Part shown: in pieces, positions 1 to 64,000 of the stretch
How the letters are laid out: every line of letters begins with the position of its first letter
How positions within the stretch are numbered: the stretch's first letter is position 1
NCBI GenBank assembly: GCA_963675295.2
Contig: CAXXKJ010000002.1
Location: 1,312,001-1,376,000 of the forward strand
Direction of reading: 5' to 3'
Length of the DNA: 64,000 nt
DNA from: a bacterium
GTDB taxonomy: Bacteria; Electryoneota; Electryoneia; Electryoneales; Electryoneaceae
Position numbers and translations under genes: made by a program
The notes under the pieces: model-generated
Told to the model about the DNA's origin: nothing
Seen by the model: the letters and a program-made list of their open reading frames with translations, nothing else
Database searches by the model: none

Positions 1-716
1 AGGCAGTCGAGCACGAGGAACAGCACCGGCTCATCGTTCCGAATCAGCGGCGCGATCCATTCACGCACAATATCGTGGCTCAGCGGGGGACGGTCGTCCC
101 GTTCCATCTTCATCCAGCGCGGGTACATCCGCTCGATGTAACGGCCGAAGGTGTGATTCGCACTTTCCAATTGTTGGTCGAACAGGCCGAGCAGGCTGGC
201 GTCTCGTTGCTGCGCGATTTCAATCGACCAGCGGTTCATGCGCACGCCGAGATCGAGCCACTCATCCCAGTCCATCTCGCCGTCCAGCTCTTCGCCGGTA
301 CGGTTGAACTCGGCGACGTAATCCTGCGCGAGACGTTGCTGGTTGATCTCGCGGGCGTCGAGCAGCCGTTTCAACGCGGAGAGGATCTGGCTCGGGTTGA
401 CCGGCTTGGTGAGGTAGTCGTCAATGCGGCGGCCGATCGCCTCCTCCATCAAAGATTCTTCCTCAGACTTGGTGATCATGATCACCGGCAGGCCGGGCCG
501 GATCTGCTTGACCCGTTGCAGGGTCGCGATGCCGTCGAGACCGGCCATCTGTTCGTCGAGCAGGAGCGCGTCGTACCGTTCGTGCATTACCTCACGGATG
601 GCGTCCTGGCCGCTGGTGACGGCCTTGACGTTGAACTCACGGTCTTCGAGGAACATCACGTGGGGCTTCAGCAGTTCGATTTCGTCGTCAGCCCAGAGGA
701 TACGTTTCGCTGCCAC
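1..716 (-). CDS. PorX-like response regulator (receiver + start of PglZ/alkaline-phosphatase-like domain); 3' end runs off the window
   Basis: Not in the ORF track. Manual translation from GTG 716: MAAKRILWADDEIELLKPH...LLLDEQMAGLDG...MITKSEEESLMEEAIG...YLTKPVNPSQIL, later PLSHDIVREWI...VLFLVLDCL, which is the PorX family pattern. Confidence 0.85.
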   Translation of the reverse strand, partial: MAAKRILWADDEIELLKPHVMFLEDREFNVKAVTSGQDAIREVMHERYDALLLDEQMAGLDGIATLQRVKQIRPGLPVIMITKSEEESLMEEAIGRRIDDYLTKPVNPSQILSALKRLLDAREINQQRLAQDYVAEFNRTGEELDGEMDWDEWLDLGVRMNRWSIEIAQQRDASLLGLFDQQLESANHTFGRYIERMYPRWMKMERDDRPPLSHDIVREWIAPLIRNDEPVLFLVLDC

Positions 717-853
717 CTGGGAACTCCCTGTGTTTGATGTGGTTGATGGTTGTGCAACTCGGTAGCAACGTGCGGGGGCTGGATTTTCCTTGTTGGTGCT
801 TCAGATCGTGTTTATGTCTCAATGTGTCTTGAGTTTTCTTATGTTTTCTTATG

Positions 854-973
854 TGTCATCCTGAACGTAGTGAAGGATCTTGGTTCCCAATGATCTACTC
901 TGGCATCGTCGTGTGATCTACCCAATTGTTTCGGCCAGATTCTTCACTTCTCTTCGTTCCGTTCAGAATGACA
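854..973. repeat. REP-like long imperfect palindrome
   Basis: Arms TGTCATCCTGAACGTAGTGAAGGATCT and AGATTCTTCACTTC...CGTTCAGAATGACA; related copy at 19972-20097. Confidence 0.7.
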
Positions 974-1004
974 CTCTTACACGCAATCACTCATAACTCA
1001 TCAC

Positions 1005-1916
1005 TCACGACTCATCACTCGTCAGTCCACGCCATCCCTCAGCCTGCTCACTCGTCAACCGTCCTTCGCGTTCCGCCAGTTCGACGAGTGCGGCGGTCAG
1101 TTGACGATACAGCGCTTTCGTTTCGTCATCCACCTCGGTCGCGAGGTGCGCGGTGACGGTGTCGCGGTCATTGCGTGCGACCGGGCCGGTCAACGCTCGC
1201 GCCGGGTCGTGTTGGTGCAGACTGTCCAGCATGCCACGCATCAGTGGCAACAGTGCCTGGATCGCGGTGGTCCGGTCCGCGGCGATCCCGTCCAGGCACC
1301 CCGCGCCCATGTCGAGCAGCAGCGGCAGGAAGTTGGACACGATCACCGACGCCAGATGATACTGCGCGCGTTGTTCATCCGGGACGATCATCGGTTGCAC
1401 ACCCAGCCGCCGCGCCAGTTCCATCATCGCGGGGAGCGCTCCGTCATCAGCGGTGACGCCGGCGTAGATGCCGTGGAAACGCTCTGCGCCGGATCGTGGC
1501 GGAAAGGTCTGGATCGGGTGGAAGGCGGCGGTCTGCCAGCCGAGTTGCGCGAGTGGCTTCAGTGGGGCCAGGCCATGCGCGCCGGACAGGTGCAGCGCGA
1601 TCCGTGGCACCTCGGCACCGTCGATTCGTGCGAGCGGATTCTCCGCGACACGGGCGGCGACAGATTCGATCGTTTGGTCCGGTGTCGCAATCAGCAGCAT
1701 CGGGTGGACCGGCGACAGGGCCGACAGGTCACAAATGGGGAAGCCGTCTGCTCGAGCGGTCGATGCGCCCGGCGAATCCAGCAGCTCGCAGACACAGCAG
1801 ATCGTGTGCCCGGCCTGCTGCAGGGCGAGGGTGAAGGCTCGTCCGGCGGAACCGTAGCCGACGACGGCGACGTCTGGCGGGTTTCCCGCGCTGATGTGTG
1901 GTGACGGTTGGCTCAT
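1005..1916 (-). CDS. Rossmann-like + DUF2520 oxidoreductase (possible PanG-type ketopantoate reductase)
   Basis: VVGYGSAG dinucleotide motif, ATPD, HLSGA, FHPIQTF, YHLASVIVSN, LTGPVARND. Confidence 0.85.
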   Translation of the reverse strand: MSQPSPHISAGNPPDVAVVGYGSAGRAFTLALQQAGHTICCVCELLDSPGASTARADGFPICDLSALSPVHPMLLIATPDQTIESVAARVAENPLARIDGAEVPRIALHLSGAHGLAPLKPLAQLGWQTAAFHPIQTFPPRSGAERFHGIYAGVTADDGALPAMMELARRLGVQPMIVPDEQRAQYHLASVIVSNFLPLLLDMGAGCLDGIAADRTTAIQALLPLMRGMLDSLHQHDPARALTGPVARNDRDTVTAHLATEVDDETKALYRQLTAALVELAEREGRLTSEQAEGWRGLTSDES

Positions 1917-1957
1917 GAGTAGAACGAGCCGCTAAGTAGCGGCTCGGATAAGGTCTC

Positions 1958-2296
1958 TCAGTCCGCGGGGTACGGCGGACGCATCTTCAACTTGCTGCGG
2001 CGGTCAACGTCACGCCGGTCTTTCTCACGGCGTCGTTCCCGCTCCTGGGGCGACTCGTTGGGTTTCTCTCGTCTGTCTCTTCCGGATCGGCGCTCGTTTT
2101 TCCGCCTGTCCTCCCAGACCAGTTTCCGTGTCGCCATGGTACGATTCGGCACGTAGTCATACCCGAGATCTTCGTACGTGGTGTCTGGCTTTTTTTCCTG
2201 AATGGCGGCACGAATGGATTGTGCGAGAAAGGCGATGGCGATGAGCACAAACATGACGGCTGCGAGCCCGATCAGGATGCTCAGCAAGGTATCCAT
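1958..2296 (-). CDS. Small single-pass membrane protein with repeated (E/D)RR motifs
   Basis: N-terminal hydrophobic helix, SD GGAGGA upstream, tail EDRRKNERRSGRDRR...ERRREKDRRDVDRR. Confidence 0.7.
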   Translation of the reverse strand: MDTLLSILIGLAAVMFVLIAIAFLAQSIRAAIQEKKPDTTYEDLGYDYVPNRTMATRKLVWEDRRKNERRSGRDRREKPNESPQERERRREKDRRDVDRRSKLKMRPPYPAD

Positions 2297-2579
2297 GTAG
2301 TTCCTCCGTCGAACCCACCCGGGATTCGATCCAACCCACAGAACAGACCCCGTCCTCCAGCTTCGCCCCGTTGCTGAAAACCCGGGATGCCATTCTCTTC
2401 AGCCACAAGTATACGAGTTGCGCCCGATTCCCGCAAGAGGGGATCGCCTCGCCAGTCCAATTCTCGAATACTCACAAGCACATGTCAATCTTGCAATCAA
2501 GATAGCGCGTTGAAGAGTCGAATTGGGTAATCTGGCGCACATCACGGAGCTCCAACGGACCTTCTCCCTGTCCGGACGC

Positions 2580-3101
2580 CTAGTGGTCAGATTCTTCTGT
2601 TTCTACGTCGTAATCAACGGATGGGCGTTGAGTTTCACCCACTGCATTGTAACTCTCTAATGCCTCCGGGTGACGGATGTGTCCACCCACATTGGAGACG
2701 ACGGTCGCAAAAATTGCCGTACCTGCAACAAGAAGTACACTCGCCCACCACGCCCACCCACGGATTTTGTCCGGGTTTTTGCGCACCAGGCTGAACCAGA
2801 TGATGCTCAGGAAAGCCGAGGCGAGAGCGAACGGAAACATCGTTTCGCCCAGCTCCTCGTGTTCATGGATCGCCTCGTCGCTGATGCCGGGTATCTGCGA
2901 GACGAGATCCGCTGCAGATTCTCCCGTATTCGCAGCCAACACCAGACCCGCGGCTGCCATCAAAATGATCACCAGGGTCGATAGATGCAGACCCGTCTGG
3001 TTCTTGTAAAACGAACTGAAAATGAGCAGCAGCAACCCGATCCACATCAGCGTCGGCGCGGAGTGTACAAAGATCAGGTGCAGGTGAGCAGCGTTTGGCA
3101 T
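2580..3101 (-). CDS. 4-TM membrane protein, DUF2231-like
   Basis: HLHLIFVH, ANTGESA, IHEHEE, GGHIRH motifs; four hydrophobic segments; start chosen at MPNAAH. Confidence 0.7.
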   Translation of the reverse strand: MPNAAHLHLIFVHSAPTLMWIGLLLLIFSSFYKNQTGLHLSTLVIILMAAAGLVLAANTGESAADLVSQIPGISDEAIHEHEELGETMFPFALASAFLSIIWFSLVRKNPDKIRGWAWWASVLLVAGTAIFATVVSNVGGHIRHPEALESYNAVGETQRPSVDYDVETEESDH

Positions 3102-3246
3102 CAGTGTACCATGCTTCTTGCTGGATGTTGCAGAACAACGAAAGGTAGCTCTCTGAAAACCGCTGTGCCAACCGGAACACAAATGTTCTTGCGTTCTCAG
3201 GTGTCACTCCGGTAGCTTCCGGCATTCGTGCAACGGGAATTCCAAT

Positions 3247-4404
3247 TTGATACCATACACGCGTAAAACAAATCCCAAAGCGGTTTTTCCGCCGCTGCTC
3301 GCTCTGGTTGCCCTGTTCGCAGTCGCCAGAGCGTACGGCTCTCCTGACGCGGATTCCACGGCTTCCGAAACGGGCGGAGCGCATATCATCGCCGCGCCGT
3401 ATGTCGTTGGCAACTCGGATGATGGCCTCACCCTCGGTTTTGGCTTCGGCGCCAACCGGCCACCGTCCCTGTACGCCGTCTCCAGCGTCGAGTATTCGCT
3501 CACCGGCCAGATGAACGTGTATGTCGAGGGCGAAATCCGGCTCGGAAATTTCCGCTACGCCGGCAAGGTCAGTTACAGCCGTGGGGATTACGGGATTTAC
3601 CCAACACAACCGGTGGACCCGGATTTCATCGCCGAGGCGGATATTGAACGTGTCGACATCAAGCTGGCGGCTCTGCGTCCCCTCGGCCATCATTTCGAGC
3701 TTGGTCCGGCGGTGTGGATCGAGTCGGCACGGGGCATGCGTCCCGAGGACCCGGACAAGGTTCCGTTGGAGCTGGCGACACTATCACCATTCCGGCCCGG
3801 ATCGCTGGCGCTGGGCGGTGTACGGGCACGGTGGCGGACAACCAGCAGCGTGCGTCCGATGGACGGCTACATCCTCGACCTGATCACGCAGGCCGGGGCG
3901 GCATGGGCGGATGAGTGGGACGACGCCAGACCGGACGCGACAGTCCAGTTCAAGGCGGCGATGGCGAAACCGTTACACCCACGGCTGCGCTATTACCTGC
4001 GGGCGGAAACCCGGCTGCAGCTGAACACGCCGCCGATTGTGCGTAACTACAACGGTGGCGACAAGAAGGTTCGTGGGCAGCCGAAACGCCGTGAATACGG
4101 CCGCCGCGCGATCTACACCCGCGCCCAGACTCATTGGACAATGCTCGACGACTGGCGCTGGCCGTCCGAGGTGGCGCACAGCCTGTTTTCGTTTATCCAT
4201 GTGTATGATCTCGATGTCGAGCTGGTGCCGTTTTACGACATGGGCGTGATGGCCGATCCGGACTACGGCTGGCTGCCCACGCGTCACGGCGTCGGGATGG
4301 GCGTACATCTCGTGATTCCGCCGGAGTTGGTGCTGCGTGTCGATGTCGGCGTCTCACCCGGCGGTTCGCCACGCTTCTACTTCACCATCGGTGAGTCGAT
4401 TTAG
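3247..4404 (+). CDS. Omp85/BamA-TamA-like outer-membrane beta-barrel without POTRA domains
   Basis: Signal peptide, VRGQ lid-like motif, C-terminal FYDMG...GVGMGVH...LRVDVG...FYFTIGESI. Confidence 0.65.
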   Translation: MIPYTRKTNPKAVFPPLLALVALFAVARAYGSPDADSTASETGGAHIIAAPYVVGNSDDGLTLGFGFGANRPPSLYAVSSVEYSLTGQMNVYVEGEIRLGNFRYAGKVSYSRGDYGIYPTQPVDPDFIAEADIERVDIKLAALRPLGHHFELGPAVWIESARGMRPEDPDKVPLELATLSPFRPGSLALGGVRARWRTTSSVRPMDGYILDLITQAGAAWADEWDDARPDATVQFKAAMAKPLHPRLRYYLRAETRLQLNTPPIVRNYNGGDKKVRGQPKRREYGRRAIYTRAQTHWTMLDDWRWPSEVAHSLFSFIHVYDLDVELVPFYDMGVMADPDYGWLPTRHGVGMGVHLVIPPELVLRVDVGVSPGGSPRFYFTIGESI

Positions 4405-4454
4405 GCAGGTGTGAGGATTGAGGTGTGAGGATTGAGGAGTTGAGGTAGGCTCAT

Positions 4455-4559
4455 GCCCCTGTGACCCGCCGTGTGTCTGGCGGTTCGCAGGGCTCGTCCC
4501 CCGCAAACGATCTTACCTGGATGTGCCCCCGATGGCTCCGCCAGCAGGGATGCTCCGCC
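4455..4559 (+). repeat. Dispersed double-hairpin element, copy 1
   Basis: TGCCCCTGTGACCCGCC..GGCGG..CGCAGGGCT and GATGTGCCCCYGATGGCTCCGCCAGCAGGG recur at 53002-53089. Confidence 0.8.
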
Positions 4560-4599
4560 GCATTCCCTGAAATCCCGCAAACGATTCCTCGATCCGTTC

Positions 4600-4628
4600 T
4601 TGACCACCCCATGACCCGCAGCTAGATT
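4600..4628 (+). promoter_or_regulatory. Putative sigma70 promoter
   Basis: TTGACC-17 nt-TAGATT upstream of CDS 4675. Confidence 0.5.
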
Positions 4629-4674
4629 AGAGAATCAGTCTATATATCGTCCAGCTCTCGAACCGGGGGAATCA

Positions 4675-6153
4675 ATGAACCGATTTCACGTGGTACCGTT
4701 CCTCGTTCTTCTGTTTCCATCCTCGCTGACCTACGCTCAATCCGGCGACACTCTCTGGACTCATGTTCGCGACCTCGTTCGCGATCGGGACGAACGGATC
4801 ATCAATCTGTGTGAAACGTCAGATGGTAGTATTCTCGCCGGTGTACGGGCGGAGAATCACCTCACCGGCAGTCCGAAGGTTGTCAAGCTCTCTGCGGACG
4901 GGTCCTTCCAATGGATCCACAACTACATCAATGAGATCCATCGAGGTCATCTTTGCGGCATTGTCGTTCGGCCAGACGACGGATTCAACATGGTATCGTT
5001 CACGAATGACGACCGGGTTCAGTTTGTACGCTGCGATGCCAACGGCACACCGGTGGATTCAACCTTCCACGCCATCCCTGGCTTCATGTATTTCACATCA
5101 GACATCTGCGCTTCGCCGGATGGCGGTCTCGCATTGGTGATGCGCCCACGATTTGGTGATACCGTGCTTATGCGTTTCTCAGCGACCGGTGACACGATGT
5201 GGACACGGTACCTCGATCTCCGAACCGGCGGTCGTGGACGTCCGTTGGACGTCGAATTCAGTCCCGGCAGCGAAGACGCTTTCGTATTGCTGGTGCGTTA
5301 TGGCGGTCAACACGCCTATGTCTATTCCTACAATTTGCAAGGAGATTATCTCTGGCGTCGCAGTCTGTACTGGTGGGGGTTCAGGGAATTCTATGCCTAC
5401 GGTTGCGTGATCCCCCTGGGGAACGGACGTACGATCGTCACGGGCGAATCACGATACATGGTCATTGAGGAAAATGGCAGCGCGGAACCGCCGGTGCGAT
5501 GGACGTCAAATCACGGGGTTGGTATCGAGAAAGGGGTCCGTGATGATCAGGGACGGTTCATTTTCGCGGGCTTTGTCGACCAGTATCACCCGAACTCCGG
5601 CGGCTTTCTGATGGGTGTGGATTTCGCACATCACAATCATTGGATCGTAAAACCTGATCTGGGGTCATGGATGTTTTACCGAACCCTGCTGACCACCAGT
5701 GACGGTCGCGTAATCGCTGCCGGGGGCGCATTTGAAGGGGACAGCACTCCCCGTTCGGTCATTGTCGCCTTCCGTGGGTTCGCAGAGTACCAGGAACCGG
5801 AGATTGACATTCACAGCACCCGGACCTCGATTCCGAGTACCGGAGCGCATGTGCCGATCAGTTGCACGATGTCCACTCCGGAAACCATGGATTTCAGCTG
5901 TCACCTGCGGGTGAATGTTCTGCAACCGGGCAGTAGCCCTCCGGGCAGATTGCTCTACGAACAGGACGTGGTATTGCATCCAGACGACCCGCTGTTGATT
6001 GAGAACCACGTTCATCTGCCGGCGTCGCTGCCCGCCGGCGAGTGCCGGATTATCGGCACGCTGGTTGATAGCTGGGGGGAGGAGATCGTCTCCGACGAGT
6101 TCGTCATCATCAAACGGCAACCGGGCGCGCCGGGCGGTGTGGGTGTGGATTGA
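4675..6153 (+). CDS. Secreted beta-propeller protein with C-terminal Ig-like domain (no T9SS CTD)
   Basis: Signal peptide, repeated GDTLW/GDTMW/GDYLW blades, C-terminal LPASLPAGECRI...SDEFVIIK. Confidence 0.75.
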   Translation: MNRFHVVPFLVLLFPSSLTYAQSGDTLWTHVRDLVRDRDERIINLCETSDGSILAGVRAENHLTGSPKVVKLSADGSFQWIHNYINEIHRGHLCGIVVRPDDGFNMVSFTNDDRVQFVRCDANGTPVDSTFHAIPGFMYFTSDICASPDGGLALVMRPRFGDTVLMRFSATGDTMWTRYLDLRTGGRGRPLDVEFSPGSEDAFVLLVRYGGQHAYVYSYNLQGDYLWRRSLYWWGFREFYAYGCVIPLGNGRTIVTGESRYMVIEENGSAEPPVRWTSNHGVGIEKGVRDDQGRFIFAGFVDQYHPNSGGFLMGVDFAHHNHWIVKPDLGSWMFYRTLLTTSDGRVIAAGGAFEGDSTPRSVIVAFRGFAEYQEPEIDIHSTRTSIPSTGAHVPISCTMSTPETMDFSCHLRVNVLQPGSSPPGRLLYEQDVVLHPDDPLLIENHVHLPASLPAGECRIIGTLVDSWGEEIVSDEFVIIKRQPGAPGGVGVD

Positions 6154-6203
6154 GCCGCTTTGTCCCTGATGGATGGCGTCAGCCGGTTATCGTGGTTGAT
6201 CTC

Positions 6204-6227
6204 ATGCCCACGACATTCATGTCGTGG
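6204..6227. repeat. Short palindrome resembling IS200/IS605-end or REP hairpins
   Basis: ATGCCCACGACATTCATGTCGTGG; 23/24 identical copy at 61384-61407. Confidence 0.6.
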
Positions 6228-6397
6228 ATAATCCGCAAGTATCCGAAACACGGTTGATCCCGACAGCTTGCTGGTCGGGATTATCCGCCGTCTCCACACT
6301 CCAAATCCCGAGCCCCGAGCTCCAGAGACAAAGCAGCCGCGTCTGTCACGCAGACACGGCTGTTGTGTTATTGCTGTTACCGACAACCGACAACCGA

Positions 6398-7330
6398 TTA
6401 CGCATTCCTGAGCGGATTCGTAATCTTCAGCACGCTGATGATCTTGATCAGTTCGTCGATACCGGCGCTGAGGTCGATTTTCGCCTTGTAGCCCAACGAC
6501 TTGAGCTTCGAGTAGTCGACTTCGTAGTCGCGCGCGTCCGGATCGGTGCCGAAGTCGGCTTCGTGCAGGTAGTAGTCCACCTTTTTCGCGATTTCCTGGG
6601 CGGCTTCACGCTTGGTGTAGTTCATCGTCTCGTCGCCGACGTTGTACGTGTTGCCGTTCATCGCGTCCCAGTTCTCCATCGCGAACGGGTAGATCGCGGC
6701 GGCGTCGCTGCTGTGCAGGAACGTGCGGCGGAAATGGCCTTCGAAGATGACGATCTGCTTGTTGTGGATCGCCTGGTACGTGAAGTCGTTGATCAGCAGG
6801 TCGAGACGCATGCGCGGGCTCGAGCCGAACACGGTCGCGAACCGGAACAGCGTGAAGTCGATATCGGTGGCCTTGATCATGTCTTCGCAGTCGCGCTTGT
6901 TGCGTCCGTACAGGGTCAACGGGTTGATTGGCGTTTCCTCGGTCGCGATACCGAGCACCTTGCCGTAGGTGGAGCCGGTGGACGCGTACAGCAGCTTCTG
7001 GCCCTTCTGCATCGCATCGACGATGTTCCGGGTGCCGTCGACGTTGACAGAGTTCGCACGAACCGGATCTGCCGCGCAGGCGGGGTAGCCGACGATCGCC
7101 GCGAGGTGCACGATCCAGTCTTGCCCTTTCACGACTTCCTTGATCTTGTCCGCGTCACGGACATCTCCCTGGACAATGCTCAGGTTGGGATGGGCGCTGA
7201 AGCCGAGCAGGGTTTGCGCGCCGAACATGAAGTTGTCGTAGATGGTGACCTTGTGGCCGAGCCGCAGCAGCTCGGGGACGAGAATCGTGCCGATGTAGCC
7301 GGCGCCGCCTGTGACGAGGATCTTTTCCAC
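6398..7330 (-). CDS. NAD-dependent epimerase/dehydratase (extended SDR)
   Basis: TGGAGYIG, HLAAIVG, ASTGSTYG, YGRNK, RFATVFGSSPRMRLDL. Confidence 0.9.
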   Translation of the reverse strand: MEKILVTGGAGYIGTILVPELLRLGHKVTIYDNFMFGAQTLLGFSAHPNLSIVQGDVRDADKIKEVVKGQDWIVHLAAIVGYPACAADPVRANSVNVDGTRNIVDAMQKGQKLLYASTGSTYGKVLGIATEETPINPLTLYGRNKRDCEDMIKATDIDFTLFRFATVFGSSPRMRLDLLINDFTYQAIHNKQIVIFEGHFRRTFLHSSDAAAIYPFAMENWDAMNGNTYNVGDETMNYTKREAAQEIAKKVDYYLHEADFGTDPDARDYEVDYSKLKSLGYKAKIDLSAGIDELIKIISVLKITNPLRNA

Positions 7331-7595
7331 GTTGCCGTTCCGATGTATTTGAGTGGTTTTTCCGTGTTTTCGCCGGGAAGTATGCGACGTAAAGTTTGGC
7401 GAAAGTAAGACTGTCTCCCGCTCTGGTCAATATGAAAGCCGGGGAACTCAGGTGAACCGGGGGCGGAAATTGGTTCCTGGGGTGGTTGGCAAGTCGTGGT
7501 CTCTGGCGAGACGGGTGCTGACGTGGATCACAATTCGGCGTGCCAAACGTTGTATCTTTTCGCCTCAACGTGGACTACCGATGGAGAGCGTAGCG

Positions 7596-8534
7596 ATGGC
7601 GACAGTGGTGCTGCAGACAGGTGGTGCGGGATTCTTCGGCCGCCGGATTGCGGAAAAGATCCGTGAAGCGGGGTATGAACTGGTCACTCCGGACCTGCCG
7701 GACTTCAACCTGATGGATTACGCGTCGGTCGAGAAAGCGGTCAAGGACATCGGTCCGGAAATCGTCGTGCACCCGGCGGCGTATTACGGCGGCCTCGGCA
7801 TCTGCATGCGTGAGCCGGCGAACCTGTTCTACAAGAACGTGATCATGACCGCGAACCTGCTCGAAGCCGCCAGCAAGATCCCGATCAAGCGCTTTGTCAG
7901 TGTCGGGTCGGCGTGCGCCTATCCGGGCAACGTCGTCGGTGACATGAAGGAAGACGACTTCTGGGCTGGCGCGTTGCACCCGAGCGTCGAAGCGTACGGC
8001 TTCACGAAAAAGGTGCAGCAGGTCGGCGGACGCGCGTACCAGCGCCAATATGGCACCATCGGCCAGTACCCGCAGATCACCAACCTCTACGGCGAGAACG
8101 ATGTTTTCACCGAATACCGCAGCCATGTCGTCGCGGCGTTGATCAAACGCTACGCCGACGCGGTCGAGTCCGGCGCGGAGCAGGTGATGAACTGGGGGAC
8201 CGGCAGCGCGGTGCGTGAGTTCATGTACACCCATGACGGCGCCGAAGCCATCGTCAAGCTGATGGAAACCGACTTTGACGACACGATCAACATCGGCACT
8301 GGGATTGGCACCACGATCAAGGAGCTGGCAACGTTGATCGCCGAACTCACCGGTTTCGAGGGCGAAGTTGCCTGGGATACGGACAAGCCGGACGGCGTCC
8401 CGCGCAAGGTGCTCGATGTCTCGCGCATGCGCGAGGTGTTGAACTGGGAACCGCCGACAAGTTTGCGCGAAGGTCTCAAGAAAACCATCGACTGGTATCT
8501 CGCGAACAAGGAAGAGGCGGACGCGCGGCAGTAA
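7596..8534 (+). CDS. GDP-L-fucose synthase-like epimerase/reductase
   Basis: TGGAGFFG, GSACAYP, YGFTKK, NLYGEND, SHVVAALI, WGTGSAVREF, KPDGVPRK; start at the ATG after SD GGAGAG. Confidence 0.85.
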   Translation: MATVVLQTGGAGFFGRRIAEKIREAGYELVTPDLPDFNLMDYASVEKAVKDIGPEIVVHPAAYYGGLGICMREPANLFYKNVIMTANLLEAASKIPIKRFVSVGSACAYPGNVVGDMKEDDFWAGALHPSVEAYGFTKKVQQVGGRAYQRQYGTIGQYPQITNLYGENDVFTEYRSHVVAALIKRYADAVESGAEQVMNWGTGSAVREFMYTHDGAEAIVKLMETDFDDTINIGTGIGTTIKELATLIAELTGFEGEVAWDTDKPDGVPRKVLDVSRMREVLNWEPPTSLREGLKKTIDWYLANKEEADARQ

Positions 8535-8556
8535 GCCTCAGCATGATTGAAGATTC

Positions 8557-8590
8557 AAAGCCGGTGATGCCTGTGCATCATCGGCTTTTC
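8557..8590 (+). terminator. Intrinsic terminator
   Basis: AAAGCCGGTGATGC-ctgt-GCATCATCGGCTTTT. Confidence 0.75.
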
Positions 8591-8663
8591 GTTTGCCACC
8601 CCCAACTCATTGACGTGATGTTCTATTTACATCATATTACCAATGTGGATAGCGGGGGAAACA

Positions 8664-9851
8664 ATGAGATTGACAGTTCTAGCCTTTGTCTGTATTGCCT
8701 TTTGCTCGCTTGCCGTGCTCACCTCATGCGATGACTCTGCACCAACAGGCCCGGATCAGGACGCGCTCGGTGCGATTTACGGTGACACCAGCTGGGTGCG
8801 TGCGATTGAGCATGTCAGCGGCTCATTGTGGCCGCGTGCGATGGTTCAGGCGCATGACAATGGCTTCGTGATCGTGGGGCTTGGCGGCGTGGCCAATGAC
8901 ACCAGCCACGGCTTCATCCTCAAGGTCGACGACGAAGGGTATCCGCTGTGGTATTACGATGTCGGGTTCGGTGTGCAGGATATCGTGCAACATCCGAGCG
9001 GCGGCTACGCGATCGTCGGCAATTCCGCCAACCCGGAGATCAAAGTGTACCTCCTTTCGGCAAGCGCCGAGGTGCAATGGAGCCATACCGTGCCGGGGAA
9101 ATACGGCAGCGGCGTGGCAATAGGCGGCTACGGCGAAGTGCTGTTCACCGGCACATCCACCGGCGGCCGGGTGATGCAGGGCAGTATCAGCGCGGACGGA
9201 GTGCAGCGCTGGGTGCGGGAGTACGAAACACTGAGCAACGATGACCGCGGGATCAGTGTCGCGGCGCATGGCACCGGCAGCGTGATCACCGGAGAACTAC
9301 GCAACCAGGAACTGGGCCAGCGGGAAATCCTGCTGCTCGAGACGGACGACGACGGCAACGAGCTGCAACGGACAACGTTCGGCGAGTTCCTCGGTGACAC
9401 CGGGTACCGGATCCGTTCTCTGGACGACCAGAGTATCGTGATCGCGGGCAGCATGTACATGTTCAACACCGACAGCAAGGAAGCAGCCGTCCTGCAGATC
9501 AGCCAGGGTTTCGAGGAAGTGTTCACCACCACGTTCAGCGGCAACAGTGGGGATGACTACGCGTTCGACATGATTGTCCGCAACCAGACCGTGGTGATTG
9601 CCGGGGATGCGGACTCTGAACTGCTTCTCGCCTGCGTTAACCTGAAAGACGGGGCCGTGGAGTGGAAAAAGACGTACATCGGCGCGCACGATGGCCGCGC
9701 CATCGCCAAACATCCACTCGGCGGGCTGGTCGCCGCCGGTAGTTCAGACTACGACGGTGATACCCAGAACGAGATTTACCTGTTCCGCTGCTACTCGGAC
9801 GGGAAAATGGACAAGGAGGGCGTCTTCGTCAATCTGACGCCTGTGCAGTGA
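8664..9851 (+). CDS. Beta-propeller lipoprotein
   Basis: Lipobox-like LTSC; repeated blades (DxxGxxxW, GGY/F-x-IxG). Confidence 0.75.
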   Translation: MRLTVLAFVCIAFCSLAVLTSCDDSAPTGPDQDALGAIYGDTSWVRAIEHVSGSLWPRAMVQAHDNGFVIVGLGGVANDTSHGFILKVDDEGYPLWYYDVGFGVQDIVQHPSGGYAIVGNSANPEIKVYLLSASAEVQWSHTVPGKYGSGVAIGGYGEVLFTGTSTGGRVMQGSISADGVQRWVREYETLSNDDRGISVAAHGTGSVITGELRNQELGQREILLLETDDDGNELQRTTFGEFLGDTGYRIRSLDDQSIVIAGSMYMFNTDSKEAAVLQISQGFEEVFTTTFSGNSGDDYAFDMIVRNQTVVIAGDADSELLLACVNLKDGAVEWKKTYIGAHDGRAIAKHPLGGLVAAGSSDYDGDTQNEIYLFRCYSDGKMDKEGVFVNLTPVQ

Positions 9852-9871
9852 CACGGCCATGCCAGATGCAC

Positions 9872-9897
9872 AACGCCCCCGCAATGCAGGGGCGTTT
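9872..9897. terminator. Hairpin between convergent genes
   Basis: AACGCCCCCGCAATGCAGGGGCGTT. Confidence 0.6.
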
Positions 9898-9941
9898 GAG
9901 TTTTGCGATGTAAGGACAAGACAGCATCCGGGGACCCGCTG

Positions 9942-11606
9942 TCACTTCGCGGCGTTCCGGACGACATGCCGCGCCTCACGGACACGGTACAGCAACGTGT
10001 CGCCGTCCTCGTCGATGAAGTACATCCGTCCTTCACGATCGGGCCGCACACGGATCCGTTCCAAGCTCCGATCACCACGGCCGTCCCGGACCACCAGCCG
10101 TAACGCTTCGCCGGTGAGCACCGTGTCGCCGTTGACATAGGCGCGAATCAGCCGCCCGTCCGAACTGTCCCCGACCGCGATCAGCAGGTCACCAATTTCG
10201 TCGGTATCGCCGGAATAAACGGTTTCAGCTTGCTCGCCGGAAATCAGGATCGTCTGGTCGCCGGTTGCTTTTAGCACACGGATCACCCGGCCGTCGTTGG
10301 TGTAGTAAACATTGACGCTGTCCGTGCCGAACGAGTCCGCCTGCATACTCTCCAGCGCTACTATCCAGCTCGGCGGTTCCGGTTCCACGGGCTCGACCTC
10401 TGGTGCCGGCTCGGCTGGAAACGCTTCTTCAACAGGTTGTGCCTCGACCACCTCCGGCGCCTCAGGAGCGTCCGGGAATGCGTGCCGCACCGGTTCGGCG
10501 GAGACGGCAGGTAGCCGTGACGCGTGCGAGGAGTCAACAATCGGCGTCGCGACCAGCGCGGAACTCAGGACGAGCACAGCGGCGACCGAGCTCAGCAACA
10601 ACAGGGTGCGTTTTGTGGACATGATCGGTCTCCGTGTGTTCAGCAGCTGCTGAATGCGTGGCAGCAGTTGTGAGGAGTTGTGGCTCAGTGCGGCGGACGC
10701 TCCGGCGTAGGATGGATGCGACCCGGCGCGGGTGAGGAATTCAGCGTACGGCAGGGGGGAGGTGTGATGCCGGGTCACCTCAGCGTCGCAGGCCTGTTCC
10801 GCCAGCAACGAGATTCGCCGGACCACCATCCAGACCAGTGGCTGCGGCCACAGGACCACCTTCAGCAGCGCGGCCAGCAGCTTGCTGCGGGTGTCGTGCC
10901 GCCGGAAATGCGCCAGCTCATGTTCGATCGCGAACTGGATTTCGTGGACGCTGCCTCTATGCAGCAACGCCGCCGGGAGCAGGATCGCCGGCCGAATCCA
11001 ACCAGCGAGGATCGGGGATGGCAGCTCGTCGGACACGAGAATCCGCACCTGCGTCGGAATGGATACCGTGGATTCGAAACGCGCCCACTCGTCATCCCGC
11101 AACGGGCGGGAGCGGTGGACCAACACCTGCACACGTGCCATCCCGAACAGCAGCCGTGCCGCTAGGAACAGGGCTCCGGCGGAGTAGATCAGCAGCGCCA
11201 GCAACGGCAGCCACTCGCTCCACACGATCCCGGCCTGCGGGAACGTTGACGGTGTAAGATGCACCAAACGGGGTGTGGTCGCGAACTGGACGTTCAGCGG
11301 GGATGCGGTGTCCACTACACGTGCCAGCGACACCGGTTCGGCGTGTGAAATAACCGGCAATGTTGGGTTGAACAGGGCCAGTTTCATCGGCGCCAGCAGA
11401 CGCCCGGCATACGGCAGCAACGGCACCGCGAACAGGCTGATCAGCAGCTGCCGGTGGCGGTCGGCGGGGTGGACATGCTTCGCAACCAACCGCTCAATCA
11501 GCAGCACAGCTGCGAGGAACACGGAGCTTTGGATCGCCAGAATCAGCAGCCAGCGTGCGGCATTCGCGACGAACGGATCGCGCGTAAGGTCGAACAAGGC
11601 GTGCAT
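9942..11606 (-). CDS. BlaR1/MecR1-family M56 metallopeptidase signal transducer
   Basis: SPILAGWIRPAILLP, HELAHFRRHD, WPQPLVW, EQACD; Pro/Glu-rich linker and extracellular tail without a penicillin-binding domain. Confidence 0.9.
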   Translation of the reverse strand: MHALFDLTRDPFVANAARWLLILAIQSSVFLAAVLLIERLVAKHVHPADRHRQLLISLFAVPLLPYAGRLLAPMKLALFNPTLPVISHAEPVSLARVVDTASPLNVQFATTPRLVHLTPSTFPQAGIVWSEWLPLLALLIYSAGALFLAARLLFGMARVQVLVHRSRPLRDDEWARFESTVSIPTQVRILVSDELPSPILAGWIRPAILLPAALLHRGSVHEIQFAIEHELAHFRRHDTRSKLLAALLKVVLWPQPLVWMVVRRISLLAEQACDAEVTRHHTSPLPYAEFLTRAGSHPSYAGASAALSHNSSQLLPRIQQLLNTRRPIMSTKRTLLLLSSVAAVLVLSSALVATPIVDSSHASRLPAVSAEPVRHAFPDAPEAPEVVEAQPVEEAFPAEPAPEVEPVEPEPPSWIVALESMQADSFGTDSVNVYYTNDGRVIRVLKATGDQTILISGEQAETVYSGDTDEIGDLLIAVGDSSDGRLIRAYVNGDTVLTGEALRLVVRDGRGDRSLERIRVRPDREGRMYFIDEDGDTLLYRVREARHVVRNAAK

Positions 11607-11607
11607 T

Positions 11608-12000
11608 TCACTTTCCTCCTCGTTCGTACTCGTCCAGCAGACGGCGGATCTCGGTCAGTTCGTTTTCGCTGATCCGTTCCGAATCGAGCAGCGCCGCGAC
11701 CAAGTCCTGCGCTGAGCCCTGGAACGCCCTCCCGAGCAAATCGCCAAGCATCTGGTGACGCGCCTGCTGCTGCTGCACCACCGCACGGTAGAGGTAGCCG
11801 CGCCCGGCCTTCTCCCGCTCCACCTGCTGCTTCTTCAACAGGATCGAGAGGACTTTGCGGATCGACCCGTCGCTGAGATCACGGTTGCGCTCGGCGAGCG
11901 CGGACTGCAGGTCTTCGGTCGTCATCTCGCCATGTGTCCACAGCAGCTGCATGAACTCGAGTTCGACCTGGGTCAGTGTGGGTGAGGTTTTTCGCGCCAT
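11608..12000 (-). CDS. BlaI/MecI/CopY-family repressor
   Basis: LTQVELEFMQLLW, VEREKAGRGYLY, FQGSAQDLVAALL; directly upstream of the M56 gene. Confidence 0.9.
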   Translation of the reverse strand: MARKTSPTLTQVELEFMQLLWTHGEMTTEDLQSALAERNRDLSDGSIRKVLSILLKKQQVEREKAGRGYLYRAVVQQQQARHQMLGDLLGRAFQGSAQDLVAALLDSERISENELTEIRRLLDEYERGGK

Positions 12001-12107
12001 CGGTATGTCTCGGTTTGAAGCGTCTACAGGTTCCTGGCCTGATGCCACTCGAAGCCCCGGAATGGATCGCTACTCGGCAAGACCGCGTAAGCGGTCAAAC
12101 GGTTATC

Positions 12108-12179
12108 CGAGAATTCCTTCTCGCATAGTTTAGGGAGTAGAAATCGCGAGCGCAAGACTCTCGCGAGAATTCTTTCTCG
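12108..12179 (-). promoter_or_regulatory. Promoter flanked by two palindromic operators
   Basis: CGAGAA-N4-TTCTCG at 12108-12123 and 12164-12179; on the minus strand TTGCGC(12155-12150)-17 nt-TAAACT(12132-12127). Confidence 0.7.
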
Positions 12180-12319
12180 TGACACTCCTGGAGGGGGAAC
12201 TGGTTCCCCTCTGCTCGGTTGGTCTCACTCTCGTCTCCTTGCATTCTCTCACCTCAAGCAGTAGTCTCAGCGAAACCTGAAACAGGCTTTGTAGCGTTGT
12301 CTCATACGCGAGGAATGCG

Positions 12320-13492
12320 ATGAAGATTCATGAGTATCAGGCGAAGGAGTTGCTCCGCCGGTACGGTGTCGCGGTGCCGGATGGCAAGGTTGCGTCGACG
12401 CCGGAAGAGGTGGAAGCAATCGCGCGTGAAATGGGCGGTGTCTCGGTAGTGAAAGCCCAAATTCATGCGGGCGGACGTGGCAAGGGCGGCGGCGTGAAAG
12501 TCTGCAAGACGCCGGAAGATGCCCGCGCGGCTGGGGACGCGATTCTCGGCATGCAGCTGGTGACGCACCAGACTGGTCCGGAAGGCCAGAAGGTGAAGAA
12601 GGTGTGGGTGGAGAAGGGCTCCAACATCAAGAAGGAGTACTACGCCGGCCTCACCCTCGACCGTGAAAAGGTTCGTGACACCTTCATGGTCAGCACCGAA
12701 GGCGGCATGGAGATCGAGAAAGTCGCGGCGGAAACCCCGGAAAAAATCATCAAGGTTGCGATTGATCCGGCGTTCGGGCTACAGGCATTCCAGGCGACGC
12801 AACTCGCGTTCGCGCTCGGGCTCGAGGGCAAGTCGGTGCGCAAGGCGGCCAGCTTCTTCATGAGCCTGTACAAGGCGTACACCGAGTCGGATGCGTCCCT
12901 CGCCGAGATCAACCCGCTCGTGCTGACGGAAGAGGGCGACATCATCGCGCTCGACGCGAAGATCAATTTTGACGACAACGCGATGTACCGTCACAAGGAT
13001 ATCGCCGAATGGCGTGACCTGGACGAAGAGGACCCAGCGGAAGTCGAGGCGAGCGAATTCGACCTCAACTTCATCAAGCTGGATGGCAACGTCGGCTGCA
13101 TGGTCAACGGTGCCGGCCTCGCAATGGCGACGATGGACATCATCAAGTATTCCGGCGGCGATCCGGCGAACTTCCTCGATGTCGGCGGCGGCGCGAACGC
13201 GGAATCGGTCCGCAACGCATTCCGCATCATCCTCAAGGACCCGAACGTCAAGGCCGTGCTGATCAACATCTTCGGCGGGATCGTGCGTTGCGACCGTGTC
13301 GCGCAGGGCATCATCGATGCGTTGAGCGGCGGCGAGGTTGAGGTGAACGTTCCGGTCGTTGTGCGTCTCGAGGGCACGAACGCGGACATCGCGGCGGACA
13401 TGCTGAACAACGCCCCGCTGAGCTTCATCGTCGCGGAGAACCTGAAGGATGCGGCCGAAAAGGTCGTTGCAGCCGCGAAGGAGGTGGCCTGA
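12320..13492 (+). CDS. sucC: Succinyl-CoA synthetase beta subunit
   Basis: [58 protein letters not shown]. Confidence 0.97.
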
Positions 13493-14364
13493 TGTCGATT
13501 CTCGTAAATAAGGACACACGCGTGGTGGTGCAGGGCATCACCGGCGGCGAGGGAACATTCCACGCGACGCAGATGATCGAGTACGGGACGAATGTCGTTT
13601 CCGGCGTCACCCCGGGCAAGGGTGGCACGATGCACCTTGACCGTCCGGTCTTCAACAGCGTCGCCGAAGCAGTCGAGGAAACAGGCGCGAACTGCTCCGT
13701 GATCTTCGTCCCGCCACCGTTCGCGGCGGACGGCATCATGGAAGCGATCGACGCCGGTGTCGACCTCGTTATCTGCATCACCGAGGGCATTCCGGCAGCG
13801 GACATGCTCAAGGTGCACCGCAAGCTCGAGCTGTCGAACACACGGCTGGTCGGCCCGAACTGTCCGGGCGTGATCACGCCGGGCCAAGCGAAGGTCGGCA
13901 TCATGCCGGCATTCATCCACAAGCCGGGCAGCATCGGCCTCATCAGCCGTTCAGGCACGTTGACCTACGAAGCCGTGCACCAGCTCGTCGGTGTCGGCCT
14001 CGGCCAGTCGACCGCGCTCGGAATCGGCGGCGACCCGGTCATCGGCACGACGTTCGTGGACGCGCTGAAGTTGTTCAAGGACGATCCGGAGACCGAAGGT
14101 GTGGTGCTGATCGGTGAAATCGGCGGCAACGCTGAGGAGCTGGCGGCGGAGTACATCAAGAAGGAATTCAACAAGCCGGTGGTGTCGTTCATCGCTGGCG
14201 CGACTGCCCCTCCGGGACGTCGCATGGGCCACGCCGGCGCGATCATTTCCGGCGGCAAGGGCACCGCGGCCGACAAGAAGGCGGCGTTGAAGGCGGCGGG
14301 GATTCATGTCTCCGACACGCCCGCGTTGCTCGGCCAGACGATGCTCGAGGCGCTCGGCCGGTAA
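13492..14364 (+). CDS. sucD: Succinyl-CoA synthetase alpha subunit
   Basis: [35 protein letters not shown] (phospho-His). Confidence 0.97.
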
Positions 14365-14386
14365 GCAGTTCCCACAGAACGATCAC

Positions 14387-14417
14387 AGCCCGTCACGGTT
14401 TCCGTGGCGGGCTTTTT
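14387..14417 (+). terminator. sucCD terminator
   Basis: AGCCCGTCACGG-ttt-CCGTGGCGGGCTTTTT. Confidence 0.85.
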
Positions 14418-14438
14418 GGTGCACTTCTTATCGTTGAT

Positions 14439-14768
14439 CTAGTCGAGATAGTCCAGCAACACGCTTCGAAGTGGTTCAAGCTTGTTCTCAACAACGTCCC
14501 ATACAAGTTCGTAATCCACGCCAAAATATTCGTGACTGATCATATTCCGGAAGGCGATCAGCTTGCGCCATTCGATCTGTAGTAGTTCGTTTCGTATCTC
14601 ATCCGGAACATTCCGAGCGGCTTCGCCGAGTACTTCCAGATTGCGCAAGATGGCATCCCGGGGCAGGAAATCGCGGAGAAACTGTTCCCAGTCGCAGTCT
14701 GCACGGATCATCAAGACCTTGTCTATGGCTTGCACCATATCGAGTAGATACAGAGTACCGTCACGCGT
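14439..14768 (-). CDS. HEPN/DUF86 (HepT-like) RNase toxin; start uncertain (ACG at the expected position)
   Basis: LYLLDM, LEVLGEAA, WRKLIAFRNMISHEYFGVD (RX4H intact). Confidence 0.8.
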   Translation of the reverse strand, partial: TRDGTLYLLDMVQAIDKVLMIRADCDWEQFLRDFLPRDAILRNLEVLGEAARNVPDEIRNELLQIEWRKLIAFRNMISHEYFGVDYELVWDVVENKLEPLRSVLLDYLD

Positions 14769-15060
14769 ACAGCAGATCGGGCTCAATGAACGGGAACATT
14801 CGATCTTTAACGGCCGGTTTTGTGACCAGATCAACACGCCGTTTGAAATGGTCTTCAAGTTCGAATTTCAGGTTCATGTACCCATCAAACGTGGTTGGGT
14901 CCATTTCAATCAGGATATCAATGTCGCTAGTCGAATTGTGTTCATCGCGGGCATAAGAGCCAAAAAGTGCGACGCTGACAACTCCATAGTCCCGCCTCCA
15001 GCGTTCCTTGGAATGCCTGATGTAATTCAGGATTTCCTCTTGCGCCAATCGGGTTTCCAT
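14761..15060 (-). CDS. Minimal nucleotidyltransferase (MntA-like) antitoxin
   Basis: LFGSYARDE...SDIDIL, RVDLVT; overlaps the HEPN gene. Confidence 0.9.
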   Translation of the reverse strand: METRLAQEEILNYIRHSKERWRRDYGVVSVALFGSYARDEHNSTSDIDILIEMDPTTFDGYMNLKFELEDHFKRRVDLVTKPAVKDRMFPFIEPDLLYA

Positions 15061-15192
15061 CTCAGCGATCCCACATTTCTGACCGTCAACTCTCACAGGG
15101 AAAGTAGCAATGTGTGGTTTTGTCCTGCAAACAAAGATTCAGCTCTACGAACATGTCTGTGTGTTGGAGCATCCTAATCCGGCAAATTAGAA

Positions 15193-15223
15193 CGGGGACA
15201 GCCACCATCGGTGACTGTCCCCG
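15193..15223. repeat. CGGGGACA...TGTCCCCG palindrome (likely also a terminator)
   Basis: Same arms at about 39699, 45449 and 57906. Confidence 0.65.
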
Positions 15224-15268
15224 CTACATTCCAAACGAGGGACGAAAGACCAGAGACGAGAGACTGCC

Positions 15269-16633
15269 TCACTTCACCAGCGTCAGCTTTTGCAGTTCGG
15301 CTAGCTTGCCGGGTGCTTGTACGTGCAGGAAGTAGGTCCCGCTAGCGAGCTCGGCGGCGTCGAAGGTGAAGGTGTGTTCGCCGGCAGAAAGCTGTCCATC
15401 GGCCAGGCGTGCGACTTCCTGCCCCATGACGTTGAACACCCGGATGGTGACAGCGGTCGCCGTTGGCAGCGTCACCGCGACTTGCGTGGACGCGTTGAAC
15501 GGGTTCGGGTAAACCGCCTGAACGCGATAGTCGGTTGGTGTCGCGTCGTCGTAATCGACATTCGTCGCCATCTCGAGATAGCCGTAACCGCTCGGGATGT
15601 ATTCGAACAGGTACGGCCGTAGTTCGGACGCGCTGAGAATATCATACGGGCCGACATTTTTGGCGATAATCAACCGGTGCGTAATTGTTGCCCCAAAGAC
15701 CTGTTCCAGATGCAACGGGTACAGGATCGCGATCATCTTGTTGTTCAGTCCCTGGATCAACCGATTCTGGTTGTCCCAGTTCGGGTACGTATCGTTTTCC
15801 CCGCAGAAATAGACCATGTTCTTGTGCGGATATCGACTGAGGATGAAGCTGACGCCCTTTTCTGCCATGTACGGAACGAGGTTTTCCAAGCCGAACGGAT
15901 ACCAGTTGTATTCCGGGACATAGCTCTCGAAAAGGTTGCCGACCGCCGCAAAGCCTCCGGTGTACTGCGGGCGGCTTTCGTTCAAGTACAGGAACGCGTC
16001 GATGGTTGCAGCCAGGAACAGGACCGGCGGACGCCGTGTCAGGTGAATTCCGTCCGGATCACCGAGTTCAAATTCCTCGGGTACGCTGGTCCCGCAAGCG
16101 AAACGATGGACATACGTCCCACCGCCGGAGATGACCATCGTCTGCAGATTCGGGCAGATATCGGAGACACGGTACATCAGGCTGTCCATGTACACGAAGC
16201 TGCTGACGACTGTATCTCGCGGCGCCTCGGGCCTGGACAGACCATCGAAACCGCTGTGCCAGACACGCGGCCAGTAGGCCACGTTGGTATCTTCGAGTTC
16301 GTACTCAACGACATCGTCAATGATGAGGAACTGCAGGCCAACAATCAGCGTGGTCGCTTCCGCATCGGCGGTATCCGCCTGTGCAGCTAGGCGTTGGCCG
16401 CTGATCATGACTTCACGGGTGGTGTCCGGCACGAACAGAATCGCCCGCGTGATTTCCGGGTGGATTTCATCCAGCGAATGGGACGAAAGCATCGGGGTGC
16501 TGAGTTCGATTCCGTCGAAGTTCAACGTGTAGCGGCCATCCGGCACGTTTCCCACCGGAAACGGTTGCGCCTGCACGGATACCGTTGCGACCAGCACGAA
16601 AAGTAGAAGTAGTGTCGAGTGTCTGATTACCAT
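15269..16633 (-). CDS. Secreted alpha/beta-hydrolase-like protein with T9SS-type CTD; catalytic motif degenerate
   Basis: SD CAGGAGGA, signal peptide, paralogue of 16702-17745, YPNPFN...LASGTYF...KLTLVK. Confidence 0.8.
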   Translation of the reverse strand: MVIRHSTLLLLFVLVATVSVQAQPFPVGNVPDGRYTLNFDGIELSTPMLSSHSLDEIHPEITRAILFVPDTTREVMISGQRLAAQADTADAEATTLIVGLQFLIIDDVVEYELEDTNVAYWPRVWHSGFDGLSRPEAPRDTVVSSFVYMDSLMYRVSDICPNLQTMVISGGGTYVHRFACGTSVPEEFELGDPDGIHLTRRPPVLFLAATIDAFLYLNESRPQYTGGFAAVGNLFESYVPEYNWYPFGLENLVPYMAEKGVSFILSRYPHKNMVYFCGENDTYPNWDNQNRLIQGLNNKMIAILYPLHLEQVFGATITHRLIIAKNVGPYDILSASELRPYLFEYIPSGYGYLEMATNVDYDDATPTDYRVQAVYPNPFNASTQVAVTLPTATAVTIRVFNVMGQEVARLADGQLSAGEHTFTFDAAELASGTYFLHVQAPGKLAELQKLTLVK

Positions 16634-16701
16634 CCTGTCCTCCTGAATACAATCGATCCTGAACACCGTCGTTCCGCTTTCAAAGGGTTGATAGACATCG
16701 C

Positions 16702-17745
16702 TCAGCCATCCGTCCGGTTGTCGGGCGGTGGTGTGAAATGGAACAGCGGGTACCAAATCTCAGAGAAGTTCCAGATATTGCTGTGTCCCGCGCCCGGGAT
16801 CTCAAAAAACTGCGTGCGCGGTAAAGGGTATCCGTAGAATGCTTCGTGGACCTGGATGATAATTTTGCAGCGCATATTGTTGTTGAAGCCCTGCAATGCC
16901 ATCGGCAGGTTGTCGCTGTTCGCGCCGTTGTCGAGCGAACCGGCCAGGTGGTTGATCCAACGGTTCGGGTATTGTTCCCGGATATAATCGATACCACTTT
17001 CTGCAGCGTACTCGTTCAGGTTTTCCAGCCCGTACGGATACTCGTTGTAGTAGTCGATGGTCGTGGTGATGAGGTTGCATGGGACGCCGATCTCACCGCT
17101 CGAGCTCATCCGTTCCCGACTAACGTAAAGGAAGTTTCCGCTGTTCATCGGGGTGAACAAAATTGGCGGCAGATCCGGGTATTCGGTTGGGATCCGGGTG
17201 ACCGCCTGGTACCTGGCGATGTACTGCCCGGCCTCCGAATTGCCGCAGATGACGATGCAGTTCAGATTCGGGCAGATCTGGTCGGTCAGCACCACGAGTG
17301 AGTCGAGGAACGTGTAGCTGCTGACGAACACGTCACGCGGGGCGGCCGGAGTTGTGCGGCTTAAATTGCCATCTCCCCAGTCCTGGAAATTCCAGTAGGC
17401 GATATCGGAACCTTCCAGACCATGCGCCTGCAAGTCGTTCAACAACAGGAATTGCAGTCCAGCGTAGAACGTGGTATCGCTCACACCGGCCTGGTTGCCG
17501 GCGCCGACGACACGCTGCGCCATGTTGATGACATCACGGGGGCCGGGCGGAATGAAAATTACTGCCCGGGTCAGTTCGGGGTGAACACCGTCCAGGTCGT
17601 GGCTGGAAACATAGGGAACCGTTGTCGAATCTCCATCCACCGTCACCCAAAAGCGTCCGGGCGGGATGTGTTCAACAGGTTGCGCAAACACAGAGACGAC
17701 CATCAGTAGCAGCAGGCTCACGGCAAGGAAACCGGCTCGTTTCAT
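16702..17745 (-). CDS. Secreted alpha/beta-hydrolase-like protein (no CTD)
   Basis: Signal peptide, GNSEAGQ nucleophile elbow, YNEYPYGL, GSLD, IPGAGHS. Confidence 0.75.
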   Translation of the reverse strand: MKRAGFLAVSLLLLMVVSVFAQPVEHIPPGRFWVTVDGDSTTVPYVSSHDLDGVHPELTRAVIFIPPGPRDVINMAQRVVGAGNQAGVSDTTFYAGLQFLLLNDLQAHGLEGSDIAYWNFQDWGDGNLSRTTPAAPRDVFVSSYTFLDSLVVLTDQICPNLNCIVICGNSEAGQYIARYQAVTRIPTEYPDLPPILFTPMNSGNFLYVSRERMSSSGEIGVPCNLITTTIDYYNEYPYGLENLNEYAAESGIDYIREQYPNRWINHLAGSLDNGANSDNLPMALQGFNNNMRCKIIIQVHEAFYGYPLPRTQFFEIPGAGHSNIWNFSEIWYPLFHFTPPPDNRTDG

Positions 17746-18150
17746 AACAGCTCTCCTCGATTATTGATCGTTCTTCAACTGGTCGTACGTCATCATCATA
17801 GCCTTCTATCCAACAATCCAGAATCCAACGGAAAGAATCACAGCTCAGGCGGGCGGATGTCGTTCAACACGTCCTGCATGCGCGAGGGAGTACTCCCCGG
17901 ACCATGCTTCGCCCCCCGCGCCGCTGCGTGAAAATAGCAACATACAGTGGAACTTGTCTACTCCAAACAAACCCTGATTTCACTTCAATGCTCTCCACGG
18001 TTTCTCAGTTAAAAGCTGGGAAATCAATGATTTGGGCCAAATACTTGAAAAACCGGAACCGGAAGCTCACCGGGATCATGAAATGTGTCTCCGTTTTCTC
18101 GCTGAGTCTCGTATATTCAGCGCGAGTTCTGACATGTTCACGGAGCACAA

Positions 18151-18978
18151 ATGAGCAGCAAGGTTGGCAAGATTTTGTGGGATCTGGAACGGTTCGGATT
18201 GCCACCATCAGATAAATTCCGCGTCCGTCTGCACCCGCCCAAGGGTGCACACCCGGTGTTCGCGATCAGCATGCCGAAGTCGGGCACGCACCTGATCGAA
18301 CGCGCGCTGTGCCTGCATCCGTGGTTCTACCGCAAATTGACTGGCACGGTCAACCAGGCGAAGGTGAACAGCAACGGTCTCGCGAAATACATCCGTGGCG
18401 CGAAAGGCGGACAGTTTCTCGTCGCGCACGTGCACCATTCTCCCGAAGTCGCGAAGATCGTCAAGGACGAAGGCCTGAAGCTGCTGATCCAGGTGCGGGA
18501 CCCTCGCGATGCTCTGCTCTCCGGCATCAAGTTCAACCTGAAGCGCAAGCGCGGTGAATTCGCGAAGCAACTGGCGCAGATGAGCTCATTCGAGGAACAG
18601 TGCCGCGCCTTCTTCCACGGCACCGGCGCCAGGGGATTCGTCCCGCTGAAAGAACGCTACGAAAAGTACCGCCCATGGCTGAAAGAGGAGATCGTCATTG
18701 TCCGTTTCGAGGACCTCGTCGGCAAGCAGGGCGGTGGTAGCCGTGACGCGCAGCTCGACCTGCTGCAGCGAATGTTCGAGCACCTTGAGGCACCGTGGAC
18801 CGACAAGCTGCTGGCGCATGTCGCGGACGGCGTCTTCTCGGACAAAAGCCCGACCTTCAGCAAGGGGATGATCGGCACGTGGAAAGAGAAACTGCCCGAG
18901 TCAATGAAGGACGAGTTCAAGCAGCACGCCCAGGAGTGGCTCGTCGAATTCGGGTATGAGACCGACGACAATTGGTGA
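18151..18978 (+). CDS. PAPS-dependent sulfotransferase
   Basis: PKSGTH, RDPRDALLS, RFEDL, TFSKGMIGTWK. Confidence 0.88.
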   Translation: MSSKVGKILWDLERFGLPPSDKFRVRLHPPKGAHPVFAISMPKSGTHLIERALCLHPWFYRKLTGTVNQAKVNSNGLAKYIRGAKGGQFLVAHVHHSPEVAKIVKDEGLKLLIQVRDPRDALLSGIKFNLKRKRGEFAKQLAQMSSFEEQCRAFFHGTGARGFVPLKERYEKYRPWLKEEIVIVRFEDLVGKQGGGSRDAQLDLLQRMFEHLEAPWTDKLLAHVADGVFSDKSPTFSKGMIGTWKEKLPESMKDEFKQHAQEWLVEFGYETDDNW

Positions 18979-19118
18979 GGTTCATCTCCTCGCTCTTGTC
19001 CAATCAAACTTGATTTATCCGCAAAGGTTGTGTAATCGATAACTGTCAATGTACATTGCCAATGTAATTGAGGGACTGCGCTGTTTCGGCAGGCTGTCTG
19101 GATTATCCCGGGGGCAGT

Positions 19119-19853
19119 ATGGCAAAGCAACTAAGCGCGAACAAAAAGGATGGCGCGGACCGGCTGCAGATTGCGACGTATGTGATCACCGGCGTCCTGC
19201 TCGTCATCTTCCTGCTGGATTTCCTTGCGATCGCCGTTGGAAACGCCAACATCAACCAGATGCTGAACACACAGTTCCCGGTGCTGGCAACCTGGATGGG
19301 CACGGTGCTCGCCTTTTACTTCTCCCGTGAAAACTTCGAGAGCGCGAACAAGAACGTGCGCGAGATGGTCGAATTGACCACACGGGAAAAGCTGCAGAAG
19401 CACCAGGTGGCGGACGTCATGATTCCGTATGATCTGATCATGAATCCAATTGTCCTCGATAAGGACAACACGCCGGACACAGTTACCATTCAGGACATGT
19501 ACACCTGCGTTCCCAATGAAATCACCCGCATGTTCATCGTGACGAAGGACCACGTTCTGACTCACCTGCTTCACCGCTCGATCCTTAACCGCTTCATTGC
19601 CGCGTACGCCATGGACGACAAGCAGGGCGATCCGAAGCAGGAGACGCTGGCGACGCTGGAGAAGGATTACCCGCCGATCAAGGCCCGGGCGCAGGCGTTC
19701 GTTGCGGAGACAGCGACCCTTGCCGAAGCGAAGGACGCGATGGATCGGATTCAGGGTTGTCAGGATGTGATCATCACCAAGACCGGATTGCCGACGGAAC
19801 CGGTACTCGGCTGGCTGTCGAACATCGAGATCGGCAAGAAGTCGAGAGCCTAG
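19119..19853 (+). CDS. 2-TM membrane protein with C-terminal CBS-like pair
   Basis: Two hydrophobic helices ending WMGTVLAFYFSRENF; VADVMIP, TLAEAKDAM, DVIIT...VLGWLS. Confidence 0.65.
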   Translation: MAKQLSANKKDGADRLQIATYVITGVLLVIFLLDFLAIAVGNANINQMLNTQFPVLATWMGTVLAFYFSRENFESANKNVREMVELTTREKLQKHQVADVMIPYDLIMNPIVLDKDNTPDTVTIQDMYTCVPNEITRMFIVTKDHVLTHLLHRSILNRFIAAYAMDDKQGDPKQETLATLEKDYPPIKARAQAFVAETATLAEAKDAMDRIQGCQDVIITKTGLPTEPVLGWLSNIEIGKKSRA

Positions 19854-19971
19854 CGTGCTGCTTCACATGGGAGAATGTGCAAACAACGTTGTCTGATCAA
19901 CCAATCCCGGCTTGCTGATTCGGCGCACGTGAAGAGGAGCAATGATGTAGGACCAGCGAAGCGTGCCACGC

Positions 19972-20097
19972 GCGTCATTCTGACGCCGCGTCCGTTGGCG
20001 GCGGAAGAAGGTCCAGATTGTCAACACTTTAACCTGAACTTTCACCTCGTCAAATTCGGCTCTTCCTCACTTCTCTTCGTTCCGTTCGGAATGACGC
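19972..20097. repeat. REP-like palindrome related to 854-973
   Basis: GCGTCATTCTGA...TCACTTCTCTTCGTTCCGTTCGGAATGACGC. Confidence 0.6.
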
Positions 20098-20125
20098 TCG
20101 CCCGAGCAATTCGATTGTGATAAAC

Positions 20126-20155
20126 AAACGCCGGATCCATCAGGGTCCGGCGTTT
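20126..20155. terminator. Bidirectional terminator-like hairpin
   Basis: AAACGCCGGATCC-atca-GGGTCCGGCGTTT between convergent genes. Confidence 0.7.
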
Positions 20156-20252
20156 CTCTCTCGACCCCGCAACCCGGGGCCGAGCGGCCTGTTACGCATG
20201 GTCAAGGTACAAACGCATTCTGTCAGGCATCAAGCTGCTGGCGTCCGGTACA

Positions 20253-20822
20253 TCATGCCGACCGCACTCGCTTGAACCAGCCGCGCGCGTATTTCTCCTG
20301 CACCGGGCTTTTCCGCATCAGGTTGATGTAATGCATTCCCTGCAGCACATTCATCAGGTTGAACAGCGACAATTCGTCCTTCGCCAGCGCTGCATTCAAC
20401 GCCTTCATCGTGTTCTTGCCGAAGTCGCCGTCCTCCGCGATCTCGTCCCAGCTCGCACCGTTCCGGTTGAGCAGATTGAGTGCTTCCTGGAGGAAGTGAA
20501 CGGCGCGTGAGACACCCATGTTCACGCCGGAATCGAACAGCTCATTGGCAATCAATTGGGAGCTGAGATCGTCCCCCTGGAACGGATTCCAGTACAGCGA
20601 CTTGTAGAACGCCGCGACGGATGCGTCCAGCGCGCCATCATCGATATTCGCCGGGAAGGTGGGGTGGGACTTGAAGCCGTCAAGAATTGCCCAACCGGAC
20701 CAGTCCGGATGATGCTTGCGTGAGATGCCACGGTAGGTTTCGCCGCCACGGTCGTCCGGATCGTCCACATACCCGCCTTCATGGGCGGCTGTGATCCTGA
20801 ATGCCTGGTTGAATTGGGCCAT
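20253..20822 (-). CDS. Glycoside hydrolase family 108 muramidase with peptidoglycan-binding C-terminus
   Basis: HEGGYVDDPDDRGGETYRGI, LFDSGVNMG, DGDFGKNT, KYARGWFKR; no signal peptide. Confidence 0.9.
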   Translation of the reverse strand: MAQFNQAFRITAAHEGGYVDDPDDRGGETYRGISRKHHPDWSGWAILDGFKSHPTFPANIDDGALDASVAAFYKSLYWNPFQGDDLSSQLIANELFDSGVNMGVSRAVHFLQEALNLLNRNGASWDEIAEDGDFGKNTMKALNAALAKDELSLFNLMNVLQGMHYINLMRKSPVQEKYARGWFKRVRSA

Positions 20823-21082
20823 GGTGTACCTCGGGTAGGATGCCGGAACGTGCCCGCAATTAACGGGATACGGTGAAGCAGCAGGAGAGAAAGGTAGCTG
20901 GTGTGGATTTGTTAGGCAAGTCTAACTAGCGATTGGAACAACAAAGGTTGGGGACTTGAACGAGATCGGCGCCGGGGATTGGATACCCCCGACGCCCAAT
21001 GGTACGCATGCCCGGAACAGAAAATCACACAATCTCCGCCTCGCCGGAGAATCTCGGAGAGGCGGTTCAACGCTGGGGTTCG

Positions 21083-22567
21083 TCATTCGATCCAGAACGG
21101 GAAGGTGTATTCATCGACCGCGTTGGGATAGGTTCCGATGCGCACAGTCGCCTGGTACAAACCTGGATCTTGCCCCGCTGGAATCGTGGGTGCGATCGGA
21201 TAGTGTTCGACCAAGCCGGCATTCACAGTCAGCTGCCGCGATCTCGCGACCACTTCATTTCCGTCCGGCATGGTGTACACCAGCCACGCGCGGAGCGATT
21301 GCGGATCATCCGTCATGTTATTGACAGAAGCCAGCATCGAGATTGGGCCGCCGTCCGTGCTGAGTACCACCGGTGCGTGTTGCGGGATCAGACGAACACG
21401 GATGTTCGCCGGCGAAAACATTTCGTTTTCAATCCACACCAGCCCCTGTCCGTTGAGGATGGTTATATCATCGACATCTCCGTCATGATCCAGATCGGCG
21501 GCAGCCAGGCCATACCCGTTCGTCGGCAGGTATTGCAAATCGAAGCTGTCGACACCGTCGAAGATACCATGGATCAGGAAGGGGGTGCCGTGATCGAAAT
21601 AGATGGACAAATCAGGGTAACCGTCAAGATTATAATCCGTAGAATTCACCGATCCATACTGACCAAATTGAACCGGAGTCAGATCCAGGGGGTATCCATC
21701 AAAATGGATAACATCATCCGAATTGTTTTGCAGATAGATGTACTCGTTCGATCCGTACCCGAGACAATCCATATCACCATCTAGATCGAAATCTTCCCAA
21801 ACCTGGTAATCGCAGAAACCAAAGTTCGAATAGATGGGAATCGGGGTAAACTGATTTGTACCGTCATTATGTAAAACAACATGTTGCGTGAAGCGAACGA
21901 AGCCGATATCCAGATATCCATCGTTATCGACATCGACAAATTGTGGATTGGCGAACACATCGCCCGTCAGGTAATACGAATTGACCTGGAACGCGATCGT
22001 AGGAGTAAACTCGAAGGAACCATTGTTTTCATAAAGAATAATCGAGGTCCACATAACATCAATGTTCTGCTGCAGGTATACAAACGCAGCGACAATGTCC
22101 TGATCGCCATCCTGATCCACGTCTCCTGCAGCCACACCACGGTAACCCGGAAGGAACTCTGGTGGAACAGACTGGACTTCATGCACAGTCTGGTTACCAT
22201 TCTGAAGTTCAACCCAGATCAAAGTTACACCATTGTAATCCGTGTAATCTCCCAGAACCAGATCCAGATCATGGTCGCCGTCCATATCGACTACATCTTG
22301 CTGATGATATTCGTAACCGGTTACAACCAGGTTCTGGTTGGTGAATTCTCCCCAACCATTGTTCAACCAGGTATGGACCTGATTGCCGTATGGAACGGTT
22401 GCATAAACATCGCTGTCGCCGTCTTGATCCAAGTCCATACTGCCCAATCTGGAATTGATGTAGAATGACCAATCTGCGTCAATCAGATGGATTTGCTGTG
22501 CAGAGGTTAAAGCAGGAAGCAACGCGAGGAGCACGAGCGCAAAAAGGAAATTCGCCGTCGATTTCAT
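21083..22567 (-). CDS. Secreted FG-GAP/VCBS repeat protein with C-terminal Ig-like domain
   Basis: Signal peptide, seven DxDxDGxxD-type motifs, C-terminal IPAGQDPGLYQATVRIGTYP...FPF. Confidence 0.85.
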   Translation of the reverse strand: MKSTANFLFALVLLALLPALTSAQQIHLIDADWSFYINSRLGSMDLDQDGDSDVYATVPYGNQVHTWLNNGWGEFTNQNLVVTGYEYHQQDVVDMDGDHDLDLVLGDYTDYNGVTLIWVELQNGNQTVHEVQSVPPEFLPGYRGVAAGDVDQDGDQDIVAAFVYLQQNIDVMWTSIILYENNGSFEFTPTIAFQVNSYYLTGDVFANPQFVDVDNDGYLDIGFVRFTQHVVLHNDGTNQFTPIPIYSNFGFCDYQVWEDFDLDGDMDCLGYGSNEYIYLQNNSDDVIHFDGYPLDLTPVQFGQYGSVNSTDYNLDGYPDLSIYFDHGTPFLIHGIFDGVDSFDLQYLPTNGYGLAAADLDHDGDVDDITILNGQGLVWIENEMFSPANIRVRLIPQHAPVVLSTDGGPISMLASVNNMTDDPQSLRAWLVYTMPDGNEVVARSRQLTVNAGLVEHYPIAPTIPAGQDPGLYQATVRIGTYPNAVDEYTFPFWIE

Positions 22568-22686
22568 GAAAATCTCAATTTGTCAAACACCTCTTATTTT
22601 TCATAAAGTACACACAGCTATGATCGCCGTAAATAGTATTTGCGGAAATACTGCAGTTATTCGCTCCCGGAGCTAAGAACAATCAA

Positions 22687-22717
22687 CAACGCCGGAGCGA
22701 ACAAGGCTCCGGCGTTG
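22687..22717. terminator. Hairpin downstream of clpC
   Basis: CAACGCCGGAGC-gaacaag-GCTCCGGCGTTG. Confidence 0.65.
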
Positions 22718-22750
22718 GCAAGTATAAGTAGTTTTGAACTGTCAGGGTAG

Positions 22751-25327
22751 TCAGTTCTTGCCAGGTTCAGGCGAAGCTCCCGAGGAGTCCGATTCACCGG
22801 CTTCCGCAGCGGCGGGCTTGTCCTTCTTCTTGCTCTTGCCGTTGCTGCTGCCGTTGCCGTCCGGCTTGGCGAGCAGGACGTACTTGTCGGACTTGAACGT
22901 CAGCTCGTCCTTGCCAAGGCTGACATGAACCAGGTCGCCATCCTCGACTTCACCTTTGAGCATCACTTCGGCGAGCGAATCCTCGAGGTGCCGTTCCACC
23001 GAGCGCCGCAACACACGTGCACCGGTATGCGCATCGAAACCCTTGTCGACGATGAAGCCTTTCGCCTTGTCGTCGAGGTGGAGTTCGATCTTGCGGTCCA
23101 CGAGGCGCTTGTTGATGTCCTGGATGTACATCTCAAGAATGTCGATGATGTGTTCGCGTTCGAGGTGACGGAAGACGATCACTTCGTCAATGCGGTTAAG
23201 GAATTCGGGGCGGAACTGCTCCTTGAGCGTTTTCATCATCCGCTCTTTCATCGCCTCGTATTCCTGCTGCGATTTCTCACCCGTACTGCTGGCGAAGCCG
23301 ATCGAGCCCTTGCCCGCTTCACGGCTGCCGGAGTTGGACGTCATGATGATCACGGTATTGCGGAAGTCTACCTTGCGGCGTGAACCGTCGGTCAGCTCGC
23401 CGTTGTCCAGCACCTGCAGCATCATGTTGAACACATCCGGGTGCGCCTTCTCGACTTCGTCGAAGAGGACGACGCTGTACGGCTTGCGACGGACACGTTC
23501 GGACAGCTGGCCGCCTTCATCATAGCCCACGTATCCCGGGGGCGCGCCGATCAGCCGGCTGACGTTGAACTTCTCCATGTACTCGCTCATGTCGACACGC
23601 ACGATCGCCTGCCGGTCGCCGAACAGGTGTTCGGCCAGCACATTCGCGAGTTCGGTTTTACCGACGCCGGTCGGGCCGAGGAAGACGAAACTGCCAATCG
23701 GGCGGTTCGGGTTCTTCAGGCCGGTGCGGCTGCGGCGGATCGCCTTGACGAGCTCGTGGATCGCCTCATCCTGGCCGACGATACGCTTCTGCAGCAGCTT
23801 GCGCATCTCGAGCAGACGCTCACCTTCGCTGATCGCGACGCGGTTCACCGGGATGCCGGTCATCATGCTGACGACGGCGGCGATATCCTCGGTGGTCGCC
23901 TCGATCTTGTCGTCAGACTCGTTCTGTTCCCACTCCTTGCGTGCAGCACTCAGCTCATCCTCGAGCTTGCGCTTTTCGTCGCGGAGTTCGGCGGCCTTTT
24001 CATATTCCTGGTTCTTGACCAGGTCATCTTTCTTGCGCTGCAGCTCCTCGACCTTGGATTCGAGCTCGACAATGTGCTCAGGTACGACGAGGTTTTGCAG
24101 ACGCAGGCGGCTGCCGGTTTCGTCCAGCACGTCGATCGCCTTGTCCGGCAGGTAGCGGTCGGAGATGTAGCGATCCGACAGCATCACCGACTGGCGCAGG
24201 CATTCCATGCTGAAGGTGACGCCGTGGTGGTCTTCGTAGTTCTTCTTCAGCCCGGTCAGAATTTCGATGGTTTCGTCCACGCTCGGCGGGTCTACCATCA
24301 GCTTCTGGAAGCGGCGTTCTAGCGCGCCGTCCTTTTCGATATTTTCCCGGTACTCGTTGAGCGTCGTCGCGCCAATGCACTGCAGTTCACCGCGAGCGAG
24401 CGCCGGTTTGAACATGTTGGACGCGTCGAGGCTGCCGGAGGCGGACCCCGCACCGACAATGGTGTGCAGCTCGTCGATGAAGATGATCACGTCCAGATTC
24501 TTCTCGATTTCGGCGAGCACCGACTTGACGCGTTCCTCGAACTGGCCGCGGTACTTGGTGCCGGCGACCATCGAGCCGATATCCAGCGCGATCACCCGCT
24601 TGTTGAACAGGGCAGGGGAGACCTTCTGCTGAATGATGCGCAACGCGAGGCCTTCCACGATGGCGGTCTTGCCGACACCGGGCTCGCCGATCAACACCGG
24701 GTTGTTCTTCTTGCGGCGTGAGAGGATCTGCGCCACACGCTCGATTTCCATATCCCGGCCGATGATCGGGTCGAGACGGTTGTCGCGTGCCAGCTGGGTC
24801 AGATCCCGGCCGAAGTGGTCGAGAACGGGTGTCTTTTTCTTCCCGGAAGCGGAACGAGCGCTCGGGGTTACTTCACCCGGATCTGGACTTTCCTGAGAGC
24901 TCATGTTGTCAAACTCGGCTTTAAGGGAATCGTAGGTGACGTTGTAACTGGAGAGGATCTGGGCCGGCAGGCCATCCCCATCCTTGACCAGCGCGAGCAG
25001 CAGGTGTTCGGTGCCGATCTGGTCGCTGGCGTATTGCTTGCCTTCGATGTACGAGACTTTGAGCGCCTTTTCGGCGGTTTTGGTAAAGGGGATGTTCCCC
25101 AGCTTCATGGTTGTGGTCGGCGATTCAATCGCCTCTTCAATGCTTTCGCGGATCTCATCGAGATCCACACCCAGGTTCTGCAGGCCCTGTGACGCGGTGC
25201 AATCGCGCATTTGCAGCAAACCGAGCAGCAAGTGTTCGGTTCCGATTGCGTCATGCCCGAGGCGGATCGCCTCTTCACGGGAATGCTGAATCGCCTGCTG
25301 CACCTGGTACGAGAATTTGTTCATCAT
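22751..25327 (-). CDS. clpC: ATP-dependent Clp protease ATPase ClpC
   Basis: Two Clp-N repeats, [11 protein letters not shown]-like [36 protein letters not shown]. Confidence 0.95.
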
Positions 25328-25538
25328 GCGTTGCATCCGTTCTGAAACATCGTGCTGGTGACACAAACCTGGAGTTTGTTCACGCTGTAATATATCGGGC
25401 GCTGAGCGAGGTTGCTCACGCGCGATGCGTCTGAATGTACGCTCGGGGCAGGGAATTTGTTGTGCGACGGGTCAACCCCGAACCGCGAAAACGTATACCC
25501 TGTACCCTGTTCACGGATCGGAATGATTCTGAGTTCCC

Positions 25539-26294
25539 TCAGGGGGTCTGGAGGATCTCCGATCCGTCCGGGCGAGCGTCCTCGATGCGTCCGTCCACCA
25601 GCCGCACCACCCGGTCCGCTCGTTCGGCCCAATCTTCGTTGTGTGTGACAACCACGATACTCGATCCACGTTGCTGGACGAAGTTGATCAGGTCGCTCTC
25701 GAGTTTTCGTCCGGTGGGACGGTCGAGATTGCCGGTCGGTTCGTCGGCAAGAATCAGCTTGGGATCGTTCATCAACGCCCGCGCCACCGCGACACGCTGC
25801 TGTTCTCCGCCGGAAAGCTCCGCCGGTTTGTTCTCGAGACGGTGACCGAGTCCAAAGGATTCGAGCAACTCTTGTGCCGGGGCGGAAGCGTCCTGTGCTG
25901 AAACACCTCGCACCCGCGCCGGCATCATCACGTTCTCAAGTGCGGTGAACGCCGGCAGCAAGTGGTGGAACTGAAACACGAAGCCAATGGTGCCGCGTCG
26001 CAGCTCCGCCCGCTTCGGGCCGGGCAGGTTGGCGACATCGTGGTTCAGCAGCTTCAACGTGCCCGATGTGGGCCGTTCAAGCGTGCCGAGAATGTGCAGC
26101 AGGGTGGATTTGCCTGCGCCGGACGGTCCGACGACGGCGACAAACTCACCCGGATGCACGGCGATGTCGACCCCGCGCAGCACGTCGATCGTACGCCGTC
26201 CCTGCTGGAACGACTTGCGCACGTCGCTGGCCTCGAGGATCGGGCTGCTATCGTTCGGCAAGCTAGTGCCCACAGTTTGAGAATTATCTGGCAT
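25539..26294 (-). CDS. lolD: Lipoprotein-releasing ABC transporter ATPase
   Basis: GPSGAGKS, GFVFQFHHLL, LSGGEQQRV, ADEPTGNLD; follows a lolC/E-like gene. Confidence 0.88.
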   Translation of the reverse strand: MPDNSQTVGTSLPNDSSPILEASDVRKSFQQGRRTIDVLRGVDIAVHPGEFVAVVGPSGAGKSTLLHILGTLERPTSGTLKLLNHDVANLPGPKRAELRRGTIGFVFQFHHLLPAFTALENVMMPARVRGVSAQDASAPAQELLESFGLGHRLENKPAELSGGEQQRVAVARALMNDPKLILADEPTGNLDRPTGRKLESDLINFVQQRGSSIVVVTHNEDWAERADRVVRLVDGRIEDARPDGSEILQTP

Positions 26295-26410
26295 GTACTC
26301 GGTTCATCTTCTTGGTTTTCAAAACCTTAATACTGTATAATCACCGGATACTGACAGTCACAAGCGATCTACACCACCGATCACCAACCACCGCCTACCG
26401 TTCACCGATT

Positions 26411-27646
26411 TCACTCATACCGAATCGCTTCGACCGGATCGAGCATCGCCGCGCGGCTGGCCGGATACACCGCCGCGAGTAGACATAGGATGACGCCGAC
26501 AATGCCCACCGCCGCGAAGTCGGTCGCACGCATCAGCACCGGCAGCGAGTTCAGCATGTAGATGTCCGATGGCAGGCTGAAGAAGTGGTACGTTTGCTGT
26601 GCCCACAGCAGCGCGTAGCCAATCAGCAGGCCGGTGAACGTACCGGTGATGCCGACAACCAGCCCCTGGTACAGGAAGATGGTGCGGATCTCTTTCTGCG
26701 TCGCGCCCATGGTCAGCAGGATACCGATTTCCTTGCGTTTCTCGAGCGTGACCATCACCAGCGTCGAGACGATGTTGAACGCCGCGACGAGGATGATCAG
26801 GCTGAGCACGATGAACATTGCCCATTTCTCGAACTGCATCCACGAGAACAGCGTCTTGCGCATCTCGAACCATGTGCGCGGGTACCACGGGTAGCCGATC
26901 TCGTCGACGACCCGCTCCTTGACCGTCCACGCGTCGTCGAGGGTGGTGGTTTTAACATCGAGTCCACTGACCGTGTTGCCCATCTGGAACAGCTCCTGCG
27001 CCTCGTACAGGCCGATCAACGCGAACACCTGGTCAAATTCGGCGAGGCCGGATTCGAAGATGCCGGAGACTCGGTATCTGCCCATCCGTGGCTGGCCGAA
27101 TGGTCCGCTCATCCCCGCCGGACTGAGCAGATAGACGGTGTCGCCGAGGGTCGCGTAAAGCACATCCGCGAGGTAACGTCCGAGCACGATTCCGCCCATC
27201 GCGTCGCTGCCCGGCGGAACGTCGAGGCTGTCGAGCGAACCCGCGATAATCATTTCGGGCAGGTTGTTGACGGCGGCGACGGATTCCACGTCTACGCCGC
27301 GAATGATCGTGCCCTCGGTGTGTTTGCCGTGACGGATCATCCCCTTGTCGAGGATGTACGGCGTCACCGCCTCGACCTTGTCCATCGACCGGATCTCGTC
27401 CGCCACTCCGCGCCAGTTCTTGGATGTGTTGCCGCTGAAGACGGAGACACGCAACGGTGCGTCCGCCCCGATAATCCGTGCCCGGACTTCTTCCTCGAAG
27501 CCGTTCATGATCGAGAGGACGATCACCAGCGCGGCGGCGCCGACCGCTACTCCGGCGGCGGAGAGGTAGGTAATCAGGGAGATGAACCCGGTGCGCCGTT
27601 TCGAGCGCAGGTACCGGTTCGCGATGGTCCAGGTGTAGTGGGACAG
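26411..27646 (-). CDS. Lipoprotein-releasing ABC permease (LolC/E family), apparent CTG start
   Basis: Frame extends 40 codons upstream of the ORF-track start: LSHYTWTIANRYLRSKRRTGFISLIT...LSIMNGF; C-terminal YPASRAAMLDPVEAIRYE. Confidence 0.9.
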   Translation of the reverse strand: MSHYTWTIANRYLRSKRRTGFISLITYLSAAGVAVGAAALVIVLSIMNGFEEEVRARIIGADAPLRVSVFSGNTSKNWRGVADEIRSMDKVEAVTPYILDKGMIRHGKHTEGTIIRGVDVESVAAVNNLPEMIIAGSLDSLDVPPGSDAMGGIVLGRYLADVLYATLGDTVYLLSPAGMSGPFGQPRMGRYRVSGIFESGLAEFDQVFALIGLYEAQELFQMGNTVSGLDVKTTTLDDAWTVKERVVDEIGYPWYPRTWFEMRKTLFSWMQFEKWAMFIVLSLIILVAAFNIVSTLVMVTLEKRKEIGILLTMGATQKEIRTIFLYQGLVVGITGTFTGLLIGYALLWAQQTYHFFSLPSDIYMLNSLPVLMRATDFAAVGIVGVILCLLAAVYPASRAAMLDPVEAIRYE

Positions 27647-27764
27647 CGTCCTGCTCCAGCGTTTTACGTCATGTCACCGGTGAAGCTACAAAAAACCGTC
27701 GCGGATGACACCACGGGCAGGGACAATTCGTTCCGGGGAGGCCACCGTGAGTTCCCGTGGTTTG

Positions 27765-29192
27765 TTACTTGACGACGACCACCCGCAACGGCGTCGTCTG
27801 CACTTTCGACCCGCTCACTTCGATGAAATAGGTCCCACTCGCGACTTGGTGCAAGCTGACCGACATCCGGTGGGTTCCGGCAGTGAACCGGCCGGACGCG
27901 ATGGTAGATATCCGCTGGCCGAGCACATTGGACAGCGTAATCGTCATGTCGGACGACCGGGGAATGGTGAACTCAAGCCGCATCCGCGCGTTCGATGGGT
28001 TCGGATACGCGTGCAGCTGGATGGAATTCGGCAGTTCCACAGGAACGTTCGCGGAAACAGCTGTCGCGGTAGCGACCAGGTAGTCTGTCATCCACGTTTC
28101 GTCTGGATCGGCGAACCCGACAGCCATGAACTCATCACTGGAAATTCCGGCGATGGCTGTGAACTCCGCGTGCTGCTGAAAGCCGTAGCTCCGTGTCCAG
28201 GCGGTTGACCCGTCCGGTGCCAACAGGTGCAGCACGGCCTGCTTGCTGAACGTCAGTGGATCCTGATCGACTCCGCAGACGAGCGCCGAATCTCCCGCTC
28301 CCGTGGTGACATCACGCCAGCTGTCCCACCCAGCCTGACCGGATTGCCTGGACCAGAGGAATTCGCCCGTTGCCGAAAGTTTCAGCAGGATGCCGTCGGT
28401 TTCCTCGCTGACGGGATCGGTCACGGTCGTGCCCGCAACATAGATTTCTCCCCCCGGGGTCACATCCACCCCCGCGCTCTGCTGCGCCCACGGCAGGGCG
28501 TGCAGGTAGTCCCAGAGCGGCGTGCCATCCGGATCGAACACCAGCACGTGCAGGTCGCTGGCGAAGTCGTTATTCGCATTTTGCTGCGACGCCACGATCA
28601 GGTTTCCCGCCGAAGTTCGTGCCAGGGAAGTTGCGGCGTGATAGTCATCGAACTCGCTGGTGAACGTCCACAAGACATTCCCGTTCGCATCGAGATGGAG
28701 CAGCCCGATCTGCTTGATTCCGTCGATATCCACGAAGCCGAGGACATACGCGCCGCCATGCCCGTCGGACACCAGGCTGACTGCGGCGGACGGGTAGTCC
28801 TCGAAATACGTTCGTGACCAGCGCTGGCGACCGTCGTCATCGAATTGGCACACCAGCCAGTCGAACAGGCCTTCGTTCGGACGGGTCGCCCCGGCAAGCC
28901 AGAACCGTCCTGCCGGGTCCGCCATCACATCGGCGGTTTCATCCCACCATTGGGTGTCGTAGTCCATCACCCACCGTGGCTTTCCGGATGTATTGAGCAG
29001 GCATACGACTGCTGATGTTTCGCCAACCCCGAACGAGGAGGAATACCCGCCGGCGAGGTACAGACCGTCCGGCGTCACGTCCACGCAAGTCAAAATGTCA
29101 TGCGCGAATCCGCTGATCGGCTGTCCGAACGATCCGGTGACGTGCAGCAACAGAAACAACAGAGCGGCGGCGAGTGATCGTGACAGGCGCAT
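27765..29192 (-). CDS. Secreted beta-propeller protein with T9SS-type CTD
   Basis: Signal peptide, DxxGxxxW blades, AYPNPSN...VASGTYF...RVVVVK. Confidence 0.8.
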   Translation of the reverse strand: MRLSRSLAAALLFLLLHVTGSFGQPISGFAHDILTCVDVTPDGLYLAGGYSSSFGVGETSAVVCLLNTSGKPRWVMDYDTQWWDETADVMADPAGRFWLAGATRPNEGLFDWLVCQFDDDGRQRWSRTYFEDYPSAAVSLVSDGHGGAYVLGFVDIDGIKQIGLLHLDANGNVLWTFTSEFDDYHAATSLARTSAGNLIVASQQNANNDFASDLHVLVFDPDGTPLWDYLHALPWAQQSAGVDVTPGGEIYVAGTTVTDPVSEETDGILLKLSATGEFLWSRQSGQAGWDSWRDVTTGAGDSALVCGVDQDPLTFSKQAVLHLLAPDGSTAWTRSYGFQQHAEFTAIAGISSDEFMAVGFADPDETWMTDYLVATATAVSANVPVELPNSIQLHAYPNPSNARMRLEFTIPRSSDMTITLSNVLGQRISTIASGRFTAGTHRMSVSLHQVASGTYFIEVSGSKVQTTPLRVVVVK

Positions 29193-29193
29193 C

Positions 29194-30579
29194 TCAACCC
29201 CCCGCATCGGGTTGCGGGCCGTCGTCCAGCATCCACCGCACGAGCTCATCCATCAGGTCACGGTACTGGGCTTGTCCCGCGAGGTTGGTCCATTCATGCG
29301 GGTCGCTGTCGTGATCGTACAGCTCTTCGCTGCCGTCAGCATAACGGATGTACCGCCATCGTCGTGTGCGAATGGCGTGGTTGCCAGCGTGATAGGTTGT
29401 CAGTGCGGGCTCGTCTCGCGGTAAATCCGGGTTGAGCAACCAGCTGGTCAGGTCCAGTCCTTCGAGATAAGGCGGGCAGGGCAGTCCGGTGAGACCGTTG
29501 ATGGTTGGGTACATGTCCAGCAGGCTGACCGCTTCCGTGCACACCGATCCCGGCGTCGTCACCCCCGGCGCGATCACAATCAAGGGCACGTGTGTCGACT
29601 CCTCCCACAGCGTGCTTTTCTTCCAGTGACTTTTCTCACCGAGGTGGAATCCGTGATCGCTGCAAAGCAGAAGGATCGTGTTGTCGTTAAAGATCTCGCT
29701 GTCGAGGGCAGTGAGCAGACGGCCCAGCATCGCGTCCGCGAAATACATCCCGCTGAGATAGGCGCTGACCGCTGCTCGGCGTTGCTGGTAGCGCTCGATT
29801 TTCTTGTCCTGTGCCGAATGGATCAGCGACCGGCCTGCGGATGGAATGTCGTCCAGATCGTCCGGGTTCATCGGTGGCAGGGTAACCTTCGCCGGATCAA
29901 ACTGTTCGTAGTAGTGCCGGGGAACGTACCACGGCAGATGCGCGCGGAAATAGTTGATCGCGAGGAAGTAGGGCTGGTCTGCCGGGTGTTTGCGAATCCT
30001 GTCAATCGCCCAGTCAGTGACCTGGTAGTCGTAGGTCTTTTCTTCACTGATGTCCAGTGGCTGAAAGTCCAGCAGATCACGGCTCGGACTCGGCAGGTTG
30101 GACGCCGGATTCCGCGGGTTGGTTGGATCGCCGCGGTGGGGGAATGCGTCATCCCACACGCTTGGGTATCCGCCGTGAAAAATCTTGCCGCCCTGGTACG
30201 TGCGGTACCCATTGGATCGCAGGTAACCGGGCAGGGTGGCCAGGCTGCAAATCCGGTCTTCCCACGGGTCGGTGTTGTCGTAGACGCCAGTCGTTGACGG
30301 TTTCAGTCCAGAGAGGAAGCTGGTTCGAGACGGAACGCAGATCGTTGCGGATACATGAGCGTTGCTGAACAGCTGGCCACGCTTGGCCAGGTTGTCAATG
30401 TGCGGGGTGCGTGCGTCCGGATGACCGCCGAGACAGCCGACCCAGTCGTTGACATCCTCGAGAATGATCAGGATGACGTTCGAGTCGGAGGACAGAGCCT
30501 GCGCGAGCGGAGCGTGCATCGCCGCCATCAGCCCGCCCATGGCGGTCGTGCTGCTGCGGATGAACTCTCGTCGTTTCAT
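29194..30579 (-). CDS. Tat-exported Cys-type sulfatase (iduronate/choline sulfatase-like)
   Basis: MKRREF twin-Arg, CVPSRTSFLSG, GKIFH, SDHGFHLGEK, ELYDHDSDPHE. Confidence 0.92.
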   Translation of the reverse strand: MKRREFIRSSTTAMGGLMAAMHAPLAQALSSDSNVILIILEDVNDWVGCLGGHPDARTPHIDNLAKRGQLFSNAHVSATICVPSRTSFLSGLKPSTTGVYDNTDPWEDRICSLATLPGYLRSNGYRTYQGGKIFHGGYPSVWDDAFPHRGDPTNPRNPASNLPSPSRDLLDFQPLDISEEKTYDYQVTDWAIDRIRKHPADQPYFLAINYFRAHLPWYVPRHYYEQFDPAKVTLPPMNPDDLDDIPSAGRSLIHSAQDKKIERYQQRRAAVSAYLSGMYFADAMLGRLLTALDSEIFNDNTILLLCSDHGFHLGEKSHWKKSTLWEESTHVPLIVIAPGVTTPGSVCTEAVSLLDMYPTINGLTGLPCPPYLEGLDLTSWLLNPDLPRDEPALTTYHAGNHAIRTRRWRYIRYADGSEELYDHDSDPHEWTNLAGQAQYRDLMDELVRWMLDDGPQPDAGG

Positions 30580-30695
30580 TCAACGCTCTCACGACAGAAA
30601 GAGACAGCGTGCCGTAGCGTTCGACGACACGGTCGATGGTCTGATTAAAGGTACAACATCGCGCACAGCACCAGCCGTTCAGGCTCCGGTGTGTA

Positions 30696-31583
30696 TCAGT
30701 AGATCCAGGCCTGCCGGACCGTCAAACGGTTCCCGTCCCGCCACGGAATCCAGCCGTACTCCGTCTCAGGACCGGGTTCGTCCCACCCCCTGAACACGCG
30801 GATCCAGTCACCATCCGCCTCAACGACCCGTGCCGGAGCGGTTTCGTCATCGTCCTCGAGTTCGAGTCCTTCCGCCTGGAGGTCAGGTTCGGCATAGGCC
30901 CACGGGTAGTCTTCCCAGCGCACGCTGAAGGATTTCCGCAGGTAGCCGGGCCAGTCGTAAAACGTGCCGCCGTGCCCATTCTTCACCCACAGCCGGTGGC
31001 CGCTGTACAGGTTGGATTCTACTTCAACCCAGTCCCCGGACTTGTCCAGCGCGGTGAGATGGAGCAGGCCGTAATCGGTCTTGGTAACCAGGCCCCGCAG
31101 CTCGCTGCCGTCCGGCAGTTCCAACGGCCAGTCGAGGTAGAGATTTACGCTGGCGAGCTGGGAATTGTCATTCGGTGCGGTGTACACGTACGTACTGTCG
31201 TCGCAGATGTACGCGCCGATGCCATACCAGTCTTCCCAGTCGAGTTCCGTCTCCCACGGATACACGACTTCGTTGCCGTTGAGCAGGCCCCAGGTGGTGT
31301 CGCCCGGGGTGACCTGCACGTAGAGATCCGCCGCCCGCAACCAGCTGGACAGCAGCATGCGGTAGCCGTCCCACGCCAGATTGTCCGGCAGCATTGGCGG
31401 CATGATCAACGTGTCGCCGTCATGCGTCGCGAGGCTGATCTCGCCATAGACGGACCGTTCAACGAAATTCACCGGCTTGATCGACTCGCCGGGAACGGGG
31501 TCCGTGATGTTGTCGTCAGTTTCCGAACAACCCATGCCTGTGAACGATAATCCCAGCACCAGCAGCCATGTGCCCGCCTTCAT
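30696..31583 (-). CDS. Hypothetical lipoprotein
   Basis: MKAGTWLLVLGLSFTGMGC lipobox-like; acidic mature part; C-terminal GWIPW. Confidence 0.65.
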   Translation of the reverse strand: MKAGTWLLVLGLSFTGMGCSETDDNITDPVPGESIKPVNFVERSVYGEISLATHDGDTLIMPPMLPDNLAWDGYRMLLSSWLRAADLYVQVTPGDTTWGLLNGNEVVYPWETELDWEDWYGIGAYICDDSTYVYTAPNDNSQLASVNLYLDWPLELPDGSELRGLVTKTDYGLLHLTALDKSGDWVEVESNLYSGHRLWVKNGHGGTFYDWPGYLRKSFSVRWEDYPWAYAEPDLQAEGLELEDDDETAPARVVEADGDWIRVFRGWDEPGPETEYGWIPWRDGNRLTVRQAWIY

Positions 31584-31779
31584 CTCATTATCCCTCGATT
31601 TCGTCTTCCACACTCAGCAAACCGTAACGTTATCAAGTACTTCTGCAATGTCACCTTGTGGCTGGCTGTGCGGTTCCCCACCGTCGCCCTGATCAGGTAC
31701 ACAACGGCAGCCAACGTCTTGAAAATTCAGGATCGTACATTGAGCCGGGCATTGCAAGTGCCCGGCCACGGAGTCACGT

Positions 31780-31814
31780 AAAAAACCGCCACGGATCAAG
31801 GTCCGTGGCGGTTG
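31780..31814 (-). terminator. Intrinsic terminator
   Basis: Minus strand ACCGCCACGGA-ccttga-TCCGTGGCGGTTTTTT. Confidence 0.8.
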
Positions 31815-31833
31815 AGCATCTGTATCAGGTTCA

Positions 31834-31994
31834 GGTTGTTCTTGTCTTTTCCTGTCTTTTGCTATCTGTTACTATCCGATCCTGTCTTTTCCTATCTGTT
31901 CCTATCTTTTCCTGTCTGTTACTTCTGTTGCATCTGTTACTTCTGTTGCATCTGTTGCTTCTTTTGCGTCTGTTGCTTCTTTTGCGTCCGTTGC
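31834..31994 (-). repeat. 3'-UTR tandem array: 9 nonamers then 7-8 decamers
   Basis: GYAAMRGAH x9 (31994-31914), then AGBAAMAGAY-like units (31913-31834). Confidence 0.95.
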
Positions 31995-33803
31995 TCACTT
32001 CAAGAGCGTCACTTTGCGCACCTGGTTGAACTGGCCGGGCACGGTCGCCTGCACGAAATACACTCCGCTGCTGAGGTCGCGGCCGTCCAGGGTCAAGGTG
32101 TGCTCGCCGGCGTTGGCGCGGCCGTTGAACAGCGTCGCGACCCGCTGGCCGTTCACGTTGTACACGTGCACCTGCAGCTCTGACCGTTGCGGCAGGTTCA
32201 GCTGCATGCTGGTCGTCGGGTTGAACGGGTTCGGATACGCTTCGCTCAGCGCGTAGCTGGCCGGCAGGCCGCCGCGACGGTCGCTGACAGACGCCGCAGA
32301 CGGATCAATCAATGTCCAGCCGAGATCATCCGGACCTGGCGCGATGCCGGTCTTGGTGAAGCTGAACATGTCCTCGGCGACAATCTGCTGATCCACGCTG
32401 AAGCGTGCCCAGTATTCGTAGGCACCGCCCGGCACATTGCCCGGCACATTCTGGGTTAATGTCGCGGTGGTGATGGTCTGGTTCGGCTGCAGGGTCAGGT
32501 TCGGGTAGTCGAGGATCGGGCCGTAGGTGTTGCCCAGCGGCGTGATCACCTCGGTCCACGCCGCCCCACTCAGCACCTGGTCGGTGTTGTTGGTCAGCAC
32601 GGCGCTGAACTGGAAGCTGCCGCCGCCCCACGGGATCACAATCGGATCGCCAACCGGCAGCAGTTCGACGGCTGCCAACGGCTCAACTGGAAGCGGAATT
32701 TCGACAGCGACGCAGTGCAGCTCGCCACCGAGCGGCGCGATCTGGTTGCAGTTGACGCCGACAACGTCCCAGTCTGGACCGAGCACTGACTCATAGACGG
32801 CAATTGCTTCGCTGTCAGTCGCGAGGCCGTAGATCGGGATGATCGCCTTGCCGTTGATCAGGATGCTGTTGGTGTAGGTCTTGTAATAGCCGCCGGAATA
32901 GTTTGGCATCGGGATGCGGACAATGTTGAACGTGCCGCCGTTGGCCGTCGGAACGTTGTCCATGTAGGCCGCGTGTGCTTCGACCAGGTCGTGGTTGACA
33001 TCGTTATCGTTGAAGTCGGCGACGATGATCGTGGAATCGTTGACCATCTTCGCCCAGATGTCGATGTGGCCGGTGCCGTCGTTGGCGATGCGTTGGAAAA
33101 TGTGCAGGTTGTCGATGCCGAAGTAGTCATGGTAGATCTGCTCTACGTCGTCAACATCGTAGCCGGGGTTGGCGTCGAGAACACGGGTCGACATCATCAT
33201 TGTGCCGTGCCCGTCGTTCATCATGTTGCCGCCCTCGTGGTACAGGTTCGGGCCGTAATAGCCATAGTCCCACTGATCGGCGAGCCATTCCGGGATGTAG
33301 TCGTCATGCGGACGGCTGTTGTAATACCGCAGATCGACAATCGACCACTCTCCCATGTCATCCACGAACCACGGGCCGAAATCCCGTACCCAGATGGCGT
33401 CTGTCGTGACGAACAGCCATTCGACATTGTCCAGCCCGACGCCGTAACTCGCCAGCGAGTTTGTGCACGAGTTCTGTTCGTTCGTGTTCGCGACGAGGAT
33501 GTAGACAATACCGGTATCCTGCGCATTGTCAACGATACCGGCGAAGATGTCGGGGAAGTAGAACGGCCAGCGGACAAGAATCCCTTCTTTCGGCTCGAAC
33601 TCGCCGTCCAGGTAGACCGGATTGTCCGGCGGCGGAGTCAGGGTGGCGATCTGCGGCGGACCCTGGTTCATCCGCTCCTGCTGTGTCATCCAGCGGGGGA
33701 GTGGTTCCTCACCACCGGGGAGGGTGTCTGCCTGCGCCAGTCCGGCGAAAGCGAATGCGGCAACCAGCAAGGCTGCGAGCAACATCAGTGGCAATCGGTT
33801 CAC
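31995..33803 (-). CDS. Secreted agmatine/peptidylarginine deiminase-family protein with Ig-like domain and T9SS-type CTD
   Basis: WVRDFGP, EGGNM, DGTGHID, YTNS, GGELHC catalytic motifs; YPNPFN...KVTLLK; GTG start after GAGGA. Confidence 0.9.
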   Translation of the reverse strand: MNRLPLMLLAALLVAAFAFAGLAQADTLPGGEEPLPRWMTQQERMNQGPPQIATLTPPPDNPVYLDGEFEPKEGILVRWPFYFPDIFAGIVDNAQDTGIVYILVANTNEQNSCTNSLASYGVGLDNVEWLFVTTDAIWVRDFGPWFVDDMGEWSIVDLRYYNSRPHDDYIPEWLADQWDYGYYGPNLYHEGGNMMNDGHGTMMMSTRVLDANPGYDVDDVEQIYHDYFGIDNLHIFQRIANDGTGHIDIWAKMVNDSTIIVADFNDNDVNHDLVEAHAAYMDNVPTANGGTFNIVRIPMPNYSGGYYKTYTNSILINGKAIIPIYGLATDSEAIAVYESVLGPDWDVVGVNCNQIAPLGGELHCVAVEIPLPVEPLAAVELLPVGDPIVIPWGGGSFQFSAVLTNNTDQVLSGAAWTEVITPLGNTYGPILDYPNLTLQPNQTITTATLTQNVPGNVPGGAYEYWARFSVDQQIVAEDMFSFTKTGIAPGPDDLGWTLIDPSAASVSDRRGGLPASYALSEAYPNPFNPTTSMQLNLPQRSELQVHVYNVNGQRVATLFNGRANAGEHTLTLDGRDLSSGVYFVQATVPGQFNQVRKVTLLK

Positions 33804-33917
33804 GGTATCCTCGTCGTTAAATCCGTCCAATGAGAAGTAGGTCGCTCAATGTAGCGGACGGGACAGGATAGAGCAACGAGAGTCCTCAAAACCTCGAAGG
33901 TTTTCCCGGATTGCAAA

Positions 33918-33947
33918 GAGGGTCACCAGCGAATGCCGGTGACCCTC
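33918..33947. terminator. Hairpin downstream of the OB-fold protein gene
   Basis: GAGGGTCACC..GC-gaat-GC..GGTGACCCTC. Confidence 0.6.
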
Positions 33948-34019
33948 TCAGATCTCAAATCTAGACTCTCAGCTCTGTCGTCCCGAGGAACGAGAGACTA
34001 GAGACGAGGGACTGTCGTC

Positions 34020-36605
34020 TTACTTCATCAACGTGACCTTCTGGATCTCGTTGAGCTGGCCCGGGACCTGCGCCTGGATGAAGTACAGGCCGCTGGAGAG
34101 GTGCTCAGCGTTGAAGACGTAGTTGTGCGAACCGGCGTTGACCTGGCCGTTAACCAGCGTCGCAACCTGCTGACCCGTGATGTTGTAAACCGTCACGGTC
34201 AGTTCCGCCGTTTCCGGCAGGTTGACGGCGAGGGTTGTGGTCGGGTTGAACGGGTTCGGGTACGCGGTTTCGACGCTGTACACGGTCGGCAGCTCGATGA
34301 CGGTTTCGCTGTCGCTGGCGATCAGTGCATCGATACCGACGAAGTCTTCCGGGTTCAGGATGCCGTCAACAGCACCCGTCTTGTAAAAGTTGAAACTGTC
34401 ACCGAACCAGTACGGTCCAGCACCCACTTCACCTGTAAACACGTACGTCCCCGCGGGGGCGTAGGGCGGAACGGTAACGCTCAGGTTGTTGAAACTGGCA
34501 TTCATGAACGGCTGCAGCGTGAATGGGATGTTATCCACTGCTACCGTATTGCCGTTCGGCAGTTCCACAGTAGACATGTACTGCACAGGGTACGATCCCG
34601 GCAGCTGGCTCGTCAGGTGTGCGTTGTAGACGACCGTACCACCCGTCGCGGGTACCGTGTCGGTGGTGACCGTCAGGTCGAGGGTCACCGGACCGCCTGG
34701 CACGTCTTCAATGTCCTCCTGCAGCGCGGGCATGAATTGCGGTACGCTGTTGTAGGAATCGACCACACCACGCACGACGATTTCATCGCCCTCGGCGTAT
34801 CCGGTCAAGTCAATGCCAGTATCGCCCCAGATACGGACCGTTGCTGGTCCGCTGCCGTCGTCAATTGTGAAGTTGAATGAAACACCCGGTGTCGGGGTGA
34901 ATCCGGGTTCAATCGTGCCGGTGATCGTTGACCACGTACCTTCGTACGGCAGTGCATTCTGCGTGAATCCATTCGTGGTCAGGTATTCATGCGGGGCGGG
35001 CAACGGATTGCCCGAACTCAGCAGCGTCCACGAGAAGTCAATCAGCTCGGTTGTGTCGTAGTATTGCAGGACCGCCGCCACAACTTCGATCTCATCCCCG
35101 CGCAGCAGGCCATCAACCGTCAACGGGTCCGGATCGTAGATATTGATCCCCCAGCCCGAATCATCCTGGATGTAGATATCCGCGAAACTGTTGTGTACTG
35201 TGTTGGCGGGAATCGTGACCACACCGGACACGCGTACCAGAATCATCGGGTCAATAAACGCATCAGGATCCTGCTGAATTTCGGCGATTGTCGCATCAAT
35301 AATTTCCGGCTCGGGTTCATACAGTTCGATGTCCACTCCCATCGCGGGCATCATCTGCGGCACGTTGTTGTATTGGTCAATGACACCGTGCACCACGATC
35401 TCGTCGCCGATTTCGTAGCCACTGAGATCGATGTTGGTGTCTTCCCAGATCCGGACCGTTGCATCGCCGGAGCCGTCATTGATGGTAAAGTTGTACGACC
35501 AGGATCCGGGATTTGGATCACTGGTGATAATCCCCTGCAGAACAGCCCACGTACCTTCGTAGTAGGTGGCGCTGGCGTGGAACGCTGCCGTATTCGAGAA
35601 GGTCATCGGATCGGGCAGCGGGTTGTCATCGCTGATATGTGTCGGTTGAAAATCGACCAGTTCGGTTGTGCCCAGGTAGTCCTGAACCGAGGCGACAATC
35701 TCAATGGCTCGTCCCCGGACAAACCCGTCACCGGCTGTTGTGTCCGGATCGTACAGGTTCACTCCGAAGCCGGAGTCATCCTGGATGTAGGCATCAGTGA
35801 AGGTTTCGTGCACGGTGTAGGCGGGGATGGTTATAATCCCGCTGACACGCACGCGCACGTCCGGATTCATGTAGACGCTGGTGTTTGTCTGGATCTCTTC
35901 CATGGTGGCGTCTACAATTGGAATGAAGTCCAGATCTTCCTGCAGCGCTGGCACCAGCCACACATGGTCGCCACCGTCCTTGATCACGCCGCTCACCGTG
36001 ATGATACCGCCGGCTTCGATCGCACTGAAGTCGAGGTTGGTGTCACCGTAGATGTGGATTCTCGCCTTGCTGCCGGACCCGTCCTCCAGTTCAAAGAAGA
36101 AGGTTTGGCCGGGCTGCGGATCGTAATCGGCCGTGATGATGCCTTTCAGCGTCGCCCATGATCCTTCCCACGGAAGCGCGGAATCATTGAAGTCCTCCAT
36201 GTCGTCGAATTCGATCGGGACGGGGAGCGGGTTGTCATAACTCAGGCCGGTCCAGGTGAAGTCTTCGAGCTCCGTAGTACCATAATACTCGTGCACATGG
36301 CCGACGACCTGGACTTCCGTGCCGCGTTCCAGTCCGGATGCCGCGCCAGGATCGGAATCGTACAGGCTGATCCCGTAACCGGTTCCGTCCTGGATGTAGA
36401 AATTGCAAAAGCCGGTCTGGATGGTGCCCGGTGGAACCGTCACGATACCGGTCACTCGGACGTAGAGCGAATCGTCCGACGTGTAGTAGGCTGTGTTGGT
36501 CTGGATCTGGGCGATGGTGGCGTCAACGATGATGATCTCAGCGTGCGATGTAAAACACGTGACAAATAGTGCAAGAAGCAGCACGAAACCCAACCTGCTA
36601 CGCAT
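34020..36605 (-). CDS. Secreted protein: three ~200-aa OB-fold-like repeat units + Ig-like domain + T9SS-type CTD
   Basis: Repeats start IVDATIAQIQ / IVDATMEEIQ / IIDATIAEIQ with V-x-GIVT, YIQD, DGSG; CTD ends KVTLMK. Confidence 0.8.
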   Translation of the reverse strand: MRSRLGFVLLLALFVTCFTSHAEIIIVDATIAQIQTNTAYYTSDDSLYVRVTGIVTVPPGTIQTGFCNFYIQDGTGYGISLYDSDPGAASGLERGTEVQVVGHVHEYYGTTELEDFTWTGLSYDNPLPVPIEFDDMEDFNDSALPWEGSWATLKGIITADYDPQPGQTFFFELEDGSGSKARIHIYGDTNLDFSAIEAGGIITVSGVIKDGGDHVWLVPALQEDLDFIPIVDATMEEIQTNTSVYMNPDVRVRVSGIITIPAYTVHETFTDAYIQDDSGFGVNLYDPDTTAGDGFVRGRAIEIVASVQDYLGTTELVDFQPTHISDDNPLPDPMTFSNTAAFHASATYYEGTWAVLQGIITSDPNPGSWSYNFTINDGSGDATVRIWEDTNIDLSGYEIGDEIVVHGVIDQYNNVPQMMPAMGVDIELYEPEPEIIDATIAEIQQDPDAFIDPMILVRVSGVVTIPANTVHNSFADIYIQDDSGWGINIYDPDPLTVDGLLRGDEIEVVAAVLQYYDTTELIDFSWTLLSSGNPLPAPHEYLTTNGFTQNALPYEGTWSTITGTIEPGFTPTPGVSFNFTIDDGSGPATVRIWGDTGIDLTGYAEGDEIVVRGVVDSYNSVPQFMPALQEDIEDVPGGPVTLDLTVTTDTVPATGGTVVYNAHLTSQLPGSYPVQYMSTVELPNGNTVAVDNIPFTLQPFMNASFNNLSVTVPPYAPAGTYVFTGEVGAGPYWFGDSFNFYKTGAVDGILNPEDFVGIDALIASDSETVIELPTVYSVETAYPNPFNPTTTLAVNLPETAELTVTVYNITGQQVATLVNGQVNAGSHNYVFNAEHLSSGLYFIQAQVPGQLNEIQKVTLMK

Positions 36606-36777
36606 GTTTTCCCCCGGTTATGCGAACTAGTTCGTCTGAAAAACCAATAATACAAAATGCATTCGCTGAAGTCAACTAAATTCACTCATTTTTTGTGGTT
36701 ATTACTGGAGGTATATCCGTTTCCAGAATCCAAACTATTGATATTGTTACAGGAACATCAGAAAGGTCACCCAACAT

Positions 36778-36808
36778 AAAAAGGCCATCCGCGTTAACGG
36801 ATGGCCTT
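36778..36808 (-). terminator. Intrinsic terminator
   Basis: AAGGCCATCCG...CGGATGGCCTT followed by a T-run on the minus strand. Confidence 0.75.
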
Positions 36809-36878
36809 GGCGTATTTCACATCTCGACTCTCAGCTCTGTCGTCCCGAGGGACGAGAGACTAGAGACGAGGGACTGTC

Positions 36879-39242
36879 TTACTTCATCAACGTGACCTTC
36901 TGGATCTCGTTGAGCTGGCCCGGAACCTGCGCCTGGATGAAGTACAGGCCGCTGGAGAGGTGCTCAGCGTTGAAGACGAAGTTGTGCGAACCGGCGTTAA
37001 CCTGGCCATTAACCAGCGTCGCAACCTGCTGACCCGTGATGTTGTAAACCGTCACGGTCAGTTCGGCCGTTTCCGGCAGGTTGACGGCGAGTGTGGTGGT
37101 CGGGTTGAACGGGTTCGGGTACGCGGTTTCGACGCTGTACACGGTCGGCAGCTCGACGACGGTTTCGTCTTCGCTGGCGATCAGCGCATCGATACCGACG
37201 AAGTCTTCCGGGTTCAGGATGCCGTCAACAGCGCCCGTCTTGTAGAAATCGAAGCTGTCCGGGAACTGATACGGGCCGGCGCCAACCTGGCCGGTGAAGG
37301 TGTAGGTACCCGCCGGAGCGGCAGCCGGGACGCTGACGGACAGACCGGTGAAGGTCGCGTTCATGAACGGAGTCAGCGTGAACGGAATGTTGTCGATCGG
37401 GTACGTGTTGTTGTTCGGCGCGAGCACGCTCGAGGTGTAGCGGACCGGGTAGGTGCCACCGATGTTGCTGACGAGGTGCGCGTTGTAATAGATGTTGCCG
37501 CCGGTGGCCGGGACGGTGTCGGTGGTGACGTTCAGGTCGAGGTTGACCGGGCCGGTCTGGACCATCTCGATGTCACCGATTTCGCTCGGCTGCAGCTGGC
37601 ATTCGCTGTTGTAGGTGTCGATCGTGCCGCGCACGGTGATCTGGTCACCGATCGCGTACTGGCTCATGTCGAAGCCGGCCGCGGAGTAGATGCGGATCGT
37701 GGCGTCGCCGGAACCATCGTTGATCGAGAAGTTGAAGTCGCCCGGAAGGTTCGGCTCGGTGGTGATCTCACCGGTCAGCTCGGTCCATGTGCCTTCGAAC
37801 GAAAGGCCGCCGGTGTTGAAGTCGCCGGTGTCGAAGGTCAGTGGGGTCGGCAGCGGGTTGCCGGTGCTGAGCTCGGTCCAGCTGAAGTCGATCAGCTCGG
37901 TGGTATCGAAATACTGGTCGATCTTACCAATCACTTCGACCTGGTCGCCACGGTCGAGGCCTTCACCGTTCAGCGTGTCGGACGAGTACATCATGATGCC
38001 GTATTCGGAATCATCCTGCACGAACACGTCAACATAGTAGTCGTGAATAGTGTCGTGACCCTGGGTGACGATCGCGTTGACGCGCACGTAGTGGTAGGTC
38101 AGGGTGTCGCCGCCGAGGGAAGTGTCCGGATCGATGAACGCATACGGGTCCATCTGGATGTCAGCAACGGCCACGTCCAGAGTGTCCCAGACGGTGACGA
38201 AGTCCGGAGCCCATTCATTCATCGCGCCCGGAGTACCGAAGTCGCCATCGCCGAACTGCAGGTCGGCTTCGAGCCAGTTCGCGCCGTCATCGTTGTCGAG
38301 GGTCCAGTCGGTGAGCTGCATCGACGCACCGGTCGGATCCGGCCACACCGTGCCGCCGTCGTAAGAAACGCCATCCACGACGTTCATGCCGGTGTCGTAG
38401 AGGTAAACTTCGTCCGCGGAGTTGGACAGGAAGAAACCACTGTACTGATAGTCAACCGGGACACCACCGTTGAGGTTCATGTCAGCGTTGATGCCGAGGA
38501 CCGCGTAACCGCCGGCCGGGACAATCACGGTGCCGGTGATGACGTGGCTGTCGCTGTCGAGGTCGGCGAGGGTGTAGCCGTCAATGTCGACATCGAAGTT
38601 ACCCGGGTTGTAAAGCTCGACGTACTCACCGTCGTTGTCGCCAACCGCGGCCGGGTTCTGCATGATCTCGTTGATGACGAGTGCCGGCGGATCCGACCAC
38701 TCATTCAACGCGCCCGGGGTACCGAAGTCGCCATCGCCGTACGGCAGGTTCGCTTCGGCCCAGTTGGTGCCGTCGTTGTTGTCGAGGTTCGGGTCGAGGA
38801 GCTGCATCGACGCACCGTTCGGATCCGGCCAGACCGGGCCGCCATCGTACTCAACGCGGTCCATCTCGTTCATGCCGGTGTCCCACAGCACGATCTCATC
38901 GGCACCATTGCCGATGTAAAACGTGCTCGGGTATTCATAGTCAACGTTCACGCCACCGTTGGTCGCGAAGTCAGCATTGACACCGAAGACGAAGTAGCCA
39001 CCGGCCGGGACAACTGCAGTGCCGGAGACCACGAAGGTTTCGGCCGCGTTGGTCAGATCTTCGACCGTCCAGCCGTCCATGTCGACGTCAGTCGCGCCGC
39101 TGTTGTACACCTCAAACCACTCACCATTCGAGTCAGAAACCATCGACGGGTTCTGCATGATCTCGTTGATGATGATGTCGGCCTGTGCGGCCCCGGCGAC
39201 GAGCAGCGCCAGCATCAGAACAAACAATTTCGCACGCAGCAT
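36879..39242 (-). CDS. Secreted protein: two lamin-tail domains + OB-fold-like unit + Ig-like domain + T9SS-type CTD
   Basis: Two INEIMQNP...EW/YxExYN...GTPG repeats; OB unit and C-terminus shared with the neighbouring gene. Confidence 0.85.
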   Translation of the reverse strand: MLRAKLFVLMLALLVAGAAQADIIINEIMQNPSMVSDSNGEWFEVYNSGATDVDMDGWTVEDLTNAAETFVVSGTAVVPAGGYFVFGVNADFATNGGVNVDYEYPSTFYIGNGADEIVLWDTGMNEMDRVEYDGGPVWPDPNGASMQLLDPNLDNNDGTNWAEANLPYGDGDFGTPGALNEWSDPPALVINEIMQNPAAVGDNDGEYVELYNPGNFDVDIDGYTLADLDSDSHVITGTVIVPAGGYAVLGINADMNLNGGVPVDYQYSGFFLSNSADEVYLYDTGMNVVDGVSYDGGTVWPDPTGASMQLTDWTLDNDDGANWLEADLQFGDGDFGTPGAMNEWAPDFVTVWDTLDVAVADIQMDPYAFIDPDTSLGGDTLTYHYVRVNAIVTQGHDTIHDYYVDVFVQDDSEYGIMMYSSDTLNGEGLDRGDQVEVIGKIDQYFDTTELIDFSWTELSTGNPLPTPLTFDTGDFNTGGLSFEGTWTELTGEITTEPNLPGDFNFSINDGSGDATIRIYSAAGFDMSQYAIGDQITVRGTIDTYNSECQLQPSEIGDIEMVQTGPVNLDLNVTTDTVPATGGNIYYNAHLVSNIGGTYPVRYTSSVLAPNNNTYPIDNIPFTLTPFMNATFTGLSVSVPAAAPAGTYTFTGQVGAGPYQFPDSFDFYKTGAVDGILNPEDFVGIDALIASEDETVVELPTVYSVETAYPNPFNPTTTLAVNLPETAELTVTVYNITGQQVATLVNGQVNAGSHNFVFNAEHLSSGLYFIQAQVPGQLNEIQKVTLMK

Positions 39243-39697
39243 GCTGCGATCCTCCTTTTGTGTATACGGATCTCTGGGTCAAGCTTGTCGTTAGAAAGAA
39301 TTCACGAGATCCTCCCCATCGGATCTCATCTCGGGCGGAAAGGTACTCGAGAGTATTAGGGTTTCGTTCAGTCCAGTTCAAGTCTGCGCCCTCCAGAGGC
39401 AGAGAGGTTAAGTCAATGATATATATAGAGTTATCATCTGCTAATTGTTAAATTGAGATATCATGTTAGCGACTGAGAAGGGGCGCAAACCCATAAAAAA
39501 CGGGGGTCTTGCACTCAATCAGCGCAGGGCGTCGTTATAAGTATGCCTCTCGAGCCAAAACTCAGATTGGATTTGCTGCACAGGTTCTTGTGTTCTCTGA
39601 AGTAGGAACGGGTCAGAAGTAGCCGCAATGCAAGGCTGGGGGGACGTGCAGCGGGAGATGGGCAGAAGATGGAAATCCGGATTTGCCCGGAACAAGA

Positions 39698-39732
39698 AAC
39701 GGGGACATTTCGCGTCCGGAAATGTCCCCGTT
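39698..39732 (-). terminator. CGGGGACA palindrome acting as likely terminator
   Basis: AACGGGGACATTT...AAATGTCCCCGTT followed by TCTT on the minus strand. Confidence 0.7.
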
Positions 39733-39739
39733 GAGAGCT

Positions 39740-39858
39740 GCTTTTGCTGTTTTCTAAGGTCTTTGCCTGTCTTTTACTATCCGTTACTATCTGTTCCTGT
39801 CTTTTACTTCCTTTTCCTGCAGTTCCGAGAGACGAAAGACGAAAGACCAGAGACGGTC
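39740..39858 (-). repeat. 3'-UTR tandem array: heptamers then decamers
   Basis: GTCTCTG GTCTTTC GTCTTTC GTCTCTC, then AGGAAAAGGA AGTAAAAGAC AGGAACAGAT AGTAACGGAT AGTAAAAGAC AGGCAAAGAC. Confidence 0.9.
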
Positions 39859-39859
39859 T

Positions 39860-41491
39860 TTACATCATATCCCAATCGAGGATGGGTTCGGCGGCGTCGA
39901 CCATCGCGTTACAAACCAGTTCGACCAGTCCGCCATAGTGGATGCCGGATTTTTCCTTTGCACCGTAGAAGTCGAGCATGTCGCGGATCGCGCCCTTGCA
40001 GTTCGAGCACGGCGCGCAGACATACTTCTTCGTCTCGTCGGTGTTCAGGTCTTCGTCGGCGAACGCGTTGAGGATCTGGGCGAACTTTTTCCGGCTGGAG
40101 ATCAGGTTGCGCCAGTCGTTGAAGTTGAACCCGGACATGATCGCGAAGCCGGACCCGCCGCCGCAGCAGTAATTGTGAATCCCATGGGGGTACATCTCGC
40201 GGAATTTCGGCGCGATCATCCGCAACACTTCGCGTTGCGGTTCAACGATCCCCAGGTTACGCACGGTGTTGCACGGGTCGTGCAACGTGACGGCGAAATC
40301 GTTCTTGCTCGGGTCGAGCTTGATGGCGCCACTCTTGACGATATCACGCACCAGCGTGAGGATGGACTCACGTGGCGGCAAGTCTGTCCCGACACGGTCG
40401 GCGATGGTCGCCAGCGCCTTGTGTTCGTGGCCGCACTCACCCATCACGATCTTCTTGACGCCGAGCTCCTTGGCGATCGCGAAGTGGCGTGAGGCGACAC
40501 GTGCGAGCTGCACGTCATCGTAGAACAGGCCGTAGTTGACGCCGTCGTAGCCAGCGATTTCGCTGGACATCGTCCAGGAAATTCCGGCCTTGTCGAGCAG
40601 CGCCGCGGTGCAGCCGTGATTCTCCGGCCACGCGAGGAACTCGCCGGCGTTCTCGATCAGCAGCACGTCCGCGCCCTTGACATCCCACGGCGTCTTCACC
40701 TCCCAGCCCAGCCGTTCGGAAATGTCTTCGTCGATAAACTCGATGTTATCCTTGACGACGACGGAGTTCATGCCGGTGGACGATCCGACTTTCAACTGCT
40801 GCACGGTGCCCTTTTCGTGCAATTCCTTCGGCGCCCAGCCGAGTTGCTGGCTGAACAGCTTGCGGATTTCACGGGTGATCAGGCCGTTGTCGACACCGAC
40901 CGGGCAGCTCTGCGCGCAACGGCGGCAGAGTGTGCAGCGGTAGGACAGCTCGTACAGGCGCGAAATCAGGGTGTAATTCAGCTCGATGCCGTTGTTCTGG
41001 AACGTCTTGAACCACTTGTTTCCCGGCTTGACGTGCTGGTGATACAGACGCCGCAGAATTTCCGCGCGGTAGGTCGGACGATAGAGCTCGTTGAAGCCGG
41101 ACGCTTCGTAGACCGGGCAGTTTTCGACACAGGTCTGGCAACGTGCGCAGTGTTCCATCGACAGCATCAGCGGCTGCAGGAAGGTCCAGTTGTCTTCCTT
41201 GGTGAACAGCTTGTGCAGGCCTTCGAGGAACTTGTTGACCAGCTCGGCTTCCTCTTCCTTGGTTTCCGGCTGTGGTACACCGGAGGCGAGGACACCGTCC
41301 AGCGTGGACGAATTGCCGTAGGATTTCTTCGTTTCGTCCTTCAGCTCCGCAATGTCCGGTGTGTATTCCGGTCCATCGTACGGTGCCGGCAACGGCATCA
41401 GATCCTTCGGATCAATCTTCGCGATCTGATCCTCACCCTTGCTGATATCCTTCACAGAGGCAGGCTGTACACCACAGAATTGGCAAGCCAT
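39860..41491 (-). CDS. Fe-S/CCG-domain heterodisulfide-reductase-like subunit (DsrK/HmcF/TmcB/HdrD family)
   Basis: CARCQTCVENCP, CTLCRRCAQSCP, GECGH, HDPCN, YCCGGGSG, APCSNC. Confidence 0.9.
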   Translation of the reverse strand: MACQFCGVQPASVKDISKGEDQIAKIDPKDLMPLPAPYDGPEYTPDIAELKDETKKSYGNSSTLDGVLASGVPQPETKEEEAELVNKFLEGLHKLFTKEDNWTFLQPLMLSMEHCARCQTCVENCPVYEASGFNELYRPTYRAEILRRLYHQHVKPGNKWFKTFQNNGIELNYTLISRLYELSYRCTLCRRCAQSCPVGVDNGLITREIRKLFSQQLGWAPKELHEKGTVQQLKVGSSTGMNSVVVKDNIEFIDEDISERLGWEVKTPWDVKGADVLLIENAGEFLAWPENHGCTAALLDKAGISWTMSSEIAGYDGVNYGLFYDDVQLARVASRHFAIAKELGVKKIVMGECGHEHKALATIADRVGTDLPPRESILTLVRDIVKSGAIKLDPSKNDFAVTLHDPCNTVRNLGIVEPQREVLRMIAPKFREMYPHGIHNYCCGGGSGFAIMSGFNFNDWRNLISSRKKFAQILNAFADEDLNTDETKKYVCAPCSNCKGAIRDMLDFYGAKEKSGIHYGGLVELVCNAMVDAAEPILDWDMM

Positions 41492-41493
41492 GC

Positions 41494-42420
41494 TCAGGCC
41501 TCCTTCTTCTCGTCTTGTTTCACTTCACCCGTCCCAGCGGCCAGGTCAACCCAGGTCTTCTTGCCATCCGCGCCGATGTGTTCCGAAGCCCAGCTGACCG
41601 GCTGCGTCACGTTCTTCACGATATTCTGCTCCACCTTGCTGCCCTTGGTGTTAGGCTGATCCTCCCAGCGGATCGTGTGGTAGGTGAAGTACTTCGTGAA
41701 GAAGTGCGTCATGTGGGTGAACGGCAGGTAGATGAAGAACAGCAACACCACGGCGACGTTGAGATAGCCCGTTGTCGTGAACGCCGGAATCGGACTCGCG
41801 GTCAGGACACCGGCGTACAAACCGGTCACGCGTGAGATGTAGCCGTGGTCGGCGAACGCCCAGAGCACCGTCGAGGCGAAGATCGCGCCCAACAGGATGA
41901 TGTTGAAGTAGTGGCTCGGGGTCGCGTACTTGCTCATGTCCTTGTCGAACGCGCGCTTGAAGAACATCAGCACCGCGCCGATCACGCCCAGCCCGCCACC
42001 GATGAACGACAGCGTCCGGATCAGCCCGACCATCACATTGACCACCATACCCGACTGCGCGATACCAGCCAGCAGCAGAATGGTCAACAGCAGGATCAGC
42101 GCCATATTGCCGATCAACAGGTAGAGGCCGAAGTGCAACGCCCAGGAGGGGAACCACAGCCCGCGGTTGTGTTCCCAGACTCCTTTCAGCAGGAGGATTT
42201 CGGGGATCATGATACCCAGTTCCCCGAAATGGTTCTTGTCACGGGAATGCTCCCACCAATCCACTTGTTCGAACATGGATTTGCCGGGCCTTTCATGTGG
42301 CACCGGTTGCAATTCCCAACGCAAATGCATCGGCGTGCGCGCGATTTTCAGTCCCCGCGCGAAACAGGCCACCACGAAAATCAGCACCGACAGATAGACC
42401 AGTGCGTGCAACACACTCAT
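41494..42420 (-). CDS. NarI-like membrane cytochrome b (DsrM/HmcE family)
   Basis: Multiple TM helices, LRWELQPVP, LHFGLY, YLPFTHMTHFF. Confidence 0.85.
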   Translation of the reverse strand: MSVLHALVYLSVLIFVVACFARGLKIARTPMHLRWELQPVPHERPGKSMFEQVDWWEHSRDKNHFGELGIMIPEILLLKGVWEHNRGLWFPSWALHFGLYLLIGNMALILLLTILLLAGIAQSGMVVNVMVGLIRTLSFIGGGLGVIGAVLMFFKRAFDKDMSKYATPSHYFNIILLGAIFASTVLWAFADHGYISRVTGLYAGVLTASPIPAFTTTGYLNVAVVLLFFIYLPFTHMTHFFTKYFTYHTIRWEDQPNTKGSKVEQNIVKNVTQPVSWASEHIGADGKKTWVDLAAGTGEVKQDEKKEA

Positions 42421-42968
42421 TCTTTGGTCTCCCCCAACTGAGTCTGTCCGTTTGTATCACGTTTTTGTTGTTGACGGCATTGGTTGAGCCGGGTCGCCAG
42501 CGGCGAATCGCTGCGGCCAAGCAGCAGGTCGAAGACGAGGCTCTTCAGGTCCTCGGTGCAGGTGGCGGCGGTACGGTAGACCTCGCACCGGCGGCATGTC
42601 TCTTCACCGCAGCAGCCTTCGTAATTCTGAATCACCCAGCAAGGCTCGTTGCGGCTTTCCTTGACCACGCCGCAGTTCGCTCGTTCCACCTCCGAGCAGC
42701 CCTTGAACTCCCAGCACGGCAGCAGTGCCCAGAGCCGGCGGATACCCTCGAGGGTCAACCCCTTGCGCTTGATCAGTTGCTGAATCATCCGCACACGTTC
42801 CAGATCCTCGGCTGAGAGCATGCGGTAGCCACCCCGTGTCCGGGCGTAATGGATCAACCCGGCGGCTTCGTACTTTCGCAGGGAAGAGTCAGAAAGTCCG
42901 GTGATCTGGGCGGCTTCGCCGATGGTGATCACCGGATCAAGCAGGTTGTCTTGTGAACCATGGTGCAT
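42417..42968 (-). CDS. MerR-family regulator with Cys/Trp-rich C-terminal domain
   Basis: TIGEAAQITGLSDSSLRKYEAAGLI HTH; PCWEFKGC...C...PCWV...CC...CRRCEVY; start uncertain. Confidence 0.88.
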   Translation of the reverse strand: MHHGSQDNLLDPVITIGEAAQITGLSDSSLRKYEAAGLIHYARTRGGYRMLSAEDLERVRMIQQLIKRKGLTLEGIRRLWALLPCWEFKGCSEVERANCGVVKESRNEPCWVIQNYEGCCGEETCRRCEVYRTAATCTEDLKSLVFDLLLGRSDSPLATRLNQCRQQQKRDTNGQTQLGETKE

Positions 42969-43325
42969 TTGACTGACGCCGAATACGTTGTCAGAAAACG
43001 GTTCGCCACAGTATAGCGGCTGGGGTTGATGAAAGATCGTGCTGGAATTCACAAAACCTGCACTGTGTCTTCCATCCCTTGGGAACGAAGCTACAATGGT
43101 TGGAATTCAAAATCAAGGCTTCGTGAACAGATTCTCTTATTTTGTCAAAATATTAGCCAATCCGAACAAATATTCCAAGCTGGAGATCGCGAAGTTCGAC
43201 CACGAAAATTTCTATTGGGCGGGTGGCTCGTTGCCATGATCACGCTTTGGTCGCTATGTTAGTTGTCGGGAGAACGGCAACCGTGTTCTCGCGTTTTCAC
43301 CCACACAGCTCAGGATGAGGAGAAG

Positions 43326-45284
43326 ATGAAAACGTTTGTACGGGTTTGGGCATTGGCGCTGCTATTGTTGCCATTGCTGGTATCGGCACAGCAATTGGGT
43401 GACACGTTGCACATTGGCCAGACCTGGGTCGATCAGCAGCACGAGCTTTCGTTCGAACGCATGTTTAACCTGAGCGAACCCCTCTTCGAAGAGCGGAAGG
43501 CCTACTTTGCCTGGACGTTAAAGGAGAACCAGGATTCGGACAGCCGTGTCCAGTACGCCGTCAGCGAGGTTGTCGATGGAAGCGTCGGTCATCCCTACCG
43601 CGACGACGGCCCGATTTACGGGCCGGTATCCTATGGTCCCACTGTCGTTGTCAGTGCGATCAATGGACCTGCGATTAACATCAACAGCGATCGTGGCGCG
43701 AGTGATCCGGATGATGTTCATGCGTCCGTCGTCACGTTCAATCCGTTCAGCGTAACCGAGACGTTCAATTCGTTCATCTTTCCGAGAGGTTCAACGGGAT
43801 CGTTTTCAGCTCGTACGGCAAGCCATCAAGCTGGCGAGGGATTGACGCTGCACAGTCTGTACTACCCGACGGTGGACGTCAATCCGTTTGAGATGGAACT
43901 CTACTACAACCGTGGGCGGATGGATGGACTCACCAACATCATCCTGAACACGACACCTGGTGAGTACCCCCGCAAGCGAGTCACAGACAAGGCAACCAAC
44001 CGCAGCGGCGTTGTGGCGGTTTCGCCCAACGGCAACCGGATCACGTTGGCACAGACTGTTTCCCGCTACCACACGCTTGGCGAAGGTGAACCGGGCAACC
44101 GGTACAACAACGACATCTACCTCTGGGTAGGCACTGACGCCGGCGCGGACTGGTCGATGGGGCTGGAGAACGCGGTGAACGTGACCAACTTCATCCCGAT
44201 CAACGAGAACATGTTGCCGGACACGGTCGCCGCCAACCAGGACACCTTCCGTGTCTACGGTGACATGGACATCATTTACGACGACAGCAACATCCTGCAT
44301 CTCGTATTTGTCGCAGTCGAATACCACCATTTCTCCGTGGACCAGACCCCACCACGTTGCCGTCTTTATTACTGGAACAACTCGGACCAGTACTTCATTA
44401 TGCTCGCGGATGGGTCATTCGCATTGGGTGCGGACACGCCACACCTGGAAGCCACGATCTGCAACCCGAACCTGTACTGGGATGATCGAAACGATCTGCT
44501 CTGGTGCTCGTGGGTGCAGTTTGGCGAGCCGGACGATTACGACGGCGAAAACGATCCTATTGACGCCTCCGACGATGGCTACAAAGCGTCGGATATCTAT
44601 GTGAGCGCGACGGAGGATCTCCGTCACTGGGCCTATGGCGTCAACATCACCAACACCCGGAACGACGGGACGCAGTTGGCACCGTACGAAACCGAAAGCG
44701 AGCGCGAGATGTCGCTGGCAAAGCGCTCGGATGCTGACCATCTATTCCTGTTCTACACGGTGGATTACGACCCGGGCATCAGCAGCCCGGGCGGCAACTT
44801 CTATGATTCGCCGGCGTCCCCCGAGGGCGAGCCAACGAACAATCACCAGGTTGTGCACTGGGTTGAAAAAGACCTGATCATCGACGAGTTCGACTTCATC
44901 GGGATTCCGCCGAACAACCACCCGATCGGACCGCGCAATTACCCGCTGCACATCGACAGCACCGGCTACTACAACACGCCGGTCGCGGAAACCGGCAGTG
45001 ATCAATCCCTGCTGCCGAACGGCTTCACGTTGGACTCGGTCTACCCGAACCCGTTCAACGGGACCGCGCGGATCGAGTTCACGTTGCCCGCGCCGGATCG
45101 TGTCGCGGTCAGCGTAGTGGACGTGCTCGGGCGTGAGGTGGTTCGTCTCAGTGACCGGGATTACGCCGCCGGGACGCACGCGTTGACATTCGACGGGTCC
45201 GATTTCGCCAGTGGGGTGTATTTCGTCCGCGCCGGGTCGAGGCAGTACGGCACGCGGGTGGAGAAGGTGGTGCTGTTGAAGTAG
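43326..45284 (+). CDS. Secreted protein (probable beta-propeller) with T9SS-type CTD
   Basis: Signal peptide, BNR-like TDAGADW, NVTN/NITN motifs, YPNPFN...FASGVYF...KVVLLK. Confidence 0.8.
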   Translation: MKTFVRVWALALLLLPLLVSAQQLGDTLHIGQTWVDQQHELSFERMFNLSEPLFEERKAYFAWTLKENQDSDSRVQYAVSEVVDGSVGHPYRDDGPIYGPVSYGPTVVVSAINGPAININSDRGASDPDDVHASVVTFNPFSVTETFNSFIFPRGSTGSFSARTASHQAGEGLTLHSLYYPTVDVNPFEMELYYNRGRMDGLTNIILNTTPGEYPRKRVTDKATNRSGVVAVSPNGNRITLAQTVSRYHTLGEGEPGNRYNNDIYLWVGTDAGADWSMGLENAVNVTNFIPINENMLPDTVAANQDTFRVYGDMDIIYDDSNILHLVFVAVEYHHFSVDQTPPRCRLYYWNNSDQYFIMLADGSFALGADTPHLEATICNPNLYWDDRNDLLWCSWVQFGEPDDYDGENDPIDASDDGYKASDIYVSATEDLRHWAYGVNITNTRNDGTQLAPYETESEREMSLAKRSDADHLFLFYTVDYDPGISSPGGNFYDSPASPEGEPTNNHQVVHWVEKDLIIDEFDFIGIPPNNHPIGPRNYPLHIDSTGYYNTPVAETGSDQSLLPNGFTLDSVYPNPFNGTARIEFTLPAPDRVAVSVVDVLGREVVRLSDRDYAAGTHALTFDGSDFASGVYFVRAGSRQYGTRVEKVVLLK

Positions 45285-45436
45285 CAATAGATGCCAAAGA
45301 CGCAACTGACGCAAAAGACGTAACAGACGCAACTGACGCAACTGACGCAACTGACGTAACACACGCAACACACGTAACACACGTAACACACGTAACACAC
45401 GTAAAACACGCAACACACGTAAAACACGCAACTGAC
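45284..45436 (+). repeat. 3'-UTR array of 17 nonamers
   Basis: GCAACTGAC / GTAACACAC / GCAAAAGAC variants starting at the last base of the stop codon. Confidence 0.95.
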
Positions 45437-45446
45437 GCATAAGTGA

Positions 45447-45480
45447 ACCGGGGACACTTTCTCCCGAAAGTGTCCCCGGT
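45447..45480. terminator. CGGGGACA palindrome between convergent genes
   Basis: ACCGGGGACACTTTC-tccc-GAAAGTGTCCCCGGT. Confidence 0.75.
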
Positions 45481-45515
45481 GGTTTATTGCTAAAGTTTAA
45501 AACTGGTCAAGTGAA

Positions 45516-45578
45516 GTCTGTTATATCTTTTGCATCCGTTGCATCCGTTGCATCCGTTGCATCCGTTGCGTCTGTTGC
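45516..45578 (-). repeat. 3'-UTR array of 7 nonamers
   Basis: GCAACAGAC, GCAACGGAT x4, GCAAAAGAT, ATAACAGAC on the minus strand. Confidence 0.95.
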
Positions 45579-45585
45579 TGCTCAC

Positions 45586-48500
45586 TCACCTCGAAAACGG
45601 TCCCTTCTCCGGCATCGGCGGCAGTTCGCGCGGATCATCGGCGATACGGCGCAGCGTGTTCGCGATGGCGGCGTCCAGTTGCGGATCTTCGCCACGCATT
45701 TCGCTGCCCGGATCGTTGATGATGTACTCTTCCGCCGGGACACCCTTGCCTTCGATGATCCAGTTGCCGTCCAGCCCCCAGCCGCCGAACTCGGGGACGA
45801 TGGTCCAGCTGTTGTCCACCGCCGGCCGCCGGTTCCAGAGCCAGATCCAGCCGCCGTAGGTGCGCGTGCCGATCAGCACCCAGTCGTCCAGCAGCGTGGT
45901 GTTGTAGGCCATGGTTTCGCCGTCGGAGAACGTCGCGCCATTGATCAGCACCGACACGTGCCCGAAGTATGACCCGTGCGGCTTGGTCTGCCTGCCACCG
46001 TAGCGTGACGATTGCAATGCGAAGATCGGGCTGGTCATTTCCTTCATGATCAGTTCGGCGACATTCCCGCCGGAGTTGTAGCGATCGTCGAGGATCATCC
46101 CGGGCCGGCTCTTCTGCGGGTAGTAGTTCTTGCCAAACTCTTCCATGCCTTCGCTGGACATGTCGGGCAGGTAGACATAGCCGACCTTGCCGTCCGACTT
46201 GTCGTCGACATAGTCTCGCTTGTCTTTCGTCCACTGCAGGAAGCGGATGGTGCGTTCGCTGTTCAGCGCCGGCACGATCACCTCACGCGCATCGACGAAG
46301 GACGGCTTCTCGTTGAGCGTCAACGCGACTTCGTCGTGGCTCTGGTTCTGCAGCAGACGGTACATGTTGTCGTCCGCATGCAGCCGGCGCCCGTTGATCG
46401 CGAGCAGGTACGTTCCCGGCCCAGTCTGCGGATCGGAAAACGCAACAGGTGATGTTCCGCTGCGAGTGCCCGGTTCGGGGTTGAGCACGCGCGTGATACG
46501 GTAGCAGTCGTTGCGCGGATCGGGCTCGACGTCGACGCCGAGGTAGCCGACCGGGGCGGTTTCTGGACGGGGACGGTCGCCGCTGCCGACGAACGCATGG
46601 CCGACACGCAATTCCGCCGACATTTCGCGCATCAGGTCCTGCAGGTCCTGGCGGGTGGTGATGCGGTCGATCCACGGGCTGAAGCGCTCGAGCACACCGG
46701 CCCAGTCGATGTCATGCATATCCGGATCGTAGAAGAACTCGCGCTGCTTGCGCCACGCCTCGCGCAGGATCTGCGCCCACTCTTCGCGCGGGTTGGATTC
46801 GATGTCCCAGCCGTCGGTGTTGATCTGGCTGTCGCCGTCCATGGACAGCGAGGCGGATGCGGCGTCTCCATGATACCAGGATCCGTGCGCCCGCACGACA
46901 AGCGTCGAGCCGTCGCCAGAGATTTCGTAGCTGCTGATGCCGGACGCGACTTCGCTGGATTCCCGGTCGCCGAGGTCAAATGCGCGCAGGGTGCTGCCGG
47001 AATAGCCACGCAGATCGTTGCCGCCGATCCCGCCCTGCTGCCGTTCGATGAAGTACAGCTTGTCGCCCGCGACTTGCAGGCCGCTGTAGTTGCCGGGCAG
47101 TTCCGGGAGGCGGACCATGCGCTCGTTGATCCCGTCCCAGTCGATCACAATCGGCTCCACGGTGTCATCGTCGTCCACATCCTCGTCATCGTCGCCGGAA
47201 TCGTCATCCGGGGAGGGAATCCACGGCGCGTCCGGGATGCCGCTGTCGGCTTCGTCACCGCGTGCGATGAACGGGCTCGGTACATCCTCACGCAGCCGGA
47301 ACAGCGCCAGGGTGCCCATCCGGTCAAACAGGAACGTGCTGTGCGAATAGTTCTGGTATGGGTTGTAGTTGCGGTCGGTGACGCAGTACAGGTAGCGTCC
47401 GCTCGGGTCCCAAGCCGGCGCGTAGGTATTGAATCGGTTGTCGCCGAGGGTGTGGGTATCACCGGTCTCGAGATCGTACACCTCGAGATGCGCTTCTTCT
47501 TCTTCACCGACCTCACGCACGAACGCCAGGTAACGGCTGTCCGGCGACCACGTGTACTCGCTGAATTCCCAGCCGCCCTCGGAAACCTCGGTACGCTTCC
47601 CGGATTCCACGTTCACGATGTACAAAACTTGCTCGCCGGAATCGTAGGCGATCCACTTGCCATCCGGGGAGGGGGTGATGTTGTACTTCCAGTCGTTGAG
47701 CGGCTTGCTCTCGATCAGCTCAAGATCACCGTTCGGGTTGTCGAGTCGCACGATCCGGTCTTCGCCGGTTTCGTCGGTGATCAACACCAGGGTACCGTCG
47801 CCGTGGGGTAGAAAATGCGGCTGCTTCTCGCGGCTTCCGCTGCGGTAGGTCCACTGTCGAATGATCCCGTTCCCGTTCACCGGCAGCGTGAAGATGTCGC
47901 CGCGGCTGTCCACCGCCATGCGGCTGCCGTCCTCATTCAACCACCATGAATCGACGTAATCGTTCGGATCGATGAAGCGCTTGTTGGAGGTTACCAGGTC
48001 GCTCGGGACCAGCAGGTCGGGGACGCTGAGCTGTCCGCTGCCGATATCGAACACGGTCAGCTCGAGGCCGTGCAGGAAGACGATCTTGCCGTCATGCAGC
48101 TTCGGCGTGCGGGCGTCGAAGTCGGTGAACTCGGTCTCCGCACGGTTGTCCGATCCGTCCGGCAGCATCGAGAAGATGTTGTCGCGGCCGTTGAGGTCGG
48201 TGATGTAATAGATCCGGCCGTCGCTGTGCCACATCGGGTGGGATTCGTTCATCTCGGAATGGCTGATCAGCTCGAACTGAGCGTCGTCCGTCGTGCCCAC
48301 CCAGATCTTTTCCGCCCCGCCGCCGTGATACTGGTTCCACACCTGGAAGGCTCGCATCGGCTGTAATGCGACCCGTTCACCGTCCGGCTCGAACGCGATC
48401 TGCGCGCCCCGCAGATACGGCATCTGCTCCGGGAAACCGCCGTTGACGCTGACCGTGTACAGCTCCGGCGCGCGGTACGGCGGCACACGATCCGCCTCGA

Positions 48501-48930
48501 AGATGACGTCGCCGTCCGGTGTGAACCCGACAACCCTGTCGCTGGACCCGTGGTAGGTCAGCTGCTTCGGCTGGCCGCCGTTTGCCGGGATCACGTACAC
48601 GTCGTCGTTGCCGTAGTACTCGCCGGTAAACGCGATCCACTGGCCGTCCGGGCTGAACGCCGGGTAGCGTTCCTCTCCCATGTGTGAGGTCAGGCGGGTC
48701 GCCAGGCCGCCGTCGAGGTCCGCGATCATGATGTCGCCGGAACTGGAGAAGACCAGCGTGCTGCCGTGCAGGTCCGGGTCACGGAGATAGCCCTTCTCGC
48801 CGGCCAACGGGCCGTTGGGCTGCGCGCTAATGACGGCTGGCAGGGTTAACAGAACCGCGAGCATGAACAGGACGATGACGGTGGCCAGTTTCGACACCGT
48901 CGCGCGAGTGGCAGAGGTAGCACGTGGCAT
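45586..48930 (-). CDS. Tricorn-like S41 protease (two propellers, PDZ, catalytic domain)
   Basis: PD40 repeats (FSPDGQWIAF), LRVGHA, GYVYLPDM, RYNSGG, FSDGE, GTRTYGG, IEGKGV, DPQLD. Confidence 0.93.
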   Translation of the reverse strand: MPRATSATRATVSKLATVIVLFMLAVLLTLPAVISAQPNGPLAGEKGYLRDPDLHGSTLVFSSSGDIMIADLDGGLATRLTSHMGEERYPAFSPDGQWIAFTGEYYGNDDVYVIPANGGQPKQLTYHGSSDRVVGFTPDGDVIFEADRVPPYRAPELYTVSVNGGFPEQMPYLRGAQIAFEPDGERVALQPMRAFQVWNQYHGGGAEKIWVGTTDDAQFELISHSEMNESHPMWHSDGRIYYITDLNGRDNIFSMLPDGSDNRAETEFTDFDARTPKLHDGKIVFLHGLELTVFDIGSGQLSVPDLLVPSDLVTSNKRFIDPNDYVDSWWLNEDGSRMAVDSRGDIFTLPVNGNGIIRQWTYRSGSREKQPHFLPHGDGTLVLITDETGEDRIVRLDNPNGDLELIESKPLNDWKYNITPSPDGKWIAYDSGEQVLYIVNVESGKRTEVSEGGWEFSEYTWSPDSRYLAFVREVGEEEEAHLEVYDLETGDTHTLGDNRFNTYAPAWDPSGRYLYCVTDRNYNPYQNYSHSTFLFDRMGTLALFRLREDVPSPFIARGDEADSGIPDAPWIPSPDDDSGDDDEDVDDDDTVEPIVIDWDGINERMVRLPELPGNYSGLQVAGDKLYFIERQQGGIGGNDLRGYSGSTLRAFDLGDRESSEVASGISSYEISGDGSTLVVRAHGSWYHGDAASASLSMDGDSQINTDGWDIESNPREEWAQILREAWRKQREFFYDPDMHDIDWAGVLERFSPWIDRITTRQDLQDLMREMSAELRVGHAFVGSGDRPRPETAPVGYLGVDVEPDPRNDCYRITRVLNPEPGTRSGTSPVAFSDPQTGPGTYLLAINGRRLHADDNMYRLLQNQSHDEVALTLNEKPSFVDAREVIVPALNSERTIRFLQWTKDKRDYVDDKSDGKVGYVYLPDMSSEGMEEFGKNYYPQKSRPGMILDDRYNSGGNVAELIMKEMTSPIFALQSSRYGGRQTKPHGSYFGHVSVLINGATFSDGETMAYNTTLLDDWVLIGTRTYGGWIWLWNRRPAVDNSWTIVPEFGGWGLDGNWIIEGKGVPAEEYIINDPGSEMRGEDPQLDAAIANTLRRIADDPRELPPMPEKGPFSR

Positions 48931-49018
48931 GAGCAGCGCTCCTTCCCGGACTGGTTGACGTTGACGGTAGGACGGGGGAGTATAGGGCTGCGTTACGGTT
49001 TGAGCCAAGCACCGGCAA

Positions 49019-49048
49019 TAAAAAAGCCACGGACTGAAGCCCGTGGCT
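49019..49048 (-). terminator. Intrinsic terminator / REP-like hairpin
   Basis: Minus strand AGCCACGGGCTTCAGTCCGTGGCTTTTTT. Confidence 0.75.
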
Positions 49049-49074
49049 GAGGAGTCTGTTGTCGCGGTTCGCTG

Positions 49075-49189
49075 TATCTTTTCTTGCTGTTTCTATCTTT
49101 TCTTGCTGTTTCTATCTTTTACTTTCTTTTCCTATCTCTTCCTGTCTTTCACTTTCTGTTGCTTCTGTTGCTTCAGTTGCGTCTGTTGC
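49075..49189 (-). repeat. 3'-UTR tandem array: 4 nonamers then decamer-like units
   Basis: GCAACAGAC GCAACTGAA GCAACAGAA GCAACAGAA, then AGTGAAAGAC AGGAAGAGAT AGGAAAAGAA AGTAAAAGAT... Confidence 0.92.
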
Positions 49190-49196
49190 AGGTTTT

Positions 49197-51689
49197 TTAA
49201 AACAGCACCTGCGTCGCCATCAGGTACATCGCGAACGCGACCATCATCAGGCCTTCCCCGGCGATGAATCCGGACGCCATGGACGCGCCGAACTTGTCGG
49301 CCCGTTCGGCGTGACGGCGGCCGTAGAGGTAGAACACGAACGATCCGAGCCACATCGCCATCGAGTAGACCGCGGGCACCATGAAGGCGATCCCGAACGC
49401 GACCGGGCTCGGCAGCCACGGGCTGATCTTCTTGAACCTGGCGTGGATGATCGGGAACAGGATGCCCATCCCCGCGCCGACCAGCGCCGCCCACAGCGCA
49501 CCCGGTGGGAGGGCGTCCACGCCGACCGAGAGGATCTCCGCCATCTTGTACCACGCGTACACCGCCGGCCCGGGGAACTCGGGTCCCGGGATCTCATAAA
49601 CCGCTGACAGCACCTTGAACGTACCTGCCGCGGCAAACACACCGGCCCCGACACCGATAATCTGGCTGATCACCTGCCGCCGGATCGACGCCTTGAGGAT
49701 GTACCCCGCTTTGAAGTCATGCATCAGGTCGCCGGATTGCGACGCGCCGGAACTGGTTACGGCAGCCGCCATCAGGTTGATTGCCATGTTCGCTGGTGCA
49801 AGCGCGGCGTAAATCGCCTGGGTAATCTTACCCATTGCGCCGACCGGGTTGATGTCGGTTTCGCCGGTTGCACGCACCGCGATGGACGCCAGCAGCAGCG
49901 ACATGATCACCCCAAGAATCCCCATCCAGATCGGAATTTCGAACAGGTACCAGGCGAGAGTGACTGTGATCGCGGTGGCGATCGTCATCCCGATAATCCA
50001 CCATGACATCGGGTACGGGTCCGGCGCGTCCGGTTCGCCGTCATCGTCAGCTGGGTGGGCTGCTCCCTTGGCAACACCCGCAAGGCTGGAGAAGGTTTTC
50101 AGGACCGTTCTCCACTGCAACGCCAGCGCGGTCAGAGACGCGGTGATCATCACCGCAACCCCGGGCCACAGCACCCAGTTGAACCCGGCGCGGTACGGGC
50201 TGGTGGTGTCGGGCAGGCCGATGGTGAGTGTGCGCTTGTGTTCGTTGGACTCCAGGTTCAGCTCTTTCAACGTCAGCAGCGGTTTTTCTTCTTCCAGCAA
50301 CTGACGGGTCTCGGCCAGCAACGCATCCGCCCGTGCCCGCACCTGTTCGGCCGCGTTCGTGGTGATCCCTTCCGCGTCCAGCCGTTCCGCGACTTCGATG
50401 TAAGGCCCGGAAATCGCGTCAAAGTTCGACTCTCCATACCGGATCGCCGTCATCGACTCCCGCGCCAGATCGGCACGTAACTGGAACAGCAGGTGTTCGA
50501 CGGGTCGCTCTGTCTGCGCCTGTTTCGCGAATGCGCGCAGGCTGTCGAGGTAAGAGGTATTTGCGCCGGCATGGACGAGCAGAGCAGCTGCGGCGTCCAG
50601 GTGCGGTTTGGTCGCGGCCTGCTTGTCCGGCAACTCGGTTTCGGACAACGTTCCGTCCTTTGCCGCGGCAATCAGGTCATCGCTTAACGAATCATACAGG
50701 TTGATGATGTCGGACCGGGTGTACTCCGCGATCACGGTACCGACTGTCCAGCCGTCACGATTGTCCGCGATCCGTTGCGCACGGAACAACTCGTCGTCCA
50801 GGTGACGCCGCAGCTCCGCCTCGGCGGAGGACGGCTCCTTCTCCGATGCTCCGGCTGCTTCAGCGGCCATTGAGGTTCGCACCTGCGCCATGTCGGGCAT
50901 GATCTCGACCACGCCCTTGTTGATCAGGATCGGAGTGATCACCGCCCACGCGATAATCGCCCCGCCGAACAACGACCAGCCGACCTTCGGCCCGATCAGA
51001 ATCCCCGCGCCGAACATCATCGGCGACAGGTTCAATCCCAGCGAGAGCTGGTACAACGGAACCCCGAGAATCGCCAGCGTGAACAACCCGAAGTCGTCAA
51101 AGCCCAGCACCTCGAACGGCGACAGACCGATCGGTTCGATCAGGTACAGCAGCTTCAACAACGCCGCACCGATTCCCGCCCACAGCAGCACCCGAGTCTT
51201 CTTCACCGCTTCCGCGCCGGAGGCGAACATCGCCTTGATCGTCTCGGCGGTCGCGGTGCCGGTCGGGTAGCGCAACTTTTCCACCACCACCATCTGCCGC
51301 CGCAACGGGACCGCGAAATGGGAGCCGAGGAAGGCGACCGACGCGCCCCACGCGAGCAGCATCGCGAACGACAACGGCTCGAGCCCGTTGTTCGCCCGGA
51401 TCATCTCCAGCGCCGGGATCGCGGAGACAAATCCACCGGCGGAGGCGAGTGTCCCGGCCGACGATCCACCGGTCGCGGAGATCAGTGTTTCCTTGGGAGT
51501 AAACGGTCGCGACTTGATCGTGCTGAACAGGGCGAAGCTGATCACCGCGGAGGTAATCGCCGCGCCGAAAGTCCAGCCGATTTTCAAGCCGATGGCGACA
51601 TTGGATGCAGCGATCAGGCAACCGACAAACAGTCCGGAAACGACGGCTCGCACCGTGAGTTCAGATGACGGGGGTCCGGTCTTGCTCAT
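49197..51689 (-). CDS. OPT-family oligopeptide transporter with large soluble insertion
   Basis: ELTVRAV, GLKIGW, LRYPTGTATA, GETDINP, DLMHDFKAG, ASGFIAGEGL. Confidence 0.9.
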   Translation of the reverse strand: MSKTGPPSSELTVRAVVSGLFVGCLIAASNVAIGLKIGWTFGAAITSAVISFALFSTIKSRPFTPKETLISATGGSSAGTLASAGGFVSAIPALEMIRANNGLEPLSFAMLLAWGASVAFLGSHFAVPLRRQMVVVEKLRYPTGTATAETIKAMFASGAEAVKKTRVLLWAGIGAALLKLLYLIEPIGLSPFEVLGFDDFGLFTLAILGVPLYQLSLGLNLSPMMFGAGILIGPKVGWSLFGGAIIAWAVITPILINKGVVEIMPDMAQVRTSMAAEAAGASEKEPSSAEAELRRHLDDELFRAQRIADNRDGWTVGTVIAEYTRSDIINLYDSLSDDLIAAAKDGTLSETELPDKQAATKPHLDAAAALLVHAGANTSYLDSLRAFAKQAQTERPVEHLLFQLRADLARESMTAIRYGESNFDAISGPYIEVAERLDAEGITTNAAEQVRARADALLAETRQLLEEEKPLLTLKELNLESNEHKRTLTIGLPDTTSPYRAGFNWVLWPGVAVMITASLTALALQWRTVLKTFSSLAGVAKGAAHPADDDGEPDAPDPYPMSWWIIGMTIATAITVTLAWYLFEIPIWMGILGVIMSLLLASIAVRATGETDINPVGAMGKITQAIYAALAPANMAINLMAAAVTSSGASQSGDLMHDFKAGYILKASIRRQVISQIIGVGAGVFAAAGTFKVLSAVYEIPGPEFPGPAVYAWYKMAEILSVGVDALPPGALWAALVGAGMGILFPIIHARFKKISPWLPSPVAFGIAFMVPAVYSMAMWLGSFVFYLYGRRHAERADKFGASMASGFIAGEGLMMVAFAMYLMATQVLF

Positions 51690-51957
51690 GGGCCTCCTTG
51701 GCCGGGTTTGGTGAAAAACAGTATTCGTTCTACGAACGCTAAATGTTAGTAGTTCCTAACACACGAGCAAGAGAAAAGGTCGGATCTCGGGAGTTTGTTT
51801 CGGGATGGGTCTCTGGTGGGTGAACGAACAGGATGGGAGTTGCTTGCTGCGTGAGCCCGTACCTCTTGCATCCGTGGGGAGAGAGGGATACTATCGGAGC
51901 AACTTTCGACGGCGGGGAGATTGCCAACAGGACAGGCGGACTGTGAGACGAATTCCG

Positions 51958-52761
51958 GTGAACTTGAAGAAGCTGAAGATGATCGGCGGCCCGTGGCTGC
52001 TGATCGTGGTCGGGGCGTTGAGCCTGCTGGGCGTGCTGGTGTCGCTGTTCACCCGCCGCAAACGATCACCCGCACGAAAGCCCGGTACGAACGAGTCCGC
52101 CAACTCGTTGACAATCAAGATCTGCTGCATTCAGAACGCGCGGGAGGCCCGGCTCGCGTTGAAGCACGGCGCGGACTACCTCGGCCTCGTCTCGGCGATG
52201 CCCTCCGGTCCGGGACCGATCACGGATGACGAGATCGCGGAGATTGTCAGCAGCCTCGAGGACGCGCGTCCGGCGGTGTTGCTGACCAGCCTGAACGATG
52301 TCGACATGATCGTGCGCCAACAGGGCAAGACCGGCGCACGGATGCTGCAGCTGTGTACACGGTTGTCATCCAACCAGCTACGTGAGTTGCGGGTCTGGCT
52401 GCCGAACATCAAGCTGATGCCGGTGGTGCATGTCTCCGGCCCGGAAGCGGTGACGACCGCGCGTGAGCTCGCTCCGCTCGCCGATATGCTGCTGCTCGAC
52501 AGCGGCTCGCCGAACGCGAAGGTGCCGGTGCTCGGCGGTACCGGCAGGACGCATGACTGGGAGATCAGCGCGGAAATCGTGCGTTCGGTCCGGATTCCGG
52601 TCTTTCTCGCCGGCGGCTTGTCGCCGGACAATGTTGCGGAAGCGATCGAACGTGTTCGTCCGGCCGGTGTCGATATCTGCTCCGGTGTCCGTACGAATGG
52701 CGCGCTGGACGAACAGAAACTGGCGCGGTACATCAAGGCGGTGCGGGCAGTTTCGATGTAG
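51958..52761 (+). CDS. trpF: Phosphoribosylanthranilate isomerase with N-terminal hydrophobic extension
   Basis: IKICCI, LLLDS, LGGTGRTHDW, FLAGGLSPDNV, GVDICSGV; start uncertain. Confidence 0.8.
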   Translation: MNLKKLKMIGGPWLLIVVGALSLLGVLVSLFTRRKRSPARKPGTNESANSLTIKICCIQNAREARLALKHGADYLGLVSAMPSGPGPITDDEIAEIVSSLEDARPAVLLTSLNDVDMIVRQQGKTGARMLQLCTRLSSNQLRELRVWLPNIKLMPVVHVSGPEAVTTARELAPLADMLLLDSGSPNAKVPVLGGTGRTHDWEISAEIVRSVRIPVFLAGGLSPDNVAEAIERVRPAGVDICSGVRTNGALDEQKLARYIKAVRAVSM

Positions 52762-53001
52762 CCGGCTGCCTGCGTGGTTGTTGAATGAAGACTTGAGCGC
52801 ATCGTACTTGCCCTCGGGCTCCAGCCCGGGATTAGCCGCCAGTCAAGCCCCCACCGTACCCACGTCCTCGGGCTTCAGTCCGGGAAGAAAAACCGTTTCA
52901 ACGAATGGTGCCCGTGATTGACCGCCGGTCAGTTTCGGCGGCTATCGCGGGTTGTCCGTCTGGATGGTGAGATCCGTCTGGGGGATACGATCCGCCCGAC
53001 G

Positions 53002-53089
53002 TGCCCCTGTGACCCGCCGCCAGGCGGACCGCAGGGCTGATCCAGACTCGATGTGCCCCTGATGGCTCCGCCAGCAGGGCTCATCCGCC
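53002..53089 (+). repeat. Dispersed double-hairpin element, copy 2
   Basis: Matches 4455-4559 in both stems with different loop and linker. Confidence 0.8.
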
Positions 53090-53213
53090 ATTTTCTTTGT
53101 CTCACATCTCACATCTCGCATCTCAGCTCTATCCTTACACACCGCCCAGGACCCGCTCCCTTGCATCACCAGCCACCACTCGTCACTTTATTCCAACCAC
53201 ACCGGGGGATGCA

Positions 53214-54785
53214 ATGAGACGGTACCTGACACATCGCGAATATCTGCTTGACCTGGCCGTAGCGGCCATCCTTTCGCTCGCTCTTCCCACAGCACTCCAC
53301 GCCCAGCAGGAACTCTCCGGCCCGCAATCAGGGACATTGGCGGCTGGCGTGTACGACGTGATCGGCGACGTATCGGTTGCCGACGGCCACCATTGGACGT
53401 TGTCCGCCGGTGTGCACCTGCGGTTCTATCCGGGCACACGTTGCCTGGTGAACGGCACGCTGGTCGCGAATGGCGCAGAAGGTGACAGCGTCTACTTCAC
53501 GCGCTACGATGGTGACCAGGCGTGGAGCGGGATCGACGTTGTCGACTTCGCTTACATCGGCTTGGATCATGCGGTCGTGACCGGCAGCGACGACAACGGG
53601 ATCTACTGCTGGTCCAGCATCCTGAAGCTGACGCATAGTCGTGTGTCCTACAATTCAGACGACACAGAAGAAGGTGGTGGGATTTACTGTGAATGGGCTG
53701 ATTTTGACTCAGTCTTCCATTCCGATCTGACTAATAATGACGGCAGCGGTTATTATGGCTACTTTGTCACTCTCAAACTGCGTGAGTCTGTAATCGCGAA
53801 CAACGTTGGGCGTGGATTAGCGGTAGTCGGTTCTTATGTTGATTGCGACAAGATATTGTTCGATTCTAATTATAATTCTGCAGTTTACACAGGAGTATCA
53901 TTTGTTTATGCTGATAGTTGCCGCTTCACAAATAATTCAGCAGCTAATGGCGGCGCTGTATATGCTCAAGGTTCGATTTACGCAACTTATTCCCTGTTTG
54001 AGAACAACTCAGCAATATACGATGGTGGCGTCTTCTACAGACCATCTTATGGAGCAACAAGAGCAGAGAATTGTGTGTTGGTAAATAATACAGCTGGTCA
54101 GCATGGTTCTGTATTCTATTTTGATGCTTCGCAAATACGTAATTGCATAATTTCTAATAATATCGGTGATGCAGCGATTTATTCCTATGGTAATGGTACA
54201 ATACCCTACTATAACATCTTTTACAACAATGGTGAAAACATGCTGACCGAGGAACCGCGATCACCAGTCATTCATTTCGAAGAAATCACGATGGTCAACG
54301 TCAACGGCGACTCCTGCGATCCTCATTTCAACCTATTCATGGACCCTGAGTTCGACCCAGAATCCGAGGATCTATTCCATCTGCTTTCCACCTCGCCCGC
54401 CATTGACGCCGGCGATCCGGATAATCCGCACGACCCGGACAGCACCATCGCCGACATTGGCATGCACTATTACGACCAGGGCAGCGCGGTTTGGGGTGTC
54501 CCGATATCGTCTGCTCCACCAGCCGAATTCAGCATCATCCGTGCCTACCCGAACCCGTTCAATTCGACGGTGACGGTTGCGTTTATCTTGCCCGAGCCGT
54601 CCGTCGTCGAAATGGCCGTGTATACGGTCACCGGACAGCGCGTCGACACGATCCCGCTTGGCCGACGATCCGGTCAACAGGTCGTCTCCTGGACCGCACC
54701 GGACGGGCTGGCGTCGGGGGTGTACCTGCTGCGTCTGGACGGGGGAGGGATGCACGCGTCGCGGAAGGTGGTGTTCCTCAAGTAG
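53214..54785 (+). CDS. Secreted right-handed beta-helix protein with T9SS-type CTD
   Basis: NSAxxGGA repeats, SPAIDAG, DPDSTIADIG, YPNPFN...LASGVY...KVVFLK. Confidence 0.85.
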   Translation: MRRYLTHREYLLDLAVAAILSLALPTALHAQQELSGPQSGTLAAGVYDVIGDVSVADGHHWTLSAGVHLRFYPGTRCLVNGTLVANGAEGDSVYFTRYDGDQAWSGIDVVDFAYIGLDHAVVTGSDDNGIYCWSSILKLTHSRVSYNSDDTEEGGGIYCEWADFDSVFHSDLTNNDGSGYYGYFVTLKLRESVIANNVGRGLAVVGSYVDCDKILFDSNYNSAVYTGVSFVYADSCRFTNNSAANGGAVYAQGSIYATYSLFENNSAIYDGGVFYRPSYGATRAENCVLVNNTAGQHGSVFYFDASQIRNCIISNNIGDAAIYSYGNGTIPYYNIFYNNGENMLTEEPRSPVIHFEEITMVNVNGDSCDPHFNLFMDPEFDPESEDLFHLLSTSPAIDAGDPDNPHDPDSTIADIGMHYYDQGSAVWGVPISSAPPAEFSIIRAYPNPFNSTVTVAFILPEPSVVEMAVYTVTGQRVDTIPLGRRSGQQVVSWTAPDGLASGVYLLRLDGGGMHASRKVVFLK

Positions 54786-54869
54786 CAGTCTTGAGTCCTG
54801 AGACCTGAGTCTTGAGACAAATCGCGATGCCCGCGGGAGCTTCAGTTCGCTACCGCGGCTTATCCGAAC

Positions 54870-55367
54870 CTACCAGTACTTCACCACCAGTTCCTGGGTG
54901 ACAGGTTCGTTTCCGACCACGAACACGGCAGCATCCCAGGACGGCGGCCCGCCAGCTTTAACGACGGTCGAGGTACCGTACCCTTCTTTCGGAATGCCGA
55001 GGAAGTTGCTGTCGAGTTCCTCGTCCAGGTCTTCGTCGTGGAAGTAAATCAGCGCGTACTCGCCGGGCGGCACGTTTTCGAACACATGTGTCGCGGACCC
55101 GTCCACGATCTCGGCGGTTGCCAGCGCGTACGCTTCTTCCGGTTTCTTCGGGAACGTGTCTTCGCTGTTGTGCAACGCCATCATCAGCAGCCCGTCATCA
55201 TTGCGGAAGCCGTTAATGACGAAGGTGAGGTCCACGCCCGCCGAATCAGACCTCGCAGCGGCCAGCGTTTCAGTGGAAGCTGCCGTCGAGTCGGACGGTA
55301 GAGCAAAAACCGGCGACGCGAGCAGCAGCGCTGCCAGCGTCACCGGGATGAGGTATCGTGTACTCAT
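54870..55367 (-). CDS. DUF2141-family secreted protein
   Basis: PGEYALIYFHDED.DEELDSNFLGIPKEGYG, GPPSWDAA. Confidence 0.88.
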   Translation of the reverse strand: MSTRYLIPVTLAALLLASPVFALPSDSTAASTETLAAARSDSAGVDLTFVINGFRNDDGLLMMALHNSEDTFPKKPEEAYALATAEIVDGSATHVFENVPPGEYALIYFHDEDLDEELDSNFLGIPKEGYGTSTVVKAGGPPSWDAAVFVVGNEPVTQELVVKYW

Positions 55368-55377
55368 AGGCCGTAGA

Positions 55378-56343
55378 TCACTCAAATTCGAGCAGATAGA
55401 TGTTCTGGGACTGTTCGGTCAGCAACCGGGTTCCGCTCGGCGCGGCGGCGGGAACCTGTGTTCCACGGATCTCGCCTTCACGTCCCGTTTCCAGGTTGAT
55501 GTACTGAATGCCGCTCAGCGATTCGCCGTTGAGCAGATCGCAGTAGAAGTTGGTGCCGTCCGCGCTGACACTCGGACGTGTCCCGGCGGCAATAAAGACC
55601 GAATACGATTCACCGGCCACGTTGATCCGCAGCACCTGCGTCAACGTGTTCGCGGCCAGCTGACTGACGTACAGTTCATCCTCAGTCGGGTTCCAGCAGT
55701 AGTCGGCGCCGACGTCGGTGACCACCTGCACGACGTCCATTGTCGACAATGTCAGGATGTTCAGGTTGAAGCCGGACGGATGCGTGAGGAACGCGATCTT
55801 GGTTCCGTCACCGTTGACCACCGGCCAGCCACCGTTGACCAGCGGGTTGAACACGCCCGGGTCTGCAACATCGACCCAGCCGATCACGCCGCTGGCGTTT
55901 TCCATCACCACGGTGTCATCGTCAATGAAATCGGGCCGTTTCCCGCCCTGCATCAGCAGGATCGGGTCGCCCGGCGGGTCGCTGAGCTCGGCCACATACA
56001 CCCCGCCGTCGAGGGCGGGTGTGCTGAACGCGGTCCACGTGCCCGATGGCGACACGACGTAGTCATCGTTCTTCGCTTCGCCGTAGATCTCGGTCACATT
56101 CCCGTCGAGATCGCTGCGGAACAGGCCCGGTGTGCCGGAATCGTCCGCGTAGTTGAACAGGAAACTGTTGTCGTCGATCCAGACCGGGTAGTCGGCGTTT
56201 TCCACGATCAGCGTACGGTCCGCGTCAATGGAATCGTCCGGATTGTCGTCGCCTCCACCATCACCGCCGCAGCCGGTGAACAGGGCCAACGGCAGCAGCA
56301 GGGCAATGAGGCCCGCTCGGTGCAGCCAGTGCCTAGCGTTCAT
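55378..56343 (-). CDS. TolB-like beta-propeller lipoprotein
   Basis: Lipobox FTGC; SPSG/NGDG/SADG blade motifs. Confidence 0.7.
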   Translation of the reverse strand: MNARHWLHRAGLIALLLPLALFTGCGGDGGGDDNPDDSIDADRTLIVENADYPVWIDDNSFLFNYADDSGTPGLFRSDLDGNVTEIYGEAKNDDYVVSPSGTWTAFSTPALDGGVYVAELSDPPGDPILLMQGGKRPDFIDDDTVVMENASGVIGWVDVADPGVFNPLVNGGWPVVNGDGTKIAFLTHPSGFNLNILTLSTMDVVQVVTDVGADYCWNPTEDELYVSQLAANTLTQVLRINVAGESYSVFIAAGTRPSVSADGTNFYCDLLNGESLSGIQYINLETGREGEIRGTQVPAAAPSGTRLLTEQSQNIYLLEFE

Positions 56344-57679
56344 AGATGATCTCGTAAGTCAGGTTAACAGTCTGGCCGGCCGGGACGAGCACATCAAACG
56401 CCGCCGTCCGTGCATCGACCTTGATCATGTCAATCGCGGTGTTGTCCACATTCGCGCTGGGGATGTTCCAGTCGCCGAACACCCGTTCCAGCACGCGCAC
56501 GGTAACATCGTCATCGCCGGAGTTGCCGAGCTTGACCGAATAGGTTTGCGTGGTGTTGTCGCCTTCGCCACGGCCTTCGTGCATCCGAGTACGTTCCGCC
56601 GTAATGTCGAACACCTGGCCGACATTCAGGTCCACAGGCGATCCCGGCGGCGTGTCGTCAATCCGGTCCTCGCCGATGAAAAGCGACGTGCCTTGGAGGA
56701 TTTCGTAGACTCGAACGTCCCCATACGGCAACGCGGCCTGCGCGTCGAATTCGACATGCGCCGAAACGCGATCGTCGAAGATCGTCGCGTCGTACACGTA
56801 GCTGCGTTTCACCTCTGCGGCGTGTCCGGAGAGTAGCACGATCCGCGTGTTGTGATCCGCGAGCAGCTCGCCATCTTCCGCCTGCCAGCGTCGCACATCA
56901 CCGAACCGTGACTCTGTGCCACTCGCCATCGCGCCCGGCGCCGGGTTCATGCGGTCAACACGCCGGCGGTCGCCCGCCAGGTGAATGTGTCCGCCGATGA
57001 AGCTGATGGTGTCGTACGCCAGGTTCATCCCGGTTTCGTTGACCACGACGGCAGTCGAAATCATCCCGGCACGATTGCCCTCGAGCACGATCTTGTGTTC
57101 GCCGGTCCAGTACATGCCCTCGGTCAGGTACGTGAGACGGATGGTAACCTCACCACGTTTCTCGGCGGTGTAATCCCAGAGCAGGGACGGAGTTGTCGAG
57201 AGCTGCGGCGCGAAGTTCTCCAGCTTGTTGCCCTCGATGCGGTCTTTGTCGATCACGGTCAACGTCTCGGAATCGTCATCCTCCTGGACATACAGGTCGT
57301 CGTCCTGGTACATCCGCAGCAGCCCTTTGACCTTGTCGCCATCGTCGATCTTGAACTCGACCATCTCACCGACCTGCGCCTGCCAGTACTTGTCGATGTC
57401 GAAGTCGAGGGCGGTGAAGCCGATGCTGTGGGTCATCACCTCAGCGTCGCTGACCTCGATGCTGACGCTACCCTCGAGGATATCCTGCGCGATGCCGAAG
57501 AGGCGCACGGAGTTGCGTCCACGTTCAAGTTCGACGGTTCGCACTTCCTGGATTTCGCTGATGTCACGGGTGTAAACGACGATGTCTCGGGAAACGAGTT
57601 CGCTGTGCTGCGCGAAGGTGGTTACGCTGGGCAGCACCAACAGGGCAAGCAACAGAAACAAAACGACTCGGCGTGGCAT
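56333..57679 (-). CDS. DUF4139-like secreted protein
   Basis: Signal peptide, LTYLTEGMYW, VVNETG, LPYGDVRVY, FIGEDRIDDTP. Confidence 0.75.
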   Translation of the reverse strand: MPRRVVLFLLLALLVLPSVTTFAQHSELVSRDIVVYTRDISEIQEVRTVELERGRNSVRLFGIAQDILEGSVSIEVSDAEVMTHSIGFTALDFDIDKYWQAQVGEMVEFKIDDGDKVKGLLRMYQDDDLYVQEDDDSETLTVIDKDRIEGNKLENFAPQLSTTPSLLWDYTAEKRGEVTIRLTYLTEGMYWTGEHKIVLEGNRAGMISTAVVVNETGMNLAYDTISFIGGHIHLAGDRRRVDRMNPAPGAMASGTESRFGDVRRWQAEDGELLADHNTRIVLLSGHAAEVKRSYVYDATIFDDRVSAHVEFDAQAALPYGDVRVYEILQGTSLFIGEDRIDDTPPGSPVDLNVGQVFDITAERTRMHEGRGEGDNTTQTYSVKLGNSGDDDVTVRVLERVFGDWNIPSANVDNTAIDMIKVDARTAAFDVLVPAGQTVNLTYEIIYER

Positions 57680-57905
57680 GATCTGGTTCTCCTCGGAATT
57701 CCGTCCTTCCACGACAACGGATTCGTGTTTTGTACAATACAGCTAAGGTAAACGTTCCTGCCGCGAGATGCGACCTCTGAAGCAGGGTACTGCTTTTGCT
57801 GTGACCACACTGAAAATACTGGAAACACAGGGGACACTTACTCCGTTAAATTTGCACTGTGTGTACCTGAATCGAATCATCTATGGGAGATACAAATTCA
57901 GCATC

Positions 57906-57935
57906 CGGGGACACTTTGGGGACAAAGTGTCCCCG
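57906..57935. repeat. CGGGGACA palindrome
   Basis: CGGGGACACTTTG-ggga-CAAAGTGTCCCCG. Confidence 0.7.
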
Positions 57936-57994
57936 TCTCAGGCGAAAGCCTGCCGTGATCGAACTTCCTGAGCCTCAAGCCCGGGGCCCGCTTT

Positions 57995-58525
57995 TCAACC
58001 CTGCGCCGCGTCGATTTGATCCCGCACCCGCCGTCGCAGGTCGGAGATCGTGTCCTGCGCCTGCGCGAGGTCTTCGTCCAGCGAGAGCAGGTCAGTCAGG
58101 TTGCGTGCGACGACCACTGCCGCGACAACCCGTCGTGTCTCATCCTCGACCGGTGCCGCTTTCGCTGTCAGCCATAGCGCCGGTCCGGCAAATTGCGGGA
58201 TGGTCCAGTCGAACGTAATCTCCGAGTTGGATGAGATCGCCTCCGCAGCCCGGCGTCCAATCTCACGCGCGCGATCATCGTGGAACGCTTCGTCCACCGG
58301 GTAGCCGACCACCGCGTCCGCACTCAACCCGAGCAGCTTCAGCCCCTGGCGATTCATTTCAACCAGCCTGCCGTCCCGCTCGATCACCGCGACGATATCG
58401 TTAGCGGTGTTCAGGATGGACCGGTAGCGGGCACGGATCGCTTTCAGCCGTGAATCGCTGTCGCGCAGTTTGCTGACTTCTTTTTTCAGGTGCTGGTAAT
58501 CCTCCCAGAATTCCTGGGTGTCCAT
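57995..58525 (-). CDS. Stand-alone PAS-domain protein with flanking coiled coils
   Basis: RYRSILNTANDIVAVIERDGRLVEMN...LLG, VARNLT; no output domain. Confidence 0.75.
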   Translation of the reverse strand: MDTQEFWEDYQHLKKEVSKLRDSDSRLKAIRARYRSILNTANDIVAVIERDGRLVEMNRQGLKLLGLSADAVVGYPVDEAFHDDRAREIGRRAAEAISSNSEITFDWTIPQFAGPALWLTAKAAPVEDETRRVVAAVVVARNLTDLLSLDEDLAQAQDTISDLRRRVRDQIDAAQG

Positions 58526-58751
58526 CGTGCCTCCGAGGTGTCGTGAGCCGTGACCTTAAGTGTACGCTCTCGGTCCGGAATGATGCTCCCGTCCGCACAC
58601 CGCGAATCCGCGCCACGAGAACTCAACTTCACGTCCCGGCTACGACGAACCCCATCACTCCGTTCGCGCTGTCTGCAACGAGTTCCCTTGTCCGCACTCG
58701 ACCGGTTCTTTATCTTGTTTCGACCCCAAACTTCTTTTTGACGGAGTTCGC

Positions 58752-59354
58752 ATGTCGTCCCCGGCCGGCTATTTCGCGGAAAGCCTGCGGTTGTACAACC
58801 AGCTCGACCGCATCGCGACCCTGTTGCGCAGCGAATTACGCGACACGGCCAGCCGTCACCAGCTCACTCTCGCGCAGTTGCAGGCACTGCATTACCTGCT
58901 GGAATGCAACCGTTTCAGCGATACTCCATTGGCGTTGGCGGAATTCCAGGGTACGACCAAGGGCACGATGAGTGCGACGGTCTCCGTGCTCGAAGAAAAG
59001 GGCATGATCGAGAAGGTCGGGGACAAGCGCGATGGCCGCGTGGTGCACTGCCGCCTCACCGAAACCGGCCGCGCGCTGGCAATCCAGTCTTTCCCGCCGA
59101 TCTCGTTGCAGCGGTTGATGATCCAACGCGTCGATACATCCGCCCTGCGCCAGGAGCTGGACAAGTTCACCGATCGTCTGCAACAGAAAACCCGCCTCCG
59201 CAGCTTCGGCACCTGTACTACCTGCTGTTTCTTCCAGCCCGGTACTTCCGCACAGCCATCCCGATGTTCAGTGTTCGATACCGATCTGACTGATGAAGAT
59301 CAAACCGGCATCTGCCGGGAACATTCGCCGCGTCCGGTGGAAAAACAGCGTTGA
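58752..59354 (+). CDS. MarR-family regulator with C-terminal Cys cluster
   Basis: TKGTMSATVSVLEEKGMI, DKRDGR, LTETG; CTTCC...RC...ICREH. Confidence 0.85.
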   Translation: MSSPAGYFAESLRLYNQLDRIATLLRSELRDTASRHQLTLAQLQALHYLLECNRFSDTPLALAEFQGTTKGTMSATVSVLEEKGMIEKVGDKRDGRVVHCRLTETGRALAIQSFPPISLQRLMIQRVDTSALRQELDKFTDRLQQKTRLRSFGTCTTCCFFQPGTSAQPSRCSVFDTDLTDEDQTGICREHSPRPVEKQR

Positions 59355-59505
59355 CCTCGTCGCGAACCCGACAAATCACCACAAGTTGTACAGTTTACTT
59401 ATATAATAGATATGATCGATCAGTAATATAATTATGGCACGAGATTTGTGGTAGGTAGGGCAGGTGATTCAATCTGAAACGTCACGCTGCATCAGGGAGG
59501 TACAG

Positions 59506-60117
59506 ATGGCCTCGAACGAAACAGCAGGAACTACGTACCAGTATCGGGTTTCCCGGAACGGTCAGATTGAATCGGTCAGTGATAATTGGGATGCATTTGC
59601 CCTGGGCAATGGTGGTGAGCACTGTATGTCCGACGCTGTCCTCGGCACCAGCCTGTGGTTGCACCTGTCCGGGGAACTTATTCGCGACCTGTATCGCCGG
59701 CTGGTGGACAAGGTGCTGCAAACGGGTGACCCCATCGAAATCCCCCTGCACTGTGATTCACCGGATCGCGTCCGTCACCTGACCCTGACCCTGCAACGTC
59801 TGTCTGAGGACGAAGTCGAGTTCACCAGCAAGGTGGAAAAGATTGTGAAACGAGATACGTTGTCATTGTTGTTTGGGGACATGTCGCGTGATCCGGATTG
59901 TTGGGTCACGATGTGCAGCTACTGCAAGGATATACAGGTTTCGGACGAAGAGTGGCAACCAACTGAACAGGCGGTGAAAACGTTGCAGCTGTTCGAACGT
60001 GACGCGCTGCCGCAGTTGACGCACGGTGTTTGCCCGGATTGCTATGACGAGGTGATGTCCGAATTGGATGATGATGACGCCGGTTCGTCCGGCAGCGAAA
60101 GCGGTTCGGACTCGTGA
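59506..60117 (+). CDS. PAS-like domain protein with C-terminal CxxC...HGxCxxC motif
   Basis: SD GGAGG; WDAFA..NG, CDSP, MCSYCK, THGVCPDC. Confidence 0.7.
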   Translation: MASNETAGTTYQYRVSRNGQIESVSDNWDAFALGNGGEHCMSDAVLGTSLWLHLSGELIRDLYRRLVDKVLQTGDPIEIPLHCDSPDRVRHLTLTLQRLSEDEVEFTSKVEKIVKRDTLSLLFGDMSRDPDCWVTMCSYCKDIQVSDEEWQPTEQAVKTLQLFERDALPQLTHGVCPDCYDEVMSELDDDDAGSSGSESGSDS

Positions 60118-60320
60118 TTTTCCGTGACTGAGATGAAGCTGTCCTGAAATCCCGCACAGCATCCTTTCTGTAATGCCAGTATCCTGTTCGTTTTTGTCCC
60201 CTGCCTCCTGCTCGAATCCATTTCATTGAGATCGTGTTCCCGTCCGAGTTGCATTATCGGCTCCCGGTTTGTATCCTCTTGCAGACAAGTTTGTCAGGCA
60301 AACAGGTTTGGGGGATCACG

Positions 60321-60980
60321 ATGGTCGGCAGTGTCAACGTAACTGCGGCGCGGCGCAAGGCGTTAGTCGCGCACATGTCGGACGGCATCTTCGAGTTGTA
60401 CATCGGGTGCATGCTCACCTGCATCGGCATCTTCGAGGTGCTGCAGCATCTGGGCTACGGAAATGGTTTTAACGCGGTGACAGCTCCGGTATACGTCATC
60501 TTTCCACTGTTCATGGTGTTCATCTTCAAGCGGACCGTCACCCGCAAACGTATCGGCTATGTCGATTTCAAGCATTCGCGTCACAAGGTCAACATGTTGC
60601 ACCTGGGATTGGTCTGGGTGATCGCGTTGGTGCTGTTCGCGCTGGTGGTGTTGCTGCAGAATACGGTCGGGGCGGACCCGGCCGCAGAAGGCTTGAAGGA
60701 TGCGATCAAACCGTTCCTCGGCCTGTACCTGGCGATTTGGATCGGGGTGGTGATCAGTACGATGGCGGTCATGGGTGAGGCACACAAGTGGCACATCGGG
60801 TCGATCTTTTTCCTCGTCGTGTATGCCTTACTCTACTTGCTCAAGGTCCACATCAGCTACGGATTTCTGATTTGTGGCGGAGCGTTGCTGGTTTACGGTG
60901 CCATTCAGTTGACACGGTTCCTGCGTGACAACCCGGTGTTGCCTCCGGACGAGTACGAAGGACCGGCGCACGATGCCTGA
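60321..60980 (+). CDS. Multi-pass membrane protein
   Basis: About six TM helices, RIGYV motif, C-terminal RFLRDNP; overlaps the downstream wHTH gene. Confidence 0.7.
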   Translation: MVGSVNVTAARRKALVAHMSDGIFELYIGCMLTCIGIFEVLQHLGYGNGFNAVTAPVYVIFPLFMVFIFKRTVTRKRIGYVDFKHSRHKVNMLHLGLVWVIALVLFALVVLLQNTVGADPAAEGLKDAIKPFLGLYLAIWIGVVISTMAVMGEAHKWHIGSIFFLVVYALLYLLKVHISYGFLICGGALLVYGAIQLTRFLRDNPVLPPDEYEGPAHDA

Positions 60981-61332
60981 ACGCAACGCACACCGTGACG
61001 GGCCTCAGCAAAGCAGCGCAGCAGACCCGAAAGCGCACTCGTCCAAGGCGGACATTGAGTTGGATGAGATCGTACATGCTCCAGCGCGGCTGCTGATCAT
61101 GGCGACGCTGTCCGTGGTCAATTCGGCCGATTTCAACTTCCTGCTGAAGCAGACCGAGCTTACCCGGGGCAACCTCTCCTCGCACCTCAGTCGTCTGGAA
61201 CAGGCGAGGTATGTTGAGATCAAGAAAGAGTTTGTCGATAAGATTCCCCGCACCTTGATCCGTTTGTCAGACAAGGGTTTCGCCGCCTTCGAGACGTACC
61301 GCAAGAACATGTCGCAGATGCTCGGAAAATGA
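60973..61332 (+). CDS. Winged-helix transcriptional regulator (ArsR/MarR-like)
   Basis: VHAPARLLIM, LTRGNLSSHLSRLE, K.F.DKIPRT. Confidence 0.85.
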   Translation: MPERNAHRDGPQQSSAADPKAHSSKADIELDEIVHAPARLLIMATLSVVNSADFNFLLKQTELTRGNLSSHLSRLEQARYVEIKKEFVDKIPRTLIRLSDKGFAAFETYRKNMSQMLGK

Positions 61333-61523
61333 GGGAATCCACCTCCCAGATAACCTCAGCGCCGTTTCTTTCGTCCCATGTATATGCCCACGTCATTCAT
61401 GTCGTGGCTGGTCCGGCCGCCGCAGTCTGGTTGCCTTTTTGTCTGACAGGGAGTACGTTTCACCGGGGGAGACGCACGCCAACCCACCCGGCGTGCGCGT
61501 GACATCACGGACAGGACGATCCG

Positions 61524-64000
61524 ATGAAGAACAAGCTGATCATTGGTTTCATCTGGGTTCTCATCGCTTACATGATCGGTGACTGGGCGTATAATGTGTA
61601 CGGTCCGATGCGTCTGCTGAGCGAGTTTTCCGGCATCAGCAATCTCCAGACAGACGTTGTCCTCGATCCCACCAGCCAGGCCTATCTCTTCACCGAGGTG
61701 GATGCCGAGGAGTTCAGCGGACGCCTTACTCCGGCGGTCAACGACACCCTGATCGCCTTGGGTGACAAAACCCTCAGCGATTCCCTCGTCACCAACATCT
61801 TCTCCGGCATACACGCCGCCGGCGACACGTTAACCGTCACCATCGGCAGCGAGCTCGGCCGGTACGACAGCCTGGTCACGTATCCGAAGCGGTCGCTCAG
61901 CCTCACCATGTTCATCCTGCTGTTCCAGGCGTTGTTCCCGTTGCCGTTCTTCTTCGTCGCGATCTGGGCGATGTCGAAACGGGCGATGAACGCCGGGGTG
62001 CGTGTGCTGGCATTGCTGCTGCTGTCGTTGTCGGTCATCTTCATCATCAGCATCCAGAGCACCGCCGCCGGCATCCGTATGGCACTGATGGGCGAGACGG
62101 AGATGACGCTCTCCTCCTTCCACCTGATGTGGTACAACATGCCGGCGTTTATCCTCGCGGCGATGAACACCGGCTTCTGGTTCCACTTGGCGTTTCTCTT
62201 CCCTTCGCCCGCACCCTTCCTGCGCAAGCACGCCTGGGCGATTTACCTGTTCGCGTATGCCACCAACCTCGTCTTCGTCATCCTGATGATCCAGAACCCG
62301 ATGATGACAGTCGAAGACGCTGTTTCCCCGATCCAGATCGGATCGTCCATCTTCGGTATCGTGCAGATCCTGTTCGGGCTCGGGGTGTTCATCTATCGTG
62401 GTATCAAGACCAAGTCGCCACTCGAGAAACGCCAGATCAAGGTGCTGCTGCAGAGTGTCGGGCTGGGGCTGGTGCTGATGTTCGTCTCCGCGATGGCGAT
62501 GCTGCTGTTCGTCTCGAAAGGTGGGATGAATGTCGCCGGGATCATGGTTGCGTATGTCGGCCTGATCGCCGGCCTGATGATGATCCCGCTCGGCTTCGCG
62601 TACGCTTTCAGCAAGTACCGTCTGCTCGAAGTCGAAGGCAAACTCAAGCGCGGAATGGTCTACCTGCTGACCTCCGGCGGCCTCTTGCTGCTGGTGCTGC
62701 TGATCTTCTACGTCGCGACCAGCCTCGTCATCAACAAATACGGCTGGGAGAACAAATCGGCCATCGTCTTCTTCACGCTCGTGCTGGTGATGGCGTACGT
62801 GCCGGTGCACAACATCCTCCAGAAACGCATCGAACGCCGCATCTTCCGCACCCGTTGGAAACTGCGCGAGATGCTGGAAAACTTCCTCGAGATCACGTCG
62901 TCCCTGCCCGACCGCACTCGCCTGTGGGAGGAGTTCGGCAAACGCCTGCAGGACAACATCGGCGTGCGTACGATGCACATCTTCCTGTTGGATCCGTCCG
63001 AACGCCGTTTCCACCGCCTCAACGGCGACGCCGTCGCGCTGCCCGAGGATGGCGCGCTGCAGGTCGAATTGAGCAAACAGGTCCGCGCGTTGATGGTCGA
63101 AGAGATCGAGGGCAGCAACGAGATCGTCATCTCGACGCCGGAACGCGAATGGCTGGACGAGCTCGGCGCGACGGTCCTCGTCCCGATCCAGATCCACAAG
63201 GAGCTCGTCGGCATCATGGCGCTCGAGTTCGAGTACGGTTACGACGAAATCAAGGCCGGCGAACTGGACATCCTCGTCAGCATCACCACCCGTGTCGCAT
63301 TGGAGAACGAGAACCTCCGGCTGCACGAGGACAACGTCGAAAAGCAACGCCTCGAGGAACAGCTCGCCACCGCCCGCCAGGTGCAGCAACAGTTCCTGCC
63401 GGAATCGTTGCCCACGACACCCGGCCTGCAGATCGCAGCGCACTGCCAGTTCTGCCTCGAGGTCGCGGGGGACACGTTCGACGTCATCCCGCTCAAGGAC
63501 GACAAGACCCTGTTCGCGGTCGGGGACGTCTCCGGCAAGGGCGCGGGCGCGGCGATGATCATGGCGAACGTACAGGCGTCCGTGCGCGCGATGGCCGACA
63601 CCGGGCTGGCGTTGTCGACGATGATCGAGCGTGTCAACACCCTGATCGCCCACAGCACCTCGCCCGAACAGTTCATCACCTACTTCGCGGCGATTTACGA
63701 CCCGCACGCGCACACATTAACCTGCGTCAACGCCGGTCACAACCCGCCACGCATCGTGCGCACAAACGGCGACGTCGTCGAGCTGACCGAGGGCGGGCTG
63801 ATCCTCGGCATCATGGCCGACATGCCGTACGCGCAGCAGGAACTGGCGTTCGAGGACGGGGATGTGCTGGTCGCGTTCACCGACGGCATCAGCGAGGCGA
63901 ACGATCCCAATGAGGAGATGTACGGCGAGGAACGGATCGTCGAGGTCGTGCAGGAGCACCGCGCCAGTGATCCCGAATCCATCTACACTGCCCTGATCCA
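61524..64000 (+). CDS. Membrane sensor + GAF-like + SpoIIE/RsbU PP2C phosphatase; runs off the window
   Basis: Not in the ORF track. Manual translation MKNKLIIGF..., ARQVQQQFLP, EVAGDTFD, VGDVSGKG, NAGHNPP, FTDGISEA. Confidence 0.9.
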   Translation, partial: MKNKLIIGFIWVLIAYMIGDWAYNVYGPMRLLSEFSGISNLQTDVVLDPTSQAYLFTEVDAEEFSGRLTPAVNDTLIALGDKTLSDSLVTNIFSGIHAAGDTLTVTIGSELGRYDSLVTYPKRSLSLTMFILLFQALFPLPFFFVAIWAMSKRAMNAGVRVLALLLLSLSVIFIISIQSTAAGIRMALMGETEMTLSSFHLMWYNMPAFILAAMNTGFWFHLAFLFPSPAPFLRKHAWAIYLFAYATNLVFVILMIQNPMMTVEDAVSPIQIGSSIFGIVQILFGLGVFIYRGIKTKSPLEKRQIKVLLQSVGLGLVLMFVSAMAMLLFVSKGGMNVAGIMVAYVGLIAGLMMIPLGFAYAFSKYRLLEVEGKLKRGMVYLLTSGGLLLLVLLIFYVATSLVINKYGWENKSAIVFFTLVLVMAYVPVHNILQKRIERRIFRTRWKLREMLENFLEITSSLPDRTRLWEEFGKRLQDNIGVRTMHIFLLDPSERRFHRLNGDAVALPEDGALQVELSKQVRALMVEEIEGSNEIVISTPEREWLDELGATVLVPIQIHKELVGIMALEFEYGYDEIKAGELDILVSITTRVALENENLRLHEDNVEKQRLEEQLATARQVQQQFLPESLPTTPGLQIAAHCQFCLEVAGDTFDVIPLKDDKTLFAVGDVSGKGAGAAMIMANVQASVRAMADTGLALSTMIERVNTLIAHSTSPEQFITYFAAIYDPHAHTLTCVNAGHNPPRIVRTNGDVVELTEGGLILGIMADMPYAQQELAFEDGDVLVAFTDGISEANDPNEEMYGEERIVEVVQEHRASDPESIYTALI

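Follow-up and report, generated by a model that had tools for sequence, protein, structure and literature searches.

The REP and BIME elements of enterobacteria are abundant extragenic elements of transcribed 3' regions that are enriched between convergent genes, and the REP units are palindromic. The 23S rRNA intervening sequences that carry an open reading frame form a long stem whose loop holds a four-helix-bundle gene. The closest described tandem repeats are the intergenic heptamers GGGAATC of Xanthomonas and GGGGA(C/T)T of Nostoc, which have no known function (Rehm et al. 2015, PMC4692102). According to the parts of that report that deal with their distribution, they lie mostly 0–50 bp past stop codons on the coding strand, and some overlap the stop. 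In the same parts they are described as rare between divergent genes, associated with all functional gene classes and present at the same junctions in related species, where length and sequence vary (PMC4692102). Cyanobacterial STRR heptanucleotides and prokaryotic long simple sequence repeats are cited both there and in a study of TAACTGA direct repeats in marine Beggiatoaceae, cyanobacteria, and Bacteroidetes (MacGregor 2015, PMC4679880). The latter proposes S1, Csp, and Csr proteins as binders without proof, and indels in 7-nt steps between strains are reported (PMC4679880).

The window analyzed here is a stretch of 64,000 nucleotides (positions 1,312,001 to 1,376,000 of contig CAXXKJ010000002.1, assembly GCA_963675295.2) from a bacterium of the family Electryoneaceae. 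Its A-rich tandem arrays, with units of 9/10 nt and confined to a single genus, are well supported as a branch of the polar gene-end repeats that are known in heptamer form from Xanthomonas, Nostoc, and other bacteria. They had been put forward in the initial annotation as the best candidate for an undescribed system, a claim that was given up, polar tandem repeats after stop codons having been published for Xanthomonas and Nostoc in the parts of the report cited above (PMC4692102).

All five A-rich arrays named in the window were recovered by Tandem Repeats Finder (TRF), and the features are listed in Table 1. The five arrays start 0–11 nt past the stop of a called gene (four genes on the minus strand and one on the plus strand), and the A-rich strand is the coding strand. 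Two weaker sites were confirmed at approximately 827–854 and 6360–6397, the latter being a heptamer array. The stop of the gene at 31995..33830 is followed on its mRNA strand by a block of about 11 nonamers and then by about 7 decamers; in the mixed array at 39764..39855, about four heptamers come first and A-rich decamers second. The five genes had been described as unrelated, which was not borne out, as two of them have the type IX secretion C-terminal domain in common: Pfam returned PAD_porph and a type IX secretion tail for the product of 31995..33830, and a type IX secretion tail for that of 43263..45284.

Table 1. Tandem arrays and hairpins in the window (positions from the first nucleotide of the window).
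Feature	Position	Strand	Remarks
A-rich array, predicted 3' UTR of the 31995..33830 gene	31845..31995	-	TRF periods 10 + 9
Intrinsic-terminator-like hairpin, 12 pairs + T-run, ~30 nt past the 31845..31995 array	31784..31813	-	
Mixed array 3' of the 4Fe-4S protein gene (39860..41491)	39764..39855	-	TRF (39774–39855), periods 10 + 7
Terminator-like hairpin, 14 pairs, stereotyped GGGGACA...TGTCCCC family	39698..39732	-	
Nonamer array, ~15 units, after the 43263..45284 gene	45296..45443	+	TRF period 9
Palindromic hairpin, 15 pairs, common to two convergent genes	45447..45480	both strands	T-run on + strand only
Nonamer array, 5.4 units, 3' of the tricorn-type protease gene (45586..49008)	45530..45578	-	TRF period 9
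Nonamers followed by decamers, 3' of the OPT transporter gene (49197..51689)	49075..49189	-	TRF periods 10 + 9
Terminator-like hairpin, 10 pairs + T-run	49025..49048	-	
Heptamer array overlapping the stop of the 1005..1916 gene, mRNA strand G/T-rich	986..1024	-	TRF
Weak A-rich decamer pair beyond the 986..1024 heptamer array	827..854	-	
Heptamer array directly 3' of the stop of the 6398..7330 gene	6379..6397	-	TRF
Heptamer array, 2 nt past the stop of the 3247..4404 gene	4407..4445	+	TRF
Heptamer array, 1 nt past the stop of the 53097..54785 gene	54787..54818	+	TRF

The window arrays were contained in contigs of four public runs with no difference seen; all four runs belong to one study, and three are from one sample, probably the source sample. 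Contigs of the run from the second sample span 39774–39855 and 49075–49189. One public-run contig ends near 45352, inside the long nonamer array, a break of the kind that repeats usually cause. Rfam 15 gave no matches at the gathering score in the window, and the sole match at 31600–32100 was at chance level (E = 0.79).

The arrays had also been said always to precede a hairpin. Strong terminator-like hairpins were indeed present at four window sites, although the gene at 45586 has no T-run at its hairpin (45447..45480) on its own strand, but genome-wide a terminator-like site within 300 nt was found for only 211 of 337 array genes, compared to 1178 of 2689 array-free genes. As the arrays lie between a stop codon and an intrinsic terminator, they should be transcribed as 3' UTR, which is a prediction from the sequence. 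The median distance from stop to hairpin was 86 nt for genes that have an array, compared to 49 nt for array-free genes, and fell to 44.5 nt when the array length was subtracted; the arrays behave as add-ons to an otherwise normal spacer. The REP-like feature of this genome is a stereotyped hairpin family, not the arrays.

Tandem arrays were counted by TRF throughout the window's own genome, with genes called by a codon-usage caller (3308 genes). The census gave 842 short-period intergenic arrays, including 456 heptamers. After merging, 54 of 57 A-rich 9/10-mer arrays were intergenic, and 42 of these 54 start within 50 nt past a co-directional stop, compared to 0 of 54 with the strand flipped. 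The 12 apparent exceptions comprised three genes missed by the caller, two continuations of longer arrays, and seven unexplained cases. When all periods were taken together, 338 arrays were located within 30 nt of a stop, and approximately one in ten called genes in the genome ends in a strand-polar tandem array. On the mRNA strand, these 338 arrays had more G than C (283 vs 47), an excess of purines (251 vs 74), and fewer pyrimidine-C dinucleotides than the opposite strand (250 vs 73), whereas array-free spacers had no G/C skew (1367 vs 1361). The cumulative GC skew of the assembly showed no clear origin, and the chromosome strand was used in place of leading and lagging; the excess of G followed the gene, not the chromosome strand (119 vs 22 for plus-strand genes and 151 vs 23 for minus-strand genes). 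The suggestion of a common, strand-polarised 3'-UTR grammar was thus supported genome-wide, the arrays being enriched 3' of stops and not strand-random. They were observed closer to the stop codon than to the hairpin (200 vs 55; medians 7 and 39 nt).

One explanation for such gene-end repeats is that they are three-frame stop traps, in which stop-bearing units whose period is not divisible by three would soon close every frame and catch readthrough or frameshifted ribosomes. TGA was found in the mRNA-strand heptamer units of 98 of 238 arrays (29 on the opposite strand), and TAG, which is equal in composition to TGA, in only 12 of 238. The density of stop triplets was 0.077, compared to 0.044 in composition-matched shuffles, and all three frames were closed at a median of 70.5 nt, with array-free genes at the 150-nt limit of the test; closure of three frames within 60 nt occurred in 46% of array cases and 10% of array-free ones. 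However, 115 of the 238 heptamer units have no stop at all, nonamers hold any stop in one frame, and in-frame closure after 9/10-mer arrays was no faster than in controls (72 vs 69 nt). Three units would suffice, yet arrays reach 31 copies, and stop-free arrays also adjoin stops (67/182 within 7 nt). The stop-trap explanation was therefore considered very unlikely. A TGA stop of the gene was mildly linked to TGA in the heptamer unit (52/103 vs 46/135).

The A-rich units have a common 7-nt core, AA[A/C]NGA[C/T/A], extended by the 2-nt linker GC in the nonamer and by the 3-nt linker AG[G/T] in the decamer (165 and 101 units, respectively). The decamer had been described as the nonamer plus one A, which was nearly right, except that the last base changes as well. 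The order of nonamers followed by decamers is no genome-wide rule: nonamers came first in 13 arrays and decamers in 7, and 34 consisted of a single kind. A strict three-unit nonamer pattern had 35 matches in the genome and its reversed form 0, and the decamer pattern had 90 matches compared to 1 for the reversed pattern; an origin of the A-rich arrays by chance is excluded. With 52% A, 25% G, and no G-runs, these A-rich 9/10-nt units cannot form quadruplexes. The heptamers use 76 distinct units in 238 arrays, compared to approximately 195 after shuffling, and their common skeleton holds 4.34 bits (2.71 ± 0.21 after shuffling).

Strings of at least 20 nt were shared between loci in 61 pairs, compared to 15–24 in unit-order shuffles. 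Recent copy-and-paste between loci was rejected as an explanation, since this excess is modest and the top pairs are homogeneous arrays. Seeding of arrays from the gene's own stop region was likewise rejected: in-phase identity of heptamers to the last 4 nt and the stop was 0.283, as with swapped ends (0.283), and the 9-/10-mers reached only z = 1.7–2.1, the swapped ends themselves being alike.

Some units contain GGA or A-R-N-like triplets, and the genome has one RVT_1 match; the arrays had accordingly been read either as CsrA- or Hfq-type binding sites or as the product of templated repeat addition by a reverse transcriptase (RT). Ring proteins that read periodic triplets were a further candidate class. 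No match to CsrA (PF02599) or Hfq (PF17209) was obtained in the genome, which is 92.8% complete, with searches positive in three and five control genomes, respectively, and no HutP or TRAP gene was found in it by searches that were both positive in control genomes. With neither gene found, the CsrA/Hfq reading fails; moreover, GGA hairpin loops are unlikely, the arrays being essentially unstructured (−0.03 kcal/mol per nt), and decamers break the triplet register of Hfq distal-face (A-R-N)n sites. RT was present in 8 of 16 family genomes with no relation to arrays: RT in the array-rich sister species is reduced to a fragment interrupted by stops, and 10 RT copies occur in a relative that lacks arrays. 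Both the binding-site and the RT readings are largely refuted and hardly tenable.

Scans with the nonamer and decamer patterns confined the A-rich arrays to one genus, a restriction that is a new point. Thirteen of the 15 sister-species arrays could be placed in the window's genome, and 11 of these 13 sites have an A-rich array there. At the 11 common sites, unit number and sequence differ, and the flanks are 81–94% identical. The array at the end of the OPT transporter gene is also present in the sister species with different units. The tricorn-type protease gene has a 93% identical copy in the sister species without an array after it, and the place of the nonamer array is taken by perfect heptamers in a relative with 69% identity. 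Dense solo arrays were found in very few of the 79 phylum genomes, and the genome studied here is one of the densest cases of the polar gene-end repeat class, which has been on record since the 1990s. The control for the heptamer skeleton pattern was compromised, since real arrays are matched by the reversed pattern as well.

Another new point is that the A-rich arrays are enriched approximately 10-fold behind type IX secretion cargo genes (23/41 vs 344/3030). Of the 23 cargo genes with an array, 8 have a nearest paralogue that bears one too (1.2 expected, p = 0.0005), which points to partial descent, and the link is an example of paralogue families bringing 3'-UTR repeats along. The possibility of an mRNA zip code for envelope proteins was rejected, as a crude hydrophobicity test detected a signal peptide or membrane segment in 6 of 18 array genes without a secretion tail, against a background of 46%. 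The array genes without this tail include those of gyrase-B-like and other cytoplasmic proteins.

The leading reading, which is held tentatively and with less than even confidence, is that the arrays are slippage-driven repeats tolerated in one orientation only, without a dedicated regulator. They would be microsatellite-like DNA in which whole units are gained and lost through replication slippage, growth would start from a small vocabulary of seed units, and no dedicated regulator would be needed. The perfect arrays of up to 31 copies and the differences in unit number observed at orthologous sites are consistent with slippage-type change. A repair defect behind the array burst was rejected: MutS was present in 16/16 and exonuclease VII in 15/16 genomes of the family, and since this genome has both, as do array-poor relatives, no such defect explains the burst. 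The secretion-cargo enrichment may come partly from paralogue duplication, with similar 3' ends bringing the array along.

Arrays would survive only where the transcript has more G than C, is rich in purines, and is poor in pyrimidine-C dinucleotides. Rho factor loads on long, unstructured, C-rich untranslated RNA, and Rho is present in the genome. A flipped array would place RNA of this kind behind the ribosome and could allow Rho to load, so that transcripts would be cut before the protective hairpin or downstream operon genes would be silenced. The array mRNA strand does not resemble a rut site (long, unstructured, C-rich, G-poor RNA), with 16–17% C and G exceeding C, and the rut-like composition sits on the strand opposite the mRNA. 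In the heptamers the mRNA strand has 37% G and 17% C, and the opposite strand is therefore C-rich; the folding energies were −0.05 kcal/mol per nt for the non-mRNA strand and −0.21 kcal/mol per nt for the mRNA strand, and the 9/10-mers were unstructured on both strands. Selection for unstructured RNA as a common rule was rejected, since in 130 of 158 heptamer arrays it is the mRNA strand that folds more strongly. Position, polarity, the differences in units between species, and the spacer lengths are observed directly; slippage, the filtering role of Rho, and the transcription of the arrays are inferred from them. One and the same composition rule (G exceeding C and few pyrimidine-C dinucleotides on the mRNA) fits all periods and is falsifiable via Rho, and since the A-rich 9-/10-mers obey the strand rule too, it is independent of G-quadruplexes and of period 7.

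Several observations stand against slippage with a composition filter. The unit vocabulary is far narrower than the model predicts (76 vs ~195 units; 4.34 vs 2.71 bits), one 9/10-mer core occurs at more than 50 loci and in three species, and these units also make up the arms that enclose four-helix-bundle genes. The tendency of the arrays to hug the stop is unaccounted for by slippage and Rho. Where arrays immediately precede a start codon, their coding strand is more often the C-rich one (52 vs 30), the opposite of the Rho-filter prediction if they are transcribed.

The main rival, possible though doubtful, treats the arrays as multivalent landing tracks (RNA or ssDNA) for an oligomeric protein, the putative binder being of the IVP/Avd-like four-helix-bundle family; IVP genes located within the same arrays would be autoregulated and solo 3'-UTR arrays would be the targets. 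Each of the six IVP (23S_rRNA_IVP) genes of the genome is enclosed by a pair of inverted arrays with units of a single family, and one of the six is flanked by A-rich decamers. In the sister species, 44-nt decamer arms (86% complementary) surround a gene matching PF05635 (E = 5.5e-36). That decamers form the inverted arms of a 23S_rRNA_IVP gene in two species is a new point, and it names one concrete candidate binder. A candidate IVP protein of this kind is encoded at contig C2:3750340-3750654. IVP loci taken from six other phylum genomes had tandem arrays on both sides in 6/6 and clear reverse complements in 3/6. Array counts rise with IVP copies (7, 6, 5, 2) in four species of the genus, which is weak evidence from four related genomes. 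The restricted vocabulary, the skeleton, the cross-species unit family, and the stop anchoring fit recognition better than neutral drift. However, 76 heptamer unit families and the 9/10-mers face only six IVP paralogues, IVP occurs in 62 of 79 phylum genomes while dense solo arrays occur in very few, no nonamer-flanked IVP gene was found, and the arms could be mere cassette stems. The four-helix-bundle gene, for which profiling had been suggested, does show a physical link to the arrays, and a binding track is a candidate reading. In its fullest form, which is rather unlikely, the 9-/10-mer and heptamer tracks would be mRNA 3'-end landing pads for ring-forming IVP/Avd-like proteins in a post-transcriptional regulon, extended in the genus to type IX cargo mRNAs. 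If true, this would give a function to the long-orphan IVP family and to the unexplained bacterial heptamer repeats.

The same loci can be read as mobile IVS-type cassettes that insert at gene junctions, the arrays being their arms or leftover solo arms; the vocabulary would be common through the spread of the element, and nothing would read the units. The cassette architecture was found here and across the phylum, the same units occur at unrelated loci, and the multi-unit strings common to loci are in excess (the 61 pairs given above). However, an inverted partner within 700 nt was found for only 13 of 320 stop-adjacent arrays (307 without), and the window arrays have none, except for the convergent pair at 45296–45578. 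Relics would be expected in both orientations, yet the solo arrays are polar, and arrays of one unit family have no common flanks or defined ends. Approximately 95% of arrays are solo, in a single orientation and followed by an ordinary terminator, and none is located in rRNA. An origin from mobile cassettes was considered unlikely.

Even if the arrays are neutral, they call for caution when genomes of uncultured lineages are assembled and annotated and their terminators predicted. Like REP and BIME, they are abundant, extragenic, located in 3' regions, and enriched between convergent genes, but they consist of direct tandem units, not palindromic ones. The IVP loci resemble 23S rRNA intervening sequences and free-standing PF05635 cassettes in having a four-helix-bundle gene between inverted arms, the stems here being 3'-UTR array units; unlike intervening sequences, the arrays are overwhelmingly solo, in one orientation, and outside rRNA. 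They resemble the TAACTGA repeats, which are lineage-patchy heptamer arrays in spacers with a gene-relative orientation, although those repeats are mostly located just upstream of start codons and the arrays here past stop codons (PMC4679880). With STRR and long simple sequence repeats they have in common intergenic tandem units of 5–11 nt and over-representation in certain lineages, and a slippage origin is proposed for those repeats where they are cited (PMC4692102, PMC4679880).

The likeness extends furthest to the Xanthomonas and Nostoc heptamers, as far as these are described in the parts of the report used here (PMC4692102). Both consist of short head-to-tail units (5–11 nt) in non-coding DNA after stops with a fixed coding-strand orientation. 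Both are least frequent between divergent genes, the array density per kb of spacer being 0.56 there, compared to 1.76 between convergent and 1.14 between tandem genes in the present genome, and in both a given junction keeps its array across relatives while length and sequence of the array change (11/13 sites here) (PMC4692102). The arrays described here differ from those heptamers in having A-rich 9-/10-nt units in place of quadruplex-forming, G-rich 7-nt units, many unit families in place of one, and A-rich arrays enriched behind secretion cargo (PMC4692102). Since their units are 9 or 10 nt long, A-rich, and free of G-runs, the A-rich arrays are a variant of the G-rich heptamer sequence family and not a member of it. 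The scale is also larger here than in the Xanthomonas and Nostoc cases covered there, where 3308 called genes come with 338 arrays at most 30 nt from a stop (PMC4692102).

All five A-rich arrays that the initial annotation had placed on the mRNA strand, i.e., the coding strand of the gene whose stop codon adjoins the array, were recovered by Tandem Repeats Finder and start 0-11 nt 3' of the stop (see the table). Four of the genes point leftward and one rightward, which means that the array strand follows the gene. One array is mixed (39764-39855), with heptamers followed by decamers. The genes had been described as unrelated. By Pfam, this applies to three of them (4Fe-4S protein, tricorn-type protease, and OPT transporter), but the other two share a type IX secretion C-terminal sorting domain (the tail). 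The arrays also held up in public sequencing data: they were present and identical in contigs of four runs (one study, two samples; three runs are probably from the source sample) and are thus not an artefact of one assembly. The second-sample run spans the arrays at 39774-39855 and 49075-49189.

Coordinates of arrays, terminator-like hairpins, and 23S_rRNA_IVP (IVP) genes
Feature	Sequence	Position	Method
Tandem array	window	31845-31995	Tandem Repeats Finder
Tandem array	window	39774-39855	Tandem Repeats Finder
Tandem array	window	45296-45443	Tandem Repeats Finder
Tandem array	window	45530-45578	Tandem Repeats Finder
Tandem array	window	49075-49189	Tandem Repeats Finder
Strong terminator-like hairpin after array	window	31813-31784	
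Strong terminator-like hairpin after array	window	39732-39698	
Strong terminator-like hairpin after array	window	45447-45480	
Strong terminator-like hairpin after array	window	49048-49025	
IVP gene between inverted arms	contig C2	849241	
IVP gene between inverted arms	contig C2	2117705	
IVP gene between inverted arms	contig C2	2504819	
IVP gene between inverted arms	contig C2	2923441	
IVP gene between inverted arms	contig C2	3547293	
IVP gene between A-rich decamer arms	contig C2	3750340-3750654	

In the whole assembly (4.81 Mb, two contigs, 58% G+C), 3308 genes were called by an iterated codon-usage score; the stop is unambiguous given the correct frame, and some small genes are missed. The unit consensus, drawn from 165 nonamers and 101 decamers genome-wide, has a common core, AA[A/C]NGA[C/T/A], which the linker GC extends to a nonamer and the linker AG[G/T] to a decamer. 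The reading of the decamer as the nonamer plus one A was therefore close, except for a change in the last base. Chains of at least three cores in steps of 9 or 10, taken as A-rich arrays, numbered 65 in the genome vs 18 in the reversed genome; 57 were left after merging, 54 of them intergenic. The expected strand bias and proximity to stops were found genome-wide, as 42/54 intergenic arrays start no more than 50 nt past a co-directional stop, vs 0/54 with the strand flipped. The 12 exceptions follow frames that the gene caller missed (three), continue longer arrays (two), or are unexplained (seven). Nonamers come first in 13 arrays, decamers in seven, and 34 have a single kind of unit, so the nonamers-then-decamers order seen initially is no general rule. 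One A-rich array on contig C2 (235393-235435) has no upstream open frame; the preceding 470 nt share 91% identity with the sister species (an array-rich relative of the same genus), where an array occupies the same position, and a non-coding RNA or small gene may end there.

Counting all short periods, 842 intergenic arrays were found, mostly of period 7 (456), 9 (108), or 10 (71), and few of period 8 (29) or 6 (16). Of the 841 with genes on both sides, 338 have a stop codon no more than 30 nt away. Heptamers (median 13 nt to the nearest flanking stop; 238 within 30 nt) match the 9/10-mers in position and differ in composition, their mRNA strand being G- and T-rich. One composition rule spans arrays of every period: their mRNA strand has more G than C (283 arrays vs 47), an excess of purines (251 vs 74), and fewer pyrimidine-C dinucleotides than the other strand (250 vs 73). 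The rule is valid for genes on either chromosome strand, and the first 40 nt past array-less stops, used as a control, had no skew (1367 vs 1361). Among the minority violating G>C (47/330) is a heptamer array in the window (36846-36874), which follows the gene at 36879..39242 and has a C/T-rich mRNA strand. At 36879-39359, a pair of open frames on opposite strands (787 and 799 codons) overlaps almost totally; the minus-strand one is backed by codon scoring and Pfam (lamin-tail domain, secretion tail), and the opposing one is probably a shadow frame.

Terminator-like sites were located within 300 nt for 211/337 array genes vs 1178/2689 array-less genes, i.e., the hairpin is common, not universal; the claim that arrays always precede a hairpin fits the four strong hairpins in the window but not the genome. 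The median stop-to-hairpin distance was 49 nt without an array, 86 nt with one, and 44.5 nt once the array length was subtracted. The arrays appear to be added onto an otherwise ordinary spacer. When an array lies between the stop and the first hairpin (262 cases), it is closer to the stop in 200 and to the hairpin in 55 (median gaps, 7 and 39 nt). This anchoring may be partly due to stop-rich arrays themselves setting where the frame ends, and it remains in stop-free arrays (67/182 within 7 nt). Array density per kb of spacer was 1.76 at convergent, 1.14 at tandem (481 arrays), and 0.56 at divergent junctions. The terminator hairpins are stereotyped, with 145 copies of a ~28-nt GGGGACA...TGTCCCC palindrome (126 intergenic) and 104 copies genome-wide of a second type, CCACGG...CCGTGG. 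Of the 338 stop-adjacent arrays, 78 and 43, respectively, are followed by such a hairpin within 200 nt, and the window has them at 39698-39732 and 45447-45480. They constitute a REP-like family of bidirectional terminators.

Variation among heptamer units is constrained. Only 76 distinct circular units occur in the 238 heptamer arrays next to stops, vs ~195 after letters were shuffled within units, and the largest unit families hold 13 arrays vs at most six after shuffling. Rotational alignment yielded a shared skeleton of 4.34 bits (2.71 +/- 0.21 when shuffled), with T and, three positions on, G in >90% of units. The mRNA strand contains TGA in 98 units and the other strand in 29, and TAG, of the same composition, is in only 12. 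Heptamer arrays consequently close all three reading frames quickly; a role as stop traps behind genes, considered very unlikely, would cover only half of the heptamers. A test for seeding of arrays by the stop region of the gene itself gave no support. Three other repeats were observed. A ~25-nt conserved element of 2.7 ACGGAAT-containing nonamers, outside the A-rich family, recurs nearly unchanged past many stops (e.g., contig C2: 286677-286700, 1253222-1253246, and 4111459-4111483), sometimes as inverted pairs ~170-200 nt apart. A ~40-nt element of the GTGTCATTCTGAACG...GAAGAATCT type recurs downstream of several arrays, at window ~935-975 (minus strand) and in other 3' regions here and in the sister species, and a 20-nt GGAACGAAGAGGAATGAAGA repeat occurs at >=4 loci; these look like small dispersed repeats.

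The arrays are tentatively interpreted as slippage-driven repeats in transcribed spacer, grown from a few seed units and tolerated in one orientation only. Long, untranslated, C-rich, unstructured RNA is a loading site for Rho, which is present in the genome. The disfavoured orientation of an array would give a long, untranslated, C-rich, largely unstructured RNA. Rho at such a flipped array would end the transcript before the protective hairpin or, alternatively, silence downstream genes at the 481 tandem-junction arrays. This filter would produce polarity in heptamers as well as in 9/10-mers. Left unaccounted for are the narrow vocabulary, the stop anchoring, and the arrays just before starts, whose coding strand tends to be the C-rich one (52 vs 30).

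These three points, together with a link to gene cassettes, keep two other readings alive. A protein-binding track is the main rival, though we consider it unlikely. The CsrA-loop and ARN-like binding suggested initially was not supported: searches for Hfq, CsrA, HutP, and TRAP genes, each positive in its control genomes, gave no match in this genome. Nothing was found in Rfam. Reverse transcriptase, MutS, and exonuclease VII were unrelated to arrays within the family, which speaks against templated repeat addition by reverse transcriptase. The four-helix-bundle family PF05635 (23S_rRNA_IVP, related to Avd proteins) is present in 62/79 phylum genomes, with six copies here. Each of the six genes is enclosed by a pair of inverted arrays that belong to one unit family, a different one in each cassette; all are co-oriented with their neighbours, and the first arm begins right past the upstream stop. 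The array vocabulary is thus also that of the cassette stems. The sister species has the same arrangement around a Pfam-confirmed IVP gene (44-nt arms, 86% complementary), and in six other genomes arrays flank the gene at 6/6 loci, with clearly reverse-complementary units in three. The arrays could be cassette relics, though this seems rather improbable. The suggested look at four-helix-bundle genes thus revealed a physical link. Yet an inverted partner within 700 nt accompanies only 13/320 stop-adjacent arrays; by far most stand alone, with an ordinary terminator after them.

Using a profile seeded from four Pfam-verified tails, 402/3308 calls (12%) were tail-bearing, an unusually large cargo set. 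Tails were carried by 23/41 genes before A-rich 9/10-mer arrays vs 344/3030 genes with no neighbouring array (odds ratio 10, p = 8e-12); no such enrichment was seen for heptamer arrays (35/237). For 8/23 cargo genes the nearest paralogous tail also has an array (expected 1.2, p = 0.0005), and for the other 15 it is array-less, including one pair with 93% identical tails. The enrichment is partly descent. A signal specific to envelope-protein mRNAs was unsupported, since the 18 tail-less array genes are a mixed set including cytoplasmic proteins.

The strict nonamer pattern had 35 matches here and 27 in one sister species, and was absent from 39 other relatives searched. The decamer pattern gave 90, 88, and 11 matches in three of the genus's four species and a single one in a further genome, with none in the other 75 phylum genomes searched. 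In a search whose control was not clean, three species of the genus and one genome from a different family were rich in the heptamer skeleton, which most other genomes lacked. Heptamer density per 100 kb was 11.7 here vs 0-5 in seven relatives (20-80 kb samples). For 13 of 15 A-rich arrays sampled in the sister species, the site could be located here, and 11 of these sites hold an A-rich array differing in unit number and sequence, with flanks 81-94% identical; arrays are thus long-lived at a site and fluid inside. Past the tricorn-type protease stop, nonamers are present here, the sister species is array-less (with a different gene neighbourhood), and in a relative with 69% identity fourteen perfect heptamers start at the stop codon. 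Such turnover is how a microsatellite behaves, though it is also compatible with selection for array presence.

The observation is real and striking, but its class is already known, and the system is not undescribed as such. In Xanthomonas and Nostoc, as described by Rehm et al. (2015, PMC4692102), heptamers are mostly 0-50 bp past stops on the coding strand, rare between divergent genes, retained at the same junctions with variable length, and associated with all gene classes, with no known function. The TAACTGA repeats described by MacGregor (2015, PMC4679880) are mostly before start codons. Neither 9-/10-nt A-rich repeats behind secretion genes nor a link of such repeats to four-helix-bundle genes was found in print, mainly in open-access literature. 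New here are an A-rich unit of 9/10 nt that is confined to one genus, its tenfold enrichment behind secretion-cargo genes, the composition rule uniting all periods, and the decamer arms around a four-helix-bundle gene.
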